Assembly: GCA_964610995.1 (NCBI GenBank)
Contig: CAZSWF010000002.1
Span: forward strand, 6,338 to 70,337
Direction of reading: 5' to 3'
Source of the DNA: an uncultured Candidatus Saccharibacteria bacterium
Lineage (GTDB): Bacteria > Patescibacteriota > Minisyncoccia > Phycocordibacterales > UBA9973
Length of the DNA stretch: 64,000 bases
The translations under genes and the position numbers were made by a program. Shown here one piece after another: positions 1 through 64,000 of this stretch. Numbering within the stretch: position 1 is the first letter of the stretch; the number at the start of each line of letters is the position of its first letter. The notes beneath the pieces were generated by a model. It had not been told where the DNA came from, did no database searches, and saw nothing but the letters and a program-made list of their open reading frames with translations.

Positions 1-568
1 CGACCGTCCAGATATTCGCACTGACAAAGAAGATCCGAACCTTCTCGCATTTTGCTGGGTGGTAGATTTCCCATTCTTTGAACGCACTGACACGAGCGAC
101 AACCCTCAAGCAGAAGGTGAGTGGACATTTACCCACAATCCATTTTCTCGTCCGATCGAAGAACATATGAGCAATCTGATGGAGAAAAAAGATCTCGCAT
201 CTATCCTTACCACGCAATACGACATTTGTCTCAACGGCTACGAGATCGGGGGAGGATCTATCCGTAACCATACCTATGATGCGCTCGCAAAAGTATTTGA
301 AATACTTGGACACAAGACAGAAGACATCGAAGCAAACTTTGGCCATATGCTGACTGCATTCAAAACAGGTACTCCTCCACACGGTGGTATTGCGTGGGGT
401 CTCGACCGTCTCCTTATGCTCCTCCTCAACGAACCCAACATCCGCGAAGTCATGGCATTCCCCAAGACCGGAGAAGGCAAGGATCCGATGATGCAAGCAC
501 CGTCTGAGATATCTCAAAAACAGTTGGATGAGCTCAATATTGTATTGAAAAAAGTTGAGAAGAAATAA
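1..568 (+). CDS. aspS: aspartyl-tRNA synthetase, C-terminal fragment (5' end outside the window)
   Basis: The frame is open from position 2. Motifs AFCWVVDFPFFE, GGGSIR and FGHMLTAFKTGTPPHGGIAWGLDRLLMLL (class II aaRS motif 3) match AspRS. Confidence 0.85.
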   Translation, partial: DRPDIRTDKEDPNLLAFCWVVDFPFFERTDTSDNPQAEGEWTFTHNPFSRPIEEHMSNLMEKKDLASILTTQYDICLNGYEIGGGSIRNHTYDALAKVFEILGHKTEDIEANFGHMLTAFKTGTPPHGGIAWGLDRLLMLLLNEPNIREVMAFPKTGEGKDPMMQAPSEISQKQLDELNIVLKKVEKK

Positions 569-612
569 GAAAAGCCCCAATATTGGGGCTTTGATTTTAA
601 AGTAATAAGATC

Positions 613-858
613 CTACTTTTGAGCCAGGATAATCTGGTCAAATACTGAAAAGAAATTTTCTTTGAGCTTCTTTTGAGCAGCATCTACTGCCACCTCAAGA
701 ATTTCGCGAATCTCTTTGGGATCTTGACCAGATTCCTTCATTGCTTTGTATAAAGGATCTTTTAAAATTTCCGCTTCAAACTTTGAAATCGAGTTATTGT
801 CGATTTTCTTGTACTGATGAAACGGTCCGAAAACTCTTTTTTCTACAGCCATGTTCAC
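613..858 (-). CDS. hypothetical small protein
   Basis: 81-aa ORF with a charged, helical composition and no recognisable motif. Confidence 0.35.
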   Translation of the reverse strand: MNMAVEKRVFGPFHQYKKIDNNSISKFEAEILKDPLYKAMKESGQDPKEIREILEVAVDAAQKKLKENFFSVFDQIILAQK

Positions 859-1439
859 AAGCTGTTGGATGAATTATTTTTTCATCTTTATTAATTTAAA
901 TGTACAAAGCGCCACTTCCTAGAATTGAACGCTTATTTGGTGATATCTAGGATGTTAGTATTATATATTATTTTTTGTAAAAAGTCAAGCATTTTTCTAT
1001 GTAATAATTGCATATATTCGTCGTCTCTAAAGTGTAGATAGGATAGTATTCTCCATCTACGATTTGTTCATTCCCAAGGGCATATGAACACACTGAAACT
1101 ACGAGGGTGATGACATCGATACTCTGTATCTATCTTCACAAAGGAATATATCCTCTCAAACCGGTGTGCTCATAATATGTAATCTTACCCAGACTATCTC
1201 ACGATAGATCTGGCACCAGCGAGCTTTTCTTCTTCCGGTATATCTCTACATTTCTGATATACCATTCCACTTTCGCATAGATACATTTCTTTGCTCCTCA
1301 CCCACAACTTCATACTATTGTTCCTTTTAGCCCTTTTCTCACAATCCAATACCACCGCTTATATATAAGCATCGCCAAACACCCCTCTTCACTATAGTGA
1401 TAGGGGTGCCATTTTTTATACGGTATACTAGATACATTC

Positions 1440-2186
1440 ATGGAACCCCACGCTACCACCGCTGCACACTTCAGCGTCAAACACGACACCTTTGAAGGAC
1501 CAATCGAGGTCTTGCTCGAGCTCATCGAGAAACGCAAACTTTTCGTTAATGACGTGTCGCTCGCGTCCGTCACCGACGACTTCATCTCGTTTATCCAGAC
1601 CAAGGGTATGCACCCGGAGATGGTCGCGCACTTCCTCGCGGTCGCTGCGACTCTCATCTTGATCAAGGCGCGATCGCTCCTGCCGACACTTGAGCTGACA
1701 ACCGAAGAATCCGAATCGATCACCGACCTCGAACGACGTGTGGTGCTCTATCAGATCATCTCGCATATCTCGGGTGACCTGATCAAGCACTATGGCAAGA
1801 AAATATCATTTGAAGGAGTGGGGCGTGCTAGTGGGCCTGTGTTTGCACCGGACCCGAGCCTTGCGCTTGCAGACCTACCCCAGCTGATCAATGGACTCGT
1901 CGAGCGTATGCCCGCTACTGCTCCTGTGAAGCCCGAGGCGCGCGTGACAGCTACGGTATCTATCGGAGAGGTCATAGACACCCTGATCGAGCGGATATCG
2001 CGTATGACAACAGGTACCTTTAACAGTATTCGTATGCAGTCACCCGATGCCGATGATAGAAGCCAAAAAGTCTATACGATCGTGTCGTTTCTTGGTATGC
2101 TAGAGCTTGTCAGACGCGGTCTGGTGGCAGCAGAGCAGTCCAGCCAGTTCGAAGACATTCATCTCGAGCGACCCCACACTATATGA
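1440..2186 (+). CDS. scpA: segregation and condensation protein A
   Basis: N-terminal FEGPIEVLLELIEKRKL..DVSLASVTDDF is the ScpA signature. Its TGA stop overlaps the ATG of the next gene. Confidence 0.85.
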   Translation: MEPHATTAAHFSVKHDTFEGPIEVLLELIEKRKLFVNDVSLASVTDDFISFIQTKGMHPEMVAHFLAVAATLILIKARSLLPTLELTTEESESITDLERRVVLYQIISHISGDLIKHYGKKISFEGVGRASGPVFAPDPSLALADLPQLINGLVERMPATAPVKPEARVTATVSIGEVIDTLIERISRMTTGTFNSIRMQSPDADDRSQKVYTIVSFLGMLELVRRGLVAAEQSSQFEDIHLERPHTI

Positions 2187-2707
2187 AACACGCTATTGAA
2201 GCCATCCTCCTTGCTACCGGTGAGCCACAAACATTTGCGGCGCTCGCCAAGCACCTCGACACGGATACTGACTCTATAGCTCGCGCTGTCGCCGAGCTCA
2301 TCGCGAGTATGGACGATCACGGGATCATGGTCACCGAGCTCGGTGGAGTCGTGAGCCTCGTCACACGAGCAGAGCATAGTGCACTGATCGAGAGTATTCG
2401 CAAAGAAGAACTTTCTAAAGAACTCTCCAAAGCATCTGCCGAAACACTCGCGGTAGTCGCATACAAACCAGGAGTGAGCAAAAGTCAGATCGAGTTTATT
2501 CGCGGAGTGAACGTTTCGTATAGCTTGCGATCACTGCAGATGCGTGGACTGATCGAAACCAAAGGGTCGGGGAGAAGTGTGGGATATCATCCGACATCAG
2601 ACTTGCTCCATCACTTTGGTATTGCGCAGCTCTCGGAGCTACCCGCGTATGCAGAGACAACTGCGAAACTCGACGCGCTTATCAGTCGTACTGACGAAAC
2701 ACAATGA
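2183..2707 (+). CDS. scpB: segregation and condensation protein B
   Basis: TLAVVAYKPGVSKSQIEFIRGVNVSYSLRSLQMRGLI is the ScpB winged-helix motif, and the gene is translationally coupled to scpA. Confidence 0.85.
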   Translation: MKHAIEAILLATGEPQTFAALAKHLDTDTDSIARAVAELIASMDDHGIMVTELGGVVSLVTRAEHSALIESIRKEELSKELSKASAETLAVVAYKPGVSKSQIEFIRGVNVSYSLRSLQMRGLIETKGSGRSVGYHPTSDLLHHFGIAQLSELPAYAETTAKLDALISRTDETQ

Positions 2708-3777
2708 TCACCCTCAACGTTATCAAAATCTTTTTACCTACTGCACTTGCCTTCCTTATAGGTATTGCGATCACGCCCACACTCACGGACTTTATGTATC
2801 GTCACAAGCTCTGGAAACGCAAACCTCGTACCGAAGGAGAAACCATCACCAATGCTGACTTTGCCAAACTTGAAAACAAAGCAGAGACCTCTACACCGCG
2901 TGTCGGTGGTGTGATCATCTGGTTGGCTGTACTCGCAACTGTTGCACTCATGTGGCTCGTATCACGAGTGTTTCCTACAGAACTCTTGGCCAAGCTCGAC
3001 TTCTACAGCCGCAACCAAACATTGATCCCGCTTGCGAGCCTTGTATTTGGCAGCTTGCTCGGACTGCTCGATGACTTTTTTGAGATTCGTGGCAGAGAAG
3101 GTGTGACCCATAGCAACGACAAAGAAATCCGTTTTCGATATATAAAGATCGGGCTCATCTGTGTGATCGGGCTCGTGATCGGAGCATGGTTTTATGTGAA
3201 GCTCGGCATGACCGGTATTTCGATACCATTTAGTACAGCGATCCTACCGCTCGGTACATTGTTTATTCCTTTTTTCATTTTGGTGCTGGTGGCAGTGTTC
3301 TCAGGCGGAGTGATCGATGGCATGGACGGACTTGCGGGTGGGGTGCTCGCGATCATTTTCTCTGCGTATGCGATTATTGCATTTGGGCAAAGCCAGATCG
3401 ATATCGCAGCGTTTTGTGGAGTAATCGCAGGATCAATACTCGCATTTCTATGGTTCAACATTCCACCTGCGCGTTTCTACATGGGAGAAACAGGAATGAT
3501 GGGACTCCTTGTGGTACTTACTGTTGTAGCATTTCTTACTGACACTGTACTCTTGCTACCACTGATCGCACTCCCACTCGTGGTTTCGAGTGCGTCGTCT
3601 TTGATTCAAATCTTTTCATACAAGTACTGTGGCAAACGCAGGGTGTTCAGGGTTGCGCCATTGCACCACCACTTCCATGCACTTGGCTGGTCTCGTGAGA
3701 AAATAGTCATGCGATACTGGGTTGTTTCTATTATTGTCGCGATTCTCGGTGTCGTAATTGCACTGAGTAGCAAATAG
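2704..3777 (+). CDS. mraY: phospho-N-acetylmuramoyl-pentapeptide transferase
   Basis: Multi-TM protein with DGMDGLAGG, FNIPPARFYMGETG and APLHHHFHALGW, which are MraY hallmarks. Confidence 0.9.
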   Translation: MITLNVIKIFLPTALAFLIGIAITPTLTDFMYRHKLWKRKPRTEGETITNADFAKLENKAETSTPRVGGVIIWLAVLATVALMWLVSRVFPTELLAKLDFYSRNQTLIPLASLVFGSLLGLLDDFFEIRGREGVTHSNDKEIRFRYIKIGLICVIGLVIGAWFYVKLGMTGISIPFSTAILPLGTLFIPFFILVLVAVFSGGVIDGMDGLAGGVLAIIFSAYAIIAFGQSQIDIAAFCGVIAGSILAFLWFNIPPARFYMGETGMMGLLVVLTVVAFLTDTVLLLPLIALPLVVSSASSLIQIFSYKYCGKRRVFRVAPLHHHFHALGWSREKIVMRYWVVSIIVAILGVVIALSSK

Positions 3778-3778
3778 C

Positions 3779-4900
3779 ATGCGCAGTATTTTACACAAAG
3801 AATCACAAAAGCCATTTGATCGATACTTTCTTGGTATTGTTGCAGTGATCACACTTATTGGGCTATTTTCTTTTGTATCTGCATCGCTCGGTATACTAGA
3901 GAAAAGTGAGAGTAAGTTCTATGGGGTACTGTTCAACCAAATAGTACTCGGACTCGTCGGCGGATCCCTCGCCTTGTGGATCACGATGCATATCCCATAT
4001 CTATTTTGGCGCAAGCACGCGTTTTATATATTTTTAGCAACACTTGTATTAACAATGCTTGTATTTGTTCCAAGTCTTGGGTTCGAACATGGGGGAGCAC
4101 AACGGTGGATCTCTATCGGCCCTCTATCCTTTCAACCAGCAGAATTTCTCAAGCTCGGCTTTATCATTTATTTTGCGACATGGCTTGCCTGGACACACAA
4201 ACAGCAACAAGATATGAAGTTCAAAATCGTACCATTGATCGTACTCCTCGGCATTATTGCTACGATTCTTTTAAAACAACCTGATAATAAAAGTTTGATC
4301 CTCATCACCACGGCAGCATGTGCTATGTTGTTTGTCTCTGGAGTTTCTTGGAAAAAGGTAGGGCTGATTATCGGTATAGGGATCGTCGGCATTGTGTCAC
4401 TTGCATTTTTTCGACCATACGTCATGGAGCGTATCGAAACGTTTATCAATCCATCCTCTGACCCTCGAGGATCATCGTATCAGTTGCAGCAATCTCTGAT
4501 TGCTATTGGGTCAGGAGGGTTGTTTGGGCAGGGTTTGGGACAGAGTGTGCAAAAGTTTGGATACCTACCAGAACCACAAGGTGACTCAGTGTTTGCGGTC
4601 ATAGGTGAAGAATGGGGATTTATCGGATCAGGCATTTTGGTTATATTATATATTTTCTTGGCAGTACGCGGACTCAAAATAGCGATGCGTGCACCTGACA
4701 ACTTTGCACGATATCTGGTAGTAGGTATTACGACATTGATCGTAGCTCAATCGTTTCTCAACATTGCGTCTCTGCTCGGACTGTTTCCATTGACCGGCGT
4801 ACCACTCGTCTTTATTTCTCATGGAGGGACCTCGCTTGCGATCGCGCTCGCAGCAGTCGGCATTATTCTCAACGTGTCAAGATATCAAAAAAAGGTATAA
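3779..4900 (+). CDS. ftsW: SEDS-family cell division/elongation protein (FtsW/RodA)
   Basis: RWISIGPLSFQPAEFLK, GQSVQKFGYLPEPQGDSVFAVIGEEWGF and PLVFISHGGTSL are SEDS motifs. The gene sits between mraY and murG. Confidence 0.85.
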   Translation: MRSILHKESQKPFDRYFLGIVAVITLIGLFSFVSASLGILEKSESKFYGVLFNQIVLGLVGGSLALWITMHIPYLFWRKHAFYIFLATLVLTMLVFVPSLGFEHGGAQRWISIGPLSFQPAEFLKLGFIIYFATWLAWTHKQQQDMKFKIVPLIVLLGIIATILLKQPDNKSLILITTAACAMLFVSGVSWKKVGLIIGIGIVGIVSLAFFRPYVMERIETFINPSSDPRGSSYQLQQSLIAIGSGGLFGQGLGQSVQKFGYLPEPQGDSVFAVIGEEWGFIGSGILVILYIFLAVRGLKIAMRAPDNFARYLVVGITTLIVAQSFLNIASLLGLFPLTGVPLVFISHGGTSLAIALAAVGIILNVSRYQKKV

Positions 4901-4910
4901 TACTCAGTAT

Positions 4911-6047
4911 ATGAAAATCTTACTCACAGGCGGTGGTACCGGCGGACACTTCTACCCACTCATGGCTATAGCCGAAGAACTCAACAAGCTTGCAGACGAA
5001 GAGCGCATTATCAACATGAAGCTCTACTATATGGCAGACAAGCCATATGACCCCGACATACTCGAAGAACAATTTATTACCTTCATCCCAATCACTGCAG
5101 GCAAGCTACGTGTCTACTTTTCATTGAAAAACATACTCGACATTGGCAAAACCATGATCGGTGTGGTCACTGGGCTAGTAAAAGTGTTCCAGCTCTACCC
5201 AGACGTCATCATTTCCAAAGGAGGGTACGCGGCGTTCCCAGTACTTGTGGCGGCCAAACTCTTGCGCATACCGACAATCATCCATGAGAGCGATACCGTA
5301 CCAGGGAGAGTCAATAAATGGTCAGGTAAGTTTGCACGACGTGTCGCACTTTCGTACCCTGAAGCTGCACAGTACTTTGATCCCAAGAAAATATCAGTTA
5401 CCGGTCAACCCGTCCGCAAGAACCTCATTCACCCCGTACGCGAAGGTGCAAAAGAATTTTTTGAATTACCCAACAATTTACCAGTCATTGGTATTTATGC
5501 AGGATCTCTCGGTGCAAAAGCGATCAATGATGTGGTTGTGACGATCGTGCCCGAACTCATAAAAAAGTATCAAATCATTCATCAAACAGGAGACAAGACA
5601 TATGACGAGATCACCACAGAAGTACGCATCTCACTCGGAGACGACACCAAGCGCAGTCGATACAAAGCATTCAAATCACTCAACAGTGTGCAGTCCAAGG
5701 TATTTGCGGGCGCAGTAGATCTCGTGATCGGCCGAGCAGGGTCTACAATATTTGAGTTTGCAGCATGGGGCAAGCCATCAATCATCATTCCCGGCAGAGG
5801 AGAAGTATTTCACGGAGACCACCAACGCAAAAATGCGTATCACTACGCTCGTACAGGGGCCTGTGTAGTCATCGAGGAAGCAAACCTCACTGCTTCGGTA
5901 CTATTGAGCGAGATCCAGTCCATTCTCGACAACAAAGAGCTCTACGAAGCCATGAGCAAGCACGCGCACGATTTCTTTATACCTACCGCAAGTCGTATGA
6001 TCGCTACTGAAGCCCTCACTATTGCACTGTCTCACGAGAAGCAATAA
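4911..6047 (+). CDS. murG: undecaprenyldiphospho-muramoylpentapeptide beta-N-acetylglucosaminyltransferase
   Basis: MKILLTGGGTGGHFYPLMAI is a GT28 N-terminus. The start is trimmed to the ATG at 4911 to avoid overlap with ftsW; the 4821 start in the ORF track is unlikely. Confidence 0.85.
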   Translation: MKILLTGGGTGGHFYPLMAIAEELNKLADEERIINMKLYYMADKPYDPDILEEQFITFIPITAGKLRVYFSLKNILDIGKTMIGVVTGLVKVFQLYPDVIISKGGYAAFPVLVAAKLLRIPTIIHESDTVPGRVNKWSGKFARRVALSYPEAAQYFDPKKISVTGQPVRKNLIHPVREGAKEFFELPNNLPVIGIYAGSLGAKAINDVVVTIVPELIKKYQIIHQTGDKTYDEITTEVRISLGDDTKRSRYKAFKSLNSVQSKVFAGAVDLVIGRAGSTIFEFAAWGKPSIIIPGRGEVFHGDHQRKNAYHYARTGACVVIEEANLTASVLLSEIQSILDNKELYEAMSKHAHDFFIPTASRMIATEALTIALSHEKQ

Positions 6048-6879
6048 CTCCTTTGTGATCTGCGTACACGTAGGTAAACGATGCGCCCAGGAAAAATATC
6101 TGAGCGGAATAGTATATCCATACGAGTATACCCACAAGCGAAGATGCACCCCCAAATACGTCGACATGCACGAGTAGCTTGATGTACTGTGCGATCAACA
6201 CATTGCCGAGCATGAACAGTGCTGCGGTAACAAACGCTCCAACAAAAAGTACCCGCCACGGTAGCGTACGGTTGGGCATGATGCGGTACATACCCATAAA
6301 CAACAATGTACCGAGCACTACTGGCGCGACAAACTGTAACAGAGTTGCAATACCCGCAAAGGATGAGGGGAAGGGAAGCGCCGTCTGTATAAAAGAAAAC
6401 AGTACTGTGGCACCCATCGAAAGCATGAGCAGTACTGCGAGTATAGGGATAAATGACAACAGTGCAATCTTGGTCCGAAAGAAATGGGTAATCCGTGCAG
6501 TCAGCGAAGCGTGTGTCGTGCGTTGTACCGGTACATCCCACAGCTCATCAATATCTCGATCAAGTTCAGCAAATGCTCCAATAGAAGCCACAAGTACAAT
6601 ACTTGCTCCCACTACTGCGGCGGTGACCGATACATCGGCTATTGGGACGTTATGCAATATCTCACTAATGTACATCGCCGCCTGTGGACCGATTGTAGTG
6701 ATCAGCTGGTGCATGAGTGCGTACTCGACCGTATCTTTACTAAAGAGCATCGCCGCTGCAGTGACCACAAGGAGAATGAGTGGCACAAATGACAGCATCG
6801 CGTAGTACGAGAGCGCTGCACCCATTCGTGGCGCATTGTGTGAGCGCCAGTGTCGGATGGATCTGATCAAGATATTCAT
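6019..6879 (-). CDS. YihY/BrkB family inner membrane protein
   Basis: N-terminal GAALSYYAMLSFVPLILL followed by multiple TM segments is the YihY/virulence factor BrkB pattern. Confidence 0.75.
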   Translation of the reverse strand: MNILIRSIRHWRSHNAPRMGAALSYYAMLSFVPLILLVVTAAAMLFSKDTVEYALMHQLITTIGPQAAMYISEILHNVPIADVSVTAAVVGASIVLVASIGAFAELDRDIDELWDVPVQRTTHASLTARITHFFRTKIALLSFIPILAVLLMLSMGATVLFSFIQTALPFPSSFAGIATLLQFVAPVVLGTLLFMGMYRIMPNRTLPWRVLFVGAFVTAALFMLGNVLIAQYIKLLVHVDVFGGASSLVGILVWIYYSAQIFFLGASFTYVYADHKGVIASRETVQ

Positions 6880-6936
6880 GCATGTAGTATATATGTTTTT
6901 TACGAGACTGACTTATCCACAGTCTTTTTCTTGCAT

Positions 6937-6952
6937 GTGAACGTTCGTTCAC
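6937..6952. promoter_or_regulatory. putative LexA (Cheo/DinR-type) operator GTGAAC-N4-GTTCAC
   Basis: A perfect inverted repeat GTGAACgttcGTTCAC matches the Gram-positive SOS box core GAAC-N4-GTTC. It lies between divergent yihY and the small ORFs leading to lexA. Confidence 0.5.
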
Positions 6953-7004
6953 CTATACTAAATACAGGTCGCGATTATTACAAATAACTTGTCTTAACAC
7001 TTTT

Positions 7005-7193
7005 ATGACACGACACCAATACACACAAAACATACACAAACAACTTCAAGCGTTAAACGAACGGATCGATTACAAGATCATGCACGGACAGAGTTATGCC
7101 GATGATTCTCGCCGTCACAAAACACTCTTGCGTCAGATCGCTCGACAATCGAAACAAGGGTTCCTCGCACGTTTATTTCCAAGCCTCGCCTAA
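7005..7193 (+). CDS. hypothetical small protein (possible SOS-regulated)
   Basis: 62-aa ORF directly downstream of the putative LexA box and in the same orientation as lexA. Confidence 0.3.
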   Translation: MTRHQYTQNIHKQLQALNERIDYKIMHGQSYADDSRRHKTLLRQIARQSKQGFLARLFPSLA

Positions 7194-7198
7194 CTACT

Positions 7199-7384
7199 AT
7201 GAACACTCCATTCCAATCTCTCGTTCACCAAGAAATGATACGCCTCGAACAGCTCGTCCATGAAAACGACTCGTTCTCTAACAGCCTCGCGCAGTATGCC
7301 CGGAAAAACGGTATACTTCTGGGGAGACGTAGTCCTACCTGGGGGTGGCTCTCTATGGTACGCGTTATGCAGTTTCTCCTCTAA
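7199..7384 (+). CDS. hypothetical small protein (possible SOS-regulated)
   Basis: 61-aa ORF between the previous small ORF and lexA, with tight spacing. Confidence 0.3.
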   Translation: MNTPFQSLVHQEMIRLEQLVHENDSFSNSLAQYARKNGILLGRRSPTWGWLSMVRVMQFLL

Positions 7385-7390
7385 TCATTT

Positions 7391-7954
7391 ATGGATACCG
7401 ACTACAAAAACAAACTGATCGCATTTCATCATAGTCACAAACGTATGCCGACATATACGGAAATGATGTCGCTTTTTGGATTCAAATCCAAGAACGCGGT
7501 CGCACGTATCGTCAGCAAAATGATTGCAGCAGGTATCGTCACCAAGGACGCACTGGGCAAACTACTACCCACCACCATGTTTACCGGCATGCCATTGCTC
7601 GGCTCGGTCAAAGCAGGGTTCCCATCAGCAGTAGATGAAGTCCTCGAAACACTCAACCTCGAAGACTACCTAATCAAGAAAAAGCGTGAGACATATATGG
7701 TAGAAGTAGATGGCTACTCGATGATCGATGCACACATCACCGATGGCGATATCGCAATCGCAGAGCGCACCAACGTCGCTAAAAATGGTGACATCGTGAT
7801 CGCCAACATTGACGGAGAGTTCACTATGAAGTATTTACGAACCGACGGAAAAAAAACTTGGCTCGAACCCGCTAACAAAGATTTCAAACCTCTCTATCCT
7901 CGAGAAAGTCTAACGGTGGTAGCGATCATTAGGGGAGTGATACGCAAATACTAG
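7391..7954 (+). CDS. lexA: LexA repressor (S24 peptidase)
   Basis: N-terminal wHTH, Ala-Gly cleavage region (VKAGFP), VDGYSMIDAHITDGDIAI and GDIVIANIDGEFTMKYL are S24 Ser/Lys dyad motifs. Confidence 0.85.
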   Translation: MDTDYKNKLIAFHHSHKRMPTYTEMMSLFGFKSKNAVARIVSKMIAAGIVTKDALGKLLPTTMFTGMPLLGSVKAGFPSAVDEVLETLNLEDYLIKKKRETYMVEVDGYSMIDAHITDGDIAIAERTNVAKNGDIVIANIDGEFTMKYLRTDGKKTWLEPANKDFKPLYPRESLTVVAIIRGVIRKY

Positions 7955-8904
7955 TCAGAACCTTCAACGCTCACTCTTTGTGCTGCCTCTTTCTCTATAG
8001 CAGGGAGGTTTTCTGTTATTAGAGTATTGAGGTCATCAGCCGTCAAAGTTGTCGCGGTAGGATCCTCAGCAAGCTTTTTCCAAGGAGCAGTCTTGCCATA
8101 GCCATACTCTCCAAAAATAATAGTAGGGGTACCTGTAGCCAGCACCTGCTGCTCATCAGGGCTAACTATCCATTGATCTGCCCATTCGTATACCCACTGC
8201 GCATCGGCTTCTGTCATACGCACACAGGAATGACTTGCTGGGTATCCAGGAAGCTCGTATTGATGGAGAGAAATACCTTGTGCGTTGTCGAGGTTGAAAT
8301 ACCAGGGAAGAATCCACTCATCTTTGATACTACTAATGACAAGTTTACCTTTCCAGTTGGTGAAGTAGAGTTTACTAGGCGTTGGGGTATCTTTTTTGCC
8401 AGTACTTGTAACCATCCACCGCACAAGTGTACCGTTTTCGTATGCGCCAATAGCTTGAATGCGTTGGGAAACTAAGAGAAGTTTCGGAATATCTTTGGCG
8501 GCGTCGAGGACACTAGGGAATGGGGAGAGTGCACTCCAATCTGTAAGCTCAGAAGGAATTGTGATCGTCGTGTTTTTTACAATGTGTTTATCGTCGAGAC
8601 GGTTAAACGTCAGTACAAAAGGGACCTTACTCAACCCAACTTCATCTGCGATTTCTGCACCAGGTTTGTCACTGGTTACGACAATAGACCGGTACGAAAT
8701 CTTTGATTCAGGAGGAGCAATAGGTGCTTGGGGGTCGACTACTATATCTTTTGCTGGTGTGTCTAGAGCAACAGACACACCCTTGTCTGGTCCCGTAGCA
8801 ATAAAATAAAGACCAGTACCGACCAAAACCAACAAGAGCGTCGAAATCACGTGGTGTTGTTTGATCATTTTGTGCTTCATATATCTATTGTAACGCACAA
8901 TCAC
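7951..8904 (-). CDS. L,D-transpeptidase (YkuD domain) with N-terminal membrane anchor
   Basis: The C-terminal GTPTIIFGEYG...HSCVRMTEADAQWVYEW matches the L,D-transpeptidase catalytic His/Cys motif. Confidence 0.75.
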   Translation of the reverse strand: MIVRYNRYMKHKMIKQHHVISTLLLVLVGTGLYFIATGPDKGVSVALDTPAKDIVVDPQAPIAPPESKISYRSIVVTSDKPGAEIADEVGLSKVPFVLTFNRLDDKHIVKNTTITIPSELTDWSALSPFPSVLDAAKDIPKLLLVSQRIQAIGAYENGTLVRWMVTSTGKKDTPTPSKLYFTNWKGKLVISSIKDEWILPWYFNLDNAQGISLHQYELPGYPASHSCVRMTEADAQWVYEWADQWIVSPDEQQVLATGTPTIIFGEYGYGKTAPWKKLAEDPTATTLTADDLNTLITENLPAIEKEAAQRVSVEGSD

Positions 8905-9531
8905 TTATTTCTTTACACGAGCGTGTTCGACAAGTTTGCCAGCAGCAATCTCTACCGTATCAGCCTTGCGGAGTACGAGACCTGGAGGTACAAGAGATGT
9001 GTGCGGACTATCATCAAGGTCTGCACCTATTTCCCACAAATCCTCGGTACTTGTGATCCAGTCAGTACCATAGCGTTGTAATGAAAATGCACGTGAATAC
9101 TCTCGCAATGTTTTCTCTCCAGTATCGAGGAAGTACTCATGAAAATACGACAGTGCAAGTTCGCGAATACTTTTATAGATAGGTTCTCTGTACCGCAGCA
9201 CCGCATGGTTTGTTTTAGAAATAGCACCCCAGTATCCATTGCGACGAAACAGTGCCACGACATGATCGAGGTCTCGTCGTGTACTACGCAAGTCGAGCAA
9301 AAGTGGCCGCTCTCCGTGATACCACAGTATCGCAGCTGCGAGATATGCGCCTTCGAGACAGTGCGCGCAGCCATGTACGAGCACCTGACGAGGAGATCGA
9401 CATGTCTCACCACCTGTTTCGAAGTTGTACGAAAGTGTGTTGAGAAAGTCTTGGATCTGGACGGGAGTAGCGAGCTTTTTAAACACGGATTCCTCGTGAG
9501 GACTGAGACCAAACATACTACAGTATAGCAA
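8905..9531 (-). CDS. hypothetical protein with Cys/His motif (possible papain-like/C39-like peptidase fold)
   Basis: VLVHGCAHCLEGAYLAAAILWYHG resembles the Cys-containing N-terminal motif of C39/transglutaminase-like peptidases. The assignment is tentative. Confidence 0.3.
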   Translation of the reverse strand: MLYCSMFGLSPHEESVFKKLATPVQIQDFLNTLSYNFETGGETCRSPRQVLVHGCAHCLEGAYLAAAILWYHGERPLLLDLRSTRRDLDHVVALFRRNGYWGAISKTNHAVLRYREPIYKSIRELALSYFHEYFLDTGEKTLREYSRAFSLQRYGTDWITSTEDLWEIGADLDDSPHTSLVPPGLVLRKADTVEIAAGKLVEHARVKK

Positions 9532-9536
9532 ACGTT

Positions 9537-10239
9537 TTATACTTTGAGCTGTGCTATGTCACCAGTACGCAGTTTCTTGGTCGTGCCAGGCTTCATCATA
9601 CCGAGCATAAGATGTCCTATAGCGATACGGGTGAGCGACTCAATCGTGAGTTTACACGCATCGCACATACGTCTGATCTGGTGCTTGCGTCCTTCATGGA
9701 GTGTGATGAGAAATGACGTTCGGGATCCACGCGAGACTTCTGCGGGCTTGGTCTTGACCTTGTCGAGCACAATACCTTGTGCCATACGCAGGAGTGCTGC
9801 ATCTGGTACCGACTCACGAACCACTACACGATATGTTTTGCCCACGGACGAACCAACTCTCGTCAATGCCTTGGTCAGTGTACCGTCATTGGTCATGATG
9901 ATGAGGCCTTCACTGTCTTTGTCGAGTCGACCGATAGGTGCGAGGTGTTTGAGGGTGGGGAACTGATCATGCAAGTCTCTGGTACCAGAACTTGTTTTGG
10001 TCGTTTCTATGCCACGAGGTTTGTACACGAGATACGACTCCTTGGCCTGTGTGTCTGCGATCTCTATCACGTCACGATCAAGCACAATGCCGTGCCCTGG
10101 TTCAGTCACGAGTACACCATTGACGCGTACCTTACCAGACACAATTAGCGCTTTTGCTTCACGACGAGATGCAAGCCCTCGATGTGCAATCGCACGCTCG
10201 AGACGTTCGCAACCAGCAGGGAGGGTAGAAGGTGTTTTC
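9537..10239 (-). CDS. pseudouridine synthase, RsuA/RluB family
   Basis: S4 domain (GRLDKDSEGLIIMTNDG) plus the catalytic HEGRKHQIRRM motif. The start is set at MKTPSTL. Confidence 0.8.
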
Positions 10240-10315
10240 ATGACTAAAGTATAGCAAAAATAAAAACATATGTACACAAGAAGTCAAGACTGTGTAGGGT
10301 GTATGATGCGACCAT

Positions 10316-10657
10316 ATGCAGACAGACAACAACTACAAACCATTCCTGACCGCCCTTATTATCATTGGGATTATCATCATTATCATGCTCGCACGCCCAC
10401 ATGTAGGCCAGCAGCGTTCGTACTCTATGAACGGGTACAACCTCAGTGCGAGCGCGACTCGCTACATGCCCATAGAGCCCACACATGGCACCTACAGCGT
10501 GATCCGATACATCCCCGAGCGTCGTACTATACCGACCTCATACAACTACTCATACACAGACGGATACAGCACTGACACGAGCAGCGGGGTTATGTTCCCA
10601 GATGGATGCACGCTCACGAGTCCGTACAGTCTCACGACAGGACTGCCGTGTAGTTAA
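10316..10657 (+). CDS. hypothetical membrane-anchored/secreted small protein
   Basis: N-terminal hydrophobic stretch ALIIIGIIIIIML and a Tyr/Ser/Thr-rich C-terminus ending GCTLTSPYSLTTGLPCS. Confidence 0.4.
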   Translation: MQTDNNYKPFLTALIIIGIIIIIMLARPHVGQQRSYSMNGYNLSASATRYMPIEPTHGTYSVIRYIPERRTIPTSYNYSYTDGYSTDTSSGVMFPDGCTLTSPYSLTTGLPCS

Positions 10658-10665
10658 ACAAAAAA

Positions 10666-10701
10666 ACATCCCCGCGATATGCGGGGATGTTGTGTATTTT
10701 T
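10666..10701. terminator. bidirectional rho-independent terminator
   Basis: ACATCCCCGC-gatat-GCGGGGATGT hairpin flanked by an A-run upstream and a T-rich tract downstream, lying between convergent genes. Confidence 0.7.
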
Positions 10702-10704
10702 ACA

Positions 10705-11229
10705 TTAGACTCCTTGCAAGAATCCAGCGCAACTATTGGCATTGCCTGGCATAGTAAGCCCTACACCATAATCCCAACTTCCACTTGTACAGAAGAAAAG
10801 GAAATGCCGTTCACAGGTCCAAGTAGCAGTACCATATGTAATCGTGCCATTACCATTGACCTCACACCAAAATTTTTCTCTTCTCCTATTGAACAGTCCC
10901 GAGGTCTTTACGAGTGATTCTTGTGTACCGGTATCGATAGAAGTTGTTTCTTTTATTGGAGAAACTATTGGAGAAACTTGAGTTTCTGATGAAGGTTCTG
11001 TTTTATTTGGGCCAGCAGGATCAACTACAAGATCGGTTTTTTGAGGCAACAAAACTCCTCCCTTAGGTACAGTGGTACTATTATTAACAGCAGGACCAAT
11101 CCTTTGATTGGTACCTAGAGGTACAATTTTTGATGTCTGTGCTGGCTGAGGATCTATACCGCGACCAATACTCATTACAACTACCACAATAGCAAGTGTA
11201 GCGACACTTATTCCAATAATTTTCTTCAT
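10705..11229 (-). CDS. hypothetical secreted Cys-rich protein
   Basis: N-terminal signal/TM segment MKKIIGISVATLAIVVVVMSIG and a C-terminal Cys-rich segment (WCEVNGNGTITYGTATWTCE...NANSCAGF). Confidence 0.5.
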   Translation of the reverse strand: MKKIIGISVATLAIVVVVMSIGRGIDPQPAQTSKIVPLGTNQRIGPAVNNSTTVPKGGVLLPQKTDLVVDPAGPNKTEPSSETQVSPIVSPIKETTSIDTGTQESLVKTSGLFNRRREKFWCEVNGNGTITYGTATWTCERHFLFFCTSGSWDYGVGLTMPGNANSCAGFLQGV

Positions 11230-11803
11230 TACTATAAATAATTACTTCTAATGCCCGTAGTATACTAGCAAAACGCATTTTGCCATAGAAAAACCCTTGC
11301 TTGGTAGCAAGGGCTAAGGGGTTGTAAAAACGATACGGAGTACCCTGTATCAATCTCATAATACGCTGATTGGAGAGATGTTGTAGTATCCACTTCTTTT
11401 TACTGAAAATGGTTTTCGATCGATATCGTACTACACCACTGACACCTTCGTATGAATAAATGATGTTTATACCATTTTTCAACAAAAACGTATCGAGTCT
11501 TTTGGGATCTTGGGTCACCCAAATATGCCTCCATGCACCAGTGGCTTGTACGGGGCTCAGAGCTATATCGTACCTGGTGGGAATCCCAGTCATAATACGC
11601 GGCAAGTCCTTGCTGATAGGAGTGCAATAGCTAACGTATGCAATGAAGCGTTCAGTTTTAGAAAGGGTAGATAGCCTTTGAGAGGTTCCGGTCTTGATCA
11701 TTCCACAAGCAGCAATCAAGAGGTACAAGAGTTTTTTCATGGCAATATTTTTAATGATGAAAATTGTTTTGTTTATACTAAAATAAATATGGACATATGT
11801 CAA
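11084..11803 (-). CDS. hypothetical lipoprotein (3' end uncertain)
   Basis: Probable start MKKLLYLLIAACG (lipobox LIAAC) near 11740. The ORF reads through a terminator-like hairpin at 11289-11309 and overlaps the next gene by about 146 bp, so its 3' end is unclear. Confidence 0.45.
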   Translation of the reverse strand: MTYVHIYFSINKTIFIIKNIAMKKLLYLLIAACGMIKTGTSQRLSTLSKTERFIAYVSYCTPISKDLPRIMTGIPTRYDIALSPVQATGAWRHIWVTQDPKRLDTFLLKNGINIIYSYEGVSGVVRYRSKTIFSKKKWILQHLSNQRIMRLIQGTPYRFYNPLALATKQGFFYGKMRFASILRALEVIIYSNEENYWNKCRYTCYCGSCNEYWSRYRSSASTDIKNCTSRYQSKDWSCC

Positions 11804-11850
11804 GTTTGTGTTACTCTATACTTTTATACAAGCGTGATAAAATAAATAAC

Positions 11851-12519
11851 ATGAACATCCTCATCATTGATGATGACGCAGATATACGCTCGTATCTTTG
11901 CGAAGCATTTCTTGATGAAGGATTTATAGTTGATGAAGCTGCAGATGGTTATACTGGCCTACAAAAAGCTCGCATGTCTCAATATGACATCATCGTGCTC
12001 GACTACAACCTTCCACATAAAACAGGTGCAGATATTTGCACAGAAGTGCGCCGGACCAACACCACTACTCGCATTATCATGCTCTCGATTGTCGGCACTG
12101 TTCCTGTGAAAGTCGACTTGCTCAACAGTGGTGCTGATGACTACCTCACCAAGCCATTTGTGTTTAGTGAACTACTTGCACGAGTGCGTGCACTCTTGCG
12201 CAGACCAGAGAAACTCCAAGACCGTGTGCTCAATATGGGGACACTCACGCTCGACACCGATCGTCATCTCGTCACCAACAAAGATAAACAGATACTCCTG
12301 ACTCCCAAAGAATTTGCTCTTCTCGAATACTTTATGCGACATCCTGGACGCATACTCTCGCGTATGGCAATCCTCGAACATGTATGGGGAGTAAATGCAG
12401 ATCCATTTACCAATACCATAGAAACACATGTATTGAACTTGCGTCGCAAGCTCGGTGATCAAACAAATAAAGAAATTATCCACACGATACCTGGTGTCGG
12501 ATACAAGATAGTAGGGTAG
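11851..12519 (+). CDS. OmpR-family response regulator
   Basis: MNILIIDDD receiver domain with a Lys-Pro-Phe motif and a C-terminal winged helix (LTPKEFALLEYFMRHPGRILSR...GYKIV). Confidence 0.85.
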   Translation: MNILIIDDDADIRSYLCEAFLDEGFIVDEAADGYTGLQKARMSQYDIIVLDYNLPHKTGADICTEVRRTNTTTRIIMLSIVGTVPVKVDLLNSGADDYLTKPFVFSELLARVRALLRRPEKLQDRVLNMGTLTLDTDRHLVTNKDKQILLTPKEFALLEYFMRHPGRILSRMAILEHVWGVNADPFTNTIETHVLNLRRKLGDQTNKEIIHTIPGVGYKIVG

Positions 12520-12546
12520 TAGTGCGCTATACTATAGAGATAGAGG

Positions 12547-13332
12547 ATGCTCGAGTCCCGAGTATGGTCCATGCGCTCCAAAAAACAGGTGCCGGCACAC
12601 AGCCAGCACATCCATCAACTTGAAAAGATTCGCGAGTTGTATAGATTCGCAGAGTTTGGCCGACTATCGTCTGGTCTTTTTCATGACATCATCAACCCGT
12701 TGACTGCTGTGTTGTTAAACATAGAACAAGCTCGCTCGAACCACCACAACCTTACAAAGGTCAAGAAGTGTCTCGACCAGGCATGCGGTGCGGCGCATCA
12801 TATGGAGCGATTTATTGTTGCGATCAAGCACCAACTCCACGACGAGAAAACACTCGCATACTTTTGCCCATGTACAGAGATCAGATCGGTCGGAGACATT
12901 CTCTCGCACAAAGCTCGTCTCGCGGGTGTGCGACTATCGTTTTCATTGACGGCTACCACACCACTCTATGGCAGTACTACACATTGGACACAGATCATGC
13001 TCAACCTCATCAGTAACGCGATCGATGCATACGACGACTCTGATCAGAAAAAACGACAACGTGTCGTCAGTGTCACGTGTACCAGTGTTGATGCCATGCT
13101 CGAGTGCACGGTATCCGATCATGGTGTAGGTATCGCACGATGTCATTTGCGCAAAATATTTGATGCATTTTTCAGTACGAAAATAACCTGCATGGACAAG
13201 GGGACAGGGGTAGGGCTGTCTATCGCCAAAGACTTGGTAGAAAAAGAGTTTGGTGGCACGATCACCGTACAGAGTGTGCGACGGTATGGCACGACGTTTA
13301 CCGTGAGCATACCGATACTCCGGAAACTTTAG
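12547..13332 (+). CDS. sensor histidine kinase (soluble, no TM predicted)
   Basis: H-box FHDIINPLT, N-box NLISNAIDA, G1 DHGVGI and G2 GTGVGLSIAKDLV. It lies downstream of the response regulator. Confidence 0.8.
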   Translation: MLESRVWSMRSKKQVPAHSQHIHQLEKIRELYRFAEFGRLSSGLFHDIINPLTAVLLNIEQARSNHHNLTKVKKCLDQACGAAHHMERFIVAIKHQLHDEKTLAYFCPCTEIRSVGDILSHKARLAGVRLSFSLTATTPLYGSTTHWTQIMLNLISNAIDAYDDSDQKKRQRVVSVTCTSVDAMLECTVSDHGVGIARCHLRKIFDAFFSTKITCMDKGTGVGLSIAKDLVEKEFGGTITVQSVRRYGTTFTVSIPILRKL

Positions 13333-13389
13333 GAAATCTTTATTTTTTATTTATCGTATCTTTATACACGGTGGCTATACTACCACCAT

Positions 13390-13545
13390 ATGCATCACCA
13401 CGATCTCTACGACTATCGTTGTACGTGCGGCAAACTCTTGTGCAAGGGCGCAATCATCCAAGGCATCGTCGAGGTCAAATGTAAACATTGCCACGAAGTC
13501 ATGCGGTTTTCGGGAACAACAAGGACGCCATATCCGGTATATTGA
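13390..13545 (+). CDS. Com-like zinc-ribbon small protein (51 aa; not in ORF track)
   Basis: My manual translation gives MHHHDLYDYRCTCGKLLCKGAIIQGIVEVKCKHCHEVMRFSGTTRTPYPVY*. This is a CxCGK...CKHC two-pair zinc ribbon like phage Mu Com-family regulators. Confidence 0.55.
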   Translation: MHHHDLYDYRCTCGKLLCKGAIIQGIVEVKCKHCHEVMRFSGTTRTPYPVY

Positions 13546-13601
13546 CTTTATCTACTTTTTATGTACAATATAGGCAAACAAACCCCTTAAACTTTTTACG
13601 T

Positions 13602-13982
13602 ATGGCTCTTTTATTGAAAGAAATTACAACAGAGAGAATCTCTAAACAACAGTTTACAAAGTACCTCAAAAATGAATTACTTCCTTGTGAGGAACACGCC
13701 TGGTGCCGACAGCAAGCGCAAGAAATCTTTGCCATGTTTGGCCCACACTTTTGTGTACATGTTGCATGTGTCTTAACGCATGGCGTACAGATCGAAAGGT
13801 TTGGCATCGTACACAAAGCACTCAAGAGGGTATACTTCAAGCACAACCTTGATCATCTGAATGTGTACAGGTTAGATACACGCCACATCGAACTCATCAG
13901 AAAAGAGCTGCAAATTTGTGCAGCAGGATTTGAAACAAAAACAAAGCAAAGAAAAGAGATGCCAGCTAAACAAGTAGCTTAA
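13602..13982 (+). CDS. hypothetical protein downstream of Com-like ORF
   Basis: ORF with start trimmed to MALLLKEIT, Cys/His-rich, with no recognisable motif. A strong terminator follows it. Confidence 0.4.
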   Translation: MALLLKEITTERISKQQFTKYLKNELLPCEEHAWCRQQAQEIFAMFGPHFCVHVACVLTHGVQIERFGIVHKALKRVYFKHNLDHLNVYRLDTRHIELIRKELQICAAGFETKTKQRKEMPAKQVA

Positions 13983-14005
13983 GTATCACAACAAAAGAGA
14001 ACTGG

Positions 14006-14031
14006 CCCCGCATGTAGATGCGGGGTTTTTA
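14006..14031 (+). terminator. rho-independent terminator
   Basis: CCCCGCAT-gtag-ATGCGGGG followed by TTTTTAAT. Confidence 0.7.
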
Positions 14032-14139
14032 ATATGTAGAATGTACTCCCTATATAGTGTCGTAAAAGATATATTGTGCGACGTTAATAGCATAGAGAGG
14101 AAGGGCCGACAAAGCCCTTCTCCCTCTCTGTTTACAGAT

Positions 14140-15027
14140 CTACTTTTGATATTGTGCTAAACACGTATTGAACCCAGAAACTTGTGTATTGTACTGTTTG
14201 ATTTGTTCTTGTGAGATAACAAGGGTAGTGTTGTACTCTGACACAAGCTTGTTGAAAGCTTCGACCTCTCTTCGGTACTCTTCCCCGCCGGGGTGCCCAG
14301 GAGTTTCGAGACGAGCCTTTTCAGTTACTATTTGTACTTGTCGAGCTTTAAGATCAGCATTCATTGCATCAATTTTTTTCTTGAGTACCGGATCAATCAA
14401 CGGACACGCGTTTCGTCCAGTACCAAAGTGCTGCACTGCAAACCATACCTCACGACCTTGATATTGCGCTTTGACTGCGTACACTCCTATTTCCTGATAA
14501 TTAGGATTGAGAATATTGGCACGGTGCCCCGGACTCTGCATCCACGCTTTGACAACATCAGTACTCTCTTCAAACACACCAAGTGCGAGATTTTCACCCA
14601 TTACCACATACTCATACCCAGCATCTCTTCCCAAATCTGAAACACTTTTACCTGATGGTGAATCATGTTCAAAGTATTGCTTGTCAATCATATCGTTGGT
14701 TTTCACTAATGCAGACGTTTCAAGTTTGACGTTGATCTGTAGCGGCAAAAGCCCAGCATTGATACGCTCAATATTGGTCGCATCAACAATTCCACTACTC
14801 GTGATGGCGTCCGTGTCGCGAACGTTGGTATGTATGATTCCCAGAGGTGCAATACTCTGCACATATGAACTTATAGACCTTGGAACAAGTGGAGAGGCAC
14901 TTTCTTTTTGTATAATAGAATCGAGTACTTGATTCGCAAATTTAGTACTAACGTCGGGAACTACCAACGTGACAAGGAGCATCACGATTGCACTACCGAT
15001 GAAAATGTTACTGAATGTCTTGTACAT
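14140..15027 (-). CDS. CAP/SCP/PR1-like domain protein, membrane anchored
   Basis: N-terminal TM segment and C-terminal GENLALGV...AWMQSPGHRANILNPNYQEIGVYAV, the CAP-domain signature. Confidence 0.7.
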   Translation of the reverse strand: MYKTFSNIFIGSAIVMLLVTLVVPDVSTKFANQVLDSIIQKESASPLVPRSISSYVQSIAPLGIIHTNVRDTDAITSSGIVDATNIERINAGLLPLQINVKLETSALVKTNDMIDKQYFEHDSPSGKSVSDLGRDAGYEYVVMGENLALGVFEESTDVVKAWMQSPGHRANILNPNYQEIGVYAVKAQYQGREVWFAVQHFGTGRNACPLIDPVLKKKIDAMNADLKARQVQIVTEKARLETPGHPGGEEYRREVEAFNKLVSEYNTTLVISQEQIKQYNTQVSGFNTCLAQYQK

Positions 15028-15028
15028 G

Positions 15029-15427
15029 TTAGCAGTTTGCAGGTGTATACCCCTGCAGCGTAGCATCTTCTATCGTCTGAAACCAGATACGATTTTCCGG
15101 CTTGATACGTTGGAGGCCGGCACAATCCGGGGTGTAGTATTTAGTACCATTTTTAGAACCCGCAAAGGCTCCTTGGGGTGTATCTGAAGAGGTTGTAGTC
15201 GTACCAGAAGGGGTCGTAGCTCCCAGTACCGCCCCTTTCCCTAGTTTTTCTACTGGTATAGTAAGACTAGAAACAACCTCTGGAGCGCAGCGCAACTCTA
15301 TACCACTCTGTGCCCTCTTGTCACCAAAACTGCCGTATAACATTCCACAATAAAAAGCCAATCCGGCAATAGAGAGGATCAGTACTACAAAAAAGGGTTG
15401 ATAATACTTGGTCAAAAAGGCTTGCAT
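15029..15427 (-). CDS. membrane-anchored protein with C-terminal small Cys-containing domain
   Basis: Start trimmed to MQAFLTKYY. One TM segment, a Thr/Ser-rich linker, and a C-terminal KYYTPDCAGLQRIKPENRIWFQTIEDATLQGYTPA (Ada/'sunset'-like small domain). It is adjacent to the CAP gene. Confidence 0.45.
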   Translation of the reverse strand: MQAFLTKYYQPFFVVLILSIAGLAFYCGMLYGSFGDKRAQSGIELRCAPEVVSSLTIPVEKLGKGAVLGATTPSGTTTTSSDTPQGAFAGSKNGTKYYTPDCAGLQRIKPENRIWFQTIEDATLQGYTPANC

Positions 15428-15505
15428 ACTGTACCTGCTAGTATACCCTACCCTTCTAAAGAGTGCATTGACAGGAAGGCGTATTGTAGGGTAAGATAGG
15501 CACCT

Positions 15506-15784
15506 ATGGCACATAAGAAAGCCCAAGGAGCAGCAAAAAACCTTACGGATTCAAACCCGCAATATCTCGGTACTAAACTCTATGATGGCCAGTTTGCAAC
15601 AGCTGGTTCTATCATCGTGCGTCAGCGTGGCACCAAAATCCTCGCGGGTACCGCAGTAGGTATTGGGAAAGATCACACTCTCTACGCACTCAAGGATGGC
15701 ACTGTGAAGTTCAGTAGCAAGCGCAAACAAAACTTCAACGGTACTACCTCTGTTCGCAAAGCTGCAAACATTATCGAGCAATAA
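15506..15784 (+). CDS. rpmA: 50S ribosomal protein L27
   Basis: [22 protein letters not shown]...[11 protein letters not shown]...[16 protein letters not shown] aligns to L27. Confidence 0.9.
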
Positions 15785-15807
15785 CATACATCCCTCACAT
15801 GAGGGAT

Positions 15808-16254
15808 TTATTGTTGGACTATATCTATAGTAAATGTAGAGTGGTAGCCGTCATCAGCGACATCAATACGGTACTGCCCTACTTTCTTGATCGGACCGTT
15901 CTGTACCGTCATAAGCTTGGGATCAAGTGAGATACGGTGCGCGGACATAAGGTAGGCTGCAACGTCGCTCGTATCTATTTTTGAAAACAAGTTACCTTGA
16001 TCGTTGGCCTTGACCGGCATAGTAACAGCAAGGTCTCGCACGGTGTTGATAGCTTCATCAAGTAGCTTGTGGTGCAGAGCTCGCTCACTGACCATGCTTG
16101 CCTGACGACGTTTGAGCTCACCAAGCGCTTTTTCGGTAGCAAGAATTGCAAGTTTTTTTGGAAAAAGTGAATGCTCAGCATAGCCTTGTGCGACATCGAC
16201 AACGTCATACTTTTTACCTACTTTTTGTACATTTTGTTTAAGAATAACTTTCAT
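15808..16254 (-). CDS. rplI: 50S ribosomal protein L9
   Basis: MKVILKQNVQKVGKKYDVVDVAQGYA...GNLFSKIDTSDVA matches the L9 N- and C-domain pattern. Confidence 0.85.
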   Translation of the reverse strand: MKVILKQNVQKVGKKYDVVDVAQGYAEHSLFPKKLAILATEKALGELKRRQASMVSERALHHKLLDEAINTVRDLAVTMPVKANDQGNLFSKIDTSDVAAYLMSAHRISLDPKLMTVQNGPIKKVGQYRIDVADDGYHSTFTIDIVQQ

Positions 16255-16266
16255 ACAAGTGCTTAA

Positions 16267-17499
16267 CTATTTCTTAAAAAGTTCAATTGCTTTTTCTAGT
16301 TGAATATCACGATCATCCGTAGTTTCAGTAAATGGAATTTTTACACTCGGAGTAAGTCCACTATCAGAAATAGAAACACCTTGTGGGGTATACCATTTTG
16401 CAACAGTGATCTTGAGCGAGGTGTCTTTGGTGAGCTTGACCACTTCTTGGACCGATCCTTTGCCATATGTTTGTTCTCCAGCTAGTATACCGATCCCTTG
16501 TTCAGAGAGTGCCCCTGCAAGAATCTCCGACGCAGATGCAGAGCCCTTGTCGACCAAAACAACTAGCTTTGATCCTTTTGGAAAGAGAATTGGCCCCTTG
16601 CTTGTGTGCACAGAAACATCAGTTTCAGTTTTACCAATCTCTTTGACAATTACTTGCCCCTCAGGAATAAACCATCCAGCAATAGTAACTGCTGCATCGA
16701 GGTATCCTCCAGGGTTGCCACGTAAATCAAGCACAAGATTTGTGTACCCAGAGTTACGATACTCACGAAGCGCATCATAAAAAAGTTGTGGTGACTGCGC
16801 AGAGAAGTTGTACAAATGAATAACAAACGTCTGAGTGTCTGCGCGCTGCTCAGTGTCTACGGTGGGCAAATCAATGTTTTCTCGGGTCACTGTAAACACG
16901 CGAGGCGCCGGAAGTCCTTCACGGACAATAGTCAGATCGACAGTTGTCCCCGCCTTGCCCCTGATCAATGAAATTGCCTTATCGATACCAAGCTCGTTGG
17001 TACTCGTCTCTCCAATCGCAATGATCTTGTCGGCTGCACGCAACCCTGCCCGTTCTGCGGGGGTATCTTTCAGTGGAGCAATAATGGTTAACACGCCATC
17101 CTTCTCCCCTATTTCGATACCGATACCATCAAACGTGCCTGCGATTTCTGACTCAAAAATCTCATTTTCTGAAGGAGTAAAAAAAGTGGTGTACGGATCA
17201 TCAAATGACGCGAGCATACCCTTGATTGCACCGTATACACGGTCCTGGGCACTAGTCTCGTCTGCATCGGCAAGCTTTTCATCCACCACAGCCCATGCCT
17301 TCCAGAATGGATCAAAGTCGGTGGTCTGTGCCACGAGTGAGTCTTTGTGGATCACTGAGGTTATACGCTGTGCGATGGGACGATTCTCATAGCCTACATA
17401 TACACCGACGAAAAAAAGTACTCCTCCTAAAAGAAGTGTTTTAACCATCTGTAGTGCTCGAGCTTTTTTGTTAGATTGTTGTTCCATGAATACTCTCAT
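16267..17499 (-). CDS. ctpA: carboxyl-terminal processing protease (S41)
   Basis: PDZ domain plus LDLRGNPGGYL and VLVDKGSASASEILAGAL, which are S41 catalytic motifs. N-terminal TM segment. The exact start is uncertain. Confidence 0.8.
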   Translation of the reverse strand: MRVFMEQQSNKKARALQMVKTLLLGGVLFFVGVYVGYENRPIAQRITSVIHKDSLVAQTTDFDPFWKAWAVVDEKLADADETSAQDRVYGAIKGMLASFDDPYTTFFTPSENEIFESEIAGTFDGIGIEIGEKDGVLTIIAPLKDTPAERAGLRAADKIIAIGETSTNELGIDKAISLIRGKAGTTVDLTIVREGLPAPRVFTVTRENIDLPTVDTEQRADTQTFVIHLYNFSAQSPQLFYDALREYRNSGYTNLVLDLRGNPGGYLDAAVTIAGWFIPEGQVIVKEIGKTETDVSVHTSKGPILFPKGSKLVVLVDKGSASASEILAGALSEQGIGILAGEQTYGKGSVQEVVKLTKDTSLKITVAKWYTPQGVSISDSGLTPSVKIPFTETTDDRDIQLEKAIELFKK

Positions 17500-17704
17500 C
17501 AGTAGGTGCTAGAGGCTGTGGTGCACCTTGGCGGAGCTCAAATCGTAGCTTCTTGTATGCGTATCTAAGTCGAAATGTCAGAATAATCAGGAGTATTCCA
17601 ATCCCTATAGTAAGTGCTGTCTTGATAACATCTACAACACCAAAAAATGGGAGGAATAACAATACAATCCCGATCCAAAGTAGTAGCCGTAATTTTCCAA
17701 CCAT
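17471..17704 (-). CDS. hypothetical small membrane protein
   Basis: 77 aa with two hydrophobic helices. Confidence 0.4.
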   Translation of the reverse strand: MVGKLRLLLWIGIVLLFLPFFGVVDVIKTALTIGIGILLIILTFRLRYAYKKLRFELRQGAPQPLAPTDESIHGTTI

Positions 17705-17725
17705 GGCCTCTAGTATACCAAAAAG

Positions 17726-18418
17726 TCAGGCGCTGTGGTAGTTCGGTGCAACCACTACTACAAACTCCCCTTTGACCTTGTCTGGATGCTCGGTGTAGTA
17801 TGCCAAAAGTTCGGCGGCAGTACCTCGCGGGTATTCTTCAAATGCTTTAGTCATCTCTCGCCCGATCATGAGCTGGCGAGCACCAAGTACATCTTTCAGG
17901 GCTTCCAATGTCTTCAAGACCCGGTGCGGTGATTCATAAAAAATGACCGTATGCTCAGTTTCTGCAATGTGTGCAAAGAGTGTCTGTCTCCCCTTCTTGT
18001 GTGGAATAAACCCCAAAAATTCAAAATGATTTCCAGGAAATCCTGATACAGAAAGTGCCGATACTACAGCTGATGCACCAGGTATTGGTACGATAGTTGC
18101 CTCTGGATATTTCTTGCGAAATTCGTCAATAAACAATGAGCCCGGATCAGATATCGCCGGAGTACCTGCATCTGTAACAAGTACCATAAATTCGTGTTCA
18201 GCGCATCGCTCCAATGCTTTGATTACCGCGGTGTCACTGCTCTGTGCGTGAGACGAAACGAACTCTTTTTTCCCTTGTATTTCTAAAAGCTTAAACAGTT
18301 GTCCTGTCGTACGTGTGTCTTCTGCAAGAACTAGTGTGGCCTGTTCAAGCACCTCCTTTGCCCGAAGTGTTATATCTTTGAGGTTCCCTATTGGAGTTGC
18401 GACAACAGAGAGAATCAT
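17726..18418 (-). CDS. rsmI: 16S rRNA (cytidine1402-2'-O)-methyltransferase
   Basis: MILSVVATPIGNLKDITLRA...LAEDTR is the RsmI/TP-methylase N-terminus. The start is set at the ATG 18416-18418 because the upstream ATG would overlap the tRNA. Confidence 0.8.
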   Translation of the reverse strand: MILSVVATPIGNLKDITLRAKEVLEQATLVLAEDTRTTGQLFKLLEIQGKKEFVSSHAQSSDTAVIKALERCAEHEFMVLVTDAGTPAISDPGSLFIDEFRKKYPEATIVPIPGASAVVSALSVSGFPGNHFEFLGFIPHKKGRQTLFAHIAETEHTVIFYESPHRVLKTLEALKDVLGARQLMIGREMTKAFEEYPRGTAAELLAYYTEHPDKVKGEFVVVVAPNYHSA

Positions 18419-18419
18419 G

Positions 18420-18491
18420 TGCGTGTACATGGAATCGAACCATGGACCTCTGTCTTATCAGGACAGCGTTCTACCACTGAACTATACACGC
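18420..18491 (-). tRNA. tRNA-Ile (anticodon GAT)
   Basis: Manual fold: acceptor GCGTGTA/TACACGC, D-arm GTTC-AGTGGTA-GAAC, anticodon stem CTGTC/GACAG with loop CTGATAA (GAT), T-arm CATGG-TTCGATT-CCATG, discriminator A. CCA is not encoded. Confidence 0.8.
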
Positions 18492-18640
18492 GTGGTGGCA
18501 TTACTATATCAAATTTTCAAGTTTTTTCAAGCATCAGACACTGTGCGAGTTGCCGTCTTGCGCAGGGCGTCTGGCCCGAGCAGGAGCAAAATTTCACCAG
18601 AAATTTATGCGACGGCAAGGCGTACAGTGCCTGATGCAAA

Positions 18641-19576
18641 TCATTCTTCTTCTGCCTCCCCTACTTCTCCTGCCTGCATCGCATCGATCATCTTGTCGAT
18701 TTTGCCGAGCATGATGCCTTCGATGTTGGAGAAATTTTGACGGATGCGGTGATCGGTGACACGGTCTTGGGGGAAGTTGTAGGTGCGGATCTTCTCAGAA
18801 CGATCAGCAGTACCAATCTGGTTCTTGCGGTCCCCTGAATACTTTGCAGCTTCTTCCTCTTCCTTGAGCTGCTGGAGCTTGGCAGTGAGGATCATGAGTG
18901 CCTTCTCTCTGTTGTCTACCTGAGATCGCTCTGCAGTACTACGCACGTCGATACCGGTAGGCTTGTGAATGAGACGCACTGCCGTCTCAACTTTGTTGAC
19001 GTTTTGTCCGCCAGCTCCCCCTGAGCGTGAGTACTCCATTTCGAGGTCTGATGGATTGATCACAAACTTCACTTTTTTACGAATCGGAAGAATCGCGATC
19101 GATGCAGTCGAAGTGTGGATGCGACCCATTTTCTCGGTGACTGGTACACGCTGTACGCGATGCACCCCTGTCTCAAAGCGCAGGAGTTTGTATACATCAG
19201 TACCTTTGATCTCGAGCGTATAGTCATCTAGATGCTTACTCTTCCATCCACGTGCATCTGCAAACCGCTCGTACATCGCGACAAGCTCAGTAGCAAATAA
19301 CGCTGCCTCATCTCCTCCGGCACCAGCACGGGCCTCAAGAATGATCTCGTTTGGAAACTCTTCTTCTTCCTTTTCACTTTCTTCGATCGCCTTGACTTGG
19401 TCTTCAATCGCAGTCTTTTGGACAGTGAGTGCTACTAGTTCATCAGCTGCAATATCGTTCATCGACGGATCACTCTCGATCATCGCCCGAACTTCTTGCT
19501 CCTGCTTCAAAAGACGCTCGTATTCAGATGCGAGGTATTGGGTTTTGTGATTCTTTTTTAATTCTTCGAGATTCAT
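18641..19576 (-). CDS. prfA: peptide chain release factor 1 (short form)
   Basis: GGQ motif ([11 protein letters not shown]) and a PVT tripeptide in the [14 protein letters not shown] context, which is the RF1-type PxT and not the SPF of RF2. Confidence 0.8.
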
Positions 19577-19681
19577 AAAGTGCTCTGCAAATCGAGGCGA
19601 GGATATGTATTTTTGGAGAACTGTTTGAGCGAAGCGAGTTTTCAGAGAAAATATATATTCTCGGCGAGGTTTGCTCTTACA

Positions 19682-19933
19682 TTATTTCTTTGCAGCTGCC
19701 GCACGCTTCTTGAAGCGGTCTACACGTCCTGCGGTGTCGATCACCTTTTCGTTTCCAGTATAGAACGGGTGTGACGCACTCGAGATTTCGACACGATATG
19801 CATCGTACTCTGCACCCTTGTAGGTTGCCTTTTCTGATGTCTTGACGGTAGATCCGATCAAAAACTGAGCATCAGAAGAGTTGTCGATAAATACGACTGG
19901 GCGAAAGTTGGTGGGATGGATGTCCTTTTTCAT
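19682..19933 (-). CDS. rpmE: 50S ribosomal protein L31 (non-Zn type)
   Basis: MKKDIHP...[23 protein letters not shown] aligns to L31 and lacks the CxxC pairs. Confidence 0.85.
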
Positions 19934-19978
19934 AGGGGCTCAGTATAGCACAAGCGTATTGGAAATCAATACAGAGAG

Positions 19979-21349
19979 CTATCTTCTCGAAACACCATAT
20001 TGTATGAGATAGTCAATATCTGCCTGAATAGCTCTAGTATGCGCCATGACAGAGTTGCCATACCCTGCAACAGCCGCACTTGTCGAACATGCGCGCCCAG
20101 AGTAGTAGCGACACGCTGCGGTTCGCTCGTTTGCCTCCCCTCCAACCGCACCGTTTGCTTTGTGGAGCATACCAGAGGCCATAATCGCATCTCGTGCTAT
20201 CCAAGGATTTGATGTCGCTTTCCCAAGTGCTGCTGCGACTTTACCTTGATACATTTCCCATGTGGATGGGATGAACTGTGACGGCCCCATTGCTCCTCCC
20301 CAGCCGAGCGTACCGATACGACAAGAAACAGGTGTTGTCTCAGGATTGAGTCCGAGTGCTTTGGTAATACGCAAAAACGGTGGAATATCTCGAGTCGGAT
20401 GCATCATTGCGGTGTAGCTCTTTGATGGTGGATCTCCTGCTCTGTTACAAGTACCGACATTGGCACCAAGGTTGGACTCTTGCTTGAGTGTGCCGAGGAT
20501 GAATGCTGCTCGTACACCAGTGGCCGCTTCTGCTTCCTTGGCATAGGCATAGGCTTCTTTGAACGGAATAGCCTTGGTCGCACCTCCCGCAAAACTAAAG
20601 AGTTTGCTTTCGATTGCAGAGACTTTCTTTTGTTGTTCTGCTACGGTTGCCGCAACTCGTTGCTCTTCGGTCTTGCTCGTATCGAGCAAGACTTTGGCTT
20701 CTTTTTGAGAAACAGTTAGTTTACTCTTTTCACTTTCCAGAGCGTTTTTTGCATCTTTTGCCTGTTCTTGTTTGTCGAGAAGTTCAGTTTTCTGCTCCTC
20801 GGTTGCAGAGCGAATGCGCTTGATCTTGTCGAGTGATGCGTAGAGCGACTTCTTGACCGCCATAAAGTCGTCGAGGTCCTGATAAAAGTCGGTCACCGAC
20901 TGCGCTGAGAGTACCACATACGCAGCACCTTTCTGGTCGAGTTCATTGGTGCGCTTGACGAGCTGTTCCATAGATTGTCGCTCACGGTCGAGCTCTCCTG
21001 AGAGACTCGTGATGGCTTTTTCTTTTTCACCAATTTGTTTTGAGAGTGTACCGATCGAGGTGATCTGGTTTTTGATCTTGGTCTGTGTACTGTTGATCTG
21101 GGAGATGATTTTGTTGACGTTGGATTGGAGTGCGCCACTCTTGGATTTCTGCGTGGCGAGCTGACTCTGAAGCTCCTTGAGACGAGCGGTCTCTACTGCG
21201 TAGTCACGACATGCCTGTGCAATGTCTTCAGACGTAGGGTTCAGACAGACTGCTGGCTGTGTATCCGCAGCCTCGGTAGGCACAAGGACTAGGAGTGATA
21301 CTCCGATAGAACATACAAGCGCTATTACAATGAAAAATCTTTTTACCAT
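19979..21349 (-). CDS. secreted coiled-coil protein with C-terminal lytic transglycosylase-like domain
   Basis: Signal peptide, a long heptad-rich region of about 250 aa, then GTLKQESNLGANVGT...GPSQFIPSTW, an MltB/SLT-like motif. Confidence 0.6.
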   Translation of the reverse strand: MVKRFFIVIALVCSIGVSLLVLVPTEAADTQPAVCLNPTSEDIAQACRDYAVETARLKELQSQLATQKSKSGALQSNVNKIISQINSTQTKIKNQITSIGTLSKQIGEKEKAITSLSGELDRERQSMEQLVKRTNELDQKGAAYVVLSAQSVTDFYQDLDDFMAVKKSLYASLDKIKRIRSATEEQKTELLDKQEQAKDAKNALESEKSKLTVSQKEAKVLLDTSKTEEQRVAATVAEQQKKVSAIESKLFSFAGGATKAIPFKEAYAYAKEAEAATGVRAAFILGTLKQESNLGANVGTCNRAGDPPSKSYTAMMHPTRDIPPFLRITKALGLNPETTPVSCRIGTLGWGGAMGPSQFIPSTWEMYQGKVAAALGKATSNPWIARDAIMASGMLHKANGAVGGEANERTAACRYYSGRACSTSAAVAGYGNSVMAHTRAIQADIDYLIQYGVSRR

Positions 21350-21425
21350 ATATGAAGTAAGACCCTTAGTATACCAAGAGTCTTACATCGCGATCTATTG
21401 ATTTATAGTCCAATCTATTGCGTAC

Positions 21426-22058
21426 TTATTCAGCAGCAGGTTCAGCTTCTTCATCTTTCTTGCCTTTTTCTACAACTTCGATAGCACTGAGATCCATTGG
21501 AGCTGATTCTTTTTCTTCTTGGAATGCAGCAATGAGCGCAACGACTTCTTCACCATCAGTCACCATAGTCACACCCTTAGGAAGTGCGATATCTTTAACA
21601 TTGATCTGCATATCAACAGATGCAAGTGGTGTTACGTCCACCTCAAACGCGTGTGGCAAATCTGCAGGGAGCGCTCGTACTTCGACTTCGTGAAGCACTT
21701 TCACAAGTGTACCGAGTCCAACTTTTTCTGCTTCAGCGAGACCTGTGAATTCGATAGGTACAGCGACTTCGATCTCCTTTTTCATGTCGATCACGAGGAA
21801 GTCTACGTGTGTTGGGACGTTCATGATCGGTTCGAGCTGCATGTCGTGGATCAGTGTGGTTACCTTTTCGCCTTCTACATCGAGCGTGACTGCGGTGGTC
21901 TCACCGGCCTCTTTCCATACCTTTGTAAAGTCTTTGGAAGAAATAGTGATAGATACCGCGTCTTTGCCCATGCCGTAGTACACAGCAGGTATCTGGTCAG
22001 CAGCACGGAGTGTCGCAGGGGTCTCGGTGCCTCGTTTGGTTGCAGCTAATGTAATCAT
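21426..22058 (-). CDS. rplY: 50S ribosomal protein L25/general stress protein Ctc
   Basis: MITLAATKRG...IPAVYYG N-terminus and an acidic C-terminal tail, typical of L25/Ctc. Confidence 0.8.
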   Translation of the reverse strand: MITLAATKRGTETPATLRAADQIPAVYYGMGKDAVSITISSKDFTKVWKEAGETTAVTLDVEGEKVTTLIHDMQLEPIMNVPTHVDFLVIDMKKEIEVAVPIEFTGLAEAEKVGLGTLVKVLHEVEVRALPADLPHAFEVDVTPLASVDMQINVKDIALPKGVTMVTDGEEVVALIAAFQEEKESAPMDLSAIEVVEKGKKDEEAEPAAE

Positions 22059-22117
22059 AGTGGGGATACTATACACAATAAGTGTGAGTTTGTAAAATAT
22101 TTGACAATACGTTGTTT

Positions 22118-23791
22118 TTATTTCTTTGTAGCTTCGCCATAATCCCCCTTACTCAAATACTTGGCAATATCATCTTTAGTAACACCTACCTTTTTGTGAG
22201 GGTTCAATATATACATGGGGTCAAAGATTTCTTTGGTTTCTTGGAACAAATTGGTGACGATAGAACCATACTGTTTCTCGAGATAGGGCGAGCGAATGAT
22301 CCCGTCATTGTGCTCGGCAGTGATCGAGCCTTTGAACTCTAGCACCAGATCGTAGACTTTTTCAGAGAGCGTGAGAATGATATCTCGAGTTTTGGGATCC
22401 TTGAGATCCATGAGCGGGATAATGTGAAAGTTGCCATCTCCTGGGTGCCCCGCGATCGTGTACGTGAGATCGTATTTCTTGAGTATGGTGTCGAGCTTGG
22501 GCAAGAACTCTGGCAAGTATTCGGGCTTGACTACAAAGTCATCGATGAATGGCGCGGTGTGTTTACCTTGGACATGCTTGCGGAGCAAATTGAAACTCTC
22601 GTGACGTACATCCCAATACTTTGCTTCTTCGCCTTCACTATGAGTGACATGGGTGAGTACCTTGAACTGGTCTTTGAGCACGTGCGAGAGCGATGTTGCC
22701 TTTTGTTGAATACTCTCGTGATCGTCTCCGGCAAACTCGATGAGTAAGATCATTTTAGGAATACCACCCGCAAGCGTCATAAAAAACTCGGGGATAAATG
22801 AGAACATAAACTTGATCATGCCCCAGAGTTTCTTTTTCTTGAGGAAGTCTCCAAAGAACTTCACTGCAACTTTCAGTGTGTTGTCGTCATAACTTTCGAT
22901 ACTCTCAGGATGCTCAGCGCGCGCGACGTTTACGATACGACCGATATCTTTCATATCCTTGAGGAAGACAACGCAGAGTGTTGAGAACTTCTTGACTGGT
23001 ACCAGCTTGAACGTGATCTCGGTGACGATGCCAAGCGTGCCTTGTGAACCAACAATGAGTCTACAAAGATCAAATGTTTCAGTAGTAGGATCCCAGACGT
23101 TCCAGAGATAGTATCCGGCAGAGTTTTTCGATACGTCCGGTTTTGCACTTGTGATCGTCTTTATATTTTCAGTGATGAGCTTGTACAAGCGTTTGTACAT
23201 ATCTGCTTCAAATCCGACTTCCCCCACCTTGGTCATGAGCTCTTTGCGAGTCATGGGGCGCACGGTGTACTCGTAGCCGTCAGTGAAGACGACCTTGAGC
23301 TCGCGAATATAGTTTTCTACCTTTCCATAATAAATAGACTTCTCTCCCCCTGCATTGTTGGCAACCATTCCTCCCACCGCACACAGATCACGTGACGCAG
23401 TGTATGCAGGCATGATGAGTCCTGCTTTTTTTGTTTCAATATCAAAATCTCGATAGTACGTACCTGGCAACACTCTTGCCCATTGCTCGGCCGCGTTGAC
23501 CTCGAGTGTCCCTGTCATATACCGTGTAGTATCTATAATGATACTCTCGCCGAGTGCGCCCCCACTCATACACGTACCTGCGGCACGCATGGTGATAGCA
23601 AGTGTAGGGTCTGCCTTTTTTTGCTCAGCTACATACTTCACGACTGCCTGTATGTCTGCACTATCTTTGGGAAAGACAACGACCTGTGGTCGCATTTCAA
23701 ACAGTGACGCATCACGAGACGCAGTGTCGAGCGCTGTCTCACTTGTATCGACATCTCCTTTTAGTATTTTTTTCAAATCTTCGGCAAGCAT
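22118..23791 (-). CDS. FAD-linked oxidase (GlcD/D-lactate dehydrogenase family)
   Basis: FAD-binding PCMH-type N-domain (RAAGTCMSGGALG, VGGMVANNAGG) and C-terminal HGDGNFH. Confidence 0.75.
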   Translation of the reverse strand: MLAEDLKKILKGDVDTSETALDTASRDASLFEMRPQVVVFPKDSADIQAVVKYVAEQKKADPTLAITMRAAGTCMSGGALGESIIIDTTRYMTGTLEVNAAEQWARVLPGTYYRDFDIETKKAGLIMPAYTASRDLCAVGGMVANNAGGEKSIYYGKVENYIRELKVVFTDGYEYTVRPMTRKELMTKVGEVGFEADMYKRLYKLITENIKTITSAKPDVSKNSAGYYLWNVWDPTTETFDLCRLIVGSQGTLGIVTEITFKLVPVKKFSTLCVVFLKDMKDIGRIVNVARAEHPESIESYDDNTLKVAVKFFGDFLKKKKLWGMIKFMFSFIPEFFMTLAGGIPKMILLIEFAGDDHESIQQKATSLSHVLKDQFKVLTHVTHSEGEEAKYWDVRHESFNLLRKHVQGKHTAPFIDDFVVKPEYLPEFLPKLDTILKKYDLTYTIAGHPGDGNFHIIPLMDLKDPKTRDIILTLSEKVYDLVLEFKGSITAEHNDGIIRSPYLEKQYGSIVTNLFQETKEIFDPMYILNPHKKVGVTKDDIAKYLSKGDYGEATKK

Positions 23792-23795
23792 AGTG

Positions 23796-24666
23796 TTATG
23801 ACATTCTATTAAACTTCTTGAGCTTCTCGGTCACGACAGCTTCCATCGCCAGTGACGCATTGGTGCCGTATTTGTATGGAGCAATATCGTCAGGATTTTT
23901 GATAATGTATGACTTCAATGCATCTGTATACGCGCGACGGAGTTCGGTGTTGATATGTACTATAGCGATTCCTGCTTCGATCGCCGCATCAAAGTCTGCG
24001 TCTTCTCCACTGCCTCCATGGAGTACAAGTGGAGTGTTGGGAAGTGTTACAGAAATATTTCGTATACATTCTATATCGAGCCGCGGCTTGTCTGCATGTT
24101 TCAACATGCCGTGGAAGTTGCCCACTGCGGGCGCGAGCATGTCAGCACCTGTTGCTTCTATGAAGCTTTTTGCATCTGCAGGTTTGGTTGTCACTGCAAC
24201 ACCAGCAGGTATTTCATCACGCATCTTTGATCCTTCTCCAATAAATCCAAGCTCGATCTCAACTACAATATCTCGACCAGTCATTGTGATAACACTTCGC
24301 GCATATTCAACACATTGTTTTGAAATAGAAATATTTTCTTCAAGTGGTTTGCCGGCGCCGTCATAGATCACTGCGTCAAATCCTGCATCGATCGCGTCTT
24401 TGACCGTTGCAAAACTGTAATGATGATCGGCATTAAGAAATATATCGATACCCCAGTGTTCACGAATAGTTTTCACCAATGCGACTGCTTGGTGAGTACC
24501 GACTGCTTCTTGTTCACCTTCTGAAAGTCCGACAATGACGGGTACGCGCAAGGTCTTGGCAGCACGGGCAATAGCGTAGAGGCCCTCGATGTTGGAAAAG
24601 TTGAAATGCCCAATAGCGACCTTGTTCGCTCGAGCTTCGGCAACGCACTGACGGAGGGATTTCATG
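23796..24666 (-). CDS. fba: class II fructose-bisphosphate aldolase
   Basis: MKSLRQCVAEARANKVAIGHFNFSNIEG, LHGGSG and HINTELR match the FbaA/TBP aldolase family. The start is trimmed to MKSLRQ. Confidence 0.8.
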
Positions 24667-24714
24667 GGTGAAGTGTAGCATACTAGTACATTTGAAATGG
24701 TGTATAATCGGGTA

Positions 24715-25707
24715 ATGGATACCCAAATAGACTTCCTCGCCATTGGCGACATTGTGACCGACGCATTTATTCGTATCAAAGACGCTGAAGCAACCTGCGA
24801 CCTCGACAAGCGCAACTGTCGTCTCTGTGTCCGTTTTGGCGACAAGGTCCCCTACGAGTCTATGACTGAGCTCCGTGCTGTGGGAAACAGTGCAAATGCT
24901 GCAGTCTCTGCTGCACGACTTGGCGTCAAAAGTGCGCTCCTTACTCACCTCGGCAAGGATCTCAATGGGGAGAACTGTATCGCTGAACTCAAGAAAAACA
25001 ACGTCGACACTCACTATGTCTACGCCCACGAAGGTATGAAGACCAACTATCACTACGTGCTTTGGTATGACGTCGATCGCACGATCCTCATCAAGCATGA
25101 GTCGTACCCACTCCTCTTCCCTAGTATCCCTGTCGCTCCCAAAATGCTCTACCTCTCTTCTCTCGGCGACCATACAGAGAAATACCATCAAGATATCGCA
25201 GGCTATATCGCTGCACACCCAGACATGAAGGTAGTCTTTCAACCAGGAACATTTCAGATCAAGCTCGGTACTGATGCGCTCAAAGATATCTATGCGCACA
25301 CCTATGCATTCTTTTGCAATCTCGAAGAAGCAAAGCGTATATTGAACACTGACGAACACGAGATCCCAATGCTGATCAAGACACTGCACAAGCTCGGCCC
25401 CAAGATAGTCTGCATCACTGACGGTATCAACGGAGCGTATGCATCTGATGGTGTTGAAGCATGGTTTATGCCGGTATATCCACATGATCCATACGAACGC
25501 ACTGGTGCAGGTGACGCATTTGCTTCTACTGTCTCTGTGGCACTACTGAAAGGCAAATCACTCTCTGAAGCACTCACGTGGGGACCGATCAACTCTATGT
25601 CAGTCGTACAGTACGTGGGTGCCCAAGAAGGTCTGCTCGACGAGACCAAGCTCACCAAGTATTTATCAGACGCACCTGCGAGCTACGCTCCGCAGCCATT
25701 GTTTTAA
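24715..25707 (+). CDS. PfkB-family carbohydrate kinase
   Basis: N-terminal LAIGDIVTD and C-terminal DPYERTGAGDAFAS (the anion-hole/GAGD motif) are ribokinase-like. Confidence 0.75.
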   Translation: MDTQIDFLAIGDIVTDAFIRIKDAEATCDLDKRNCRLCVRFGDKVPYESMTELRAVGNSANAAVSAARLGVKSALLTHLGKDLNGENCIAELKKNNVDTHYVYAHEGMKTNYHYVLWYDVDRTILIKHESYPLLFPSIPVAPKMLYLSSLGDHTEKYHQDIAGYIAAHPDMKVVFQPGTFQIKLGTDALKDIYAHTYAFFCNLEEAKRILNTDEHEIPMLIKTLHKLGPKIVCITDGINGAYASDGVEAWFMPVYPHDPYERTGAGDAFASTVSVALLKGKSLSEALTWGPINSMSVVQYVGAQEGLLDETKLTKYLSDAPASYAPQPLF

Positions 25708-25720
25708 ATAAAAAATAATT

Positions 25721-26146
25721 ATGCTTCTTGAAGATTTTGGAAAATATTTCAACAATAAAGATATAAAAAAGGATGATGCCCAAGAACACATGAGTGAGAT
25801 GTTGTATGAAAAAGAAAAAAGTGTTGAATCAAGACATGCTTTGTATGAAGAATTTGAAAAACTTCAATCGTCGATTGAGAAATTGGATTCCGAAATCGAT
25901 GAGCTTATTCCTCAACAAAACAAAAGTGGTGTAAGCATGTCTATTGCACAAAAGCACGCAGAACTAAACAATTACCAACGAATACTCGAAGATTTTATTT
26001 TACGGTATCCCACTATTGCGGAAAAAGAACCTGCTAAGCTCGATGCTATGCGAAAGTGGCTAGAAACAAAGAAAGAAACATTGGCAAGCTTACAGAATGT
26101 TCCCTATGACATTACTAGTAAAATTAATAAAATTCGTAACAACTAA
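25721..26146 (+). CDS. hypothetical coiled-coil protein (AT-rich gene)
   Basis: 141 aa, Lys/Glu-rich, in a visibly AT-richer stretch than the flanking genes. Confidence 0.4.
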   Translation: MLLEDFGKYFNNKDIKKDDAQEHMSEMLYEKEKSVESRHALYEEFEKLQSSIEKLDSEIDELIPQQNKSGVSMSIAQKHAELNNYQRILEDFILRYPTIAEKEPAKLDAMRKWLETKKETLASLQNVPYDITSKINKIRNN

Positions 26147-27138
26147 CCCTTCCGTTCTATTGCTTTCATCACCGCAGCAGTGATTGCATCGCGGCCCATG
26201 CCATAGTGTTCGATGAGTTGGTTGGGCGTACCTGACTGTCCAAACTGGTCTTTGACCCCGACAAATTCCATTGGTACTGGATACTGTTGTACGAGCACTT
26301 CTGCGACAGCTGAGCCGAGCCCTCCTGCGATCTGGTGCTCTTCGACAGTCACGACGCATTTGGTTTCCCGCGCAGATGCAAGTATGAGCTCGCTGTCGAT
26401 CGGCTTGATCGTGTGCATGTTTACGACGAGTGCCTTGATATGCTTTGCTTCCAAATCTTTCGCAACTTTAAGTGCGTTTGCAACAAGTGCCCCTGTAGCA
26501 ACGATCGTCACATGTGCAATACCTTCTGGGCGAAAGAGGACTTGCCCTTTCCCTATTTCAAATGGAGTTTCGTCTGTGGTGATGATCGGAGTTTTCTCAC
26601 GAGCGAGACGTAGGTATGCGATGCGAGGTTTGTCAGATAGCGCGAGAGTCGCCCGCTTTGCCTGGATAGCATCGCATGGCGAGATGACAGTCATCCGAGG
26701 GATTACCCGCATGAGTGCGATATCTTCGACGGCTTGGTGTGTGCCACCGTCTGGACCCACAGAGATGCCCGCGTGCGAACCGACGACAACCGCAGGACGG
26801 TCGTTGTAACAGATAGTGGTGCGGATCTGTTCCCAGTTGCGTCCAGGGCTAAACATCGCATACGAAGAAAAGAATGGATACTTGCCCATCGCTGCCATAC
26901 CACTTGCGACCGTTGCGAGGTTTTGCTCAGCGACACCTATTTCAACAAATCGCTCTGAGAACTTGTCACGAAATGCGAGCATTTTCGTACTCTCGGTGAG
27001 GTCGGCACAGAGTGCGACAATGTCTTTGTTTATCTGCGCAGCTTGTACCAAGCCTTCGCCAAATCCATTGCGAATAGGAACCTGCTCGACATCGTCGGCA
27101 AATACTTTGGGGTTGAGTTTTAAGTCAGGGTTGAGCAC
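26143..27138 (-). CDS. tkt: transketolase, C-terminal (pyrimidine-binding) subunit
   Basis: FVEIGVAEQNLATVASGMA and GSHAGISVGPDGGTHQAVEDIALMR are the split-transketolase subunit B pattern. Confidence 0.85.
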   Translation of the reverse strand: MLNPDLKLNPKVFADDVEQVPIRNGFGEGLVQAAQINKDIVALCADLTESTKMLAFRDKFSERFVEIGVAEQNLATVASGMAAMGKYPFFSSYAMFSPGRNWEQIRTTICYNDRPAVVVGSHAGISVGPDGGTHQAVEDIALMRVIPRMTVISPCDAIQAKRATLALSDKPRIAYLRLAREKTPIITTDETPFEIGKGQVLFRPEGIAHVTIVATGALVANALKVAKDLEAKHIKALVVNMHTIKPIDSELILASARETKCVVTVEEHQIAGGLGSAVAEVLVQQYPVPMEFVGVKDQFGQSGTPNQLIEHYGMGRDAITAAVMKAIERKG

Positions 27139-27140
27139 GA

Positions 27141-27413
27141 CTATCGTCTCGATTTTGCTTCTAATTTACTAACGCGAAGTGAGAGCTGGTCAAATTCTCG
27201 GCGGTGAATGAATTTGTCGTGGAGTTCAAGGATATCCGCTTTCGTTGCCATTCTCTTTTCGATGTCTTCAAATCGAGCATCTACGCGTGCAAATCCCTTA
27301 AGCATCATCTCAGCAAGCTTGTCGACATTGCGCGAAAGAGTACTTACGGCACTTGAAAGATTATCAACCTTGGCTTCTAACGTCTTTGGTTGTTTTTTGA
27401 CCACCTTTTTCAT
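27141..27413 (-). CDS. hypothetical small coiled-coil protein
   Basis: 90 aa with charged heptads. It lies between the two transketolase subunit genes. Confidence 0.4.
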   Translation of the reverse strand: MKKVVKKQPKTLEAKVDNLSSAVSTLSRNVDKLAEMMLKGFARVDARFEDIEKRMATKADILELHDKFIHRREFDQLSLRVSKLEAKSRR

Positions 27414-27428
27414 ATCTCTAGTATACTC

Positions 27429-27641
27429 CTACTCTGACACGAGCGTAAAGCGAAGAACTATTTCACCATTATATTCTATCTCATTAAAAAATAAATTCAT
27501 CGGGCGAATATAAATCTTGCCACTATGTAGTTGTTCGTAGACAACCATATCTTCCGCTGTTTCAGAATGCTTGCCAAGAATAATGATCTTATAATCATTT
27601 CCCTTATAGTGCTTCCAAATTTGTCCGGGTTTGAGTTCCAT
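27429..27641 (-). CDS. DUF1653 family protein
   Basis: IWKHYKGNDYKII...HSETAEDMVVYEQL...YIRP matches the DUF1653 consensus. Confidence 0.65.
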   Translation of the reverse strand: MELKPGQIWKHYKGNDYKIIILGKHSETAEDMVVYEQLHSGKIYIRPMNLFFNEIEYNGEIVLRFTLVSE

Positions 27642-28507
27642 TATGTATGTTCACTCTTAATCTTCCCACCCAATGTTCGTAGCTCATCTAGTGCCATGTT
27701 TGCTTCTTCTTTGTTGGGAGCTTTGCCGTGCCATTGGAACTTGCGTTCGAACTCTCGGACGCCTTTGCCCGGGATCGTGCGCGCAATGATCACTGACGGC
27801 TTTTCGAACACTGCCTTTGCTTTGTTCACCGCATTGATCACCGCTTCGATGTTGTTGCCATCTATCTCTTGGACATGCCAGTTGAATGCTTCCCATTTCT
27901 CGGTGAGACTGTCGAGCGGCATGATGTCTTCGGTATAGCCGTCGATCTGGATGTTGTTGCGATCGACGATTGCGATCAGGTTGCGCAGCTTTTCTTTGCC
28001 GGCGAGCATGACTGCTTCCCAGTTGTTGCCTTCGTTGAGCTCACCATCTCCGAGTAGACAATATATGTATTTACTCGAGGTGATGCCATAGTCTATACGA
28101 TCTGCGATCGCCATGCCGACTGCCTGTGAAAGACCTGATCCAAGTGGACCAGAAGAGTTTTCAAGCATTGGCAAGAAGTCTCTGTGTGGATGCCCTTGCA
28201 GACGTGAGCCAAACTTGCGCAGTGTTTGTAATTCTTCTATCGGGAAATAGCCAGCGTGCGCCATTGTTGCATAGAGCACAGGATTGATATGACCGTTTGA
28301 GAGTACAAGTCTGTCGCGGTCTGCCCATGTAGGATCCTCGGGTTTGTGTCGCATGATGTCGAAGTAGAGTGCCGTGAACACATCTGCCATACCAAGTGGT
28401 CCTGCGGTGTGCCCACTTCCCGCTTCTACCAGCATTGAAATAATACTCTCACGAATATCGTTTGCTTTAATCTCTAGTTCTCTGATGGTGAAGTCGCCTG
28501 ATGACAT
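27641..28507 (-). CDS. tkt: transketolase, N-terminal (TPP-binding) subunit
   Basis: GSGHTAGPLGMADV, LSNGH and GDGELNEGNNWEA are TPP-binding motifs of split-transketolase subunit A. Confidence 0.85.
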   Translation of the reverse strand: MSSGDFTIRELEIKANDIRESIISMLVEAGSGHTAGPLGMADVFTALYFDIMRHKPEDPTWADRDRLVLSNGHINPVLYATMAHAGYFPIEELQTLRKFGSRLQGHPHRDFLPMLENSSGPLGSGLSQAVGMAIADRIDYGITSSKYIYCLLGDGELNEGNNWEAVMLAGKEKLRNLIAIVDRNNIQIDGYTEDIMPLDSLTEKWEAFNWHVQEIDGNNIEAVINAVNKAKAVFEKPSVIIARTIPGKGVREFERKFQWHGKAPNKEEANMALDELRTLGGKIKSEHT

Positions 28508-29187
28508 ATAGATTTGAACTTCTGTATTGTACCGTGCAAATCATTTGATTGAAAGATAGCGGAGCCCACCACGAGCACATCAGCACCTGCTTGTACCAAT
28601 GCTGCAGCGTTCTCAAGCGACACTGCACCATCGACTGCGATATGCTTGTCTGGGAAAAGTTGTCGTGCCTTTTTCACTTGCTCAATAACCCGCGGATCAA
28701 ATGGTTGCTTCTGGAAACCTACATTGACTATCCCCATACACTGCACGGTATTGATATATTCACTATAGGGCTGTACCAAAGCAGGATCAGTATCAACAGC
28801 AACCGCCATTCCAAACGATACGGTAGAGCGCACGATCTCCGGCAGGTTCTGTAGATACGGGATCATTTTTTCTGCATCGAGTCCTTCTATATGAAAAATG
28901 ATCTTGGATGGACCAAGCGCGATAAATGTATCGATGTGTGTGAGCGGATCTTTGACCATGAGATCAAACTCATAATCAATTTCTTCCCAATGTGGCAACC
29001 CTTCTTCTTGGGTGAGGAATGCTTCAAGTACATCTTCATTTTTGTTGTTGAACCACCACGTGCGATTGGTTGCAAAGTGTCCATCAACGAAGTCAACCTG
29101 CACAGTGTTAGCTGCACCAACGATTTTCTCGACACCATCTTTGATGTCGTAGTAGCGCATGGGTAGTATAGCGGGGATGATTTTCAT
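28474..29187 (-). CDS. rpe: ribulose-phosphate 3-epimerase
   Basis: MKIIPAILPM..., HIAVDGAV and VVGSAIF form the TIM-barrel Rpe pattern. The 34-bp overlap with the tkt start suggests the tkt start may be later. Confidence 0.75.
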   Translation of the reverse strand: MKIIPAILPMRYYDIKDGVEKIVGAANTVQVDFVDGHFATNRTWWFNNKNEDVLEAFLTQEEGLPHWEEIDYEFDLMVKDPLTHIDTFIALGPSKIIFHIEGLDAEKMIPYLQNLPEIVRSTVSFGMAVAVDTDPALVQPYSEYINTVQCMGIVNVGFQKQPFDPRVIEQVKKARQLFPDKHIAVDGAVSLENAAALVQAGADVLVVGSAIFQSNDLHGTIQKFKSICHQATSPSEN

Positions 29188-29188
29188 A

Positions 29189-29626
29189 TTAAAACTTACT
29201 CAGTCTTCTGACATGTCGCTCATCATTGGTAAATGCTGTCGCAAGCCATAGAGTGACTGCTTGCACAGATTCTTGGGGTGTTATAAACCGTGCGCCGAGT
29301 GAGAGCATGTTTGCCCCGTTGTGCTCACGTGAAAGCGTGAGTATGTCCGTCGGACCTCCGTAGTAGACTGCACAACGCACACCAGATACACGGTTGGCAC
29401 ACATTGCCTCCCCTTGCCCACTACCTCCAAAGATTACACCCATCGCATCAGGGTCAGTAGCTACAGCTTGGGCACACGGGAGCACATAGTCTGGATAGTC
29501 ATCCCCTTCCATCAGCTCGGTCGCACCATGATCCACGACCTCCACACCTTCTTGCCCAAGCAAGAATTCTTTTAGTGCTTCTTTGTGTGCGTATCCTGCG
29601 TGATCGGTAGCGAGATGGATAATCAT
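29189..29626 (-). CDS. rpiB: ribose-5-phosphate isomerase B
   Basis: MIIHLATDHAGY, GSGQGEAMCANRVSGVRCA and SREHNGANMLSLGARF match RpiB/LacAB. Confidence 0.85.
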   Translation of the reverse strand: MIIHLATDHAGYAHKEALKEFLLGQEGVEVVDHGATELMEGDDYPDYVLPCAQAVATDPDAMGVIFGGSGQGEAMCANRVSGVRCAVYYGGPTDILTLSREHNGANMLSLGARFITPQESVQAVTLWLATAFTNDERHVRRLSKF

Positions 29627-29674
29627 GACCCTAGTATAGCAAAAAGTCCCCGATCTGGGGACTTCGCCAAAACC

Positions 29675-30334
29675 TTATCGAACCGGTACTACGATTGACA
29701 CTTCGATCGTCTCATTTGCAAATGCCTGGCTAATGCCGAAGTCTTTGAGGTTGAGAGTGAAGGTGCTCTTGTAGGATTTGGTATACGCCATACGTACATT
29801 TGCTGCAGGGACCACTTCTGTGTAGGTAACTGGGAAGCTAATAGTTTTCTTTACTCCATGGAGTGTGAGGTCGCCAGTCATGACAAACTTTCCTTGTGCT
29901 GCGTCAGTCATGTCCCATTTTGTAGGAGTAAATGTTGCAGTCGGATACTTGGCCGTGTCAAAGAAGTCTGCTGTCTTGAGATGTGCAGTCACCTTTTCAT
30001 TGTCGGTCGTGAGGGAGTTGACATCGATCACCGCAGATCCACTAAATGCGCCGTCTTTGTATGAGAGTGTAGAAGTCACCTTGCCAAATGCGCCAGTATG
30101 CTCTTTACCTGGACCGAAACCTTTGAACGATATAGTGACAAGGTCGTTGGCAACGACAACTGTTTGCTCTTGGGTACCACCAGCTGCAGGGTTGGCTACT
30201 ATATCAGTAGGTGTGTCTGTAGTCGTATCTCCTACTGTTGCTGCAGGAGTCGCTGGATCAGGCTTGGTCTGTATCGCCTGCCATCCGAGGTAGCCGAGTA
30301 CTGCGATGATGATAAGAATAAAAAATGTTTTCAT
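29675..30334 (-). CDS. YceI-like periplasmic protein
   Basis: Signal/TM segment, then FKGFGPGKEHTGAFGKVTSTL...TADFFDTAKYPTATF...GDLTLHGV is the YceI family pattern. Confidence 0.7.
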   Translation of the reverse strand: MKTFFILIIIAVLGYLGWQAIQTKPDPATPAATVGDTTTDTPTDIVANPAAGGTQEQTVVVANDLVTISFKGFGPGKEHTGAFGKVTSTLSYKDGAFSGSAVIDVNSLTTDNEKVTAHLKTADFFDTAKYPTATFTPTKWDMTDAAQGKFVMTGDLTLHGVKKTISFPVTYTEVVPAANVRMAYTKSYKSTFTLNLKDFGISQAFANETIEVSIVVPVR

Positions 30335-30346
30335 AAAAAATAAAAA

Positions 30347-31375
30347 TTATTGAGTAATTGTGTTACCTGTTTTAATAACATGATCCACAAGCGTATACGT
30401 ATACCCCATCTCATTGTCGTACCATCCCATGACTTTCACGAGGTTGCCACCGACGACGCGAGTCATTTCGAGATCTGCTATGGACGCGTGGCGGTTGCCG
30501 AGGATGTCGCTCGACACAAGTGGTTCGTTGGTCACTGCAAAAATATTTTTCCATCGTGGATCTGCTGCTGCCTTGGTGAGGATGTCGTTTACCTCTGCCG
30601 CAGTTGTATCCTTTTTACTAATAAATGTGACGTCGACGATCGAGCCTGCAGGTACTGGTACGCGGATAGAGATACCATCGAACTTGTCGGTGAGCTCCGG
30701 GTACGCCTTGGTCACTGCGATGGCTGCACCAGTCGATGACGGGACGATGTTTTGCGCAGCGGCGCGGCCTTCACGCAAGTCTTTCTTGCTCGGACCATCG
30801 ACGAGTGACTGTGATGCGGTGTAGCCATGGACGGTGTTGAGGATCGCCTTTTCGATACCGAGTGCGTCGTGGAGGATACCGATCAGTGGAGACGCGGCGT
30901 TGGTGGTACACGATGCATTGCTGGTGATGTCGCATGTGCCAAACTTTTCTTCGTTGACACCGAGCAGTATGGTCTCACCAGGAAATGATCCATCACCCTT
31001 GGATGGTGCAGAGATCACGACCTTTTTTGCACCTTGGTCGAGGTGGAACTTCGCCTTTTCGTATGCGGTAAAGAGTCCTGTGGACTCGACGACGACGTCT
31101 ACTCCGAGATCCTTCCATGGGAGTTTCGTAGTGTCTTTTTCGGAAATGAATTTGATAGTCTTGCCGTCAATCGTAAGGTCGGTACCACTGACCTGTACAT
31201 CGTGTCCCCAGTCTCGATAGACCGTGTCGTGTCGGAGGAGGTACGCGAGGCTCTCGATGGAGCCGAGGTCGTTGACTGCGACTATCTCGATCTCGGGTCG
31301 CATCCATGCGACCTTGAGAAATGCTCGACCAATGCGCCCGAAACCGTTGATAGCTACTTTGATTGTTTTATCCAT
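30347..31375 (-). CDS. gap: glyceraldehyde-3-phosphate dehydrogenase
   Basis: INGFGRIGR, SNASCTTNAASP and WYDNEMGYT. Confidence 0.9.
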   Translation of the reverse strand: MDKTIKVAINGFGRIGRAFLKVAWMRPEIEIVAVNDLGSIESLAYLLRHDTVYRDWGHDVQVSGTDLTIDGKTIKFISEKDTTKLPWKDLGVDVVVESTGLFTAYEKAKFHLDQGAKKVVISAPSKGDGSFPGETILLGVNEEKFGTCDITSNASCTTNAASPLIGILHDALGIEKAILNTVHGYTASQSLVDGPSKKDLREGRAAAQNIVPSSTGAAIAVTKAYPELTDKFDGISIRVPVPAGSIVDVTFISKKDTTAAEVNDILTKAAADPRWKNIFAVTNEPLVSSDILGNRHASIADLEMTRVVGGNLVKVMGWYDNEMGYTYTLVDHVIKTGNTITQ

Positions 31376-31467
31376 GATCTAGAGTATAGCAGAAATAAAA
31401 AAAGCGCTTCTTTAGAAAAAGATGCGCTCGTTTACCCAAAACTCTGCCAAAAACGGCATTACTTGCA

Positions 31468-32844
31468 TTAAATCATTTCTTTGAGTATTTGCAAGGTGAG
31501 CGCTGGGTTTGCTGCGCCTTTGGTAGCTTTCATCACTTGCCCCACTAGGCCTTGGAGCGCTGCTTCCTTTCCAAACTTATAGTCTGCAACTATCTTTTCA
31601 TTGTCTTTGATGACTTGCTCAATGATAGGCTTGAGATCATCGGCATTGTTTTGCTGGAGCAATCCTTTTTCTTTTGCAATACTTTCTGGATCTCCACCAT
31701 GCTCTATCAATGTTGCAATTATGGTTTTACCCGCAGTAGACGTCACCACACCATCTCCAATCATATCGATCGCCTTGCCGAAGTTTGTAACATCAGTTTT
31801 TCCAATATCTGCCCCGACAACACTCGAAACTATGTAGTTTGCTTTGAGTTCTGGATACTTGGTCGGGATTGCTTCAAACATTTTTTTGCGTTCTATGTCT
31901 TGGACGAATATCTCGATGAGTTCTGGATTTTTAATACTTTCTTTAAGCTTTTCTCTCGCTTGCCACGGCAGTTCCGGCAATTCTTTTTTCATTACATCGA
32001 GATCAAATGCACTATGGAGCTGCATTTTCGGTAGATCTGGATCTGGGAAGTACCGATAGTCATTCGCATTTTCTTTGGAGCGCTGACTAAAGGTGCTCTG
32101 TTTGTTCTCGTCCCATCCACGTGTCTCCTGCACGATTTCATCTTGTCGACCTGCTTCGTAGAGTGCTTGCATACGTGCAAGTTCGTATTCGATAGCTTTT
32201 TCGACACTTTTAAATGAGTTGAGGTTTTTGACTTCTACCTTGGTCCCAAATGTGTTTGGGTCATCAGAGAGAGAAATGTTGGGCTCAACACGCATTTCAC
32301 CTTTTTCGAGATTGGCTTCGGATACACCAAGCGTACGGAGAAGAAGCTGCAACTCTTTTGCAAAATCTGCAGCATCCTTTGCAGAGTGAATGACTGGCTC
32401 AGTGACAAGCTCCATCAGCGGCACCCCTGCGCGGTTGTAGTCGACGAGCGTGAAGTCTCCTCTGTCATGTTTGGACAGTCCAGTGTCTTCTTCAAGGTGG
32501 ACACGTGTGATCGCAAAACCTTTTAGTGTCCCTCCTGACACGATCGGGTACTTGTACTGAGAGATCTGATAGCCCTTGGGGATGTCGGGATAGAAATAGT
32601 TTTTGCGGTCAAACTCTGAGAAGTCTGCGATCTCTGACCCGAGCGCGAGACCGACTTGGATCACCTTTTTGATCGCGTCATGGTTTGCCACTGGCAATGT
32701 CCCTGGGTGTGCCATACATATGGGGCAAATGTTTACATTTGGGCGAGTCTCGTCTGGGTCATTTTTGCACCCACAAAACATTTTGCTCTGGGTCGCAAGC
32801 TCTGCATGTATTTCGAGCCCTATCGTCGGGTAGTACTGCTTCAT
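31468..32844 (-). CDS. gatB: Asp/Glu-tRNA amidotransferase subunit B
   Basis: MKQYYPTIGLEIHAEL...KMFCGC...PICMAHPGTLP N-terminus and a C-terminal GatB/YqeY domain. Confidence 0.85.
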   Translation of the reverse strand: MKQYYPTIGLEIHAELATQSKMFCGCKNDPDETRPNVNICPICMAHPGTLPVANHDAIKKVIQVGLALGSEIADFSEFDRKNYFYPDIPKGYQISQYKYPIVSGGTLKGFAITRVHLEEDTGLSKHDRGDFTLVDYNRAGVPLMELVTEPVIHSAKDAADFAKELQLLLRTLGVSEANLEKGEMRVEPNISLSDDPNTFGTKVEVKNLNSFKSVEKAIEYELARMQALYEAGRQDEIVQETRGWDENKQSTFSQRSKENANDYRYFPDPDLPKMQLHSAFDLDVMKKELPELPWQAREKLKESIKNPELIEIFVQDIERKKMFEAIPTKYPELKANYIVSSVVGADIGKTDVTNFGKAIDMIGDGVVTSTAGKTIIATLIEHGGDPESIAKEKGLLQQNNADDLKPIIEQVIKDNEKIVADYKFGKEAALQGLVGQVMKATKGAANPALTLQILKEMI

Positions 32845-32939
32845 AGGCACCCAGTATACCACAGTCCCCTTCCCTACTTGACATTTGGTGGAATATTGGT
32901 AGTATAAGGAAAAATATTCACAATTTAAAAAATACTACT

Positions 32940-33767
32940 ATGCCACTATCAAAAGATGTAGATGTCAAAGCCAGAGAGTTTATAACAAATGGAAAAGGTT
33001 CAGGTCTCGACAGATTTGAACGTAATTCTTTTTTGAATAGCTTAAGTGACGAAGAAGTCAATTTTTTAATGACCAACGCTGAACAGCTCAATGGTGACAT
33101 TAAAAAATATCTTGCGTTAACAAACGAAGATGATCGTAAAAAAGCACTGATCGAGCTACAAGAAAAAATTAATGCATCAAAAAAAGTTGCTGACCACCAA
33201 CCTGTTCCCCAAATCTCGAAAAAAGATGAATCGGTTGCCAAAAAAGACATCAAGGCCGATCTCAACACACGCCGCTTACTGATTGACTTTGCTGCGATAG
33301 TGTTCGATGTTCAACCAGAAAGTAATACACTTCCTGACGTATTAGCAAAGGTAAGAGAACGTCATCAGGCATTTTGCAACAAAGCCTCTTCTTTTCTGGA
33401 ACACATCGCACCGGGAAGTACCGCCATAAAAGCAGCGGTTGAAGGACACGGTACAGTGCAACTTTTTGCAAACTTTTTTGGTATTCAGCCACCGGTTGAC
33501 TCGATCAATGAATCCAGTGAGCTGGGCGCCCTGACGACAGTGTGGGTAAACACCTACAAAAAAGAATGGGCTGGCACAAATGCAGAAATGTCTGATGCAG
33601 ATCGGATACTTCGTTTCGAAGAAAAAAAGAAACGGATTATTGAAAAAACTGCTGATGAAATAGCTGCTTTTGCTGGCTACGAATCCAAAGAAGATCTGAT
33701 CAAAGAATTGACCGACATCTTTAAGACTGCGGTCGATATCATCAAAGAGCATGTTACGTCTCGGTAA
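32940..33767 (+). CDS. hypothetical protein (AT-rich gene)
   Basis: 275 aa, helical and charged, with no TM segment and no recognised motif. Confidence 0.4.
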   Translation: MPLSKDVDVKAREFITNGKGSGLDRFERNSFLNSLSDEEVNFLMTNAEQLNGDIKKYLALTNEDDRKKALIELQEKINASKKVADHQPVPQISKKDESVAKKDIKADLNTRRLLIDFAAIVFDVQPESNTLPDVLAKVRERHQAFCNKASSFLEHIAPGSTAIKAAVEGHGTVQLFANFFGIQPPVDSINESSELGALTTVWVNTYKKEWAGTNAEMSDADRILRFEEKKKRIIEKTADEIAAFAGYESKEDLIKELTDIFKTAVDIIKEHVTSR

Positions 33768-33785
33768 AGCGATTGCCCGAGAACG

Positions 33786-33813
33786 ACCGTCCTTATCTAA
33801 GGACGGTTTTTTT
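33786..33813 (+). terminator. rho-independent terminator
   Basis: ACCGTCCTT-atct-AAGGACGGT followed by TTTTTTT. Confidence 0.7.
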
Positions 33814-33899
33814 ATTCCCCTATTGACGAAAATCGTAAAAAGAGTAGAATAAAGGAAACAACAACCCATTCTTTCACCTTTTAACCCCTCCTAGTTTTT

Positions 33900-34106
33900 A
33901 TGGCTAAAAAATCGTCACCAAAACCGATTAAAAAGTATGGCCCTTTGTGCCAGGAATTACTCCTGAGTGCACTTGAGTCAAAGTTTAGAAGAATGTTTTC
34001 TGAAGAAAACCCTGTAGAACAATCGAAACAATTGTTTACAAAAAAGAGAACTGATTTCAACTATGACATGAGTCGCCTGTCAAATGTGCGCCTTGGAATT
34101 CATTAA
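33900..34106 (+). CDS. hypothetical small basic protein
   Basis: 68 aa, Lys-rich, and followed by a hairpin terminator. Confidence 0.3.
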   Translation: MAKKSSPKPIKKYGPLCQELLLSALESKFRRMFSEENPVEQSKQLFTKKRTDFNYDMSRLSNVRLGIH

Positions 34107-34136
34107 TTACAATGATTTTTAGCTCTTAAAATTTTA

Positions 34137-34167
34137 CCCCGGTATTGCCGGGGTTTAATTTATTTTT
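34137..34167. terminator. hairpin terminator (plus-strand; possibly bidirectional)
   Basis: CCCCGG-tattg-CCGGGG followed by TTTAATTTATTTTT. It lies 7 nt downstream of the obg stop on the other strand. Confidence 0.5.
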
Positions 34168-35131
34168 GGAGAAACTTCACGAGCTCGTCTTTAAAGCCTT
34201 TTACTACTCCTTCATCAAAGAGCGTCACGACGTACACTTTTTTACCCAGCGCTTCAAACTTCTGTTTCATTGCGGTGATCGTTGCTTCATCTACAACGTC
34301 TGTTTTTGTAAGCAAAATAATTTCTTCTTTTTCATCGAGTCCATTGCCATACTTGGCAAGCTCTGCACGAATAGTGTCATAACTTTTCATCATGTTCATA
34401 CCATTTTCAAATGACACGAGGTGCAGCAGTACCTTGGTGCGAGAAATGTGTCGGAGGAACTTGTGTCCCAGACCCTTGCCTTCACTTGCGCCTTCGATGA
34501 TACCAGGGATGTCTGCAATGATGTATCCGTAGAGATCGCCCAGGTTGGGATCGAGTGTCGTAAATGCATAATCACCCACTTTGGCTTGCGCGTTGGTCAG
34601 TGCGTTGAGCAGTGAGCTCTTGCCCGCGTTGGGGAAGCCTACGAGTCCGACATCTGCAATGAGCGATACCTCGATGTGTAGCTGCGCTGCTTCGCCTGGT
34701 TTGCCAAGCGTTGATTCGGTCGGTGTCTGGTTCGTAGAAGCTTTGAAGTGTTCGTTGCCGTGTCCACCAGTGCCACCGTGAAGTATTTCTATTTCTTCGT
34801 TCTCTCGCGTGAGGTCGTACTTGATATCGGTATCGATGTTGGTTATTGTGGAACCGATCGGAAACTCGAGGTACAGATCTGCACCGTTGCCACCCTTGAG
34901 CGAGCGACTACCCCCTTCTTGTCCATCTTCTGCAGCGTACTCTTTCTTGCCTTTGTAGAGGTCGAGCACACGTAGACTACGCACTGCACGTATATATACG
35001 TTGCCACCACGGCCACCGTCGCCCCCTGCCGGTCCACCCTTGGGGATAAACTTCTCCTGTCTCCAACGAACGACTCCGTCGCCTCCCTTACCCGCTGCTG
35101 CATGAATTGTGATTTCGTCGAGAAATGCCAT
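34160..35131 (-). CDS. obg: GTPase Obg/CgtA
   Basis: N-terminal Gly-rich Obg fold (GGDGGRGG), G1 GFPNAGKSSL, and DIPGIIEGAS. Confidence 0.9.
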   Translation of the reverse strand: MAFLDEITIHAAAGKGGDGVVRWRQEKFIPKGGPAGGDGGRGGNVYIRAVRSLRVLDLYKGKKEYAAEDGQEGGSRSLKGGNGADLYLEFPIGSTITNIDTDIKYDLTRENEEIEILHGGTGGHGNEHFKASTNQTPTESTLGKPGEAAQLHIEVSLIADVGLVGFPNAGKSSLLNALTNAQAKVGDYAFTTLDPNLGDLYGYIIADIPGIIEGASEGKGLGHKFLRHISRTKVLLHLVSFENGMNMMKSYDTIRAELAKYGNGLDEKEEIILLTKTDVVDEATITAMKQKFEALGKKVYVVTLFDEGVVKGFKDELVKFLQK

Positions 35132-35135
35132 ATGT

Positions 35136-36020
35136 CTATGACTCTACCGCACTTTGCGCCAATGCCCAAGCCCCTTCTTTGGTGCGAGCCACTGCAATGA
35201 ACCCTTCGTTGTGGCAAAAGACTGCGTCGAGCACACCAGTCACTGTTGCAAATTCTTGATCACGAAGCCCTTTCCATGTATCAGGAAGTGATTTGCGTAC
35301 TGCAAATTCTGCAGGAATTTGGCGGACAGCCTTGACGCTCCACTTGCCATCGGTGCGTTGATAGATAACAAACAAGGGTTCTGGATGTCGTGCCATCACT
35401 TCATACCACCCAGGATACTCAGTCCCGATGTCGACGATGCGTTTGTCTGCTGCCTGATCATATGCGCGTTCGAGCAAGTGCTCAGCATTTTTAAAACTAG
35501 TCGCATGCGCAACAAGTCGAGTGATGATCATACGAGCAAATGATACTGCCTCGAGAAATGCATCAAACAAACTTTTGTCTTCTTGCCAAGTCGGACGAAA
35601 TGCAGTGATTGTATCAATAATCGAATACATGTAGACACCCTTGTCAGCGACTCGATCGATCACTCCAGTGTCAGCACCATCAATACCTTGCACGAGCTGC
35701 TCATCGATGAACGCTGCATTCTCTACACTCCCTGCGACCATGTGTCCGTACTCTTTCCATACGAGTCCAAATGATGCATACGGTATACCGTTGTCTCGAG
35801 CACCTGCACCACCCTTTTGGTGATGATCAAATCGTCCTGTCGCTGGGTCATATACACCCCCGACATCAAACACGATACCTCCTCGCGCTATGTCTCGTTC
35901 ATCGCGTGATCGAACGATCTCTATGTCTTGGTCTTTGAACACGAGCGATAGCGTCGCACACGCAAAGACGTCGTCGGTGTGAAATGTACCGTCATGAGTT
36001 ACGAGTGTCAGCTTTTTCAT
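35136..36020 (-). CDS. MYG1/UPF0160 family metal-dependent hydrolase
   Basis: LVTHDGTFHTDDVFACA N-terminal signature and HH..G motifs of the UPF0160 family. Confidence 0.7.
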   Translation of the reverse strand: MKKLTLVTHDGTFHTDDVFACATLSLVFKDQDIEIVRSRDERDIARGGIVFDVGGVYDPATGRFDHHQKGGAGARDNGIPYASFGLVWKEYGHMVAGSVENAAFIDEQLVQGIDGADTGVIDRVADKGVYMYSIIDTITAFRPTWQEDKSLFDAFLEAVSFARMIITRLVAHATSFKNAEHLLERAYDQAADKRIVDIGTEYPGWYEVMARHPEPLFVIYQRTDGKWSVKAVRQIPAEFAVRKSLPDTWKGLRDQEFATVTGVLDAVFCHNEGFIAVARTKEGAWALAQSAVES

Positions 36021-36025
36021 AGTAG

Positions 36026-36361
36026 TTAGTCGTTGACGAAATGACTGACGATCCAGTTGATGATCGAGATCACGAGCGCGCCGACTACCGCTGCGGTGAA
36101 CGATGCAACCGTAAATCCACTAATGATCTGCGCCACAAACCAGAAAAATACTCCGTTGAGTACGATAGAGAAAAGTCCGAGCGTGAGAATGTTGATCGGG
36201 AGCGTGAGTATGGTCACGATCGGCTTGATCACCATGTTGATAAAGACGAGACATGCAGAAACGATAAGTGCGGTAACGATCGACTGTACTGCTACCCCAT
36301 CCACAAAGTATGGCAGTGCAAATACAGCGAGCGTCGTGATGAACCAGCGAAGTAATATCAT
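36026..36361 (-). CDS. DUF360/phage-holin-4-like membrane protein
   Basis: 111 aa with 3-4 TM segments. NMVIKPIVTILTLPINILTLGLFSIVLN matches the YvlD/holin_4_2 pattern. Confidence 0.6.
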   Translation of the reverse strand: MILLRWFITTLAVFALPYFVDGVAVQSIVTALIVSACLVFINMVIKPIVTILTLPINILTLGLFSIVLNGVFFWFVAQIISGFTVASFTAAVVGALVISIINWIVSHFVND

Positions 36362-36374
36362 AGGGATAAGTATA

Positions 36375-36827
36375 TTATAGAAATAGATCTTCGACTACCT
36401 TTTTCACCAGTACACCATCTGCGTTGCCTGCGCACTCTTTCATCACTGCACCGACGAGTATGCCGAGTTTGCTCGTGTCGGTCACACCGAGCTCTGCTTT
36501 TTTCTTTTCAGCGATTGCCTTGATATCAGCCTCACTCATTTGTGCTGGCATAAAGACTTCGAGAAGTGCGAGCTGCGCGCGATCTGCGTCTGCGAGATCG
36601 GTACGTCCTGCACCGTCAAACTGAGCGATCGCATCTTTGCGTTGCTTGATCGTTTTCTTGATCACAGAGAGCGCGATGTCGTCAGAGACTTCGTCTTGTG
36701 GAGTTTTGCCCGCAGCTACTAGCTCGTTGGTAAATGCAGTAATGAGCCCGCGATAGGTATCGAGCGCAGTCTGGTCCTTGGCACGCATAGCATCTTTGAG
36801 TTTTTCACGGATGTCGGTGGAAATCAT
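36375..36827 (-). CDS. GatB/YqeY domain protein
   Basis: LKDAMRAKDQTALDTYRGL...IKKTIKQRKDAIAQFDGAGRTDLADAD...VMKECAGNADGVLV is the YqeY family pattern. Confidence 0.75.
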   Translation of the reverse strand: MISTDIREKLKDAMRAKDQTALDTYRGLITAFTNELVAAGKTPQDEVSDDIALSVIKKTIKQRKDAIAQFDGAGRTDLADADRAQLALLEVFMPAQMSEADIKAIAEKKKAELGVTDTSKLGILVGAVMKECAGNADGVLVKKVVEDLFL

Positions 36828-36916
36828 AGAGAAAGTATAGCAGAAAATAACCTCAATCTTTTATTTGACTTATATCTTATATATGATATAATGTAGATAA
36901 ATTTAAACGTACAGTT

Positions 36917-37435
36917 ATGTCACTTATTCAGTTCCTTGAAATAGTGATTTCTCTTCTATTGTTTAGCAATAAATTATTAGTATTGATCGATAAAAAAAGT
37001 GGTTGGGTAATAGGTGCCATTGGGTGCTTCATTGCAATGTGGTATCTCTATCTTCTCAAGTTGTATGTATTCACAATCCTTGAAATTGGACTAATAGTAC
37101 TCATGCTGTACGGCTATTTAGCTGGTAAAGAAAAGAAAGATTCTGTTGAAAGAATGATTATCGCTTTTCTTATCTTAGTTATGGCAAGTCTGACTTATTT
37201 CTTATTTGAAGGATCAATCACTACATATCAATTTATTGGAGGAATAGCACTAACTATTGGTACCTATTATTTGACTCATGGTAAAGCTATTACTGGATGG
37301 ATACTGTATTGTATTGGACATATAGTAACAGCATACCTTGGGTATCAAAAGCACCAATTATTTTTTGCTGATTTTCAAATCGCTTCCGCTATTGTTTCTA
37401 TCATTGCTATTATAAAAATTAGAAGAAAACACTAA
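36917..37435 (+). CDS. hypothetical polytopic membrane protein (AT-rich; possible PnuC-like)
   Basis: 172 aa, about 5 TM segments, Trp/Tyr/Gly-rich loops, and a strong AT bias. The PnuC-like assignment is tentative. Confidence 0.35.
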   Translation: MSLIQFLEIVISLLLFSNKLLVLIDKKSGWVIGAIGCFIAMWYLYLLKLYVFTILEIGLIVLMLYGYLAGKEKKDSVERMIIAFLILVMASLTYFLFEGSITTYQFIGGIALTIGTYYLTHGKAITGWILYCIGHIVTAYLGYQKHQLFFADFQIASAIVSIIAIIKIRRKH

Positions 37436-37493
37436 CTTTTGGGCTCCTCACAATATGTGATGGAGCCTTTTGTTTTTATGGTAAAATCATTCT

Positions 37494-38210
37494 ATGAAAA
37501 TCTACTTTTTCGATACCGAAACTACAGGCAACACGCATGACGATCGGTTGTGTCAGCTCGCGGTCAAGGAGCACGGCGTGGCGGAACCATTGATCAATGA
37601 GCTATTCAAGCCACCGATTTCTATCCCATATGAAGCAAGTGCGGTCCATCACATCACCAACAAAATGGTTGTGGACAAGCCTTCATTTGCGTCCTCTACA
37701 CGCTACGCTGAGATCAAGGCACTGTTTGAGTCCCCCGACACTATCGTGGTCGCACACAATGCATCGTTTGATGTGGGGATGCTTGTACCAGAAGGCATCA
37801 ACCCGACCAACGTCATCTGTACGTACAAAACTATCCATGCACTCGATGGGCATGGCGAGTTTGCCCAGCACAAGCTCCAGTACCTACGCTACGCGCTCGA
37901 CATGGAGCTCGATGTCCCTGCACACGACGCATTTGCCGACGTACTCGTGCTCGAAGGACTCTTTGACTACCTCCTCGCTCGTTTAGTAAAAAGTGGTAAG
38001 ACAGAAGCAGAAGCACTCACAGAAATGATGCGTATCAGTAGCGAGCCGATGTTTATGCGAGAGTTCACCTTTGGCAAGCATAAAGGTATGCGCGTCGAGG
38101 ACGTCGCACATGTCGATCCTGGGTATCTGTCATGGCTTCTATCTGAGAAAATGAAAAACCCTGCAGGTGAAGAGGACTGGATCTATACGCTCCAGAAGTT
38201 TGTGAAGTAA
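37494..38210 (+). CDS. DEDDh 3'-5' exonuclease (DnaQ-like) with ExoX-like C-terminal domain
   Basis: FFDTETTG (Exo I), AHNASFDVGML (Exo II), HDAFADV (Exo III), and a C-terminal FGKHKGMRVEDVAHVDPGYLSWLL. Confidence 0.75.
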   Translation: MKIYFFDTETTGNTHDDRLCQLAVKEHGVAEPLINELFKPPISIPYEASAVHHITNKMVVDKPSFASSTRYAEIKALFESPDTIVVAHNASFDVGMLVPEGINPTNVICTYKTIHALDGHGEFAQHKLQYLRYALDMELDVPAHDAFADVLVLEGLFDYLLARLVKSGKTEAEALTEMMRISSEPMFMREFTFGKHKGMRVEDVAHVDPGYLSWLLSEKMKNPAGEEDWIYTLQKFVK

Positions 38211-38259
38211 ATTGACTTTGTTAAAAAATAGTGTAAAATGCTGAAAAACAATTTACATT

Positions 38260-38751
38260 ATGCCAAAAGTTCTTGTGAGATTTCATCTCAAAAATAATCG
38301 CGACTGTGATAATGGCACCCTTATCACTGGTACCACTGAAGTAGGACACATCCTAAACAGCTACAAAAACAACAACATTCATGCGGTTGGAAATCTGATT
38401 GATATGTACTTCCTTTGTGAAAACATTATCAGCGAAAGAAATGATCTCCCTCCTGAAGGTATCCGGTTCACTTTTTTAAATCCTTTTACACCAAAAGATT
38501 TGCGTGGACTAAAACTAGAAGTACTAACTCTACCCCACAAAAAGGACTTCGTTGTACGTGCATTAGGTGTCCCTATTGAGTACATGTCCAAAGAAATGAA
38601 AACTGTTTTATTTGGACAAGATGACGTACGAAAGCATTTCGGAACAATGCTCTGGCAAGCTGAAAAGCTTGTAGCAGAACATTTCAAAAAAGACCCCATT
38701 CTCAAAGATGACGTAATCCAATTTATGGTGAATCATTTTGAGATCAGTTAA
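38260..38751 (+). CDS. hypothetical protein (AT-rich)
   Basis: 163-aa ORF with no known motif, followed by a strong terminator. Confidence 0.35.
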   Translation: MPKVLVRFHLKNNRDCDNGTLITGTTEVGHILNSYKNNNIHAVGNLIDMYFLCENIISERNDLPPEGIRFTFLNPFTPKDLRGLKLEVLTLPHKKDFVVRALGVPIEYMSKEMKTVLFGQDDVRKHFGTMLWQAEKLVAEHFKKDPILKDDVIQFMVNHFEIS

Positions 38752-38756
38752 GTACC

Positions 38757-38784
38757 AGCCGGACCTCACCAGTCCGGCTTTTTT
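38757..38784 (+). terminator. rho-independent terminator
   Basis: AGCCGGAC-ctcacca-GTCCGGCT followed by TTTTTT. Confidence 0.75.
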
Positions 38785-38804
38785 GCGCATGGTACAATCG
38801 TGGT

Positions 38805-39854
38805 ATGCAAATCATATTGATCATTATTGGGGTTGCTATCGGAGGCCTCGTCGTATACCTACTGACCCGCAAGTCTGCGGCACCTGCTCCCGATAACACT
38901 GGATTCTCCCTTCTCATGCAGCAAGTCGCCGACTTGCAAAAGGTAGTGGATCACAAGCTCTCACAGAGCGAACAGTCGATGCGCGAGAGTATGCGTGACC
39001 AGAGTACACAGAGCGCGCGCATCATTTCCGACATCACTGAGCGTCTCACCCGACTCGATGAGGGCAACAAACAGGTGCTCGGTTTTGCCGAAGGACTTGC
39101 ACAGCTCCAAGACATATTGAAAAATCCAAAACAACGCGGCGTGCTCGGTGAGTACTATCTCGAAACATTGCTCAAAAACATTTTGCCGCCGTCTGGATAC
39201 TCTATGCAGTACAGCTTCCCCGATGGCACGATCGTCGATGCAGCGGTCTTTGTCAAAGACAAGGTGATCCCTGTCGACTCCAAGTTCTCGCTCGAGAACT
39301 ACAACCGCATGACCGAGGAAAAAGAACCCGCCCGCAAACGGGATCTCGCAAAAATATTTGAAAATGATCTCAAGAACCGTATCGCCGAGACATCCAAATA
39401 CATTCAACCCGAGAACAACACGATGGACTTCGCATTTATGTTCATTCCACACGAAGCAATTTATTATGATCTGCTCGTTGGTACGGTCGGTGCAGGCGAA
39501 GAAGCTGAGAACTTGATCCAACGTGCGGCGTCCAAATACCGCGTGATCATCGTCTCGCCCACATCATTCCTTGCGTACCTGCAAACCGTACTTCAGGGAC
39601 TAAAGGCAATGCAAATCGAAGAAAGCGCCAAAGAAATCCGCAAGCGTGTCGACGAGCTCGGCCGACACTTGGCAAGCTATGAGGAATACCACAACAAGCT
39701 CGGCACTACACTCAAAACAGTGGTAAATCACTACAACAGTGCTTCCAAAGAGCTCAAAAAGGTAGACAAGGACGTTATGCGCATCGCCGGTACCGAGGCA
39801 GCACTCGAGCCACTGATCCTCGGAGAAAGTGAGGTAGAGCGAACGATAGAATAA
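38805..39854 (+). CDS. rmuC: DNA recombination protein RmuC
   Basis: N-terminal TM segment plus coiled coil, GVLGEYYLETLL, IVDAAVFVKDKVIPVDSKFSLENY and MDFAFMFIPHEA are RmuC family motifs. Confidence 0.8.
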   Translation: MQIILIIIGVAIGGLVVYLLTRKSAAPAPDNTGFSLLMQQVADLQKVVDHKLSQSEQSMRESMRDQSTQSARIISDITERLTRLDEGNKQVLGFAEGLAQLQDILKNPKQRGVLGEYYLETLLKNILPPSGYSMQYSFPDGTIVDAAVFVKDKVIPVDSKFSLENYNRMTEEKEPARKRDLAKIFENDLKNRIAETSKYIQPENNTMDFAFMFIPHEAIYYDLLVGTVGAGEEAENLIQRAASKYRVIIVSPTSFLAYLQTVLQGLKAMQIEESAKEIRKRVDELGRHLASYEEYHNKLGTTLKTVVNHYNSASKELKKVDKDVMRIAGTEAALEPLILGESEVERTIE

Positions 39855-39871
39855 GGGTATAGTAAAAAAAT

Positions 39872-39970
39872 AAAAGAGCTTTTGGAGTCGCGTAATTTTC
39901 TGCTGAAAATTCGCTGATACTCGGACCAGTCGTCCTGCGTAACACTCCAAAAGCTCTTTTATTTTTACTT
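39872..39970. terminator. long bidirectional stem-loop terminator with structured loop
   Basis: A perfect 17-bp stem AAAAGAGCTTTTGGAGT / ACTCCAAAAGCTCTTTT encloses a loop of about 55 nt that itself contains small hairpins. It is flanked by A-run and T-run and sits between convergent genes. Confidence 0.55.
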
Positions 39971-40729
39971 ACTAAACAATTCCGGATTTGCAATAGACTT
40001 AAACGCTGAGGTCGGCACGAGTATGCTCTGTGTACCTGCTGAGTATGGCGCTACTTGATACGGATCAAATATAAAGGTTACGCCGTTGTCGATAATAACG
40101 AAGTTTTGATAGTTGTCGATGATCGGTCGAGTACCTTCGGTGATCCATGATGCGTCACTGACATTTTTCTTGACTAGTTCTCGCTCCACAAATGTTGCAA
40201 CAGTTTCGAGCCCTTTGGCGCCGTTGGTAAAGAGTTTCTCGAGTGTGATCACTTCCCCTTTTTCATTAAATGCGTACGTGCGAGTCGCCTGCAGGCCATG
40301 TGCACCTCCGGTGTATGACGCGATCGTAAACACGTATGTGTTGGCTCGAGTCGCTATCGTTTCTTGGTAGGTAATATCGAGCGACAGCACGCCACGCGAA
40401 CTACTATCGATCGATGGATCCATCACCCACGATGTGTCTTCTATGAACTGTGCGATCTGTCCTTCGACAAACGACTTGAGCATATCGCTCGTGCGTGCAT
40501 CACGAGTCACAGGGTACTCGGCTTCTATTGCATAGTACTGATTATCCTGACGGAGTACTTCTTTGCGCACCTCAAGAGATGGCCAACTGATCACTTGATC
40601 ACTTGATGGTGGTACTGCTGCTGGATCTGGTGTGTGGTTTTTGCCCACCATGACCAGCCACACAATAAATGCTATACCAATGATGGTAATAAGTATGCTG
40701 CCTACTGATAGTTTGTGTGTTGTTTCCAT
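39965..40729 (-). CDS. DUF3298/DUF4163 (RsiV-like) domain protein, membrane anchored
   Basis: N-terminal TM segment. IASYTGGAHGLQATRTYAFNEKGEVITLEKLF is the DUF3298 signature. Confidence 0.7.
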   Translation of the reverse strand: METTHKLSVGSILITIIGIAFIVWLVMVGKNHTPDPAAVPPSSDQVISWPSLEVRKEVLRQDNQYYAIEAEYPVTRDARTSDMLKSFVEGQIAQFIEDTSWVMDPSIDSSSRGVLSLDITYQETIATRANTYVFTIASYTGGAHGLQATRTYAFNEKGEVITLEKLFTNGAKGLETVATFVERELVKKNVSDASWITEGTRPIIDNYQNFVIIDNGVTFIFDPYQVAPYSAGTQSILVPTSAFKSIANPELFSK

Positions 40730-40735
40730 AAAGCG

Positions 40736-41206
40736 TTAAAGAGTGATTTGTACTTCGAGTGCGTCGTCAAACTGTGGCTCACCGCTTGCATTGTTCTTTT
40801 TCAATATCAAGAACCCGCGACGATACGGTGTCTCGGCTGGCAGTGTGTACTCGATGCTCGCGGTAAACGGTACGTACTCAGTCGTCATCCATTCCCCTTG
40901 CGCGGTCGCATAACCTTCGGCAATGATAAGTCCATCCCAGTTTGTAAGAATAATAGGAAATGATCCCTCAAAGAACCAGTTGCCGCGAGCCTTGCCCCGG
41001 ATCGCTATCGGAGACCCTACGGTCGCCTGTGGACGCGGAGTCTCGAGGATGATCATGTCACCCTTTTGTGCAGGAGGTGCTTCGGGAGCAAGGGTAGGCT
41101 GTGGTAATGGCTGTATCACCACTGGTGCACTCGCATCTCGCAACAGTGCCCAAAATACGGCTGCGAAGCCTATGATCAGTACTAGTACCAAATATCGTTT
41201 TTTCAT
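40736..41206 (-). CDS. Gmad2 immunoglobulin-like domain protein
   Basis: Signal peptide. IRGKARGNWFFEGSFPIILTNWDGLIIAEGYATAQGEWMTTEYVPFTASIEY matches the Gmad2 family, which often partners DUF3298. Confidence 0.7.
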   Translation of the reverse strand: MKKRYLVLVLIIGFAAVFWALLRDASAPVVIQPLPQPTLAPEAPPAQKGDMIILETPRPQATVGSPIAIRGKARGNWFFEGSFPIILTNWDGLIIAEGYATAQGEWMTTEYVPFTASIEYTLPAETPYRRGFLILKKNNASGEPQFDDALEVQITL

Positions 41207-41270
41207 ACCCTTGAATTATACACCTCTCTCGGATATAGTATGCAAGCACTTACACATGTCGCCACACACT

Positions 41271-41342
41271 GGCCCTATCGTCTATCGGTTAGGACGAAAG
41301 CTTCTCAAGCTTTAAAGCCGGGTTCGATTCCCGGTAGGGTCA
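41271..41342 (+). tRNA. tRNA-Glu (anticodon CTC)
   Basis: Manual fold: acceptor GGCCCTA/TAGGGTC (one G-U), D-arm GTCT-ATCGGTTA-GGAC, anticodon stem AAAGC/GCTTT with loop TTCTCAA (CTC), T-arm CCGGG-TTCGATT-CCCGG, discriminator A. Confidence 0.75.
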
Positions 41343-41458
41343 CAGATTTTAAATACTTATTTATCAAGTTATTTTAAGACACCCGAATACATGTTCGGAA
41401 CTTTGTAATAAAAAACCACCCTTTTCCAAGAGCGGTTTCTCGTTTTTACTTGTTTTGA

Positions 41459-42475
41459 TTACAACGATTTTTCAAGTTCGATGAGCTTTTTAACTCCATT
41501 ATAAAGTTGCTCATAAATCTCACGTTCAGTTACCCCTAAACGACGTTTGTTGGAAATGTCGTAAATACCATCTGAAGACTCAGAATGCTCTCCGTGTACT
41601 CCACGGATCGAAAGTCCTAAATCTTTGCATACTTCATTGAAGTTACCCGAAGCAGAAAGCTTAGGAATTCTGATATGCACAGACGCGCGCATTGCTGTTC
41701 CAAGATTGGTTGGGCAAGTTGTGTGGTAGCCACGAACATCATCAAATGCGAAGTTAATCTTTTCATTGATGAAGTTGAGCGCAGTTGCGAGCCGTGTAAA
41801 GACTTCGGCAATGTCAGCTCCTGGCTGCATGCTAATGATGCGCATACTATCTTCTTCTGAAACCCATACAAGGAATTTCTTGTCATCAGAAAAGAAAATG
41901 CCGCGGTTCTTTGGCCAGTCACGGTTTACACCTGCACTTTCCAAGAAACGGTCACCCTGTTTGAACAAGAAGTGATCTTCCACCATTTTTGCACGAACTT
42001 CTTCACTCATGCCATCAAGGGGGAAATATTCACCCTTCAATGCTCCGGGAAGCTGTTTTAATGCTTCAATAATTTCAGACTCCATAGCAGCTCGATCTTC
42101 GCTGGAAATAGCTGAAGGAAATGCGTACTTCGCAAAATTGCGACCAACACGGATACGGGTGGATACCACATAATTACCCTCAGGATCCAAATTTTCAACA
42201 GGAAGCCCAGTGAGCGAAAAATCACTTTTGTGACCGCTCATATCATAATGGTGGTATTCCTTGATAATTGGATCAAGAAGTGGCGAAAGCATGGTATAGG
42301 ACTCAGGATCACCTGCGTAGATGCCAATACTCGAATCTGGATTATCAATACCAGATTGAATTGCTTTTTGTAGTGTCCAGCCATGTGGTGTTACTACGTT
42401 TTCTAACTGCATTTTCACTACTTCACTGTAGTGTTTTTTCATTAACATGTCGGGGTTTGTTGTAATTTCTGTCAT
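41459..42475 (-). CDS. arginine kinase (eukaryote-type phosphagen kinase)
   Basis: CPTNLGTAMRASVHI active-site signature. GIYAGDPESY...LDPIIKEYH, FLFKQGDRFLESAG...RGIFFSDDKKFLVWVSEEDSMRIISMQ and RGVHGEHSES...DISNKRRLG closely parallel invertebrate arginine kinases, not McsB. Confidence 0.85.
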   Translation of the reverse strand: MTEITTNPDMLMKKHYSEVVKMQLENVVTPHGWTLQKAIQSGIDNPDSSIGIYAGDPESYTMLSPLLDPIIKEYHHYDMSGHKSDFSLTGLPVENLDPEGNYVVSTRIRVGRNFAKYAFPSAISSEDRAAMESEIIEALKQLPGALKGEYFPLDGMSEEVRAKMVEDHFLFKQGDRFLESAGVNRDWPKNRGIFFSDDKKFLVWVSEEDSMRIISMQPGADIAEVFTRLATALNFINEKINFAFDDVRGYHTTCPTNLGTAMRASVHIRIPKLSASGNFNEVCKDLGLSIRGVHGEHSESSDGIYDISNKRRLGVTEREIYEQLYNGVKKLIELEKSL

Positions 42476-42544
42476 AAGAACAATAGTTTACTGTGAATTT
42501 TTAAATAATACTATCTTATAAGGCTTTTTTGTCAATTACACAAC

Positions 42545-42571
42545 AAACCCCCGTTTTGTGAACGGGGGTTT
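42545..42571. terminator. GC hairpin (terminator-like)
   Basis: AAACCCCCGTT-ttgtg-AACGGGGGTTT, lying downstream of the minus-strand ORF 42578-42895. Confidence 0.5.
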
Positions 42572-42577
42572 CATGAT

Positions 42578-42895
42578 TTAGGGTTTCTTTTTTCTGAGAT
42601 CGTAATAATTACTAATTTTAATGAACTCTATTTCTCCCTCCCAGTCCATATTTTTCAAAATCTCATGTACTTTGTGAACAATAACGTATTCACTACTAAA
42701 AAGACGAAGAAATGGTCGATCATCTTTTTGTGTACCCACAACCTTTGCGGTGATTTCAGAAAAAGTAAGATTTTTGTAATCATCTGGAGAAAGAATCTTT
42801 TCGAGCTTCTCCGATAGTTGATCTTTCAATTTCATAAATTCGGAATGAACATACCCATGAAATTCAATCAATGGGGAGTAACTGTTTTTCTGCAT
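42578..42895 (-). CDS. hypothetical small protein
   Basis: 105-aa ORF flanked on both sides by similar G5/C5 hairpins. Confidence 0.4.
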   Translation of the reverse strand: MQKNSYSPLIEFHGYVHSEFMKLKDQLSEKLEKILSPDDYKNLTFSEITAKVVGTQKDDRPFLRLFSSEYVIVHKVHEILKNMDWEGEIEFIKISNYYDLRKKKP

Positions 42896-42968
42896 AGTTT
42901 AATTTTCATAGAACTATAGTGCTTTTTGCACTAATGTCAAATAACACGTTCTACTGACTAGATAAAAC

Positions 42969-42993
42969 AAAACCCCCTGTATAAGGGGGTTTT
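42969..42993 (-). terminator. rho-independent terminator for the upstream minus-strand gene
   Basis: AAAACCCCC-tgtata-GGGGGTTTT. On the minus strand it is followed by GTTTTATC. Confidence 0.6.
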
Positions 42994-43012
42994 AAATGAT
43001 AGAAACAATGTA

Positions 43013-43420
43013 TTACATTGCTTCTGCATAGGTAGGTTGCAACGGCTTTTTTTCTTTGGGGTTCAAAGTATGCAGTACGCCAGGCTTGGGTTGATCGATC
43101 AATCGTTCGATTTTTTGCTCAAGCATTTTTACATCAGCAAACATGAACTTTTGTCTTTTGGCATACTTGTGCAGTTCGTCGCGCAGTTGTACCGACTGTC
43201 TTTTGTGCTCTGACATATCAGCAAGTACAAATGCAGTAACCATTCGTTCCTTTTTCGCAGTGATTGCAATATCAATAATCATTGCTGTAAAAACACATAC
43301 GATGCAGGTCACAAAAATAGGACCATCGAGGCTCTGGTACGCGAGATATCCAGTCAACATACTTCCTACAGCCACCAGGGGTGTATGGAGGGCAAGCAAT
43401 CGAAAGATTCTTTTTTTCAT
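43013..43420 (-). CDS. hypothetical small membrane protein
   Basis: 135 aa with two N-terminal TM helices and a charged C-terminus. Confidence 0.4.
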   Translation of the reverse strand: MKKRIFRLLALHTPLVAVGSMLTGYLAYQSLDGPIFVTCIVCVFTAMIIDIAITAKKERMVTAFVLADMSEHKRQSVQLRDELHKYAKRQKFMFADVKMLEQKIERLIDQPKPGVLHTLNPKEKKPLQPTYAEAM

Positions 43421-43545
43421 AATTTCAAATAAGGGGTTTAAGGTTTGTTTTCTCTATAATATCATACTATACACATATGTCAAGTATCCCCTCCCCGACC
43501 TTTTGACAATGGCTCAAAATCAAGTACAGTAAAGAAAAAAAGCTC

Positions 43546-44007
43546 ATGGAAAATCAAATAGAAAAACCTGTATACGAAACAGAGTCTGCTATTCTTTCTT
43601 TTTCAGGAAGTGGCAACTTTTTCCTTTGTGATGACTATGCTGCACCAATCAAAGTAGGTAGTACGGTGTACCCATCGGTACGTGCTGCGGTGGTTGCTCA
43701 CAAAACTAAAAATCACCGTATAAAAGCAAAGATTCGCAACGCAATGACTGCTATGAATCTCAAAGAAATAGAACGAAGTATCCCTGCCCCCTCACACTGG
43801 ACCAAAGAGTACATCATTGGCAAAATGACTGAGCTTACGATGCAAAAGTTTCTCAAACACCCAGAACTTAAAAAACGATTTCTCGCTACAAAACCAAAGT
43901 GGCTAACAAACCAAACCGAACCGACACTTCAACGATTGGAGATCGACGAAGTATGCGACGAACAAACATATGCAGACATCCTGATGAATGTTCGTGAACA
44001 ACTGTAA
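43546..44007 (+). CDS. NADAR/YbiA-like (DUF1768) domain protein
   Basis: FLCDDYAAPIKVGSTVYPSVRAAVVAHKTKN...HWTKEYIIGKMTELTMQKFLKHPELKKRFLAT is consistent with the NADAR N-glycosidase family. Confidence is moderate. Confidence 0.5.
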   Translation: MENQIEKPVYETESAILSFSGSGNFFLCDDYAAPIKVGSTVYPSVRAAVVAHKTKNHRIKAKIRNAMTAMNLKEIERSIPAPSHWTKEYIIGKMTELTMQKFLKHPELKKRFLATKPKWLTNQTEPTLQRLEIDEVCDEQTYADILMNVREQL

Positions 44008-44011
44008 GTAA

Positions 44012-44039
44012 AACCGCCTTTCGGCGGTTTCTTTTTTAT
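44012..44039. terminator. bidirectional rho-independent terminator
   Basis: AAACCGCC-tttc-GGCGGTTT followed by CTTTTTTAT. It lies between convergent genes. Confidence 0.7.
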
Positions 44040-44713
44040 ACGATATCTGCTTGTTTGGCTTCGATGGGAGTCTCGGCTATCGGCTCGATAGTGATCGCGC
44101 CTCCGTCACGACGTGTGAGTGTACGGTAGAGGTATGCGAGGAGAAGTGTCGCAACTGGGTATGTGACGATGATACCAATACCAAACAGTAGCATCCCCAC
44201 TATCGCCAAACACACCACGACCAATATGGTCAACAGTACCGTCCAAAACACATCTCGGGTGACGAGTCTCCATGAGTCCTTGATTGCAGCGATTGCGCGG
44301 CCTTTGTTGTCGATGAGTGAGAGCTGTGAGAACGCCAAGCGTGTCATGAAATAAATACCAGGAATGATGAGAAGGATAAATCCACCAAGCACCATCAGTG
44401 CGGTCAGGATCGCCACCTCGACGAGGAGGATGAACTGCCGCAGTGTGGGCAAGTGCTTGCCGAGTGCACGAAACGACAGCAGGTCATGCTTGGCATCCAC
44501 CGCAGCGAGCGACACCGAGAGCCATATGTACGAAAAGATAAGCGACAAGATCATCGCAAATATTTGCAAGAGTACGTGTTGGTCGCCAAGCTCTCCGGGA
44601 GCACTGAGCACAATGAGTATGAGCGTCATGCCCATGTAGAACCATGGTCGCTCTCTAAATAGGCCCCAACAAGTGCGGAGCGCTGCTTTGATCGAAAAGG
44701 TGAATGTAGTCAT
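44036..44713 (-). CDS. hypothetical polytopic membrane protein
   Basis: 225 aa with about 5 TM segments and no diagnostic motif. Confidence 0.45.
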   Translation of the reverse strand: MTTFTFSIKAALRTCWGLFRERPWFYMGMTLILIVLSAPGELGDQHVLLQIFAMILSLIFSYIWLSVSLAAVDAKHDLLSFRALGKHLPTLRQFILLVEVAILTALMVLGGFILLIIPGIYFMTRLAFSQLSLIDNKGRAIAAIKDSWRLVTRDVFWTVLLTILVVVCLAIVGMLLFGIGIIVTYPVATLLLAYLYRTLTRRDGGAITIEPIAETPIEAKQADIV

Positions 44714-44718
44714 AGATG

Positions 44719-46437
44719 TTAGCGGTCGGGTGGTATTTCGTAATAGTTACCAAGGAATTGTACCATATCAAAGAATGGATCACCCAGTGTTTGTATAGCA
44801 AAGAGAGCTTCTTTGGGGTACACATTGAAAAGGTAGAGCACGTAGCGTGGCTGTGATGCCGGGAAAAATCCGATGATCGAGTGCAAGTTGCGATCAGTAT
44901 AGTATCCAGTACCATCAGGGCGTGCGATCTGTGCGGTCCCCGTCTTTGCGGCGACACTGTAATGTGGTAGTCCTCGGTCGTAGCCATCGTCAACGACACG
45001 TATCAACATAGCCTTGATTGTGGTGAGCGTCTCAGGTTTGAGTAGTTGTTTGGTTGATTGTTCGGGTTCTATGGTGCGTTCGTACCCGCTTTGCTCTATG
45101 ACCGAGGTCGCGACGTGTGGAGTGACGAGCACCCCACCGTTGGCCAGTACTGCAAATCCGCGCACGATGTTGATCGGACTGGTCGCGATACCTTGCCCAA
45201 ACGATGCTGCTGCGAAGTTGATGTCGTTGTTGTCTTTGAGACTTCCTACTGCGCCGTTGACCTCTCCAGGCAGATCCACCCCTGTCTTGTCTCCAAGCTG
45301 ATAGCGATCGACGAGATATTCCCGAAATGCATTTCTCCCCATTTTTTGCTCGGCAAATATCATACCCGTGTTGAGTGACTCACTGAGCACCTGCTGCATG
45401 GTCACACCTTGACCACGACCTTTTTTGTCGAAGTTGTTGAGTGTCTTGCCATCGATCGTGACCGAACCTGTGTCGTTGTATGAGGTTGTAGGTGTAACTG
45501 CGCCTACATCGATCGCTGCAGCCATCACAAGCGGTTTGACGATGGATCCCATTTCATAGCGACCTTGCACGACAGGGTTTGTATACAAACTCGGATTTTT
45601 CACTGATCCGTACGCGTTGAGGTCAAAGCCGGGTGCCCCTGCCATTGCCACGATTCTGCCCGTGTGTGGATCCATAACTACCCCACCGACCATTTCACTG
45701 CCCCACTTGTTCTGGATCGTGTTGACCGTCTGTTCGAGTTGTGACTGCACCGTCGGCTCGATCGAGGTGACAATATCTCCAGTTGCAGCAGTATTTTTAA
45801 ATACGCCTGATTTTACATTTGCAAATATTTCAGCAAAAAAGTTGGTATAAAATTTGGTGCCGGTACGAGAAAGTATCTCGTTGTAGTATTCTTCGAGACC
45901 GTAGCTACCTGAGAGTGTATCCTTTTTGTACGAGACAAATCCAATAAGCTTGGATGCGAGGTCATTCCCAGGATAAAAGCGCCATTTTTCTCGATGCAAT
46001 GACACTCCCGGCAATCCCAACTCAGTCAAGAGCGCTGCATCATCTTCTTTGATACGGTTTTCTATTTCTTCGTACGGATCATTTTTCTTGGCAGCTTTGG
46101 CTAGAAATGCATCGCGTTCTATAGGTACAATTGCATTGATGGATTCATAGGTACGCTCAGGATCTGTAACAAGGCTTGGGTTGATCGCAAGCTTAAATCC
46201 GCTAACAACAGTCGCTGCTGCTACTGTCGTCTGGTCTTTGGTCGTCATGTAAATGTTGCCTCGATCAAAGCTTGCATTGGTCGGAGTGACGTAGTTGCGT
46301 TGTGCTTTTTCTTTATACATCGTCGTATTGACGATTTGTAACGAAAAAAGACGCATAATCACGATTGCTCCAACAAAGACGACAGTGCCGATCAAAAATC
46401 GTATCCGTGAGCGATGTATCGTATTAGCGTCCGACAT
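44719..46437 (-). CDS. ftsI: class B penicillin-binding protein (division transpeptidase)
   Basis: MGSIVKP (SxxK), SESLNT (SxN) and AAKTGTAQ (KTG). It lies downstream of ftsL-rsmH-mraZ. The start is trimmed to MSDANT to limit overlap with ftsL. Confidence 0.8.
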   Translation of the reverse strand: MSDANTIHRSRIRFLIGTVVFVGAIVIMRLFSLQIVNTTMYKEKAQRNYVTPTNASFDRGNIYMTTKDQTTVAAATVVSGFKLAINPSLVTDPERTYESINAIVPIERDAFLAKAAKKNDPYEEIENRIKEDDAALLTELGLPGVSLHREKWRFYPGNDLASKLIGFVSYKKDTLSGSYGLEEYYNEILSRTGTKFYTNFFAEIFANVKSGVFKNTAATGDIVTSIEPTVQSQLEQTVNTIQNKWGSEMVGGVVMDPHTGRIVAMAGAPGFDLNAYGSVKNPSLYTNPVVQGRYEMGSIVKPLVMAAAIDVGAVTPTTSYNDTGSVTIDGKTLNNFDKKGRGQGVTMQQVLSESLNTGMIFAEQKMGRNAFREYLVDRYQLGDKTGVDLPGEVNGAVGSLKDNNDINFAAASFGQGIATSPINIVRGFAVLANGGVLVTPHVATSVIEQSGYERTIEPEQSTKQLLKPETLTTIKAMLIRVVDDGYDRGLPHYSVAAKTGTAQIARPDGTGYYTDRNLHSIIGFFPASQPRYVLYLFNVYPKEALFAIQTLGDPFFDMVQFLGNYYEIPPDR

Positions 46438-46756
46438 TCCAAGCAAAGGCACGCTGTGATGGTGCAAATGATATTGATGTAGGCTCGACAAACCCTTTTT
46501 CTCGAGCATAACTTTCAGTTAGTACTTTTTGTGCGGAGAGAAACTCGAGCTCCTCTGTGCCCATCGATGAAATGAGTGCACGAGTTTCTTGTTGGAGTTC
46601 TTTTTCTTTAACGACAGAAAATGTGATTGCTCCGACGAAATACACATACCCGACAAAGAGTACGCCAGCGGCGATCCAGGTGTAGAGTGTGATCGATCTC
46701 AACGTTTTGTTGATATCGAGTGCTGCGGTATGAGTATGTCGGAGTGTAGTGTTCAT
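46424..46756 (-). CDS. ftsL: cell division protein FtsL-like
   Basis: 110-aa bitopic protein with a single TM segment, located between rsmH and ftsI. Confidence 0.6.
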   Translation of the reverse strand: MNTTLRHTHTAALDINKTLRSITLYTWIAAGVLFVGYVYFVGAITFSVVKEKELQQETRALISSMGTEELEFLSAQKVLTESYAREKGFVEPTSISFAPSQRAFAWNVGR

Positions 46757-47625
46757 GCGAAAGTAGGTTTTTCTATAATGCGAAGTTTGGCGCTACGCGA
46801 TCGAGGGTTGGTTGATAATTCGAGAGTACTAGGAACAATAGGTTTTTTTGTGATAACGCGTTCATGCGATTTCATCCAGTGTTTTACGATACGATCTTCG
46901 AGACTATGAAAAGTGATAACGGCGATACGACCCCCTGGTGCCAGCGCATCCCACCATGAGGCAAGTGCGGTCTGGATGACGGCGAGTTCATCGTTGACCG
47001 CGATACGCAATGCTTGGAAGGTCTTGGTAGCAGGGTGAATCTTGCCGCGTCGTGGGACACGGGCGAGAATGATGTTGGCAAGTTGTGCAGATGTAGTGAT
47101 AGGTCCCTGCGCACGGGCGTCGACTATGGCTTTGGCTATTTTACGAGAGCCTCTATCCTCACCATACGCATAGATAATGTCGGCAATGGATTCTTCACCC
47201 CATTCGTTGACAATGTCCCATGCTGTAAATCCAGTGTGCGATCCAGCCACTGAAAACGTCATGGTAAGCGGTGTGTCAGACATAAATGAAAATCCTCTCG
47301 TGTCACCGAGCAACTGAAATGTGCTCGTCCCCAAATCGAGCAACACCTTGTCTACCTGCGACAGTCCTGCCTGCGCGAGGATAGTGTCTACATCTTTGAA
47401 GTTGGCATGGACAAAGGTTGCCCTCGATCCAATGCTTTCTGTGAAGCGCACTTGTGCTGCTTCGTCGAGGTCGACACATACAAGCGTGATACCAGGGTAT
47501 CGCTCGAGCATGGCAGTAGAGTGTCCTCCACCACCAAACGTGCCATCGACTACTCGATCACTATCCGACAGCGCGAGACCTTCTATGCTTTCTTCTAAAA
47601 GAACCGAGATATGGTGTGTCTGCAT
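46753..47625 (-). CDS. rsmH: 16S rRNA m4C1402 methyltransferase
   Basis: HISVLLEESIEGL..., VDGTFGGGGHS and DLGTSTFQL are MraW/RsmH motifs. The start is trimmed to the second Met, which abuts the mraZ stop. Confidence 0.85.
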   Translation of the reverse strand: MQTHHISVLLEESIEGLALSDSDRVVDGTFGGGGHSTAMLERYPGITLVCVDLDEAAQVRFTESIGSRATFVHANFKDVDTILAQAGLSQVDKVLLDLGTSTFQLLGDTRGFSFMSDTPLTMTFSVAGSHTGFTAWDIVNEWGEESIADIIYAYGEDRGSRKIAKAIVDARAQGPITTSAQLANIILARVPRRGKIHPATKTFQALRIAVNDELAVIQTALASWWDALAPGGRIAVITFHSLEDRIVKHWMKSHERVITKKPIVPSTLELSTNPRSRSAKLRIIEKPTFA

Positions 47626-47626
47626 A

Positions 47627-48061
47627 CTAGAGCACTCCGATCCCACCGAGTCTCTCTGCGAGCTCGTCTGCACGAGTCTCTACGGTGCGCTTGTATGTTT
47701 TCCAGGTGTCTTCGTCCCAGAGTTCGACACGTGTATGGACACCGACCACTGCTATCTTGCCACTGAGTCCTGCCCTATCCCGCAAGAAATCCGGGATAAG
47801 TATGCGTCCATTTTGATCGACCGAGACTTCGGTTGCACCTCCGAGGAGGTAGCGGTTGAAGCTACGGGTATCAGCTTGGAGCATTGAGCTCTCTGCGAGT
47901 TTGCTCGTGATACGTGCCCACTCTTTGGTTGTAAATACAAACAGACACTTGTCGAGCCCTGGGGTTACTACCACACTTTTGCCCATTTCCTTTCTGAACT
48001 TCACTGGAAATGAGAGCCGTTTTTTATCATCAATTGTGTGGATGTATTCGCCGATTAACAT
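47627..48061 (-). CDS. mraZ: transcriptional regulator MraZ
   Basis: Duplicated DxxxR motifs (IDDKKRLSFP, VDQNGRILIP) are typical of MraZ. Confidence 0.85.
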   Translation of the reverse strand: MLIGEYIHTIDDKKRLSFPVKFRKEMGKSVVVTPGLDKCLFVFTTKEWARITSKLAESSMLQADTRSFNRYLLGGATEVSVDQNGRILIPDFLRDRAGLSGKIAVVGVHTRVELWDEDTWKTYKRTVETRADELAERLGGIGVL

Positions 48062-48186
48062 GATTTCTTTACTTTACCACTATTTCCCACTTCGTTCCAT
48101 TATACTCCACTTCTTTCCACAAGCGCAAACATCGTATGTGTGGATAACAAAATCCCCCAGTATCCTGGGGGTTTCAATACTAGTAT

Positions 48187-48645
48187 CTAACTCACACTAA
48201 CCACACTGTAACTAACTTCGCCTTTGGGAGTGATGACGGCGATAGTGTCTCCTGCTACTTTGCCATAGAGAGCTTGGCCGAGCGGACTCTTGTACGAGAT
48301 CTTGCCAGAGAGCATATCGGTTTCTTCGCTGCCGACTATCGTGATAGTGCGTGTGTTTGCCTCGCCTTCCTTTTGGATCACGACAACAGAGCCGACGTTG
48401 ATGATGCCATCGGTGGCGTGCTCGATGACTTCGGCATGCTTGAGCACGTGTTCGATCATCGCAATGCGCTCTTCGAGTTTGCCTTGTTCTTCGCGAGCGA
48501 TGTGATACTCAGCGTTTTCGGACAAGTCACCCAGTGACTTGGCGTATTCGATCGCTTTGATGATTTCGGGACGCTTGACTGTCATGAGCTCGTGGAGCTC
48601 TGCTTCGAGTGCGTCTTTATTTGCTTGGGTGACGTATTCTTTCAT
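48187..48645 (-). CDS. greA: transcription elongation factor GreA
   Basis: N-terminal coiled coil (SLGDLSENAEYHIAREEQG) and C-terminal FKBP-like domain (GSEETDMLSGKISYKSPLGQALYGKVAGD). Confidence 0.85.
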   Translation of the reverse strand: MKEYVTQANKDALEAELHELMTVKRPEIIKAIEYAKSLGDLSENAEYHIAREEQGKLEERIAMIEHVLKHAEVIEHATDGIINVGSVVVIQKEGEANTRTITIVGSEETDMLSGKISYKSPLGQALYGKVAGDTIAVITPKGEVSYSVVSVS

Positions 48646-48697
48646 GAAGTGATTACTATATCGCAAATGTGCTATTGGGTCAAAACCCAATAGTTTA

Positions 48698-50371
48698 CTA
48701 TTGGTCTAATAATTGAGGGGTAGACTCAAACAATGCCACCACTGACTTGAACGCATGGGACGCTCCAGCAGAGACCTTGGGACCGTTCTCCATGAGCACC
48801 GTGAATGCATAACGCGGGTTGTCATACGGGAAAAAGCCGATCACCCATGAGTTGACTCGGGTGTTGTTTTTGATCTGGGCAGTACCAGTCTTTGCGGCGA
48901 CACGCACGCTCGGGTTGTTGAGTGACTGCGTGGTACCATCGGTAACGACTTGACGCATACCCTCGATCACGGGAGTGTACTCATTGTATGTAAATGGAAG
49001 TGTACTCGTACCGATTGCGCGCTCTGTGGGAATGATCGTTGGGGTCACGAGTGTACCGCGCGCCGCAATTCCTGCAACTGCGCGTAGCATTTGTATTGGA
49101 GTGACCTGGAAGCCATACTGCCCGATCGATGTGTTGTACGTATCCCCGATACGCCATGGATCTCCAGGAAACCGTTTCTCTTTCCATGCAATACTCGGAA
49201 TCGTACCGTCTATTTCACCCGAAGCATTGATTCCTGTCTTTGATCCGATTCCAAAGAGCTTCATATACTTTTCTATGTTGGCAATACCGATACCGCGCTG
49301 GTCCCCAAACCCTCCTCCAATTTGATAAAAATATACGTTTGAAGAAAATTGTAATGCTTTGCGCATGTCGACTGCACCATGGTCTGCATTGTCTTTGAAA
49401 ATAGTGAAGTTGGTCGGGTTGTATGGGTTGGGCACCTTGAGCTCTCCGGTCGTATAGATTACTTTTTCTGGAGTGATCACACCTTCGTGCAGCGCTGCGA
49501 GTGCGAGAAATGGTTTGACTATAGATCCAGGCGTATACACACCCTCGGTCATACGGTTGAGAAATGGTCGTGTCGAGCTTTGGATGTAGCCGTTGATCGT
49601 GGCACGATCAGAACCATCGGCGATGATTTGTTGGTTGTACTCAGGGTATGTAGTAAATGCGAGGAGCTCTCCGGTCGCAATATCCATGACTGCACCAGCA
49701 CCTCCAATATAGCCTGATTGCTCTGCAAGATCACGTATACCTCGAGCCAACGTTTCTTGGACACGAGTATCAATCGTAAGTGTGAGATTTGCACCTTGAG
49801 TAGGGGTATCGATAGTATTTTCTGAAGTGATAGCTCCAGTAACATCAGTTTCAATCAGTGTTGTACCATTTATACCAGCTAGTAGAGTATCGAACTGTTG
49901 TTCTATACCATCCTTGCCCACTGTTTGTGCTTGCCAGTATTTACCTGACCTATCTTTGGTTGGATACGAGACGTAGCCGAGTATGTTGGCAAAGCCGGGG
50001 GTCGATATATATGAACGCAGCGTTGGACCATTCTCAGATGGCAAACTGTTCCAGGCGAGCTCATTACCATTGCGATCATAGATCACTCCTCGATCCGCAA
50101 TAATCGGCGTATGATCGAGACTGTTTTGTTCACTTTTAAGCGCGTAATATTTTTCTTGTATGATCTGCAAATATCCTAGTCGTCCTACAAAAAGAATTGC
50201 GATCGAAACCATAACCACAAAGAGCGTGCGCAGCGTACCGCGTGCTATTGGTTTTTCGAGTCGCCCTTCAAACTGCTGTCGATCAAATGCCGGCAAATTG
50301 CGGACGTCGAGCAAGATGTCGTCAGGGTTGAGCTCAATGATTTTTCGTTTGTTATTTCTTGATCGCAGCAT
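48698..50371 (-). CDS. mrdA: class B penicillin-binding protein 2 (elongation transpeptidase)
   Basis: GSIVKPF (SxxK), SSNVYF (SxN) and AAKTGTAQ (KTG). It lies immediately downstream of mreD. The start is trimmed to MLRSRNNK. Confidence 0.8.
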   Translation of the reverse strand: MLRSRNNKRKIIELNPDDILLDVRNLPAFDRQQFEGRLEKPIARGTLRTLFVVMVSIAILFVGRLGYLQIIQEKYYALKSEQNSLDHTPIIADRGVIYDRNGNELAWNSLPSENGPTLRSYISTPGFANILGYVSYPTKDRSGKYWQAQTVGKDGIEQQFDTLLAGINGTTLIETDVTGAITSENTIDTPTQGANLTLTIDTRVQETLARGIRDLAEQSGYIGGAGAVMDIATGELLAFTTYPEYNQQIIADGSDRATINGYIQSSTRPFLNRMTEGVYTPGSIVKPFLALAALHEGVITPEKVIYTTGELKVPNPYNPTNFTIFKDNADHGAVDMRKALQFSSNVYFYQIGGGFGDQRGIGIANIEKYMKLFGIGSKTGINASGEIDGTIPSIAWKEKRFPGDPWRIGDTYNTSIGQYGFQVTPIQMLRAVAGIAARGTLVTPTIIPTERAIGTSTLPFTYNEYTPVIEGMRQVVTDGTTQSLNNPSVRVAAKTGTAQIKNNTRVNSWVIGFFPYDNPRYAFTVLMENGPKVSAGASHAFKSVVALFESTPQLLDQ

Positions 50372-50645
50372 AGAGATGATGAGCCGACTCACCCAAACGG
50401 GTCTCGTGTACGACCACGTACCAAGTCGCAAGCATACCGCCAACTATACCTGTCATGATGAAATGCCCAAGCGCAAAATCTGTACTCGGAGCGTATACCA
50501 CATCAGCTACGATTGCGGGTAGCAAGAACAAAAGTCGATATGGAAACACTAGTATCGCGAGTATAAAAAGCGCAATTTGTACCCATACTGGCAACCACAG
50601 TACGGCGACCAATAACCCTCCTATCGACACAATAGTCCGTATCAT
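50352..50645 (-). CDS. mreD: rod shape-determining protein MreD-like
   Basis: 97 aa with 3 TM segments, sitting directly upstream of PBP2 where MreD is expected. Confidence 0.5.
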   Translation of the reverse strand: MIRTIVSIGGLLVAVLWLPVWVQIALFILAILVFPYRLLFLLPAIVADVVYAPSTDFALGHFIMTGIVGGMLATWYVVVHETRLGESAHHLYAAIKK

Positions 50646-50667
50646 ACCTGGGATTGTACCATAGGCA

Positions 50668-51159
50668 CTACCTGGAAAATCGTGAAAAAATAAATCGCAC
50701 TATAAACAGTGTACATAGAATGATTACTACATAGTAGAGTGCTCTATGAGAGAAAAATCCTTCTCCTGCCCACGCATACCCATATCTGAGGTATTCGATT
50801 GTCTGCTCATTGGACTCCTCGGCTGATACGTCAGCCTCCTCTGTTGTAGAAGATGATACATCAGGCGCCATAATTGTGGTGATATCTTTGATCGTAGTCT
50901 CAGCAATAACGTCTTTGTGCTTTTCTTTGAGTTCAGTGAAGTACGCAAGCTGTCGCATACGGAAGCTCTCGAGATATGTGATCACCTTATTCATCAGAGT
51001 TTTGACTTGCACTACTGCGTCATTTTGCTCGGGCGTAGTAGTCTCTGCACTAGTTTCTACTTTTGTCTCTACAGCAGCCTTGGTAGTCGTCGTTGGTGCG
51101 GCATGCACACCGATCACGAGCACACTCCAGAGCACTAGTACTGCACAGAGGTTCTTCAT
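50668..51159 (-). CDS. hypothetical secreted protein with C-terminal TM anchor
   Basis: Signal peptide, a Thr-rich low-complexity region, and a C-terminal hydrophobic helix. Confidence 0.4.
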   Translation of the reverse strand: MKNLCAVLVLWSVLVIGVHAAPTTTTKAAVETKVETSAETTTPEQNDAVVQVKTLMNKVITYLESFRMRQLAYFTELKEKHKDVIAETTIKDITTIMAPDVSSSTTEEADVSAEESNEQTIEYLRYGYAWAGEGFFSHRALYYVVIILCTLFIVRFIFSRFSR

Positions 51160-51162
51160 ATA

Positions 51163-51879
51163 TTAGCGAAGTGAGAAGGTTGCCTTGACTGTGACCGTGA
51201 TCTGTTTTTCGATCTGAGACGTGTCGTAGCTACCATAGTCAGAGACATCGGTAGAGTTGCGAGACTGTACTTGGACTACGCCACTGGTTGCACTCTTGAG
51301 TGAGCCGACTTTGCTACCAGAGTTTTTTGCAAGCTCGGTTGCGCGCGCCTTCGCATCGTCGATAGCACTCGAGAGTAGCTGGATACGAGCCTCAGGAAGC
51401 TTGGAGTAGTAGTATTCAAGCGAAAGACTTGAAAAGATAACACCCTGATTAATGATACCCGAGAGATTATTTGAAGCTTTGGTGAGTTTTGCTACATCAG
51501 TAGACTGGACGGTAAATGTCTGGGAAAGTGTGTAGCGTTTTGGTGCACCAGAGTCCTGACTATAGACTTCAAACATGGACACTGGGGTCGCAGAAAGTTC
51601 GGTATCAATAATACCTTGTGCGGTAAAAAATGCTCGAGCCTTGGTCGCATCTTGGGCGATCTGGGCGTATCCACTCTTGAGATCGCTCTCATATACAGTG
51701 CGGGTGACTTGTGTTGTCCACTTCCCCTGATCTGAGGTTACTTCCATCTTTGCTGAGCCAGTTACTGAAACAACATCAGATCGCAAGCGAGATATCGTAC
51801 CCATAGAAATGAGTACTGCGACGAGGAAGCTGCCGCCAAGAATCATACCGAGCTGTACAAGTGGGTGTAGGTTTTTCAT
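51163..51879 (-). CDS. SIMPL (DUF541) domain protein
   Basis: N-terminal TM segment. The Ala-rich repeated helices and C-terminal pattern (SAIDDAKARATELAKNSGSKVGSL) match the SIMPL family. Confidence 0.6.
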   Translation of the reverse strand: MKNLHPLVQLGMILGGSFLVAVLISMGTISRLRSDVVSVTGSAKMEVTSDQGKWTTQVTRTVYESDLKSGYAQIAQDATKARAFFTAQGIIDTELSATPVSMFEVYSQDSGAPKRYTLSQTFTVQSTDVAKLTKASNNLSGIINQGVIFSSLSLEYYYSKLPEARIQLLSSAIDDAKARATELAKNSGSKVGSLKSATSGVVQVQSRNSTDVSDYGSYDTSQIEKQITVTVKATFSLR

Positions 51880-51892
51880 ATATACCAGTATA

Positions 51893-52186
51893 CTACACTT
51901 TTGCTATTACTTCTTGTGCAAGCAATGCACGCTTTGCACGAGGACCGCCGCGGTTGTACTCTCCGACGCTTCCATCAGAACGAACCACGCGGTGACACGG
52001 CACAGTTGGATCGTAGTTACCTTTCATCACTGTCCCCACAGCACGAGCAGCGTTAGCATTCCCAGCTTTCTTTGCAACTTCTGCATAGGTCATCGTCTTG
52101 CCTTTTGGGATCTGACGCACAACATCACGCACCTTATCTGCAAATGATTTCACGTGCGCATTATTTGACGATCGGGTGTGGGACAT
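51893..52186 (-). CDS. MGMT-family protein (O6-alkylguanine-DNA alkyltransferase DNA-binding domain)
   Basis: TYAEVAKKAGNANAARAVGTVMKGN...PCHRVV contains the PCHRV active-site motif. Confidence 0.8.
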   Translation of the reverse strand: MSHTRSSNNAHVKSFADKVRDVVRQIPKGKTMTYAEVAKKAGNANAARAVGTVMKGNYDPTVPCHRVVRSDGSVGEYNRGGPRAKRALLAQEVIAKV

Positions 52187-52460
52187 TGAGCACTTCTTTG
52201 AAAAATGTCACGATCACAGTATTTTCACCTTCGGTGATGAAGTCGGTGTTGAAGGTACAGTTATAAGCGACAGTTTGGCGATACCCAAATGCAACTTTGG
52301 TAAAACTCAGGTCATCGATCGAAAGGTTGCAGCCTTCTTGGAGTGTGGACTGACTTTCGTACACTTTGTTGTAGATCAGCTGACGAGCATCTGCAGGCTC
52401 AAACCATGGACACCATGCAACAATAATAAGTCCTACAACTATAAGTGCGAAAAATGCTTT
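52161..52460 (-). CDS. hypothetical small membrane-anchored protein
   Basis: Probable start MKAFFALIVVGLIIV. About 100 aa. Confidence 0.35.
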   Translation of the reverse strand, partial: KAFFALIVVGLIIVAWCPWFEPADARQLIYNKVYESQSTLQEGCNLSIDDLSFTKVAFGYRQTVAYNCTFNTDFITEGENTVIVTFFKEVLNVPHPIVK

Positions 52461-52641
52461 CATATAAGTACTAGTATAGCGCACTAGTAGAAATGGCACC
52501 AAGTTTCGTGTGGACTCCAGTATGGTTTTTGTAAACCAGATAGCTAAGGAATTGGAGTATCTGGCTTGGGTACTAAAAGGAGATTATGAGAAAAGTGTCT
52601 AAATTACTGTCGGTACTGTCTTTAGTGTCTAGATATTAAAA

Positions 52642-52665
52642 AGCCCCTTCAAGAATGAGGGGGCT
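52642..52665 (-). terminator. rho-independent terminator
   Basis: AGCCCCTT-caagaatg-AGGGGGCT. On the minus strand it is followed by TTTTTAATAT, downstream of the 52689-54539 gene. Confidence 0.65.
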
Positions 52666-52688
52666 GTATAAAGAACTTCTTCTAATTA

Positions 52689-54539
52689 CTATTTACCAAA
52701 GTTGGTAATTCGACGTCCTAAGTTGTTTACTGGATTTTCAAGTATGGCAGGCTTTGCCCATACACCAGAAATCAATCCTGTATTTGCGGTCTTGGACTTC
52801 GTGATTCTTTGTTTTAGGAAAAATGGTTCAACCTCTACGTTGTAAAAACTAGCGGCCGCACTATCCATTTCGGAAAGCTTCCTATAAGCAAGAAGAACAT
52901 GTTTAGTGCTCCCGATGGAAATAGCTGACCGAAGCATTGCTGCTAATATCGCAAGAGATTTTATATTGCCCTGATCTAACCATTCACATAAAGATTTGTA
53001 TTCCCCATAGTGAAGCAGTTTTGCGGCCTTTCTCTCTTCTGCGATTCTTAATTTTTCAACCTCAGTTGTCGCTGTTTTAAAAGTTCCAAGTAGGTTAAGT
53101 TTTTTCTGTAAGAGACTAAGCCGATTCAAATCCTTTTCCTCTGTAGGTACAAATTCTGAATAGAACTCGAGTGATCTTACTGTCAATTCACATTCCTTTG
53201 TCTGTAGGGCTACTAAATCCTTTTGAATCTTTTCAACTGCCCGAAGAATGGTGTCGTGATACTCTAGAAAAAGTATCCTTTCTAGCACAACCTTAACAGC
53301 GTATTCATTTTTAGTTTTCATCGCACGACAAAGGAGACTGGAAAGGACGTTAGCAGATGTTGTTTTTGCAACACTGTGTTTAATCATTGCTTCTATCTCA
53401 GTATCGGAAGAAAAAGATCCTTGCTTGAATAAGCCATAAAGTACATCACGGTCGAAGGGTTTAATCGTATATGCCTCTTTACAGGACTTGATAAGGGCAG
53501 GATGCCGATAATCTATCGTAAGCGCCTTTCTACAATCCTCAAGCCTTTTTGCCAACCAGATCGGTCTGTCTTTAAACAGCATAATTTCAAGATTTGGAGG
53601 AACTTCAAAACCACTAATCGCGGCCATTCTATTGAATAGGACTTTTGAATTAACCTTTTGTACTAACCACCACAAAATGAGAGATTCTGTCTGAGAATTA
53701 TTTTTCCCTTGGCAATACAAGCACATTGGTACAAAAGTTGTTAAAGAGCCTCTCTCTACTAACCTCTGTACATCATTGGCTATAATTTTTTTATACCGCT
53801 TCTCGAATGTCTCAGCTGTATCAACAGCCCAGGCAACATCTTCCCGAACAAACGGTATTTGAAATATATCCTTTTGACCCTCATTTTCTAAAGAAGAAAA
53901 ACAGGTTGAAAATATAATTTCAGCTATTTCTCTTTCTCCTAGGTACAAGTAGTACCAGTAAAATGAGAGTAAAAGGTTTCTGCACCCGTATTCAAGGAGT
54001 TTTGATGTAAGGGCAACAAGACAATCGGTTCTCTTTTCATCTTTGGTTCTTAAACAAAAACGATACATTGCATCCCATGCTACCCACTGCCAGCTACTTT
54101 TGCGAGCTTTAACCGCAATTACTTTTTCAACAAATTGCAGTTGCTGGTCATTAATGGGCCACATTCTTTTATGAGCAAGAAGGAATACAATTGTTGATTC
54201 CACACCTTTGTCTAATACATATAGAGTGATCATATCTTCATAGGTGGAAAAGAAATAGGGTTCATTTTCAATTTTATTGAAGAAATCACTTTCTTTATAA
54301 GCATGAATTTCTTTAGCCCTTTTTGTATTTATCTTGCATCCTGTTAAATCTTCAATGAGGGATAAGCGCTCAGCCCCCATTAAATCACGGTGATAACACA
54401 AAACTATAAATGCTTCCGTGTTTTTACCTTCTTCGATAAGCGATTTTGCTTTGGAAATAATTCCTTGTTCATCCGATGTACCGATTTCTAAATCGGACAT
54501 CCTGTTGGATTGATTGGCGAAACGTGTCTTTTTCTCCAT
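52689..54539 (-). CDS. large hypothetical protein (616 aa), AT-rich island gene
   Basis: Long uninterrupted ORF of low GC, predicted helical, with no recognisable catalytic motif. It is the last gene of a three-gene minus-strand operon. Confidence 0.5.
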   Translation of the reverse strand: MEKKTRFANQSNRMSDLEIGTSDEQGIISKAKSLIEEGKNTEAFIVLCYHRDLMGAERLSLIEDLTGCKINTKRAKEIHAYKESDFFNKIENEPYFFSTYEDMITLYVLDKGVESTIVFLLAHKRMWPINDQQLQFVEKVIAVKARKSSWQWVAWDAMYRFCLRTKDEKRTDCLVALTSKLLEYGCRNLLLSFYWYYLYLGEREIAEIIFSTCFSSLENEGQKDIFQIPFVREDVAWAVDTAETFEKRYKKIIANDVQRLVERGSLTTFVPMCLYCQGKNNSQTESLILWWLVQKVNSKVLFNRMAAISGFEVPPNLEIMLFKDRPIWLAKRLEDCRKALTIDYRHPALIKSCKEAYTIKPFDRDVLYGLFKQGSFSSDTEIEAMIKHSVAKTTSANVLSSLLCRAMKTKNEYAVKVVLERILFLEYHDTILRAVEKIQKDLVALQTKECELTVRSLEFYSEFVPTEEKDLNRLSLLQKKLNLLGTFKTATTEVEKLRIAEERKAAKLLHYGEYKSLCEWLDQGNIKSLAILAAMLRSAISIGSTKHVLLAYRKLSEMDSAAASFYNVEVEPFFLKQRITKSKTANTGLISGVWAKPAILENPVNNLGRRITNFGK

Positions 54540-54617
54540 GTTTTTATTTTTTTGTAAGTGAACAATTTTATATCGACTTTATACTACATTGCATATTTAA
54601 TATGTCAATGTCATCAG

Positions 54618-55088
54618 TTACTGAACTTTGCTTCTAAACACTTCCAGGAGAAAAGGTATTTTATCTTTTAGAATGTTTATATTATTACCTATGTCGTTTA
54701 CCTTATCACTCATACCTGAAAGAATTGTAGTAGTTTCTTTTTGTTTTACTTCCAAGACTTCAATTTTATCCCCATGAGAATAGACTAAATAGCCCATCCA
54801 AACTAAAGCTGCGATTGCCGCCACAATAAGGCTAACAAAAATATTACTTAACAGATTTTCAAAACCAAATGCATCTCTTAGTCTCAAACGAAAAGGTTTC
54901 TTTGTCTTTCTACTTTTTTGAGGCTTTTTTTCCTCCTCAAAATTTGAAGAATCAGTTGTATCAACAGTATTAAATTTCTTTTCAGTTGTTTCTAAACCTG
55001 AAGATTTTAATAAAAAACGCTTATATGCATTTTTCTCATAAGGAGTTTTTCCTACATGTTCAGATCTAATGTATCTACTATTTTTCAT
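54618..55088 (-). CDS. hypothetical single-pass membrane protein
   Basis: 156 aa with a basic N-terminus (KPQKSRKTKKPFRLRLR), one TM segment (IFVSLIVAAIAALVWMGYLVY) and a coiled C-terminus. Confidence 0.45.
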   Translation of the reverse strand: MKNSRYIRSEHVGKTPYEKNAYKRFLLKSSGLETTEKKFNTVDTTDSSNFEEEKKPQKSRKTKKPFRLRLRDAFGFENLLSNIFVSLIVAAIAALVWMGYLVYSHGDKIEVLEVKQKETTTILSGMSDKVNDIGNNINILKDKIPFLLEVFRSKVQ

Positions 55089-55776
55089 TTTCGTTAAAAA
55101 TCCAAGGATAATACTTATTATCTAAGTATGAAATAGCATCTTTTATAAAAGCTTCTGTATCGCAGTCTCTTAGATCGTAGAAACTTGGATCATAGTAATA
55201 TTGGAAATCCAAATTTGCTTCAAACTTACCATCTTTTATTTCAGTAAAATTATAAATATAATTTTTGAAATCGTTTACATTTTTTCTATAAAGAGATTCT
55301 TTACTCTCTTCTTTTGATGAGAATGTTAAGTTTATGTTCTGAGCTTTATTTATTTTTGAGTTTGTAATTAATGGTATAACTGCTTTGAGTTTTTCTATAT
55401 TTGAAACTTCATGTCCAAAAATAACACCTATTCTGCTAATATTAACTAGCTCAAATTTTCTAAAAATGTGCTCTTTTAAATAAGGCAATACCTTATCGTT
55501 TAGGAATTTTATTTTTGTATCAAAATTACCTTCGACTTTCAATTTTATAATTAAATCATCTGTATTGATTCTAATATATTCATCTGTTTCAGTATTATAT
55601 AAGATTCTTTCTCGAAGATTGGTATCTCGAACCTCTGGGAACATTTCTGCTCCAAATGGCGACTCTTCGTCGTACAAAATATGGTCTATAATCCTTCCAG
55701 CCTCGTCTCTCAAACGAAAAGATCTCGAATGTCGTATACCTAGAATAACTGAAGTTATGTCCTTTTTTAGATTCAT
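55078..55776 (-). CDS. hypothetical protein (232 aa)
   Basis: AT-rich ORF whose stop overlaps the next gene's start by about 10 bp, with no motif I can assign. Confidence 0.45.
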   Translation of the reverse strand: MNLKKDITSVILGIRHSRSFRLRDEAGRIIDHILYDEESPFGAEMFPEVRDTNLRERILYNTETDEYIRINTDDLIIKLKVEGNFDTKIKFLNDKVLPYLKEHIFRKFELVNISRIGVIFGHEVSNIEKLKAVIPLITNSKINKAQNINLTFSSKEESKESLYRKNVNDFKNYIYNFTEIKDGKFEANLDFQYYYDPSFYDLRDCDTEAFIKDAISYLDNKYYPWIFNENEK

Positions 55777-56046
55777 AGTTAGAGCTTAATATATCATTAG
55801 TATCAAAAATGTCCATGGGGAAGCTTAAGTTGCAATGGTTCCAATTCCCCGAAGGCATTACGTTCGATGGAAAGGATTATGGAACCGTACAAACAGCAGG
55901 TGTTTTCAAGACAAAAGAGGCATTTCTGCCCCTTCAGTCTTCTACGGTGGACTTGGGAGTTCAATTTTGGAACAGATTTGCTGTGGAGTGTCAATATCTT
56001 GTCCATATTATGCGTGAATACAATGCTGACTTGAAAAGATAAAAAA

Positions 56047-56520
56047 CTACCTCCACTGCGTATCACTATTCTTTATGTCTCTCAAGGTCTTCCAGCTCAT
56101 CTCTTCAACACCGCCCGCACGGTCCACGAAAAAAATATAGAGGTTCAATTTATCCATCACATCAAATGGCATTTTTCTCAAGACCATCTTCTTAAATGAA
56201 ATTGGAAAAGCTACACCGTATTTATAGCCGTATTTGTACCCACGCTTGCCGTTGCGGTGCATTCTTGTAATGATTTGTCCTACGGCTGAATTGAAACAGC
56301 TACTCATACTACCAGCGGGACTTTTTACGATAATTGATGGGTCGCCCTTTGCCTCAATCAACCAATAGCGAGAAAAGTTATCGTTTCTGACTTTGATGTC
56401 TACACCCTGTTCCCAGAGTTCGGCATTTCGCAGTGAAGTACTCCATCCTTTTCTCTTCAAATACGCAACCACGTTTTTTTGCACAAAGCTCTCTGTAATT
56501 ATTTCTCGTGTAGCCTTCAT
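56047..56520 (-). CDS. putative PD-(D/E)xK nuclease-fold protein
   Basis: GVDIKV...YWLIEAKG has the spacing of a D...ExK restriction-endonuclease-like core. It is 17 bp downstream of the RT gene on the same strand. Confidence 0.4.
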   Translation of the reverse strand: MKATREIITESFVQKNVVAYLKRKGWSTSLRNAELWEQGVDIKVRNDNFSRYWLIEAKGDPSIIVKSPAGSMSSCFNSAVGQIITRMHRNGKRGYKYGYKYGVAFPISFKKMVLRKMPFDVMDKLNLYIFFVDRAGGVEEMSWKTLRDIKNSDTQWR

Positions 56521-56536
56521 ACTCTCTTTTATAGCA

Positions 56537-57655
56537 TTAGGACATACTCTTCACCAGCTCTTTGACTTCGCTTGTGATTTTCTTGGCATTGCCATGACTT
56601 AATAATCCAAGATAGGACTGCACGGTCTCCTCTTTTGCACCCATCTCCGCGATACGCTTGTACATGCGACGCTTGGTCACGGTCCGCACCGCACGATGGT
56701 CTGGAAAGTGGACCCATCCAAGGAAATCAACGCCCGAGGCGAGCGTCTTTATGAAAACTTTATCTGGATGTAATAAAAGTTTTAACTTTTCTTTAAGAAA
56801 AATTGATATTTTCGGGAGAATACCCTCAAGTACCGCTTTGTCATCGGACAGGAATACGAAATCATCGGCATAGCGGATGTAGTGCTTCGCTTTGAGCGTA
56901 TGCTTCACGAACTGGTCAAACTCGTTCATATAGATATTGACCAAGAGTTGTGAGGTAAGGTTGCCAAGCGGCAGTCCTCTCCCTTTTTGAGTTGAATGAA
57001 AACTGCCAACAATTTCAGCCAAGAGTTCTACGATGTCCTTGTCTGCGATAGAACTTTTAATGATGTTCAACAGGATGTCGTGGTCCACCGATGCAAAGAA
57101 CTTCCGTATGTCGCATTTCAAAACCCAGACAGTGCGTGTGTCATTCTTTGAGACCTTGTAGGACAGAGTACGAAACCGCTGCATTGCCTTGTGGGTGCCT
57201 TTGTTTTGTCTGCAAGAAAATGAGTCAGCAATAAATGTGTGGTCAAAAAATGGATAGAGCTGACGATACAGTGCGTGGTGCAACAATCGGTCCGCAACGG
57301 ACGCCTTGTGAATGTTTCGCGGTTTCGGGTCAGAAATGTTGAACGCTTCGTACGATGAGTGTCGGTATGTTTTCGCTACAAGCGTGCGGTGCAGAGCGAT
57401 GACGTTGCCCATCAGATTTCTTTCAAATAGCAAAACATCTTTTCTTGATTTTTTACCCGACACAAACTCTTGCCACGCAAGGAGGAGGTTTTCGAGAGAA
57501 ATGATATGCTCGTAGCTATGAATAAACCGAGTCCGAGCAATACAATGACCATCACCCCCCCCCGACAATTTTGCCCGTGCTTCAAAAGCTGAAAACTGTC
57601 TATATTCATTGGTATGGATATTATCACGAACTCCCCAAGACACACCGCCACTCAC
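56537..57655 (-). CDS. diversity-generating retroelement reverse transcriptase
   Basis: RT motifs include IRYADDFVFL (YADD box). LPLGNLTSQLLVNIYMNEFD is the DGR-type [ILV]GxxxSQ motif, replacing the QGxxxSP of group II introns. A 9-nt G-run lies in the 5' region, and the start is uncertain. Confidence 0.85.
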   Translation of the reverse strand: MSGGVSWGVRDNIHTNEYRQFSAFEARAKLSGGGDGHCIARTRFIHSYEHIISLENLLLAWQEFVSGKKSRKDVLLFERNLMGNVIALHRTLVAKTYRHSSYEAFNISDPKPRNIHKASVADRLLHHALYRQLYPFFDHTFIADSFSCRQNKGTHKAMQRFRTLSYKVSKNDTRTVWVLKCDIRKFFASVDHDILLNIIKSSIADKDIVELLAEIVGSFHSTQKGRGLPLGNLTSQLLVNIYMNEFDQFVKHTLKAKHYIRYADDFVFLSDDKAVLEGILPKISIFLKEKLKLLLHPDKVFIKTLASGVDFLGWVHFPDHRAVRTVTKRRMYKRIAEMGAKEETVQSYLGLLSHGNAKKITSEVKELVKSMS

Positions 57656-57918
57656 TCGGAGTACGCATTGATACGCTGTTCATAGAAATAATGGAGTCAA
57701 TCGCCGTGGCAAGTTTTCTCGCTCGTATTGAAAAACAACCCTATGTACGGATTGCTATACGAAAAATTGATACGCTCAAAGTACTCATGATGGTGCTTTG
57801 GGAAACGAAGTCGCTCGATGACAAGAAGTACATCGCACTGTCGGTACAAATCGAAGAAATCGGGAAGATGCTCGGCGGCTGGAACGGGCAACTCACAAAA
57901 CAAAACTCTCCCAACTAA
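57571..57918 (+). CDS. DGR accessory variability determinant (Avd, four-helix-bundle protein)
   Basis: LPKTHRHSLGVRIDTLFIEIMESIAVASF...IALSVQIEEIGKMLGGW parallels Bordetella phage Avd (PRKHGVAREMF...AEVGRILGSWIA). It starts at TTG 57571 or a later ATG, on the strand opposite to the RT and TR. Confidence 0.65.
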   Translation: MPVLQKLKTVYIHWYGYYHELPKTHRHSLGVRIDTLFIEIMESIAVASFLARIEKQPYVRIAIRKIDTLKVLMMVLWETKSLDDKKYIALSVQIEEIGKMLGGWNGQLTKQNSPN

Positions 57919-57945
57919 TAAAAGTTGAGAGAGAAATGAAGAGAG

Positions 57946-58069
57946 TTGCCGAGAGAGCAGCAGGGTTGTTGCCATTGAAGTCATTGCTCAACCAGTTGTT
58001 GCTCCAGTTCCACTGACCATCGTTCCAATACAGGTAACGGACATAGAGGTTGTCGTCAGAGTTGCGGTT
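57946..58069 (-). repeat. DGR template repeat (TR)
   Basis: 124-bp repeat. Versus the copy at 58434-58557, every one of the 19 mismatches falls where this copy has A on the minus strand, so this is the adenine-bearing template. The first 20 bp are identical in both copies (IMH-like GC-rich end). Confidence 0.85.
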
Positions 58070-58428
58070 ATGTATGGCGTGCCATCCATTCCACCATCCT
58101 TTGAATACTCTCGGGATTGTATCGTATCTGTGATAGTAATCACCCAGCACGTCATACCAAGTATCTTCAATTTTTTGAAGTTTCTACATACACCACCCTA
58201 TCTGAAGCCGTGACCGCAGATATTCTCGATGTATGGATACTAGCTTCGGCAGTCGGAAGCCGTAACCGCCGTCATATTCGCCAGAAGCCGTTCTCATGGT
58301 ATCACAAAAAAATAACCCCTATATGAAAAATATAGGGGTGAAGATTTGTAAAACCTTCAAAACTTTTTTATCGCGAACAAAGGACAAAGGGTCACAGCTC
58401 ATAGAGCACAGTGTTCGAGGGTATAGTA

Positions 58429-59019
58429 CTAACTTGCCGAGAGAGCAGCAGGGTAGTGGCCATAGAAGGCATAGCTCAACCAGCGGTTGCTCCAGAGCCA
58501 CTGACCACCGTCCCAATACAGGCAACGGACACAGAGGCGGCCGTCAGAGTCGCGGTAGATGGTCCCCCAGAAGAAAATATATTTTCCTTTCCATTCTTCA
58601 GGAATGGCTTTGGGGTTCGCCAATAGGTAGTCCAATACATTTGCGTTCAGTACTTTCTTGCCTTTTAATTCTTCACGCAGTTTGTTGCCTTCGATGCTAC
58701 CGTTCTTCTGTTTCTTGGAGAGATAGAGTTCAACTTTTGAAGCGTCAAACTTAATGTTGCCGTTCTTTTGGTGTTCCTCTACTTTCCAACAACTTGGAAT
58801 GAATGGTGCTGCATCGCAGTCAATAACGTGTTCAATGCCTTTTATTTCGTGGGTGCCGCGTAGCACACCGAGGACCAATTTCATCAGATTTTCATCTTTT
58901 GAAAAATCGTCCATGTTTTTTGGTTCCCAGCCTACTTTTGCGGCTGAAAGGGTAACTTCCCCCATGAGGGTACAGCTAAACTCATTTGATTTTGCCATTG
59001 TTTTAGGTTTGTGACACAT
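58429..59019 (-). CDS. DGR target protein with C-terminal variable (C-type-lectin-like) region
   Basis: 196-aa ORF whose last roughly 40 codons are the VR, with no obvious signal peptide. The start may be the internal MAKSNEF. Confidence 0.75.
   Translation of the reverse strand: MCHKPKTMAKSNEFSCTLMGEVTLSAAKVGWEPKNMDDFSKDENLMKLVLGVLRGTHEIKGIEHVIDCDAAPFIPSCWKVEEHQKNGNIKFDASKVELYLSKKQKNGSIEGNKLREELKGKKVLNANVLDYLLANPKAIPEEWKGKYIFFWGTIYRDSDGRLCVRCLYWDGGQWLWSNRWLSYAFYGHYPAALSAS
58434..58557 (-). repeat. DGR variable repeat (VR) at the 3' end of the target gene
   Basis: This is the counterpart of the TR. TR Asn/Tyr/Asp codons (AAC, TAC, GAC) correspond to R/C/L/Y/H/G/A codons here: TR-encoded NLYVRYLYWNDGQWNWSNNWLSNDFNGNNPAALSA becomes RLCVRCLYWDGGQWLWSNRWLSYAFYGHYPAALSA. 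It ends 2 nt before the stop codon. Confidence 0.85.
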
Positions 59020-59199
59020 CCGCTTTTTGCGGACTCATCGGTGAAAAAATGTATTAAAGAACTGATAGTATTATAGCACCATTTCGTTATATAGTCAATA
59101 AACCCTTATTCCCCTATGCCGAGAGCAAAAAGCCGCGTGTAGCACCGCAGCTCTCCGCTGATAACCGTATTCTTTTGTTGAGGTTGAGATAGTAAAATC

Positions 59200-60546
59200 C
59201 TAGAAATTAGTAAGTAGTGATAAAATCCTTTTCTGTACCTCACTACTTGGAATGGTGGACTCATGGTAACAGTCGTCCTTTTCCGAGAACACAACAAAGT
59301 CCGTACCATCGAATGTATTGATTGGTATCCAAAAAAACCTATCAACAGGGTCGTGACGGTCAATGGCGACACTCACACCAAGAATATAGTCATAATTTTT
59401 CATGTACCCTTTGATGGTGAAGCACCAGTTTGCAACGCCGTCCACTGTGAAGCGTGCCCCAATCGCCATCGGCAGTTTCCTGACTGCCATGTCAGCGTCG
59501 TCAATTTCCATGCCGTTACTCATAAGAAGAGCAGAGATTTCCGTCTGAAGACCACGTCTTGCTTTTCGCACAGCGTATGCACCCTTTTGCCATTTGGTGG
59601 GCATGAGCCAATACAAGCGGTCTTGGGCAGCGTTGAACATCTCCGAAGAAACGATACCTTCAAATGCGTTCGGTTGGATGACCCACTCACTTCGCGGATT
59701 GCGACGGTGCTTCTGTTTCAATCGACCCCATGTCTTGTTGTAGATACGGGTACCAGTGTATATCTCGTTCGTGAGGACATGGAGTACACCAATAGACTTC
59801 CATGTTTTGCCCTGTGCAGTGAGAACGCCCCGTGCGTTCAGTATCTCTGCGATTGTCTGGGGTGACTCCCATTTCTCCACTAACAGCTCGTACATTTCTT
59901 TGACTACCTCACTCGTCCCGTCATCGGCAGGGGCGAAGGTGACACGCTCATTTGAGATTGATTTCCACTCTCCCTTTTTGAGCTTTCGCAACGGCTTCTT
60001 GTCTACGTCGAGGAGCATACGTGTCATGCCAAACGGAGGTTGACCTCCTGCTGAAAACCCTTGCTCGGATACTTTGACACAGCCATGGAACACCTTGCCA
60101 CTCAACTGACGAGAGTATTCAGCAGCCATATAGCGACCAATGGATGTCTGAAGTGTAGAAATGAGCTGTTCATCTTCTTTGGGAAATCCCTGCGAGACGT
60201 ACACGACTTTCTTCCCATTCTGCTTACAAGTGTATTCGTAGTGAGCAGCCTCGTTCTGGTCCTGAAATCGTCCCCAACGGGATACATCGTAGACAAAGAC
60301 ATAATCGAAGGCAGGAGCAAAAGGGTTCTTAATCCAATCATCAAACAGACGTTGAAAAGCAGGTCGGTCCGCCGATAACCCACTTTCTCCCTCATCAGCT
60401 TCCTCATGGATGATTTCGATGTTATGCGTCTTTGCAAATGCTTGCGTATGTCCCTGCTGAATAGCAACCGAGTTCTCTTGCTTGTCCTTTGCGGAGTGAC
60501 GATAGTACGCCACGCCTGTCTTGCGTATCGGTTCTGATATAGACAT
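59200..60546 (-). mobile_element. large serine recombinase (integrase)
   Basis: The N-terminal resolvase catalytic domain (AYYRHSAKDKQ with the catalytic Ser, FDYVFVYDVSRWGR), a recombinase domain and a Cys/His-containing C-terminal region are typical of large serine integrases. Confidence 0.8.
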
Positions 60547-60548
60547 GG

Positions 60549-61424
60549 CTAGACAATTTTAATCGTCTTTCTAATAAGAGCTTGAAGTTGAACGAGAGAT
60601 GCTTTTTCGTTCTTCGTGAAAGATGTGCCATTCTCTTTCTTTTTCGTAATCTTCTTGATGAGGTCGCCGCACATGAGGGCAAATCCCGTCTGGCGTGTCC
60701 GTAGCTCAAGCTCATTTGCAGTCATGGGTATTTTTATCAAGAACTCATGGAGCTCGTCCTCATTGATTGTCGCCTGCATAAATACCTTACCAATCTTTCG
60801 TATGTCGAGTGACTTGGTGATGACCTTTTTCTCAATTTTTGCAAATATAATCGAAATAATATCGTCGACCTCGAGTTTTTTGATTTTCTGAAGTTTCTTA
60901 AACAGGTTGAGCATTGCCATACGAACACTCCTTGGTACGTCGTAACGCTCCATCATTGTCAAGTTCGATATTCTTTGTTTTCGCATCTGCATGGCAAGCT
61001 GGACCGATGACCTACTCATACCGAGATAATCTGCAAGCTCGTGATTACTCTTGAACCCATAGGAGTACTTGATACGCTCCAGAGCTTCAGATTTTTCTAA
61101 CGGGTTCCATGCACGACGATTATTCTGCATTTCATATCGTCGTGTCTCAAACTCACCGTCCGTCATCTTGGGGTAGATACGACACGGCACATGTTTCATT
61201 CCTAACTTCTGGGCACAAATAAATCGACGATGACCGTCGATTATGATGTAACGTTTTTCCGCTATCTGACTTACTTTGATTGGCTCTTCAATGCCATAGT
61301 TTTTAATCGACAGTTTGAGCTTGTTCTTCTCGGCTTCGACTCCGAAGTCTTGTCTCGGTTGATTTTGGTCTCGCTGAACTTGTCCAATAGGTAACTCTGC
61401 AAATATGAACTTTGGTTTTAGCAT
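60549..61424 (-). CDS. ParB/Srx-like nuclease domain protein
   Basis: IGQVQRDQNQPRQDF...LSIKNYGIEEPIKV...IIIDGHRRFICAQKLG is the ParB N-terminal domain signature. It lies 3 bp upstream of the serine recombinase. Confidence 0.7.
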   Translation of the reverse strand: MLKPKFIFAELPIGQVQRDQNQPRQDFGVEAEKNKLKLSIKNYGIEEPIKVSQIAEKRYIIIDGHRRFICAQKLGMKHVPCRIYPKMTDGEFETRRYEMQNNRRAWNPLEKSEALERIKYSYGFKSNHELADYLGMSRSSVQLAMQMRKQRISNLTMMERYDVPRSVRMAMLNLFKKLQKIKKLEVDDIISIIFAKIEKKVITKSLDIRKIGKVFMQATINEDELHEFLIKIPMTANELELRTRQTGFALMCGDLIKKITKKKENGTSFTKNEKASLVQLQALIRKTIKIV

Positions 61425-61643
61425 ACACTTTTACTTTTTTGTGTTATTTAATAATTCCGAAGAAAGAAGTTCCGTGCAAAAGACGGGACCGCGGTCAACG
61501 GATATATTAAGTAGCCCTCTCCGTGTTTTAGAGATAGTGTCTTTTTTCAAAATATATTCATATTAACATTTTGCCCCACTGTGCTCATCACTATATCTAT
61601 GAGTTTTCTGACATCGTAGCAACCCTGTTATCAGGTTTATTTC

Positions 61644-62153
61644 TTATTGATTTCGGAACTTTTTCTGTAATCGAATAAGTGTCTTGTTAATTCCTACTGC
61701 CGCAATCCATGAAATAATCCCTGCAAACAAAATATCAATCAGGAAATCCCGAACGAGCATGAGGACTGGAGCTTCTGATGAGTTAAAAGTTGCAGGCCAT
61801 ACCCATGTATAGCTATTAGCAGTAGCCACTGTTTCTGATAATACATATCCTAGTGCAATGTTTATTCCAACAATCATGAGTACGAGTGAAAGGGTGTATG
61901 CGAGCAATTTTGCCATCCGTGCGGACATCTTTGTAAGAGTGGACAGAACATTCAGAGCACTGGTGTAGGTGAAGACTCCAAGGGCCCCAACGACAGCAAC
62001 CATGAACACGATGTGTCCCTGACTGAAGTAAGTGTGACTAGGAACGTTCAAGGTATAGCCGAGCACCTTGAAAAATGGAGGGATTGTTTTTGCAAGAGCG
62101 AGTGCAGGTAAGAGTAACAGGATAAATATATCGAAGGTTTCTATTTTTTTCAT
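61644..62153 (-). CDS. hypothetical polytopic membrane protein
   Basis: 169 aa with about 5 TM segments and AT-rich sequence. Confidence 0.4.
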   Translation of the reverse strand: MKKIETFDIFILLLLPALALAKTIPPFFKVLGYTLNVPSHTYFSQGHIVFMVAVVGALGVFTYTSALNVLSTLTKMSARMAKLLAYTLSLVLMIVGINIALGYVLSETVATANSYTWVWPATFNSSEAPVLMLVRDFLIDILFAGIISWIAAVGINKTLIRLQKKFRNQ

Positions 62154-62161
62154 GATAATTT

Positions 62162-64000
62162 TTATATAGTGGTTAAAGTTTTAATCGTTTCAAAAAGTTC
62201 TCTTTGACGCTCTTGTAGATGAGCATCAAAGATGACTTTATACTCAAAATCCTTGTTTATTTTTTGAAAATCAAGGAAACCAAGTTCTTTGGCGTACACG
62301 TCGTTGAAGAGTGATGTGACGGTTCCGTCATAGCGTTTCTTATTTGCCTCGTATTCCGTCTTTTCGGACCCTGATTTCACTTCCAGCACCAAGAACCTTC
62401 CTTTGTCAGTTTCTATGAGGAAGTCTGGGAAGTATTTTGATATACGTTGTTCTGTGGGGTTCCAGTACTCAACATAGAAATCGTTGTGAGCATCAGTGGT
62501 GACACCTCCAGTGAAGTAGACATCCTTAATAGTTTCGTTGGTTGTCAGAAATTGGCGGAATTGTCGGAAAAGGTCCCGTTCGTCACTACTGTCGAAGTTG
62601 TAGGGGTTGATATGAAAACCGAGGCGACTTGTTGCTCCGTCCGTCTCTTCTTTTTCCTTGAAGATGACGAGTGCTTTTTTACCTTCCTCCTTGCTCATTT
62701 TGAAGGGATACTCCTTGGTGAGCTCGATTTCTTCCTCTGTTGTTGTCTCGGTCTCCGTATACTGATAAACAGTTTCAAGAACAGTTTGAATGATGAATGG
62801 GAGGAACCCCACACTCGTATTCACTTTATCTACTAACTCACTCCTAGATAATCCGATATTTTCCGATAATTTACTTACCGAAAGGCATGGCAAATGGGTA
62901 TAGCGGTTTATGAGCTCAACGATTTCATAGTAGGTATATGAATTGGTCTCTTTGATTTTCTTTGAGCCGAGCGTGTCGTGCTTGAGGATTGCCTTGCCAG
63001 AACCATCTATGACAAGCTCCGAGCCCAAGAGATAGTGCTCGTACTTTTCGGCCTTGTACTTCTTAATATCAATCTTAATGTCGCTCGTGTCTCGGGCTTG
63101 GGTTGACACGATGTCTCGGATGAGCTTTTTGACAGTGATAGTCTTTTTCTTTTCAACCTTAATTTCAAACTCAAAGCTCTCTTGTTCTTGGTTGTTGATG
63201 TCTTGGATACTTGAGGCAAAGTTGTTCTTGAGTTCTTTGTCGAGGACCTTGTAGTTCTCTTTGGAGAGGAAGATATGGGCTCGTGTTGAATTATCTCCAA
63301 TGGACCGCATGCAGCGTGTGGACGCTTGGAGCACGAAGATTGAGCTCGATGGCTTGCGGTACAGTGCACACGCGACCAGCGAGCGACAGTTCCACCCTTC
63401 CGTACCCTTACCAACAAGAAGCACGAACTGCTTGGTGCTATCTATCGTATCGAGCGTTCGAAACTCATCCTTGTTATCTTCGGCTTCTGTATGGTACTCA
63501 AGGACCTTATCGAGCGATATATTCATCTCCGCAAGCACTCGCTCAATGCGTGGTTTGAGTTCGTTTCGCAAATTATCAATACTTGGAGCATAGAACGCCA
63601 TTTTGGGCAGACGACCTTCTAGGCGGTTTTCTCCGTACTCGGACCAGAATGTCCCAAGGACTTCTTCAATGAAAACCTCTGAACGAACCTCTCCGAAATC
63701 CAGTATCTTTACCTGTTTCAGAATACCTTTCTCTATGCCTTGTTTGAGCCCGAAATGGTACACAACGTCATCTATCATCCTGTTGTTGATATACGGCGTT
63801 CCTGTGAGGTTTACGACCCCTACGAGAGGTGTATTGCCGTGCAAATAGTCAATCGTCTGACGCGTCTTCTTCAAAGCACCTTCGAGATTGACTCCGTACG
63901 AGTGATGGGCTTCATCAACAAATATGACGAGGTTGTTGAGCTCACGGATTGCTCGGAGGCGTGCGTTCTCTACCTCACGCTTGGCAAGCTCACTCTTATC
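62162..64000 (-). CDS. DEAH-box SF2 helicase with C-terminal PD-(D/E)xK nuclease domain (type III restriction Res-like), 5' end beyond window
   Basis: The frame stays open upstream of the ORF-track TTG start. My translation of 63875-64000 gives ...LNNLVIFVDEAHHSYG (DEAH motif II), followed by NLTGTPY (motif III) and helicase C-domain motifs. The C-terminal PDFLIETDKGRFLVLEVKSG is a PD...ExK core. Confidence 0.6.
   Translation of the reverse strand, partial: DKSELAKREVENARLRAIRELNNLVIFVDEAHHSYGVNLEGALKKTRQTIDYLHGNTPLVGVVNLTGTPYINNRMIDDVVYHFGLKQGIEKGILKQVKILDFGEVRSEVFIEEVLGTFWSEYGENRLEGRLPKMAFYAPSIDNLRNELKPRIERVLAEMNISLDKVLEYHTEAEDNKDEFRTLDTIDSTKQFVLLVGKGTEGWNCRSLVACALYRKPSSSIFVLQASTRCMRSIGDNSTRAHIFLSKENYKVLDKELKNNFASSIQDINNQEQESFEFEIKVEKKKTITVKKLIRDIVSTQARDTSDIKIDIKKYKAEKYEHYLLGSELVIDGSGKAILKHDTLGSKKIKETNSYTYYEIVELINRYTHLPCLSVSKLSENIGLSRSELVDKVNTSVGFLPFIIQTVLETVYQYTETETTTEEEIELTKEYPFKMSKEEGKKALVIFKEKEETDGATSRLGFHINPYNFDSSDERDLFRQFRQFLTTNETIKDVYFTGGVTTDAHNDFYVEYWNPTEQRISKYFPDFLIETDKGRFLVLEVKSGSEKTEYEANKKRYDGTVTSLFNDVYAKELGFLDFQKINKDFEYKVIFDAHLQERQRELFETIKTLTTI

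Follow-up and report, generated by a model that had tools for sequence, protein, structure and literature searches.

The window analysed here, a 64,000-nt stretch of DNA from a Paceibacteria (Patescibacteria/CPR) bacterium, contains three consecutive genes on the forward strand. The first, orf62 (orfA; 7005-7193), encodes a 62-residue basic protein predicted to fold as a helical hairpin; the second, orf61 (orfB; 7199-7384), a fast-evolving 61-residue protein restricted to a subclade; and the third, lexA (7391-7954), a 187-residue LexA repressor. These coordinates agree with those in a preliminary description of the locus. The genes are spaced 5 and 6 nt apart. Upstream of orfA the palindrome GTGAACgttcGTTCAC (6937-6952) fills exactly the 17-nt spacer between a −35 hexamer, TTGCAT, and a −10 hexamer, TATACT. 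The divergent upstream gene encodes a BrkB/YihY-family protein, and the box lies, as originally proposed, in the promoter region between yihY and orf62-orf61-lexA.

LexA and its operator

The product of 7391-7954 contains an S24 peptidase domain (Pfam Peptidase_S24, PF00717; E = 5.6e-25; residues 68-177), and the cleavage site A75-G76 (VKAGFP) and the catalytic dyad S110/K147 are invariant across 21 homologues. Residues 9-185 profile-align to the solved full-length LexA structures 3k2z, 1jhh and 3jso, and the protein scored 111.9 bits against TIGR00498, only ~1 bit above the cutoff of 110.95. Pfam LexA_DNA_bind (PF01726) gave no match at the N-terminus, indicating that the winged-helix domain is divergent; the profile alignment and TIGR00498 identify a LexA-type N-terminal winged-helix DNA-binding domain in the protein. 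These data are consistent with the earlier placement of lexA downstream of the box. Judged by these signatures, the protein is a bona fide full-length LexA, for which autocleavage and operator binding are predicted.

Between 6953 and 7391 no second box was found, in line with the earlier observation that none lies immediately upstream of lexA, and neither a box nor a consensus promoter was detected within 7005-7390. The gene order box-orfA-(orfB)-lexA is conserved among relatives. The lack of a second box, the short intergenic gaps and the conserved order make a single-operator operon the best reading of the locus. They support the suggestion, advanced in the preliminary description, that lexA may be co-transcribed with both small ORFs from one operator. 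The divergent yihY gene is outside the unit, its presence being an accident of the closest relatives. Indeed, yihY is divergent in only ~10 loci, murG lies upstream in 15, and in lineages without orfA the operator is found directly before lexA, showing that the operator tracks lexA and not the neighbouring genes.

The palindrome GTGAACGTTCGTTCAC (6937-6952; not assigned to a strand) consists of two 6-bp arms in perfect inverted repeat, GTGAAC and GTTCAC, separated by a centre of 4 nt, GTTC, and includes the perfect GAAC-N4-GTTC inverted repeat previously noted upstream of orf62-orf61-lexA. In the window by itself the short core would not stand out: it matches 3 times, where 1.17 matches are expected, and as many or more were seen in 15 of 100 shuffles. 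The other two matches, at 27737 and 49892, are within long ORFs. A version of the operator with 12 specified bases occurs once in the window, where the next best operator-like sites have 2-3 mismatches and are nearly all intragenic. The significance of this candidate site derives from its conservation at the same place in related loci. Of 81 Paceibacteria lexA loci, 76 carry the operator within the spacer of the promoter that precedes the lexA unit, and in the remaining five the upstream sequence is truncated or N-masked; the layout is therefore present in all relatives with sufficient upstream sequence. Conservation in relatives, which the preliminary description had put forward as a check, is thus evident for the box.

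Across the 76 loci the operator arms are invariant and the centre is variable, with no compensatory changes. The flanking GT...AC, bases that the search had not demanded, is invariant in 76/76 loci. The first base of the centre is G in 72/76 and the last is C in 70/76, and the consensus of the operator family is GTGAACG-NN-CGTTCAC. In 655 kb of sequence (the lexA loci and the window) there are 71 exact matches to the operator, compared with 0.08 expected, and all 71 are at the promoter of the lexA unit; no second operator with ≤1 mismatch was found in the same 655 kb. These data support the view that the palindrome behaves as a protein operator, the protein presumably being LexA, and we regard it as a real, strongly conserved, predicted LexA repressor site.

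In Bacillus the Cheo box conforms to CGAAC-RNRY-GTTCG, with C/G flanks and an A/T-rich centre. The operator described here retains the core, overlapping the promoter, but departs from the full consensus, as the flanks are T/A (GT and AC) rather than C/G and the centre, G-NN-C, is not A/T-rich. The ‘Cheo-type' label previously attached to the site is thus appropriate for the GAAC-N4-GTTC core but not for the flanks and centre. Autoregulation by LexA (DinR) in Gram-positive bacteria and Actinobacteria shares with the present locus the GAAC-N4-GTTC core and an operator that overlaps lexA's own promoter, and the repressors have in common the S24 domain, the Ala-Gly cleavage site and the Ser/Lys dyad. 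In contrast to the DinR systems, lexA here comes last in an operon that begins with genes for small proteins. For Patescibacteria, Sanchez-Osuna, Barbe and Erill (2017, Environ Microbiol 19:3465; cited in PMC8565304 and PMC7739468) reportedly described a LexA motif and regulon; that SOS network concerns the same superphylum and the same regulator as the locus analysed here, and it has probably already been published that lexA is preceded by a LexA box in these bacteria.

A search of the window and of 80 lexA flanks yielded no DNA-repair gene preceded by the box. The link between the box and LexA is consequently based on the logic of autoregulation and on motif similarity. When metagenomes were scanned with the 14-base consensus, 120 matches were obtained, of which 27 displayed the promoter layout. 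Essentially all 27 were lexA operons, and the remaining matches were mostly in high-GC or non-promoter contexts. A weak site at 42476, before an arginine-kinase-like gene, was judged to be due to chance.

Promoter architecture and a conserved DnaA box

The −35 hexamer (6931-6936, forward strand) always abuts the operator; it is TTGCAT in 38/76 loci and TTGACT in 10/76, and a T at −6 is invariant in the 76 loci. The −10 hexamer (6954-6959, forward strand) begins 1 nt past the operator and reads TATACT in 58 of the 76 loci, with TATAAT in a further 13. The ATG of orfA is positioned 6 nt past the −10 in six loci, an arrangement that is indicative of leaderless transcripts and supports the promoter assignment. 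A generic promoter/terminator scan of 6700-8100 called no promoter, reflecting the fact that TTGCAT matches TTGACA at only 3/6 positions and falls under the threshold of the tool. This result was rejected as an argument against the promoter, as conservation of both hexamers is near-absolute. A GGTCG element (6967-6971, forward strand) falls close to the predicted transcription start, at roughly +1 to +6, and GTCG occurs 6-11 nt past the −10 in 34 of 72 distinct promoters, compared with ~5% expected. An RNA hairpin in the 5′ UTR (ACAGGT...ACCTGT, with TAATTA repeats) was considered and discarded, the RNAfold z-scores averaging +0.2 over 65 UTRs; the 5′ UTR likewise contained no Rfam match.

DnaA boxes are 9-mers that follow the pattern TTATNCACA, with the consensus TTATCCACA (PMC8203912). 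A perfect copy of the consensus occupies 6913-6921 on the forward strand, 9 nt upstream of the −35, and its sequence points to binding by DnaA. This conserved element was overlooked in the preliminary description. In 69/76 loci an exact or near-exact box, TT[AT]TCCACA, precedes the LexA operator by no more than 120 nt (in the plus orientation in 66), and of the copies of the exact 9-mer in 577 kb, 66 are at the promoter of the lexA unit and only 7 elsewhere. The gap between the DnaA box and the −35 in these 69 loci is 1 nt in 7, 9-10 nt in 43 and 19-20 nt in 12. These preferred distances suggest that the promoter is under joint control by DnaA and LexA. The box is present in orfA-containing operons, including L131, in which orfA and lexA are in reverse order, and absent from five orfA-less lexA promoters, a distribution that is phylogenetically confounded.

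There is precedent for joint DnaA and LexA control in E. coli uvrB and recN (PMC6015884, PMC8203912), which, like the lexA unit, have a consensus DnaA box beside a LexA site at one promoter. The dual site described here differs from those of uvrB and recN in being located at the lexA operon itself and in its class-wide conservation. A second candidate DnaA box in the window (48139-48147) precedes the −35 of the mraZ/dcw promoter with the same spacing of 10 nt; if it is functional, DnaA might act more generally as a transcription factor of the cell cycle in such minimal genomes.

The two small proteins

Homologues of orfA are present next to lexA in 76/76 box-bearing loci and in 25 metagenome loci, the order of the two genes being reversed once. 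In contrast, orfB is restricted to a subclade (23 loci), such that the conservation of the small ORFs, also proposed as a check in the preliminary description, holds for only one of the pair. The orfA family comprises 299 clusters among 1.84 billion representatives. No match to orfA was found in Pfam, NCBIfam, PHROG, PADLOC or the PDB, and neither sequence nor fold similarity to solved proteins was detected. These data show that orfA represents an unannotated, undescribed family, which stays linked to lexA in either gene order. The dN/dS of the closest pair, 0.11, is that of a real gene under purifying selection. The box also occurs, with a LexA of similar length and no orfA nearby, in related Patescibacteria (L096, L160, L172 and L188).

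The AF2 model of orfA (pLDDT 86.6) contains helices at residues 3-26 and 32-57, with confidence falling in the C-terminal tail. Residues N18, I21, D22, I25, G28 and H38 are invariant, the median net charge of the family is +8, and the longest uncharged run has a median length of 9 residues. The C-terminal tail, QGFLARLF, is hydrophobic-basic, and beyond a variable linker the pattern F-[FL]-x-[RK]-[LF]-[FL] is seen again in other members of the family. The tail is similar to the membrane-targeting sequence of E. coli MinD, KGFLKRLFGG (PMC5471200). The proposal that it forms an amphipathic membrane helix was not sustained by a hydrophobic-moment test (0.67 versus 0.61 for shuffled sequences; not significant), and the likeness to MinD/FtsA-type helices is retained as a pattern resemblance.

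A 54-75-residue ORF, orfB, occupies the gap between orfA and lexA in 23 loci. The motif TPFxxLxxELxRLE is conserved at its N-terminus, its C-terminal tail is hydrophobic, and its longest uncharged run has a median length of 12 residues. Only 3 residues are invariant, two database homologues were identified, and AF2 modelled the protein with low confidence (pLDDT 66). The median dN/dS is 0.68, with saturated dS, and is 0.11 in the sole unsaturated pair. The N-terminus gave a weak profile match to orfA (probability 21.6%).

In Firmicutes and Actinobacteria small genes adjoining lexA encode the SOS division inhibitors YneA, SosA, ChiZ and DivS, which have a single transmembrane segment and an extracellular C-terminus, usually with a LysM domain (PMC6851548). 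Like orfA and orfB, these are small, poorly conserved genes beside lexA that share the same LexA operator region. They are, however, divergent from lexA, while orfA and orfB are co-directional with it in one operon, and neither a transmembrane segment nor a LysM domain was found in orfA or orfB by Pfam searches and the lengths of uncharged stretches. The role of toxin or division inhibitor that the preliminary description raised for such small proteins is conjectural here, and the two proteins do not share the membrane architecture of the known inhibitors. Sda of B. subtilis, a small checkpoint protein activated by DnaA (PMC8203912), is, like orfA, a small helical-hairpin protein that is the product of a regulated gene. 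No homology between orfA and Sda was evident (hhalign probability 0.8%).

Predicted circuit and alternative readings

We consider it very likely (probability ~0.85) that the region represents an autoregulated SOS operon of a Paceibacteria bacterium, in which control by LexA and DnaA is combined with a conserved effector or partner, orfA. The sequence data establish the anatomy of the locus and its conservation, the identity of LexA, purifying selection on orfA and the tie between orfA and lexA; in this scheme binding by LexA and DnaA, co-transcription and all protein functions are predictions. One sigma-70-type promoter (−35 TTGCAT, 17-nt spacer, −10 TATACT) would generate a single orfA-orfB-lexA transcript, and a LexA dimer bound to the 16-bp palindrome in the spacer would block RNA polymerase. 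DNA damage would trigger RecA-stimulated self-cleavage of LexA at A75-G76, mediated by S110/K147, freeing the promoter; both small proteins would then rise, while LexA is replenished and the system reset. The DnaA box, located on a fixed helix face upstream of the −35, most likely allows DnaA to modulate the promoter, probably by activation, such that DNA damage and replication status would together set the output. Our preferred guess is that orfA delays division or initiation as a damage/replication checkpoint factor, with orfB a lineage-specific companion, possibly the product of duplication. A fuller version, in which orfA founds a new CPR-specific checkpoint family that responds to LexA release and to DnaA on the fixed helical face, and whose basic hairpin halts division or re-initiation, possibly at the membrane via the MinD-like tail, is offered tentatively and is rather unlikely to hold in all its parts. 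If orfA shares a transcript with an autoregulated lexA, some basal expression is to be expected, a poor fit for a division inhibitor.

It is possible, if still somewhat unlikely, that orfA serves the SOS switch as an accessory factor, binding LexA or RecA to tune repression or cleavage, similar to phage GIL01 gp7 or to DinI/RecX. This would explain why orfA always shares an mRNA with LexA, to which it is linked in all 76 genome loci and the 25 metagenome loci, whatever the gene order, and operon partners are frequently physical partners. The small, helical and highly basic nature of the protein fits such a role, and the invariant polar residues around the hairpin turn suggest a specific binding surface. 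Conversely, the Patescibacteria that have the box and a similar LexA with no orfA nearby indicate that LexA can function independently of orfA, and the searches revealed no solved protein similar to orfA in sequence or fold. That the small ORFs are instead SOS-induced type I toxins, or membrane-depolarizing peptides of the TisB/DinQ kind, is highly improbable. Both are small, under a LexA box and have a hydrophobic C-terminal tail, but they are not hydrophobic membrane-spanning peptides accompanied by an antisense RNA: orfA, with its short uncharged runs, lacks a membrane-spanning stretch, has a strongly basic composition and is predicted to form a soluble hairpin, neither an antisense RNA nor an Rfam element was found, and co-transcription with lexA would entail constitutive basal expression.

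The occurrence of orfB in 23 loci only, with few invariant residues, the median dN/dS (on saturated dS), the low-confidence model and the scarcity of database homologues would be consistent with a decaying spacer or leader rather than a functional gene, and lexA might, in addition or instead, have an unrecognized internal promoter of its own. Both proposals are improbable. The 54-75-residue frame is open in 23/23 of the loci that have the longer gap, the N-terminal motif and the tail are conserved, and the only unsaturated pair has a low dN/dS, while the region preceding lexA displays neither box nor consensus promoter. A still more remote reading is that some regulator other than LexA binds the palindrome, or that the palindrome is a fortuitous or structural hairpin. 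The identity of the operator is predicted from its sequence, its flanks and centre deviate from the classical Cheo consensus, and a single site was found, hence with no supporting regulon. Against this, the core is that of known LexA boxes and the site is always in the promoter of the lexA unit, even where orfA is absent. Invariant arms with no compensatory change, and a stem of only 6 bp, speak against an RNA or DNA hairpin, and the 71 observed matches against 0.08 expected rule out chance.

A LexA-autoregulated operon is, as such, ordinary. The CPR/Patescibacteria are, however, uncultured and genome-reduced, and their cell-cycle control is almost unstudied. An unannotated small protein that accompanies lexA throughout the class, an exactly conserved promoter with the operator in its spacer and a phased DnaA box provide concrete, cloneable parts for studying the coupling of damage, replication and division. 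The operator consensus can be applied directly to delimit the SOS regulons of thousands of Paceibacteria genomes, and to correct gene calls that are translated through the operator.

The lexA operon and its operator

The 187-residue protein encoded at 7391-7954 (+) is, on its sequence, LexA. It contains a Peptidase_S24 domain (E = 5.6e-25) and narrowly passes the NCBIfam LexA equivalog model (111.9 vs 110.95 bits), and a profile built from the protein and 20 homologues aligns residues 9-185 with the solved full-length LexA structures 3k2z, 1jhh and 3jso. The cleavage site A75-G76, together with S110 and K147, is invariant among the homologues. These data bear out the identity given to the gene in the preliminary description. 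Names and titles in the databases assign the organism to Patescibacteria/Paceibacterota (Nomurabacteria, Vogelbacteria, Parcubacteria, Minisyncoccia).

Two small genes, orfA (orf62, 7005-7193, +) and orfB (orf61, 7199-7384, +), precede lexA, with gaps of 5 and 6 nt between the three. No second LexA box was found between the small ORFs and lexA, in line with the preliminary description, nor was a consensus promoter, and the short gaps and preserved gene order support transcription of lexA as one unit with the small ORFs. The GAAC-N4-GTTC inverted repeat described previously is present as GTGAACGTTCGTTCAC (6937-6952), in which perfect 6-bp inverted arms flank a 4-nt centre. The -35 element TTGCAT (6931-6936) directly abuts the 5' side of the operator and the -10 element TATACT (6954-6959) starts one base after it, so the palindrome takes up the 17-nt spacer in a promoter of sigma-70 type. 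In the window the 8-base core occurs three times vs 1.17 expected, which is not significant, the other two matches being intragenic; the 12-base version occurs once, and weaker look-alikes all carry 2-3 mismatches and are mostly intragenic. The window genes tested, which include dcw/cell-wall, two-component system, transketolase and greA genes, comprise no repair gene.

Conservation of the operator and its promoter

The operator was compared across 80 genome loci whose LexA is 61-83% identical to that of the window. A loose search (GAAC-N4-GTTC, at most one mismatch) returned one site 5' of lexA per locus wherever upstream DNA sufficed, and GT and AC flank every site although the search did not demand them. 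Counting the window, GTG[AT]AC-N4-GTTCAC is present in 76/81 loci. In four of the other five the upstream sequence is too short, and in L038 an N run (3700-3709) falls exactly on the operator, leaving the adjacent DnaA box, -10 and orfA intact. The arms are invariant and the centre varies (GTTC, GAGC, GATC, GCTC, GAAC, among others); it begins with G in 72 and ends with C in 70 of the 76 sites, giving the consensus GTGAACG-NN-CGTTCAC. Invariant arms without compensatory change indicate a protein-binding site rather than an RNA or DNA hairpin. Across 655 kb (window plus loci) all 71 exact matches lie at a lexA-operon promoter, vs ~0.08 expected by chance, and no further site was found at up to one mismatch. 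The promoter elements are as constant as the operator: TTGCAT or TTGACT serves as the -35, and the -10 reads TATACT in 58/76 and TATAAT in 13/76 loci. In six loci the ATG of the first gene lies 6 nt after the -10, indicating a leaderless transcript, which provides independent support for the promoter assignment. A GGTCG/GTCG element (6967-6971 in the window, and the same position in L001-L080) is found 6-11 nt past the -10 in 34 of 72 distinct lexA-operon promoters vs ~5% expected; it does not belong to any stable RNA structure.

The operon takes two forms. In 53/76 loci the box is followed by orfA (61-72 aa) and lexA, the box lying ~212-500 nt (mostly 225-340) from lexA; in the remaining 23, including the window, orfB (54-75 aa) lies between orfA and lexA and the distance is 418-482 nt. 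The conservation in relatives that the preliminary description proposed to check thus extends to the box and to orfA, which accompanies it in all 76 loci, and in part to orfB. The box had also been placed between divergent genes. This holds for the window, where a BrkB/YihY-family membrane protein gene (6019-6879, minus strand) lies upstream, but yihY is the neighbour in only ~10 of the closest loci; elsewhere murG or unrelated genes are found, showing that the promoter travels with the small-ORF/lexA unit. In the window (3779-6047) and its closest relatives (L001-L018, L068) the operon comes directly 3' of ftsW-murG, in some cases with yihY in between, and the SOS operon therefore physically adjoins cell-wall and division genes.

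Scanning metagenomes with the 14-base consensus yielded 120 matches, 27 of which have a -10 directly after the box. An orfA homologue comes next in 23 of these, L083 and L169 proved on inspection to be orfA operons too, and L160 and L178, from other Patescibacteria lineages, have lexA directly after the box. The L160 transcript looks leaderless, its ATG lying 7 nt past the -10; in L172, where the -10 abuts the box, lexA is likewise directly downstream. In all, six loci from such lineages (L160, L172, L178, L188, L096, L114; GC 0.46-0.54 where measured) carry the identical operator directly 5' of lexA and have neither orfA nor a consensus DnaA box. Across these loci the box tracks lexA whether or not the small ORFs are present, which argues that LexA, rather than orfA, is the predicted ligand. 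The order of genes is reversed only in L131 (2920-3715, metagenome contig Ga0207952_1000017), where the box is followed by lexA and then orfA, so the linkage of the two genes is kept although their order differs.

The same box, with TATAAT, also precedes a different gene (MKKTEINSGVVIYQTKSGSIELKGDF...) in L085 (2860-3093, metagenome contig Ga0073936_10069269), whose promoter contains two DnaA-like boxes, TTATCCACA and TTATCCACC. The contig ends ~40 codons into the gene, which may be another regulon member.

DnaA boxes at the lexA-operon promoter

An exact match to the consensus DnaA box, TTATCCACA (PMC8203912), is located at 6913-6921, 9 nt 5' of the -35. In 69/76 loci TT[AT]TCCACA lies no more than 120 nt 5' of the operator, in the + orientation in 66, and the exact 9-mer is found 66 times at lexA-operon promoters vs seven times elsewhere in 577 kb. 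This box is separated from the -35 by 1 nt in 7 loci, by 9-10 nt in 43 and by 19-20 nt in 12. The distances differ by one helical turn each, as would suit a factor that needs to face RNA polymerase from one side; DnaA binding at the promoter is inferred. In L131 a one-mismatch DnaA-like box, TTGTCCACA, lies ~20 nt 5' of the -35, and five lexA promoters without orfA have no DnaA box. The association of the DnaA box with orfA-containing promoters is suggestive, and phylogenetically confounded. Joint control by DnaA and LexA is already known from uvrB and recN of E. coli (PMC6015884).

The window contains two more exact DnaA boxes. One, TTATCCACA at 48139-48147 (-), lies in the greA/mraZ intergenic region, 10 nt 5' of a putative mraZ -35 (TTGCGC; 18-nt spacer; TATAAT), the same distance as at the lexA-operon promoter. 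The gene mraZ (47627-48061) heads the dcw division cluster, and GTGGG/AGTGG repeats between its -10 and ATG resemble MraZ boxes. The other, at 12476-12484 (+), sits inside a response-regulator gene (11797-12519), at its 3' end, 43 nt ahead of a TATACT preceding a histidine-kinase gene (12547-13332), where the -35 is poor.

The small proteins and their possible role

Homologues of orfA were found in all 76 box loci and in 25 metagenome loci, and searching 1.84 billion representatives with a profile gave 299 clusters, nearly all of 60-90 aa. Several over-long database members start ...ERSFTYT..., the translated operator and -10, revealing the same promoter in distant members. Public calls often run 5' through these elements (P0240, P0245, P0260, P0285, P0181 and the L089, L107 and L132 ORFs), giving spurious N-termini of this type or ...GEHSFTYT.... 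The 698-aa protein P0154 matches the profile in seven separate stretches (profile positions 6-35), which may reflect a repeat or coiled-coil architecture or tandem multiplication of the N-terminal helix.

The orfA product is confidently predicted to be a helical hairpin (pLDDT 86.6; helices 3-26 and 32-57), with invariant residues N18, I21, D22, I25, G28 and H38 around the turn. It is strongly basic, with a median net charge of +8, contains no membrane-spanning stretch, and displays a dN/dS of 0.11 in the closest pair. After a variable-length linker it ends in a conserved tail, [KR]-[GS]-F-[FL]-x-[RK]-[LF]-[FL]; that of the window, QGFLARLF, is close to the membrane-targeting sequence of MinD, KGFLKRLFGG (PMC5471200). 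A hydrophobic-moment test of the tail was not significant. No sequence match was found in Pfam, NCBIfam, PHROG, PADLOC or PDB, fold searches returned generic hairpins only, and identity with Sda was rejected on comparison.

An orfB ORF is present in every locus with the longer orfA-lexA gap. Its product carries a conserved helix motif at the N-terminus, TPFxxLxxELxRLE, a hydrophobic C-terminal tail and only three invariant residues; its dS is saturated in most pairs, one close pair giving dN/dS = 0.11, and confidence in its predicted structure is low. The orfB profile weakly matches the N-terminus of orfA (probability 21.6%), a hint that orfB is a diverged duplicate of orfA.

These data support the interpretation originally offered, a LexA-controlled operon of small ORFs and lexA. 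In the best-supported model, LexA bound in the spacer would occlude the promoter, its damage-induced autocleavage would derepress orfA, orfB and lexA together, and newly made LexA would reset the switch. DnaA bound upstream would modulate the same promoter, probably activating it because its box is upstream of a weak -35. A LexA-autoregulated operon is a known kind of system; this one is set apart by an orfA family found across the class, the strict placement of the operator in the promoter spacer and the phased DnaA box. The Patescibacteria SOS network has been the subject of one earlier study (Sanchez-Osuna et al. 2017, cited in PMC8565304 and PMC7739468), and the LexA box itself has probably already been published.

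Two points favour a possible role of orfA as a checkpoint effector: in Firmicutes and Actinobacteria the SOS division inhibitor is the product of a small gene next to lexA (PMC6851548), and an input from DnaA would suit this function. However, orfA lacks the transmembrane/LysM architecture that characterizes these inhibitors, and its basal co-expression with lexA likewise counts against this reading. The main rival is that orfA acts as an accessory factor of LexA or RecA, which the order-independent linkage of the two genes would fit, although related lineages manage without orfA.

Two further features of the window lie outside the operon. A gene at 41459-42475 (-) encodes a complete ATP:guanido phosphotransferase of the phosphagen (arginine)-kinase type, in which the N-terminal and the C-terminal domain are both present (PF02807, E = 7e-22; PF00217, E = 1e-72); immediately upstream is a GC-rich hairpin terminator. 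Such a kinase is probably unusual for a genome-reduced CPR bacterium. The region ~52000-56000, where genes 52689-54539, 54618-55088 and 55078-55776 have no Pfam match on record, has a GC content of 0.32-0.40 vs ~0.46 elsewhere and may be an acquired island.

What the first reader, a model, noticed from the sequence alone, without database searches (positions are those of the whole stretch)
41271..42475. Eukaryote-type arginine kinase adjacent to tRNA-Glu: likely horizontal acquisition
The 338-aa protein aligns along its whole length to invertebrate arginine kinases, with the CPTNLGT active-site loop, the guanidino-specificity region GIYAGDPESY...DPIIKEYH and the C-terminal RGxxGEHSES flexible loop. 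It does not fit the bacterial McsB-type pattern. Phosphagen kinases of this type are rare in bacteria and are thought to come from HGT. The gene sits next to a tRNA gene, a classic integration hotspot, and is followed by small AT-rich ORFs bounded by G5/C5 hairpins. In a reduced-genome or episymbiotic organism, an arginine phosphagen system would be a notable energy-buffering acquisition.
Basis: partly seen in the sequence, partly recalled or inferred. Interest (0 to 1): 0.75.

Follow-up and report, generated by a model that had tools for sequence, protein, structure and literature searches.

The report
Arginine kinase in a Patescibacteria genome
This is an intact arginine kinase gene, the enzyme that stores ATP energy as phosphoarginine, in an ultra-small candidate-phyla-radiation bacterium; it belongs to a large, conserved family spread through that group whose closest relatives are myxobacterial, so it is an old bacterial inheritance and not a recent theft from a eukaryote.

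Summary
ORF 41459..42475 (-) encodes a 338-aa two-domain phosphagen kinase (PF02807 + PF00217). It is 48-50% identical over its full length to solved animal arginine kinases and far below every McsB cutoff. All arginine-, phosphate- and catalysis-related residues are present. tRNA-Glu(CTC) lies 115 bp away.

The protein sits in a monophyletic Patescibacteria clade (82 of the listed 90%-identity clusters; NJ bootstrap 90%), sister to myxobacterial arginine kinases (98%). Every relative above about 55% identity whose origin I could determine is bacterial.

The gene lies at an orthologous locus (RmuC / DUF3298 / tRNA-Glu) in L004, whose kinase is 86% identical, and its composition is within the window's normal range. 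The tRNA-Glu is a conserved landmark that is also present in relatives with no kinase nearby. There is no att repeat and no integrase, and the "G5/C5 hairpins" are ordinary terminators. Independent assemblies reproduce both junctions, so chimerism is excluded.

What is left is an unreported distribution of a known enzyme: a likely phosphoarginine ATP buffer maintained in a patchy subset of Paceibacteria, after an ancient inter-bacterial transfer. It is a new member of a known kind and of moderate interest.

The parts
41459..42475 (-). Arginine kinase (ATP:L-arginine N-phosphotransferase-type phosphagen kinase), 338 aa. N-terminal helical domain at residues ~10-72, catalytic domain at ~131-337.
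   Evidence: ORF. Pfam PF02807 + PF00217. PDB hits to arginine kinases at 1e-99 and better. Catalytic residues mapped: D47, S48, Y53, R109, R176, E208, R212, C254, R263, R291, E296.
42508..42535 (-). Promoter-like site of the kinase gene (TTGACA, 16 nt, TAGTAT), 32 bp upstream of the ATG.
   Evidence: Consensus scan (10 of 12 matches). The scan as a whole is not enriched over shuffles, so this is a consensus match only; function is inferred.
41410..41441 (-). Intrinsic-terminator-like hairpin (14-bp stem including G-U pairs, GGAA loop, U-run) just after the kinase stop codon.
   Evidence: Sequence. Fold -17.6 kcal/mol, z = -4.55, 0 of 200 shuffles as stable. Not listed by the pattern scan.
41271..41343 (+). 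tRNA-Glu (anticodon CTC), convergent with the kinase. A conserved landmark of this chromosomal region, not part of the kinase unit.
   Evidence: ARAGORN and Rfam. Also found near RmuC and PBP2 in many kinase-less relatives, and 2.3-3 kb from the kinase in L012 and L004.
42578..42895 (-). orf105, a lineage-specific small gene directly upstream of the kinase, with its own promoter-like site (42913-42940) and terminator hairpin (42545-42571). Function unknown.
   Evidence: Same position and strand in L002, L003, L006 and L007 at 63-77% identity. Only 6 clusters among 5.8 billion proteins. No Pfam match above cutoff. No PADLOC or PHROG hit. GC 0.333, z = -2.3.
43013..43420 (-). orf135, a predicted small membrane / coiled-coil protein with its own promoter-like site (43456-43483) and terminator (42968-42994). 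Function unknown; part of the variable segment.
   Evidence: Found only in the identical Logan contig L001. No family hits.
43546..44007 (+). NADAR-like 153-aa gene with a terminator at 44011-44030; part of the variable segment between the tRNA-Glu and PBP2.
   Evidence: PF08719 NADAR at 5e-08 and 33.8 bits, just under the 35.1 cutoff. phrog_1017 at 2.6e-07. Terminator.

Best explanation
The gene encodes a cytoplasmic, monomer-type arginine kinase that reversibly moves the gamma-phosphate of ATP onto the guanidino nitrogen of free L-arginine. When ATP is plentiful the cell builds a phosphoarginine pool, and it regenerates ATP from ADP when supply drops. The gene is a stand-alone transcription unit with its own promoter-like site and terminator. 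It is one member of a kinase family maintained under strong purifying selection in a subset of Paceibacteria (Patescibacteria/CPR). That family is the sister group of the myxobacterial arginine kinases, which implies one old transfer between bacterial lineages or from a common unsampled donor. Descent was then mainly vertical, with gene-order scrambling and frequent loss or absence in related genomes. In this genome and its close relatives the gene lies in a variable stretch of the conserved RmuC - tRNA-Glu(CTC) - PBP2 - MraW region.

Shown here: family membership, an intact active site, clade structure, locus orthology with L004, and absence of integration scars. Inferred: the substrate is free arginine, and the physiological role is buffering ATP in a fermentative, host-dependent cell.
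For: Family: PF02807 + PF00217. Best solved relatives are arginine kinases (4rf6 domains 341-357 bits; arthropod AKs about 335 bits), against 116 bits for McsB covering only residues 97-337.

Active site: equivalents of shrimp/Limulus D62, S63, Y68, R126, R193, E225, R229, C271, R280, R309 and E314 are all present, and they are invariant (C271 apart from one gapped sequence) in 82 Patescibacteria clusters and 12 myxobacterial sequences. There is no deletion in the guanidino-specificity loop.

Clade: NJ on 168 sequences and 335 columns with 200 bootstraps gives Patescibacteria clade 90%, myxobacterial clade 96%, and the two as sisters 98%. The identity gradient is 70-93% (Patescibacteria), 56-69% (Myxococcota), at most about 52% (eukaryotes).

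Residence: the kinase is flanked by tRNA-Glu(CTC), DUF3298 and RmuC in the window and in L004. L012 has RmuC, then the kinase, then the tRNA-Glu. On the RmuC tree W + L017 + L018 + L004 get 82%. L002 and L004 share their left flank, and L002 and the window share orf105.

Composition: GC z = -0.6 and GC3 z = -1.0 against 70 window genes. Kinase GC tracks flank GC across 13 loci, r = 0.58, p = 0.04.

Known chemistry: the nearest named bacterial relatives are Myxococcales, and bacterial AKs listed in the literature include Myxococcus xanthus and Desulfotalea psychrophila (PMC6429109).
Against: No enzyme assay exists for any member of the Patescibacteria clade. Two loop positions differ from arthropod AKs (G64->S, V65->I), although sea-anemone AK domain 2 also has Ser at the first of these. 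A two-domain taurocyamine kinase is the second-best PDB hit, so a different guanidino substrate cannot be excluded from sequence alone.

The source of free arginine and the rest of the cell's energy metabolism cannot be read from a 64-kb window. Vertical inheritance is well supported only for the window and L004. Adding L012 gets 25% bootstrap. Other clade members with 76-91% identical kinases sit in unrelated contexts, so transfer within the phylum may have contributed. All trees here are NJ only, and nodes deeper than the Patescibacteria + Myxococcota pair are unresolved.
Confidence: 0.8

Rival explanations
1. Recent horizontal acquisition from a eukaryote (for example a host or prey invertebrate or protist), inserted at the tRNA-Glu as part of a small genomic island.
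For: The protein is 48-50% identical over its whole length to animal AKs. It lies beside a tRNA and next to AT-rich orphan ORFs. The segment between the tRNA-Glu and PBP2 is variable among relatives, and the kinase is absent from 80 RmuC-anchored relatives.
Against: About 80 of the listed clusters, 70-93% identical, come from Patescibacteria, and the closest outgroups (56-69%) whose origin could be determined are bacterial. The locus is orthologous in L004. The tRNA-Glu(CTC) is in the same region in relatives with no kinase nearby. There is no tRNA 3'-end repeat, no integrase, and no phage or defence hits. The kinase's composition is within the genome's range.
Confidence: 0.04
2. Repeated transfer within the phylum: the kinase, sometimes together with orf105, moves as a small cassette between Paceibacteria genomes, so its presence here reflects lateral spread inside the CPR and not descent.
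For: Kinases 76-91% identical sit in at least five unrelated neighbourhoods. The kinase is more conserved than its neighbours (86% against RmuC 67% and DUF3298 41% in L004). The distribution is patchy. Each gene is a self-contained promoter-to-terminator unit. A second, distinct Paceibacterota kinase group exists.
Against: No mobility genes or repeats flank the gene. Kinase and RmuC identities fall in the same order for L004 and L012. The window and L004 group on the RmuC tree at 82%. Flank sharing links the window, L004 and L002 in a chain. High conservation is expected of this enzyme family anyway. CPR gene order is known to be fluid (my own background knowledge, not tested here).
Confidence: 0.13
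3. Assembly or binning artefact: the segment is contaminating eukaryotic or myxobacterial DNA joined to a CPR contig.
For: None found. This is only the prior concern that animal-like genes in MAGs are sometimes contamination.
Against: An independent Logan contig matches 41321-43571 exactly across both junctions. The same gene lies inside Patescibacteria contigs up to 248 kb in the fetched loci, flanked by typical CPR genes. Flanking synteny is shared with L004 and L012. The gene is a bacterial-style intron-less unit with a sigma-70-like promoter and an intrinsic terminator.
Confidence: 0.01
4. The enzyme is intact but works on something other than free arginine: another guanidino compound, or arginine residues in proteins as McsB does.
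For: Loop positions 64 and 65 differ from arthropod AKs and vary within the clade (S/N/G and I/V). A taurocyamine kinase is the second-best PDB hit. JGI pipelines label some clade members 'protein-arginine kinase' or 'creatine kinase'.
Against: It falls far below the McsB cutoffs. It has the N-terminal domain and a full-length specificity loop with the Asp, Ser and Tyr that hold the arginine backbone in solved AKs. In the taurocyamine kinase alignment that loop is not conserved. The nearest named relatives are annotated as arginine kinase or phosphagen kinase. The JGI names look like automatic labels.
Confidence: 0.08

Closest known systems
Myxobacterial arginine kinases (Myxococcus xanthus Ark and homologs in Archangium, Vitiosangium, Corallococcus)
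   Same: Single-domain AK of about 330-370 aa with the same two Pfam domains. They are 56-69% identical to the window protein and form the sister clade with 98% NJ bootstrap. All catalytic residues are shared.
   Different: The hosts are large-genome, respiring, social predators, whereas this host is an ultra-small CPR bacterium. His284 is replaced by Leu in 8 of 12 myxobacterial sequences but is invariant in the Patescibacteria clade. The fruiting-body phenotype reported for M. xanthus (title cited in PMC6429109; the paper itself could not be read) has no counterpart here.
Other described bacterial arginine kinases (Desulfotalea psychrophila, Sulfurovum, Moritella sp. PE36)
   Same: Canonical AK-type phosphagen kinases scattered among bacteria, whose origin (ancient or HGT from eukaryotes) is called 'still debated' in PMC6429109.
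   Different: All of these are Proteobacteria in the older sense. I could not identify their sequences among the unnamed representatives, so their position relative to this clade was not tested.
Metazoan group-1 arginine kinases (Limulus, Litopenaeus 4bg4, Anthopleura 4rf6)
   Same: Same fold-defining domains, same catalytic and substrate-binding residues, and a full-length alignment at 47.7% (shrimp) and 49.6% (Anthopleura domain 2) identity.
   Different: The window protein is about 15-18 residues shorter at the N-terminus. It has G64->S and V65->I in the specificity loop, and one residue fewer between the R280 and R309 equivalents (query R263 and R291). It also lacks the three-residue insertion that Anthopleura carries in the flexible-loop region. 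It is a bacterial gene with a bacterial promoter and terminator.
McsB protein-arginine kinase (Firmicutes)
   Same: Shares the PF00217 catalytic domain (E about 1e-32 to PDB McsB chains).
   Different: McsB lacks the PF02807 N-terminal domain. The match covers only residues 97-337. NCBIfam McsB equivalog scores are 84-158 bits against cutoffs of 381-679. No mcsA, clpC or ctsR neighbours are present.

Membership tests
Phosphagen (ATP:guanidino) kinase superfamily | N-terminal helical domain (PF02807) plus C-terminal catalytic domain (PF00217) | tested here: met
   PF02807 at 7.1e-22 (78.1 bits, cutoff 25.7). PF00217 at 1.4e-72 (243.8 bits, cutoff 22.4), covering profile positions 2-202 of 203.
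Phosphagen (ATP:guanidino) kinase superfamily | Reactive cysteine in the CP(T/S)N(L/I)GT motif and five phosphate-binding arginines | tested here: met
   C254 in CPTNLGT; R109, R212, R263 and R291 plus R107. These are equivalents of C271, R126, R229, R280, R309 and R124, and are invariant in the clade.
Arginine kinase (EC 2.7.3.3), canonical type | Full-length guanidino-specificity loop with Asp62, Ser63 and Tyr68 equivalents that hold the arginine backbone, and the Asp62-Arg193 link | tested here: met
   D47, S48, Y53 and R176 are present with no loop deletion relative to shrimp AK. Positions 64 and 65 are S and I instead of G and V.
Arginine kinase (EC 2.7.3.3), canonical type | Catalytic glutamates Glu225 and Glu314 positioning the guanidinium; flexible loop RGxxGEH | tested here: met
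   E208 and E296; loop RGVHGEHSES. Both glutamates are invariant in 82 clusters.
Arginine kinase (EC 2.7.3.3), canonical type | Measured ATP:L-arginine phosphotransferase activity and preference for arginine | not testable with these tools
   Needs enzyme kinetics. Sequence supports arginine as substrate but does not prove it.
Arginine kinase (EC 2.7.3.3), canonical type | Groups with known AKs and not with creatine, glycocyamine, lombricine or McsB kinases | tested here: met
   PDB bit scores: AKs 308-357; CK 232-252; LK 227; GK 224; McsB 93-117. Sister to sequences annotated as Myxococcales arginine kinases at 98% bootstrap.
McsB protein-arginine kinase | Reaches the NCBIfam equivalog cutoff; no phosphagen-kinase N-terminal domain; mcsA/clpC operon context | tested here: not met
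   Best score 157.9 bits against a cutoff of 385. The N-terminal domain is present. Neighbours are a tRNA, orf105 and orf135, with no mcsA or clpC.
tRNA-targeted genomic island / integrative element | Integrase gene, direct repeat of the tRNA 3' end at the far boundary, and an empty site in relatives ending at the tRNA | tested here: not met
   No integrase among the neighbours. No second copy of the tRNA 3' 22-mer with up to 3 mismatches. No significant flanking repeats. Relatives do show compact kinase-less versions of the region, e.g. L020, so the segment is variable, but no element boundaries exist.

The most novel reading that the evidence does not exclude
A phosphoarginine/arginine-kinase energy buffer is a maintained trait of a whole sub-lineage of Paceibacteria. 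That would make it the first phosphagen system in the candidate phyla radiation, whose members are thought to live on minimal fermentative ATP budgets attached to hosts. Because this clade is the well-supported sister of the myxobacterial kinases, and further bacterial lineages lie at 55-59% identity, bacterial arginine kinases may form an old bacterial radiation and not a set of scattered thefts from animals. That would bear directly on the debated origin of phosphagen kinases.
Probability: 0.4. Interest if true: 0.6.

Novelty: new member of a known kind. Interest (0 to 1): 0.45.

Why it matters
Arginine kinases are textbook animal and protist enzymes. In bacteria the literature I could search lists only a handful of Proteobacteria and leaves their origin open (PMC6429109). 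Here the enzyme turns out to be a conserved family in Patescibacteria: 82 of the listed 90%-identity clusters, with an invariant active site. These organisms have tiny genomes and, from background knowledge, no respiratory chain and a host-dependent lifestyle.

If the enzyme really buffers ATP there, it says something concrete about how such cells handle fluctuating energy supply, for example between host contacts. It also gives a simple, testable biochemical handle: recombinant enzyme assays, and phosphoarginine detection by 31P-NMR or LC-MS in enrichments.

The well-supported sister relation to Myxococcota adds a data point to the question of whether bacterial kinases are ancient or acquired. 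I found no paper pairing arginine kinase with Patescibacteria, CPR or Parcubacteria. Database pipelines, however, already label some members 'arginine kinase' or 'phosphagen kinase', so this is an overlooked distribution and not a new kind of system.

Tried and rejected
1. orf105 as a functional partner of the kinase. It recurs upstream in 5 close relatives, but the family has only 6 clusters in the whole protein collection. It is absent from the more divergent kinase loci, has its own promoter and terminator, and has no family hit except a sub-threshold deaminase match. I rejected it as a general partner.

2. tRNA integration. I looked for an att repeat, flanking repeats, and phage or defence signatures. 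Nothing was found.

3. Naming the nearest outgroups through the listing of cluster members. Nine of ten were unnamed metagenome proteins and only a Percolomonas AK was named, so the placement of the bacterial clade relative to eukaryotes stayed unresolved.

4. The 50%-identity representative search. It collapsed the whole Patescibacteria + myxobacterial group into a few representatives and was dominated by multi-domain eukaryote-like proteins. It was useful only as an outgroup pool.

5. The genome-contig scan with a single protein. It reached only close relatives (82-91%), so it does not measure how many Patescibacteria species carry the gene.

6. Reading the M. xanthus Ark paper, PMC3347173. 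It is not held in the library.

7. A Biopython NJ bootstrap timed out and was replaced by my own NJ code.

8. Grouping L012 with the window and L004 on the RmuC tree. Support was only 25%, so common descent of the locus at that depth is left open.
Full report
**1. What is at the coordinates**

The finding's span joins two features. tRNA-Glu (anticodon CTC) lies at 41271..41343 on the plus strand (Rfam tRNA model 58.9 bits). An ATG-started ORF of 338 codons lies at 41459..42475 on the minus strand. The two are convergent and 115 bp apart.

**2. What the protein is**

- Pfam finds both halves of a phosphagen kinase. The N-terminal domain PF02807 scores 7.1e-22, and the catalytic domain PF00217 scores 1.4e-72 over essentially the whole profile.
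- Against solved structures, the best matches are arginine kinases. Each domain of the two-domain sea-anemone enzyme 4rf6 scores 341-357 bits. About twenty arthropod, trypanosome and other AKs score 308-335 bits over query residues 3-337.
- Other kinase types score lower: creatine kinases about 232-252 bits, lombricine and glycocyamine kinases about 225, and McsB protein-arginine kinases only 93-117 bits, restricted to residues 97-337.
- All five NCBIfam McsB models score 84-158 bits against cutoffs of 381-679. The protein is therefore not McsB.
- Identity is 47.7% to shrimp AK 4bg4 and 49.6% to Anthopleura AK domain 2.

**3. Is the active site intact?**

I mapped residues through the 4bg4 alignment, whose numbering matches the classical Limulus numbering. 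This assignment is from my knowledge of the AK structural literature; the alignment itself is.

| Role | Reference residues (4bg4) | Window protein |
|---|---|---|
| Hold the arginine backbone | D62, S63, Y68 | D47, S48, Y53 |
| Partner of D62 | R193 | R176 |
| Bind the phosphates | R126, R229, R280, R309 | R109, R212, R263, R291 |
| Position the guanidinium | E225, E314 | E208, E296 |
| Reactive cysteine | C271 | C254 |

- All of these are invariant across the 82 Patescibacteria clusters and the 12 myxobacterial sequences in my alignment; C254 is gapped in one sequence.
- The guanidino-specificity loop has no deletion.
- Two positions differ from arthropod AKs (G64->S49, V65->I50). Sea-anemone domain 2 also has Ser at the first of these.
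- The N-terminus shows no signal-peptide-like hydrophobic stretch (read by eye), so I infer a cytoplasmic enzyme.

This is the profile of an active, selected arginine kinase. The substrate itself is inferred, not measured.

**4. Whose gene is it?**

- The homolog search returned 5707 proteins at E <= 1e-30. The top ~80 clusters are 70-93% identical and 322-351 aa long, apart from one 262-aa fragment.
- Where a source gives a name, it is Candidatus Paceibacterota, Pacebacteria, Nomurabacteria GW2011 or Patescibacteria group.
- The next group is Myxococcota: Archangium and Vitiosangium at 66-69%, Myxococcus and Corallococcus at 57-61%.
- Named eukaryotic hits are two-domain proteins at 40-50%. 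In the exhaustive representative search the best full-length single-domain matches are at most 52%. The one I could name is the protist Percolomonas at 48-49%.
- A scan of GTDB species genomes found ten MAGs with 82-91% identical copies on contigs up to 248 kb. All are labelled Paceibacterota, Minisyncoccia, 'uncultured bacterium' or (probably by automatic classification) Saccharibacteria. Minisyncoccia is the NCBI class within Minisyncoccota.
- An NJ tree of 168 single-domain kinases (335 columns, Kimura distances, 200 bootstraps) recovers three groupings: the main Patescibacteria clade (90%), the myxobacterial clade (96%) and the two as sisters (98%). Deeper nodes are unresolved.
- Two further relatives at 56-59% identity are also bacterial. 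P0102 lies between Obg and YqeY in a Paceibacterota MAG; it belongs to a second small kinase group with 96% bootstrap. P0115 lies beside an ECF sigma factor and MacB/RND efflux genes, i.e. in a non-CPR bacterium.

So 'eukaryote-type' is right as a description of the enzyme class. The immediate relatives whose origin I could determine are all bacterial.

**5. Is it a recent insertion at the tRNA?**

Several independent tests say no.

*Composition.* The kinase gene has GC 0.424 (z = -0.6) and GC3 0.379 (z = -1.0) against 70 genes of the window. Across 13 genomes, kinase GC tracks flanking GC (r = 0.58, p = 0.04) with no consistent offset.

*Locus orthology.*
- The window order is Obg - ... - ExoX-like - small ORF - RmuC - DUF3298 - Gmad2 - tRNA-Glu - kinase - orf105 - orf135 - NADAR-like - membrane protein - PBP2 - MraW.
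- L004 (kinase 86%) has kinase - five small genes - tRNA-Glu(CTC) - DUF3298 (41%) - RmuC (67%) - ExoX (59%).
- L012 (kinase 74%) has GatB - Obg - MYG1 - holin-like - YqeY - ExoX - small ORF - RmuC (63%) - kinase - four small genes - tRNA-Glu(CTC) - ... - DUF3298/PdaC - PBP2.
- L002 shares its left flank with L004 (78% and 58% identical genes) and shares orf105 with the window.

*The tRNA is part of the framework.* I fetched 80 metagenome loci anchored on RmuC (57-78% identical). None has a kinase within the fetched flanks. About two dozen have tRNA-Glu(CTC) within a few kb of RmuC, and many also have PBP2 and MraW. In L020, for example, the tRNA is at +948, PBP2 at +2746 and MraW at +4872.

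*RmuC tree.* On an RmuC tree of 82 loci, the window groups with L017 and L018 (100%) and then with L004 (82%). Adding L012 gets only 25%. All 77 kinase-less loci fall outside the smallest group that contains the three kinase-bearing loci in the point-estimate tree. L017 and L018 end before the site, so their state is unknown.

*No element signatures.* There is no second copy of the tRNA 3' 22-mer with up to three mismatches. There are no meaningful direct or inverted repeats across 41200-44800. None of the neighbours is an integrase, and they give no PADLOC or PHROG hits apart from an uncharacterised PHROG for the NADAR-like gene.

The stretch between RmuC, the tRNA-Glu and PBP2 is a variable region in this lineage, the kinase lies in it, and across Paceibacteria the kinase is patchy.

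**6. The hairpins and small ORFs**

orf135, orf105 and the kinase each have a TTGACA-16-TAnnnT promoter-like site (43483..43456, 42940..42913 and 42535..42508). Each is followed by a G+C-rich hairpin and a T-run (42994..42968, about 42571..42545 and about 41441..41410). The hairpins fold at -15.7, -18.6 and -17.6 kcal/mol, with z-scores of -3.9, -3.3 and -4.6. They are ordinary intrinsic terminators of three monocistronic units, not island boundaries. The promoter scan as a whole is not enriched over shuffles (7 found, 7.5 expected), so the promoters are plausible but unproven.

orf105 is conserved upstream of the kinase in five close relatives at 63-77%. Its family has only six clusters in the whole collection and it is missing from the more divergent kinase loci. 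I therefore treat it as a lineage-specific orphan and not as a partner.

**7. Chimerism**

- A Logan assembly contig from run SRR12762274 matches window 41321-43571 exactly: 2251 bp with no mismatch. It spans from inside the tRNA through the kinase, orf105 and orf135 into the NADAR-like gene.
- The same gene is embedded in long Patescibacteria contigs in many independent projects.

Contamination with eukaryotic DNA is excluded for practical purposes.

**8. How it most likely works**

*Shown:* an intact, strongly conserved arginine-kinase-type enzyme encoded as a stand-alone unit in a Paceibacteria genome.

*Inferred from the established chemistry of the family (EC 2.7.3.3):* it catalyses ATP + L-arginine <-> ADP + N-phospho-L-arginine, building a phosphagen pool that regenerates ATP when supply falls.

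*Inferred further, and speculative:* Patescibacteria are generally described as fermentative, auxotrophic and host-attached (background knowledge). In such a cell, a temporal ATP buffer fed by scavenged arginine could smooth energy supply between host contacts or during energy-demanding bursts. Nothing in the conserved neighbourhood points to a specific coupled pathway. The neighbours differ from genome to genome.

**9. Comparison with what is known, and novelty**

A 2019 review lists bacterial arginine kinases only from Desulfotalea, Myxococcus, Moritella sp. PE36 and Sulfurovum. It states that it is 'still debated' whether they are ancient or were acquired from eukaryotes (PMC6429109). A 2025 structural review discusses only McsB on the bacterial side (PMC12467219). 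Full-text searches pairing 'arginine kinase' with Patescibacteria, candidate phyla radiation or Parcubacteria returned nothing. NCBI and JGI pipelines already label some members 'arginine kinase', 'phosphagen kinase', 'creatine kinase' or 'protein-arginine kinase'.

The enzyme is therefore a new member of a known kind. The phylum-level distribution and the sister relation to Myxococcota appear not to have been discussed in the literature I could search.

**10. Verdict**

The enzyme class and the organism type are right. The recent eukaryotic HGT, the tRNA integration and the island boundaries are not supported. Interest is moderate (0.45): this is a solid, testable and apparently undescribed occurrence of a phosphagen system in CPR bacteria, but not a new mechanism.

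Noticed in passing
window 52689-55776 (minus strand): The strongest compositional outlier of the window. Three consecutive ORFs of 616, 156 and 232 aa have GC 0.38, 0.31 and 0.28 (z down to -3.3) and no Pfam or PHROG hit. The only PADLOC match is a very weak one to a type II restriction enzyme (E = 0.0085). This is a better candidate for recently acquired DNA than the kinase.
   Followed up: partly
window 42578-42895 (-); also L002 5581-5901, L003 5580-5891, L006 3840-4157, L007 5580-5897: orf105 is a 105-aa orphan that stays directly upstream of the kinase in five close relatives (63-77% identity). Its family has only six clusters among 5.8 billion proteins, it has GC 0.333, and it gives a sub-threshold match to a toxin-deaminase Pfam family (22.4 bits, cutoff 29.6). 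Function unknown.
   Followed up: partly
L097 1121-2116 (NCBI GCA_040880505.1, Paceibacterota MAG): A second, separate arginine-kinase group occurs in Paceibacterota (P0102, P0107, P0119). It is 57-59% identical to the window protein, has 96% bootstrap as its own group, and is not reliably joined to the main clade. The gene is inserted between Obg and YqeY. Those two genes flank a different part of the same conserved block in the window.
   Followed up: partly
window 36917-37435 (+): A 172-aa AT-rich gene (GC 0.322, z = -2.5) with a near-threshold match to the nicotinamide mononucleotide transporter family (25.4 bits, cutoff 27.3). It sits between the YqeY-like and ExoX-like genes, which are adjacent in L012 with no gene called in the ~330-bp gap between them. 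It looks like a lineage-specific insertion.
   Followed up: no
window 43546-44007 (+): A 153-aa NADAR-like protein (PF08719, 33.8 bits, just under the 35.1 cutoff; phrog_1017 at 2.6e-07) lies in the variable segment, with a clean terminator at 44011-44030. No partner gene is evident next to it.
   Followed up: no
L017-L096 compared with window 38805-47673: The block ExoX - RmuC - tRNA-Glu(CTC) - (variable genes) - PBP2 - MraW recurs across many Paceibacteria-like metagenome contigs. The spacing between RmuC and PBP2 ranges from about 2.7 kb to more than 7 kb, so this is a conserved framework with a variable-content slot.
   Followed up: partly
L015/L016 9245-10101 (Nomurabacteria GW2011_GWB1_37_5 and a related MAG): In this lineage the kinase lies between tRNA-His and a PP2C-type protein phosphatase gene. 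This pairing was not seen in the other loci, and I did not test whether it has any meaning.
   Followed up: no
window 25721-26146 (+) and 38260-38751 (+): Two more small AT-rich ORFs (141 aa with GC 0.338; 163 aa with GC 0.380) have no Pfam hit. Orphan AT-rich genes are scattered through the window and are not specific to the kinase neighbourhood.
   Followed up: no

Follow-up and report, generated by a model that had tools for sequence, protein, structure and literature searches.

Organization of the locus

The stretch of 64,000 nucleotides that we analysed (the window) comes from a Patescibacteria (CPR) genome. From about 52.5 kb to its end it carries, next to conserved core genes, three orphan genes, a diversity-generating retroelement (DGR), a large serine recombinase gene coupled to a ParB-like gene, and the 3' part of a type III res gene. 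These features are listed below; E1 and E2 are the two parts into which we divide the region, and SerRec448 and int498 are the two large serine recombinases.

51893-52502, minus strand: core flank outside the island, with the MGMT-like gene (51893-52186) and a small conserved gene of 100/113 aa (52161-52502)
52510-52515, no strand: left boundary of the whole island and distal junction of E1, att core GTGGAC (GTCCAC in the direction of the tRNA)
52510-52602, plus strand: island-side arm of E1, a 30-codon tail ORF that starts from the core and includes the hairpin at 52537-52564
52607-52668, minus strand: 3' flank of the 616-aa gene, with direct repeats of TACTGTC (52607-52622) and a terminator-like hairpin plus T-run (52640-52668)
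52689-55776, minus strand: low-GC cargo of E1, three orphan genes of 616 aa (52689-54539), 156 aa (54618-55088) and 232 aa (55078-55776)
55809-55945, plus strand: putative relic of an int498-type integrase, of which the last ~46 codons remain, at the tRNA-proximal end of E1
55946-55975, plus strand: 30-nt att repeat (GGTGGACTTGGGAGTTCAATTTTGGAACAG), distal end of E2, with the core GTGGAC at 55947-55952
55947-56042, plus strand: distal (P') arm of E2, a 31-codon tail ORF, predicted to be the natural C-terminal continuation of int498 when unintegrated
56047-56520, minus strand: 157-aa gene downstream of the RT, no family matches
56537-57655, minus strand: DGR RT (RVT_1, E 1e-24), start codon uncertain
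57571-57918, plus strand: Avd, its 5' end overlapping the 5' end of the RT ORF
57946-58068, minus strand: TR
58429-59019, minus strand: DGR target gene, 196 aa, with the VR (58434-58556) at its 3' end
59200-60546, minus strand: large serine recombinase SerRec448 (Pfam Resolvase and Recombinase)
60549-61486, minus strand: ParB_N and HTH gene (60549-61424) and, up to 61486, conserved promoter and leader of its operon with SerRec448
61644-62153, minus strand: predicted membrane protein of 169 aa, hydrophobic, no family matches
62162-64000, minus strand: type III Res, C-terminal 612 aa of 850
beyond the window, after Res: Mod, two genes of 387 and 315 aa, DUF5659, primase-helicase, genes of 165 and 192 aa, and int498

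More than 12 related species keep the MGMT-like gene (Pfam DNA_binding_1, E 4e-28) and the small gene in synteny with SIMPL and PBP genes. A reading made from the letters alone (the sequence-only reading) had placed all genes of the region on the minus strand; the plus strand carries Avd and an ORF of 77 codons (55809-56042) that joins the integrase relic to the E2 tail.

That reading had also called the region AT-richer than the core and had proposed a GC and tetranucleotide profile as a check. The GC content of 52.5-56.0 kb is 0.347, against 0.462 ± 0.016 in core windows of equal size (minimum 0.415), whereas that of 55.9-64 kb, 0.443, is within the core range for 8-kb windows (0.461 ± 0.010, minimum 0.434). 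Clear AT-richness is limited to E1 and the GC of the in-window part of E2 is core-like, so the earlier description holds for the first segment and not for the second. Tetranucleotide usage is atypical also in 55.9-64 kb, where its correlation with the core is 0.49-0.61, compared with 0.81 ± 0.06 in core windows.

Empty and occupied sites

In island-free relatives, tRNA-Ala(UGC) lies directly upstream of the block formed by the small gene, MGMT and SIMPL, where the window has two stacked elements. Empty sites were found in three genomes (L018, L021 and L023), with tRNA-Ala(tgc) 170-1100 nt upstream of the block and a conserved far flank, and the closest species, L017, is without E2. In L061 and L062 (GCA_964474435.1), an element with Res-Mod, DUF5659, primase and int498 is found between the small gene and tRNA-Ala, and the far flank in L062 is that of the empty-site genomes. 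The insertion point is defined to the nucleotide by the sequence that follows the core at the distal junction of L062 (a terminator hairpin, then GGGGAAGCCGGAGATATGT), which is homologous to the DNA directly after tRNA-Ala in the empty L023.

The closest strain, L003 (core 96.7% identical), has a NUDIX gene at the island position, and neither the island nor tRNA-Ala is present there, a state for which simple insertion or excision does not account. Its homology to the window starts exactly at 52509, and synteny breaks at the GTGGAC core at 52510. The left boundary is placed here, between 52509 and 52510, within the 52.5-52.7 kb spacer in which it had been suspected, although the spacer does not directly follow MGMT, from which it is separated by the small core gene. 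The hairpin CCAGATA...TATCTGG and the two TACTGTC copies, noted earlier beside this boundary, are both present, but neither is the att site: the hairpin sits in the island-side arm, inside the E1 tail ORF and 22 nt from the core, and the TACTGTC segment is missing from L017, the closest relative that shares the E1 arm, which keeps the terminator-like hairpin and its T-run.

The content upstream of the small core gene varies in nearly every relative.

An internal junction divides the region

The region had been taken for one island. It is divided into E1 (52510-55945) and E2 (55946 to window-equivalent ~74309) by an att-type junction at 55946-55975, to which the C-terminus of the relic integrase is fused. 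The 30 nt at this junction recur, identical and in the same orientation, as the last 30 nt of L064, beside the stop region of int498 and 18,334 nt away. No such repeat is expected by chance, and the two copies define the ends of E2 as direct repeats, with a repeat unit of 18,334 bp (18.3 kb). The right boundary is outside the window, as had been anticipated. The part of E2 beyond 64 kb was read from L001 and L064, which match the window at 100% identity throughout the overlap and extend to int498. The 31-codon tail ORF is open, and of the same length, in six elements (window, L061, L062, L028, L066 and L067).

E1 carries the three orphan genes and the integrase relic, which is 53% identical to int498 residues 455-505 (E 2e-16). 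Its cargo genes matched no Pfam, NCBIfam or PADLOC family. The 616-aa protein belongs to a family with only 40 representative clusters among 1.84e9 proteins, and its AF2 model (all-helical, pLDDT 82, only generic TPR/HEAT-like matches) presents it as an alpha-solenoid; a homologue with 26% identity occupies the corresponding place in L017. The E1 tail ORF, which is conserved in L017 with 6/3/10 substitutions by codon position, resembles the tail of the E2-type arms, so that an open tail, in shorter form, is found in the relic arm as well. An Rfam scan of 51-64 kb gave nothing above noise, and the conserved segment at 55.8-56.05 kb is therefore not a known RNA. In L017 the integrase relic is joined directly to tRNA-Ala, which is the state expected before insertion of E2 and suggests that E2 inserted at the junction between tRNA and relic. 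The similarity over ~46 codons, the core and the arm point to E1 as the decayed remainder of an older element, which we consider probable as part of the composite reading developed below.

Content and spread of E2

The E2 backbone comprises int498, three small genes, a Toprim primase-helicase, DUF5659 and a divergent type III Mod-Res, while the variable cargo slot of the window genome contains the membrane protein, the ParB/SerRec448 operon, the DGR and the 157-aa gene. As had been noted, Res is cut by the window end: its ResIII helicase domain is in the missing N-terminal part, and a PD-(D/E)xK-like motif lies at the C-terminus. The Mod methyltransferase that had been predicted upstream of Res past 64 kb was found directly there in L001 and L064; it has an N6_N4_Mtase domain and a length of 563-580 aa, and its central (target-recognition) part is non-homologous between element copies. 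PADLOC made no defence-system assignment beyond generic RT matches.

The variable slots of E2-type elements differ between copies, and the segment specific to the window in comparison with L061 is 56007-61583, which holds the 157-aa gene, the DGR, SerRec448 and ParB. Between elements, Res is 90-94% and primase 85-93% identical, whereas the core proteins of the L062 host are only 66-79% identical to those of the window, which argues for horizontal spread of the element. Two further E2-type distal ends, in JGI metagenomes, adjoin unrelated host DNA. The earlier proposal of a horizontally acquired, site-specifically inserted island is thus supported by the empty sites, the junctions and the spread among hosts: the island that had been flagged is real. 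The catalogue of mobile elements in Patescibacteria is poor, and here a recurring family with ends known at nucleotide level is present in at least six genomes or metagenomes, carrying type III R-M (defence) and a DGR (hypervariation) between species that differ to the extent given above.

int498 and its predicted attachment sites

int498 has a resolvase catalytic domain, with a VRVSTKEQ motif, and a Recombinase domain. In L061, L062 and L068 its 3' end overlaps tRNA-Ala on the opposite strand, a junction not seen in the window's own genome. All junctions of the element family have the core GTCCAC in common, nucleotide-precise at at least 10 junctions from 8 genomes, and attP- and attB-type sites with this short core lie beside the int498 gene. 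From its adjacency and co-occurrence, int498 is most likely the enzyme that inserted the island. In the window population, the distal arm of E2 itself adjoins the int498 end, according to the final 30 nt of a single short-read contig; this junction would fit either an excised circle or a tandem copy.

The recombinases of E1 and E2 are serine enzymes, and no Phage_integrase domain of tyrosine integrases was found in either element. Pfam detected no Zn_ribbon_recom or coiled-coil domain in int498 or SerRec448, where divergent versions could be missed. The element does not carry a displaced tRNA fragment, as an intact tRNA-Ala abuts it in L061, L062 and L068 and only 6-8 bp recur at the far junction. 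Since serine integrases are described as not known to target tRNA genes (PMC4383910), the prior for such an enzyme at tRNA-Ala is low. The locus would add a probable case of a large serine integrase at a target thought to be the preserve of tyrosine integrases, and its predicted attP and attB, short and defined, may be useful for mining serine integrases as tools.

More speculatively, the position of the attachment site inside the 3' coding end of the int498 family could give the enzyme two alternative C-termini. The excised state would have the conserved 31-residue tail (VDLGxxFWNxFAxECxYL...), and the integrated state a 20-residue peptide read from the antisense of tRNA-Ala. The tail swap might then act as a sensor of the integrated or excised state that sets the direction of recombination, the attP-type junction would correspond to a free circle, and the ParB/serine-recombinase pair would serve an excised, self-replicating form. 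We hold this idea only tentatively and think it rather unlikely in this full form.

The ParB/SerRec448 operon

SerRec448 has a serine catalytic domain with a YRHS motif and a Recombinase domain, and is 21-22% identical to int498. Its gene starts 2 nt past the stop of the ParB_N and HTH gene, in agreement with the operon that had been described. The ParB protein has both the N-terminal domain (ParB_N, E 1e-14; TIGR00180, 66.9 bits, cut-off 58.45; DGHRR motif) and the HTH, and no ParA gene is present anywhere in E2. At the nucleotide level, the stretch homologous to L007, L008 and L009 is exactly 59203-61486. The two genes co-occur in five independent contexts; L008-L011 are identical and were counted as one. 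An inversion between the two recombinases in L008-L011 was considered and rejected, as the apparent differences came from gene-calling. Wherever the pair occurs outside E2, another recombinase is found within 0.6-13 kb, and in L007, L008 and L012 a third family, a Zn-ribbon serine recombinase, accompanies it.

The sequence-only reading had proposed the recombinase inside the window as the integrase of the island. The L061, L062 and L068 elements have the same type of site and the same ends and are without the ParB-recombinase pair; in addition, no attP/attB could be defined for SerRec448, and no terminal or att-like repeats were found around the pair or the window-specific segment. SerRec448 is probably an accessory recombinase, and in this sense the recombinase visible in the window appears to be a decoy. 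As an accessory module, the pair most likely serves maintenance or recombination, for instance multimer resolution and partition of the replicon after excision, or else it was captured from another family of elements. In IMG/VR, the recombinase had a single distant match (L006), and the primase and int498 had none. In the literature we found no description of a ParB/large-serine-recombinase pair in CPR, and this conserved gene pair is brought to notice here.

The diversity-generating retroelement

The DGR is complete, with RT, Avd, TR, VR and target gene, and thereby confirms the earlier assignment. The translated RT contains the motifs LGNLTSQ and YADD, as in DGR-type RTs. Avd matches NCBIfam DivGenRetAVD (E 1.6e-17) with 63.7 bits, below the curated cut-off of 80, and Pfam bAvd (E 1e-9) with 39.4 bits, for a cut-off of 40. 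The TR/VR pair is 123 nt long, with 17 of its 17 mismatches at TR adenines, and 3 nt separate the end of the VR from the stop of the target ORF. A strong promoter-like site (59098-59070, 11/12 match) precedes the target gene, the product of which, examined for the C-type-lectin fold of VR domains, has no PDB sequence match and gave a pLDDT of 37 in a single-sequence AF2 model. The only other copy of the VR, in L001, is identical to that of the window. L007 has the same Avd/RT arrangement, with an RT 57% identical to that of the window.

CPR DGRs, which form clade 2 of Roux et al. 2021 (PMC8144416), are described there as almost entirely cell-encoded, and their targets as short and without recognisable domains. 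The copy described here resembles them in its RT with LGxxxSQ, its Avd, its adenine-specific TR/VR and its short target without a recognisable domain, and differs in being located in the cargo slot of an integrative element and in having Avd on the opposite strand, between TR and RT. The element would thus be a vehicle for the spread of CPR DGRs, previously described as essentially cell-encoded.

Integration model and alternatives

We consider it probable that the region is a composite island, formed as elements integrated one after another at a specific site, the insertion hot spot at the 3' end of tRNA-Ala(UGC), and consisting of the relic E1 and a younger, intact-looking E2. In the proposed mechanism, int498 would recombine attP, made up of its own 3' end, the core and the 31-codon tail, with the 3' end of tRNA-Ala, through the short core (R)GTCCAC that both have in common. 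Integration would leave the tRNA intact, make the int498 gene read into the antisense of the tRNA and carry the tail to the far end of the element. Each newcomer at the tRNA would push the older element outwards (accretion), with Mod-Res and the DGR as cargo. As E2 encodes a primase-helicase, it probably replicates once excised.

That the whole region from 52.5 kb to beyond 64 kb is one island integrated by the ParB-coupled SerRec448 appears improbable. The catalytic and Recombinase domains of the enzyme are those of large serine recombinases, it shows a weak similarity to CcrB/CcrC, and the spread of its family over Patescibacteria and Bacteroidota, with identities of at least 50%, suggests mobility. 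Against this, the att junction and integrase relic at 55.8-56.0 kb split the supposed single island, E2 relatives with the same target and ends have neither SerRec448 nor ParB, and around the pair, beside which there are no att-like or terminal repeats and always another recombinase, the conserved DNA is limited to two genes and their leader. The operon, perhaps with the DGR, could instead be a separate cassette nested in the cargo slot of E2 and moved by SerRec448, which we regard as unlikely, if less so than integration of the whole island by this enzyme. The segment absent from L061 is exactly 56007-61583, the five neighbourhoods of the pair are unrelated, with 76-80% nucleotide identity confined to the operon and its leader, and in L007 a DGR of this type lies at a distance of a few kb from the pair. 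Such a cassette, however, has no recognisable ends, and three other contexts hold the conserved Zn-ribbon serine recombinase, which suggests that the pair belongs to larger elements. In L007 the DGR has the inverted orientation and is 5 kb away, and its RT identity of 57%, against 90-94% for the pair, shows it to be far more diverged, so that the two have not travelled together recently.

Two further readings concern the nature of E2. It is doubtful that E2 is a prophage or phage satellite and not a plasmid-like integrative element: the primase-helicase matches phage primase PHROGs, genes for ParB-like proteins, methyltransferases and serine integrases are common in phages, and DGRs were first found in phages, but none of the ~18 genes scanned (Pfam, PHROGs) encodes a capsid, portal, terminase, tail or lysis function, the primase and int498 are without relatives in IMG/VR, and the size of 18 kb together with a type III R-M system sets E2 apart from known tailed prophages, although E2 may still be a satellite. 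It is very improbable that no site-specific element is involved and that homologous recombination and gene flux have produced a hypervariable 'defence island' in the chromosome. Such an island would explain why nearly every relative has other content upstream of the small gene, and why the variable slots of E2 and the target-recognition region of Mod differ between copies. It does not agree with junctions that are precise to the nucleotide at one 6-bp core, with an integrase gene that abuts the tRNA each time, with the 30-nt direct repeat, or with the same backbone in hosts with different flanks.

Relation to known elements

A close parallel in organization is with the ssrA-GIs of Dehalococcoides (McMurdie et al. 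2011, PMC3146451), tandem islands downstream of tmRNA that have a CcrB-like large serine recombinase at the edge proximal to the RNA gene and a ParB-domain protein in the recombination module; some members of these arrays are degraded and without integrase (PMC3146451). Common to both are the tandem build-up at one structured-RNA gene, here tRNA-Ala, the large serine recombinase at the RNA-proximal edge, the ParB protein and an integrase-less degraded member. In contrast to the ssrA-GIs, the target here is a tRNA and not tmRNA, the core has 6-8 bp and not the 20 bp of the repeat there, DsiA (the small second recombinase), RecF and Mom are lacking, and ParB is coupled to a second large serine recombinase that is dispensable to the element family. 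Host phylum and cargo (DGR, type III R-M) also differ.

The tDNA islands of Islander/TIGER (PMC4383910) likewise leave an intact tRNA after insertion at its 3' end and have the integrase at the tRNA-proximal edge, and tandem arrays and damaged members are known among them; they use a tyrosine integrase and carry a tRNA fragment of tens of bp, whereas here a serine enzyme would act and ~6 bp are shared. Staphylococcal SCC (ccrAB/ccrC) are similar in being non-phage, non-conjugative cassettes with large serine recombinases, and the CcrB/CcrC matches are weak; unlike E2, SCC inserts in rlmH, and the sequence relationship is only at the level of the superfamily. SCC elements also carry replication genes (helicase/primase). 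Plasmid stability modules offer a further comparison, through the translational coupling of ParB_N/HTH to a serine recombinase and an element that encodes its own primase; they differ from the pair described here, which has no ParA ATPase and a large enzyme with a Recombinase domain in place of a small resolvase. The R-M genes are those of an ordinary type III system, with the order mod then res, an N6_N4 methyltransferase, and ResIII followed by the C-terminal PD-(D/E)xK-like motif, the sole oddity being the lack of homology in the central part of Mod between element copies.

The region flagged as a mobile island, from 52.5 kb to the window end, was annotated from open reading frames (ORFs) and domain scans, and is best described as two stacked elements, an older relic (E1, 52510-55945) and a younger element (E2, 55946 to a window-equivalent position of about 74309), discussed below. 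Its continuation beyond 64 kb was followed in short-read contigs of the same population, found by exact-protein look-up. One of these, L001, matches window 55915-64000 at 100% identity before running on to the right, and L064 extends further still (window coordinate = L064 coordinate + 59266).

Gene content and composition

Genes of the flagged region and its continuation
52689-54539, minus: 616-aa gene, no family
54618-55088, minus: 156-aa gene, no family
55078-55776, minus: 232-aa gene, no family
55809-56042, plus: 77-codon ORF
56047-56520, minus: 157-aa gene
56537-57655, minus: reverse transcriptase (RT)
57571-57918, plus: Avd
58429-59019, minus: 196-aa gene
59200-60546, minus: large serine recombinase SerRec448, Resolvase and Recombinase domains
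60549-61424, minus: ParB_N/HTH protein, stop 2 nt ahead of the recombinase start
61644-62153, minus: 169-aa membrane protein
62162-64000, minus: Res, ORF cut by the window end
Beyond the window (L064): N-terminal part of Res with ResIII domain, full protein 850 aa
Beyond the window, directly upstream of Res: N6_N4 Mod methyltransferase, 563-580 aa
Beyond the window, after Mod: 387-aa and 315-aa genes, divergent to Mod-Res
Beyond the window, after the 315-aa gene: DUF5659, divergent to Mod-Res
Beyond the window, after DUF5659: Toprim primase of 724 aa, divergent to Mod-Res, Walker-A-like segment, matches to phage primase/helicase PHROGs
Beyond the window, between primase and int498: 165-aa and 192-aa genes, divergent to Mod-Res
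Beyond the window, last in order: int498, second large serine recombinase, divergent to Mod-Res, Resolvase (E 2e-31) and Recombinase

The Mod methyltransferase that the sequence-only reading proposed to look for upstream of Res past 64 kb is present in L064, adjoining Res. The same reading placed all genes on the minus strand, which is incorrect for the ORF at 55809-56042 and for Avd (57571-57918). The two large serine recombinases, int498 and SerRec448, are just 21-22% identical. Structural modelling makes the 616-aa E1 protein an alpha-solenoid, and its family is tiny.

The DGR of E2 is complete and canonical, with the RT motifs LGNLTSQ and YADD, and over the 123 nt of its TR (57946-58068) and VR (58434-58556) there are 17 mismatches, all at template adenines (17/17); the VR ends 3 nt ahead of the stop of the 196-aa gene. 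According to a published description, CPR DGRs are nearly all cell-encoded (PMC8144416), whereas this one occupies a mobile element's cargo slot. A G8 homopolymer (57553-57560), which could be slippage-prone, falls in the overlap between the 5' ends of the avd and RT ORFs, which are divergent.

Tetranucleotide usage is atypical across the entire flagged stretch: core windows correlate with the core (host chromosome) at 0.81 ± 0.06, and the value drops to 0.26 for 53-56 kb and to 0.49-0.61 for 56-64 kb. The core GC is 0.462, and since GC is 0.347 in 52510-55945 (same-size core windows 0.462 ± 0.016, minimum 0.415) and 0.443 in 55946-64000, within the core range for 8-kb windows, the earlier description of the island as AT-richer is strongly borne out in one third of it and only weakly in the remainder. 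Two stretches outside the island also stand out. Window 13000-17000 is tetranucleotide-atypical (correlation 0.64-0.66) with normal GC. A low-GC patch (0.37-0.40; 41271-44007), which may be a second small island, directly adjoins tRNA-Glu(ctc) and carries a 338-aa phosphagen (arginine/creatine-type) kinase (41459-42475; both ATP:guanido phosphotransferase domains, E 1e-72), beside which are a NADAR gene and a weak toxin-deaminase-like gene.

Empty and occupied sites at tRNA-Ala

Species-representative genomes were scanned with the neighbouring SIMPL protein, which gave 44 loci, all from Patescibacteria (44/44; labelled Paceibacterota, Nomurabacteria or Minisyncoccia). The left flank of the island, two PBPs followed by SIMPL, MGMT and a small 100-aa gene, is syntenic in all close relatives, and the content past the small gene is different in almost every one. 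In three relatives with empty sites (L018, L021, L023), two conserved genes precede a tRNA-Ala(tgc), and 170-1100 nt separate this tRNA from the small gene or MGMT downstream of it. In L062 (same genome as L022), this interval is occupied by ~14 kb, comprising a few small genes, Res (91% identical to that of the window), Mod, a TPR protein, DUF5659, primase (85%), three small genes and int498, whose 3' end overlaps the tRNA-Ala on the opposite strand and is followed by the same two conserved flank genes. The same backbone and int498/tRNA-Ala overlap recur in L061 and L068, which come from different samples and have different flanks. As a separate observation, a gene for a ~255-290-aa secreted protein lies between MGMT and the small core gene in L003 (1102-1908), the closest strain, and equivalently in L019, L021 and L023, and is not in the window or in L017, the closest species.

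Every junction contains the core GTCCAC, read in the tRNA direction.

Attachment junctions (caret, junction)
Empty site, L023: ...GGGTCCAC ^ ACGACGAAAAAC (terminator) ...GGGGAAGCCGGAAGTATGT
tRNA-proximal, L061, L062, L068: ...GGGTCCAC ^ (A/C)TTAG(A/C)AGACTT... (integrase C-terminus, antisense)
Distal, L062: ...GTTCCCAAGTCCAC ^ ATGAAGAAAAAACC (terminator) ...GGGGAAGCCGGAGATATGT

Past its distal core, L062 continues with the DNA located directly behind the tRNA in the empty L023, which places the insertion point at the tRNA 3' end. On the integrase strand, the element-side distal arm is a 31-codon ORF, VDLG(V/T)(Q/H/L)FWN(R/K)FA.EC.YL..., which carries the integrase reading frame on across the core. 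This tail ORF is open and of constant length in 6 elements, two of them from JGI metagenomes found by a degenerate DNA pattern, and its substitutions rank third > first > second by codon position.

Probable stacking of two elements

The flagged region contains two GTCCAC-type cores, at 55946-55975 and 52510-52515. The first, GGTGGACTTGGGAGTTCAATTTTGGAACAG, recurs 18,334 nt away as an identical 30-mer in the same orientation, at the extreme end of L064 and directly after the int498 C-terminus. The plus-strand ORF at 55809-56042 is a chimera, being up to the core a relic of an int498-type integrase (its last ~46 codons) and from the core on the E2 tail; its residues 5-48 share 53% identity with the end of int498 (E 2e-16 when residues 5-55 are compared). 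In L017 (SIMPL 90%) the same relic abuts tRNA-Ala directly; next comes a homologue of the 616-aa gene at 26% identity, and then the small core gene. Taken together, the chimera and the L017 arrangement indicate that E2 is an insertion at a junction of tRNA and relic of the L017 type, and that E1 is probably left over from an older member of this element family.

At the second core, homology with L003 (host core 96.7% identical) begins exactly at 52509, and the island-side arm is a tail-like ORF of 30 codons, kept in L017 with mostly third-position changes. The spacer after MGMT had been suggested as the left boundary, and the boundary does lie there, at 52509/52510, but the hairpin noted in it falls inside the 30-codon arm ORF; the TACTGTC repeats lie within a ~40-nt segment that is not in L017. 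In L003 (1-690), a NUDIX gene and a GC-rich spacer replace the island, without tRNA-Ala, and the coincidence of this synteny break with the att core suggests a site-specific rearrangement.

In the window population, the int498 end joins the distal arm of E2 itself, an attP-type junction, and not tRNA-Ala, as read from a single de Bruijn contig in its final 30 nt; a free circle and a tandem duplicate both fit this junction. No tRNA-Ala was observed in the window's own genome. Contigs L001, L002 and L005, of the same population, end at ~52070-52083 and ~55915-55932, bracketing E1, which could reflect strain heterogeneity or repeats.

Type of element

Res is 90-94% and primase 85-93% identical among E2-type elements, and the host core proteins of L062 are 66-79% identical to those of the window. 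The central part of Mod (window-equivalent 65700-66050, in L064) is non-homologous to L061, L062 and L068 in copies otherwise 75-85% identical, consistent with swapped target recognition domains. Since no virion genes were found in E2 and no relatives of its primase or int498 in IMG/VR, E2 looks like a non-phage integrative element, and it may replicate after excision. In L068, an HTH_17/MerR (excisionase-like) gene of 72 aa (7157-7375) separates Mod from the 387-aa gene; it is a candidate directionality factor, and no homologue of it was detected in the E2 of the window.

Tandem site-specific islands at a structured-RNA gene are of a well-known kind, and the nearest analogue of this composite is the Dehalococcoides ssrA-GI family. 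In contrast to the usual tDNA island, with its tyrosine integrase and displaced tRNA fragment, here there is a large serine integrase and a 6-8-bp core, and the attachment site falls within the 3' coding end of the integrase itself. A paper on tDNA islands describes serine integrases as not known to target tRNA genes (PMC4383910), and the literature searched gave no later account for CPR.

The ParB/SerRec448 pair

SerRec448 had been taken as the serine integrase of the island, but the E2-type elements of L061, L062 and L068 lack the ParB/SerRec448 pair, and the window-specific segment relative to L061 (56007-61583) comprises the 157-aa gene, the DGR, SerRec448 and ParB. SerRec448 has many well-conserved homologues (at least 50% identity) in Patescibacteria and Bacteroidota, and ParB lies directly ahead of the recombinase in 5/5 independent neighbourhoods (window, L007, L008, L012 and L015; L008-L011 are identical DNA and were counted as one), the two proteins diverging in parallel. 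Nucleotide similarity among these contexts is confined to 59203-61486, the two genes and a ~60-nt leader, around which terminal repeats were looked for and none found. Each neighbourhood examined has a further site-specific recombinase 0.6-13 kb away: int498 for the window, a tyrosine integrase for L015, and in L007, L008 and L012 a conserved third family of Zn-ribbon serine recombinases (62-85% identical mutually, 23% to int498). A DGR is also near the pair in L007, but inverted, 5 kb off and much more diverged (RT 57%, pair 90-94%). As the pair is missing from the E2 relatives, its similarity is limited to two genes and leader, and another recombinase is nearby, we treat it as a separable accessory or captured module and not as the island integrase. 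Our best guess is that it serves the maintenance of an excised primase-encoding replicon, by resolution and ParB-type DNA handling. The closest precedent is in the Dehalococcoides ssrA islands, with a ParB-domain gene in a serine-recombinase integration module (PMC3146451). In a high-GC IMG/VR contig (L006:754-4123), two ParB-like genes come after a serine recombinase that shares 41% identity with SerRec448, so that the linkage of recombinase and ParB reaches well beyond Patescibacteria.
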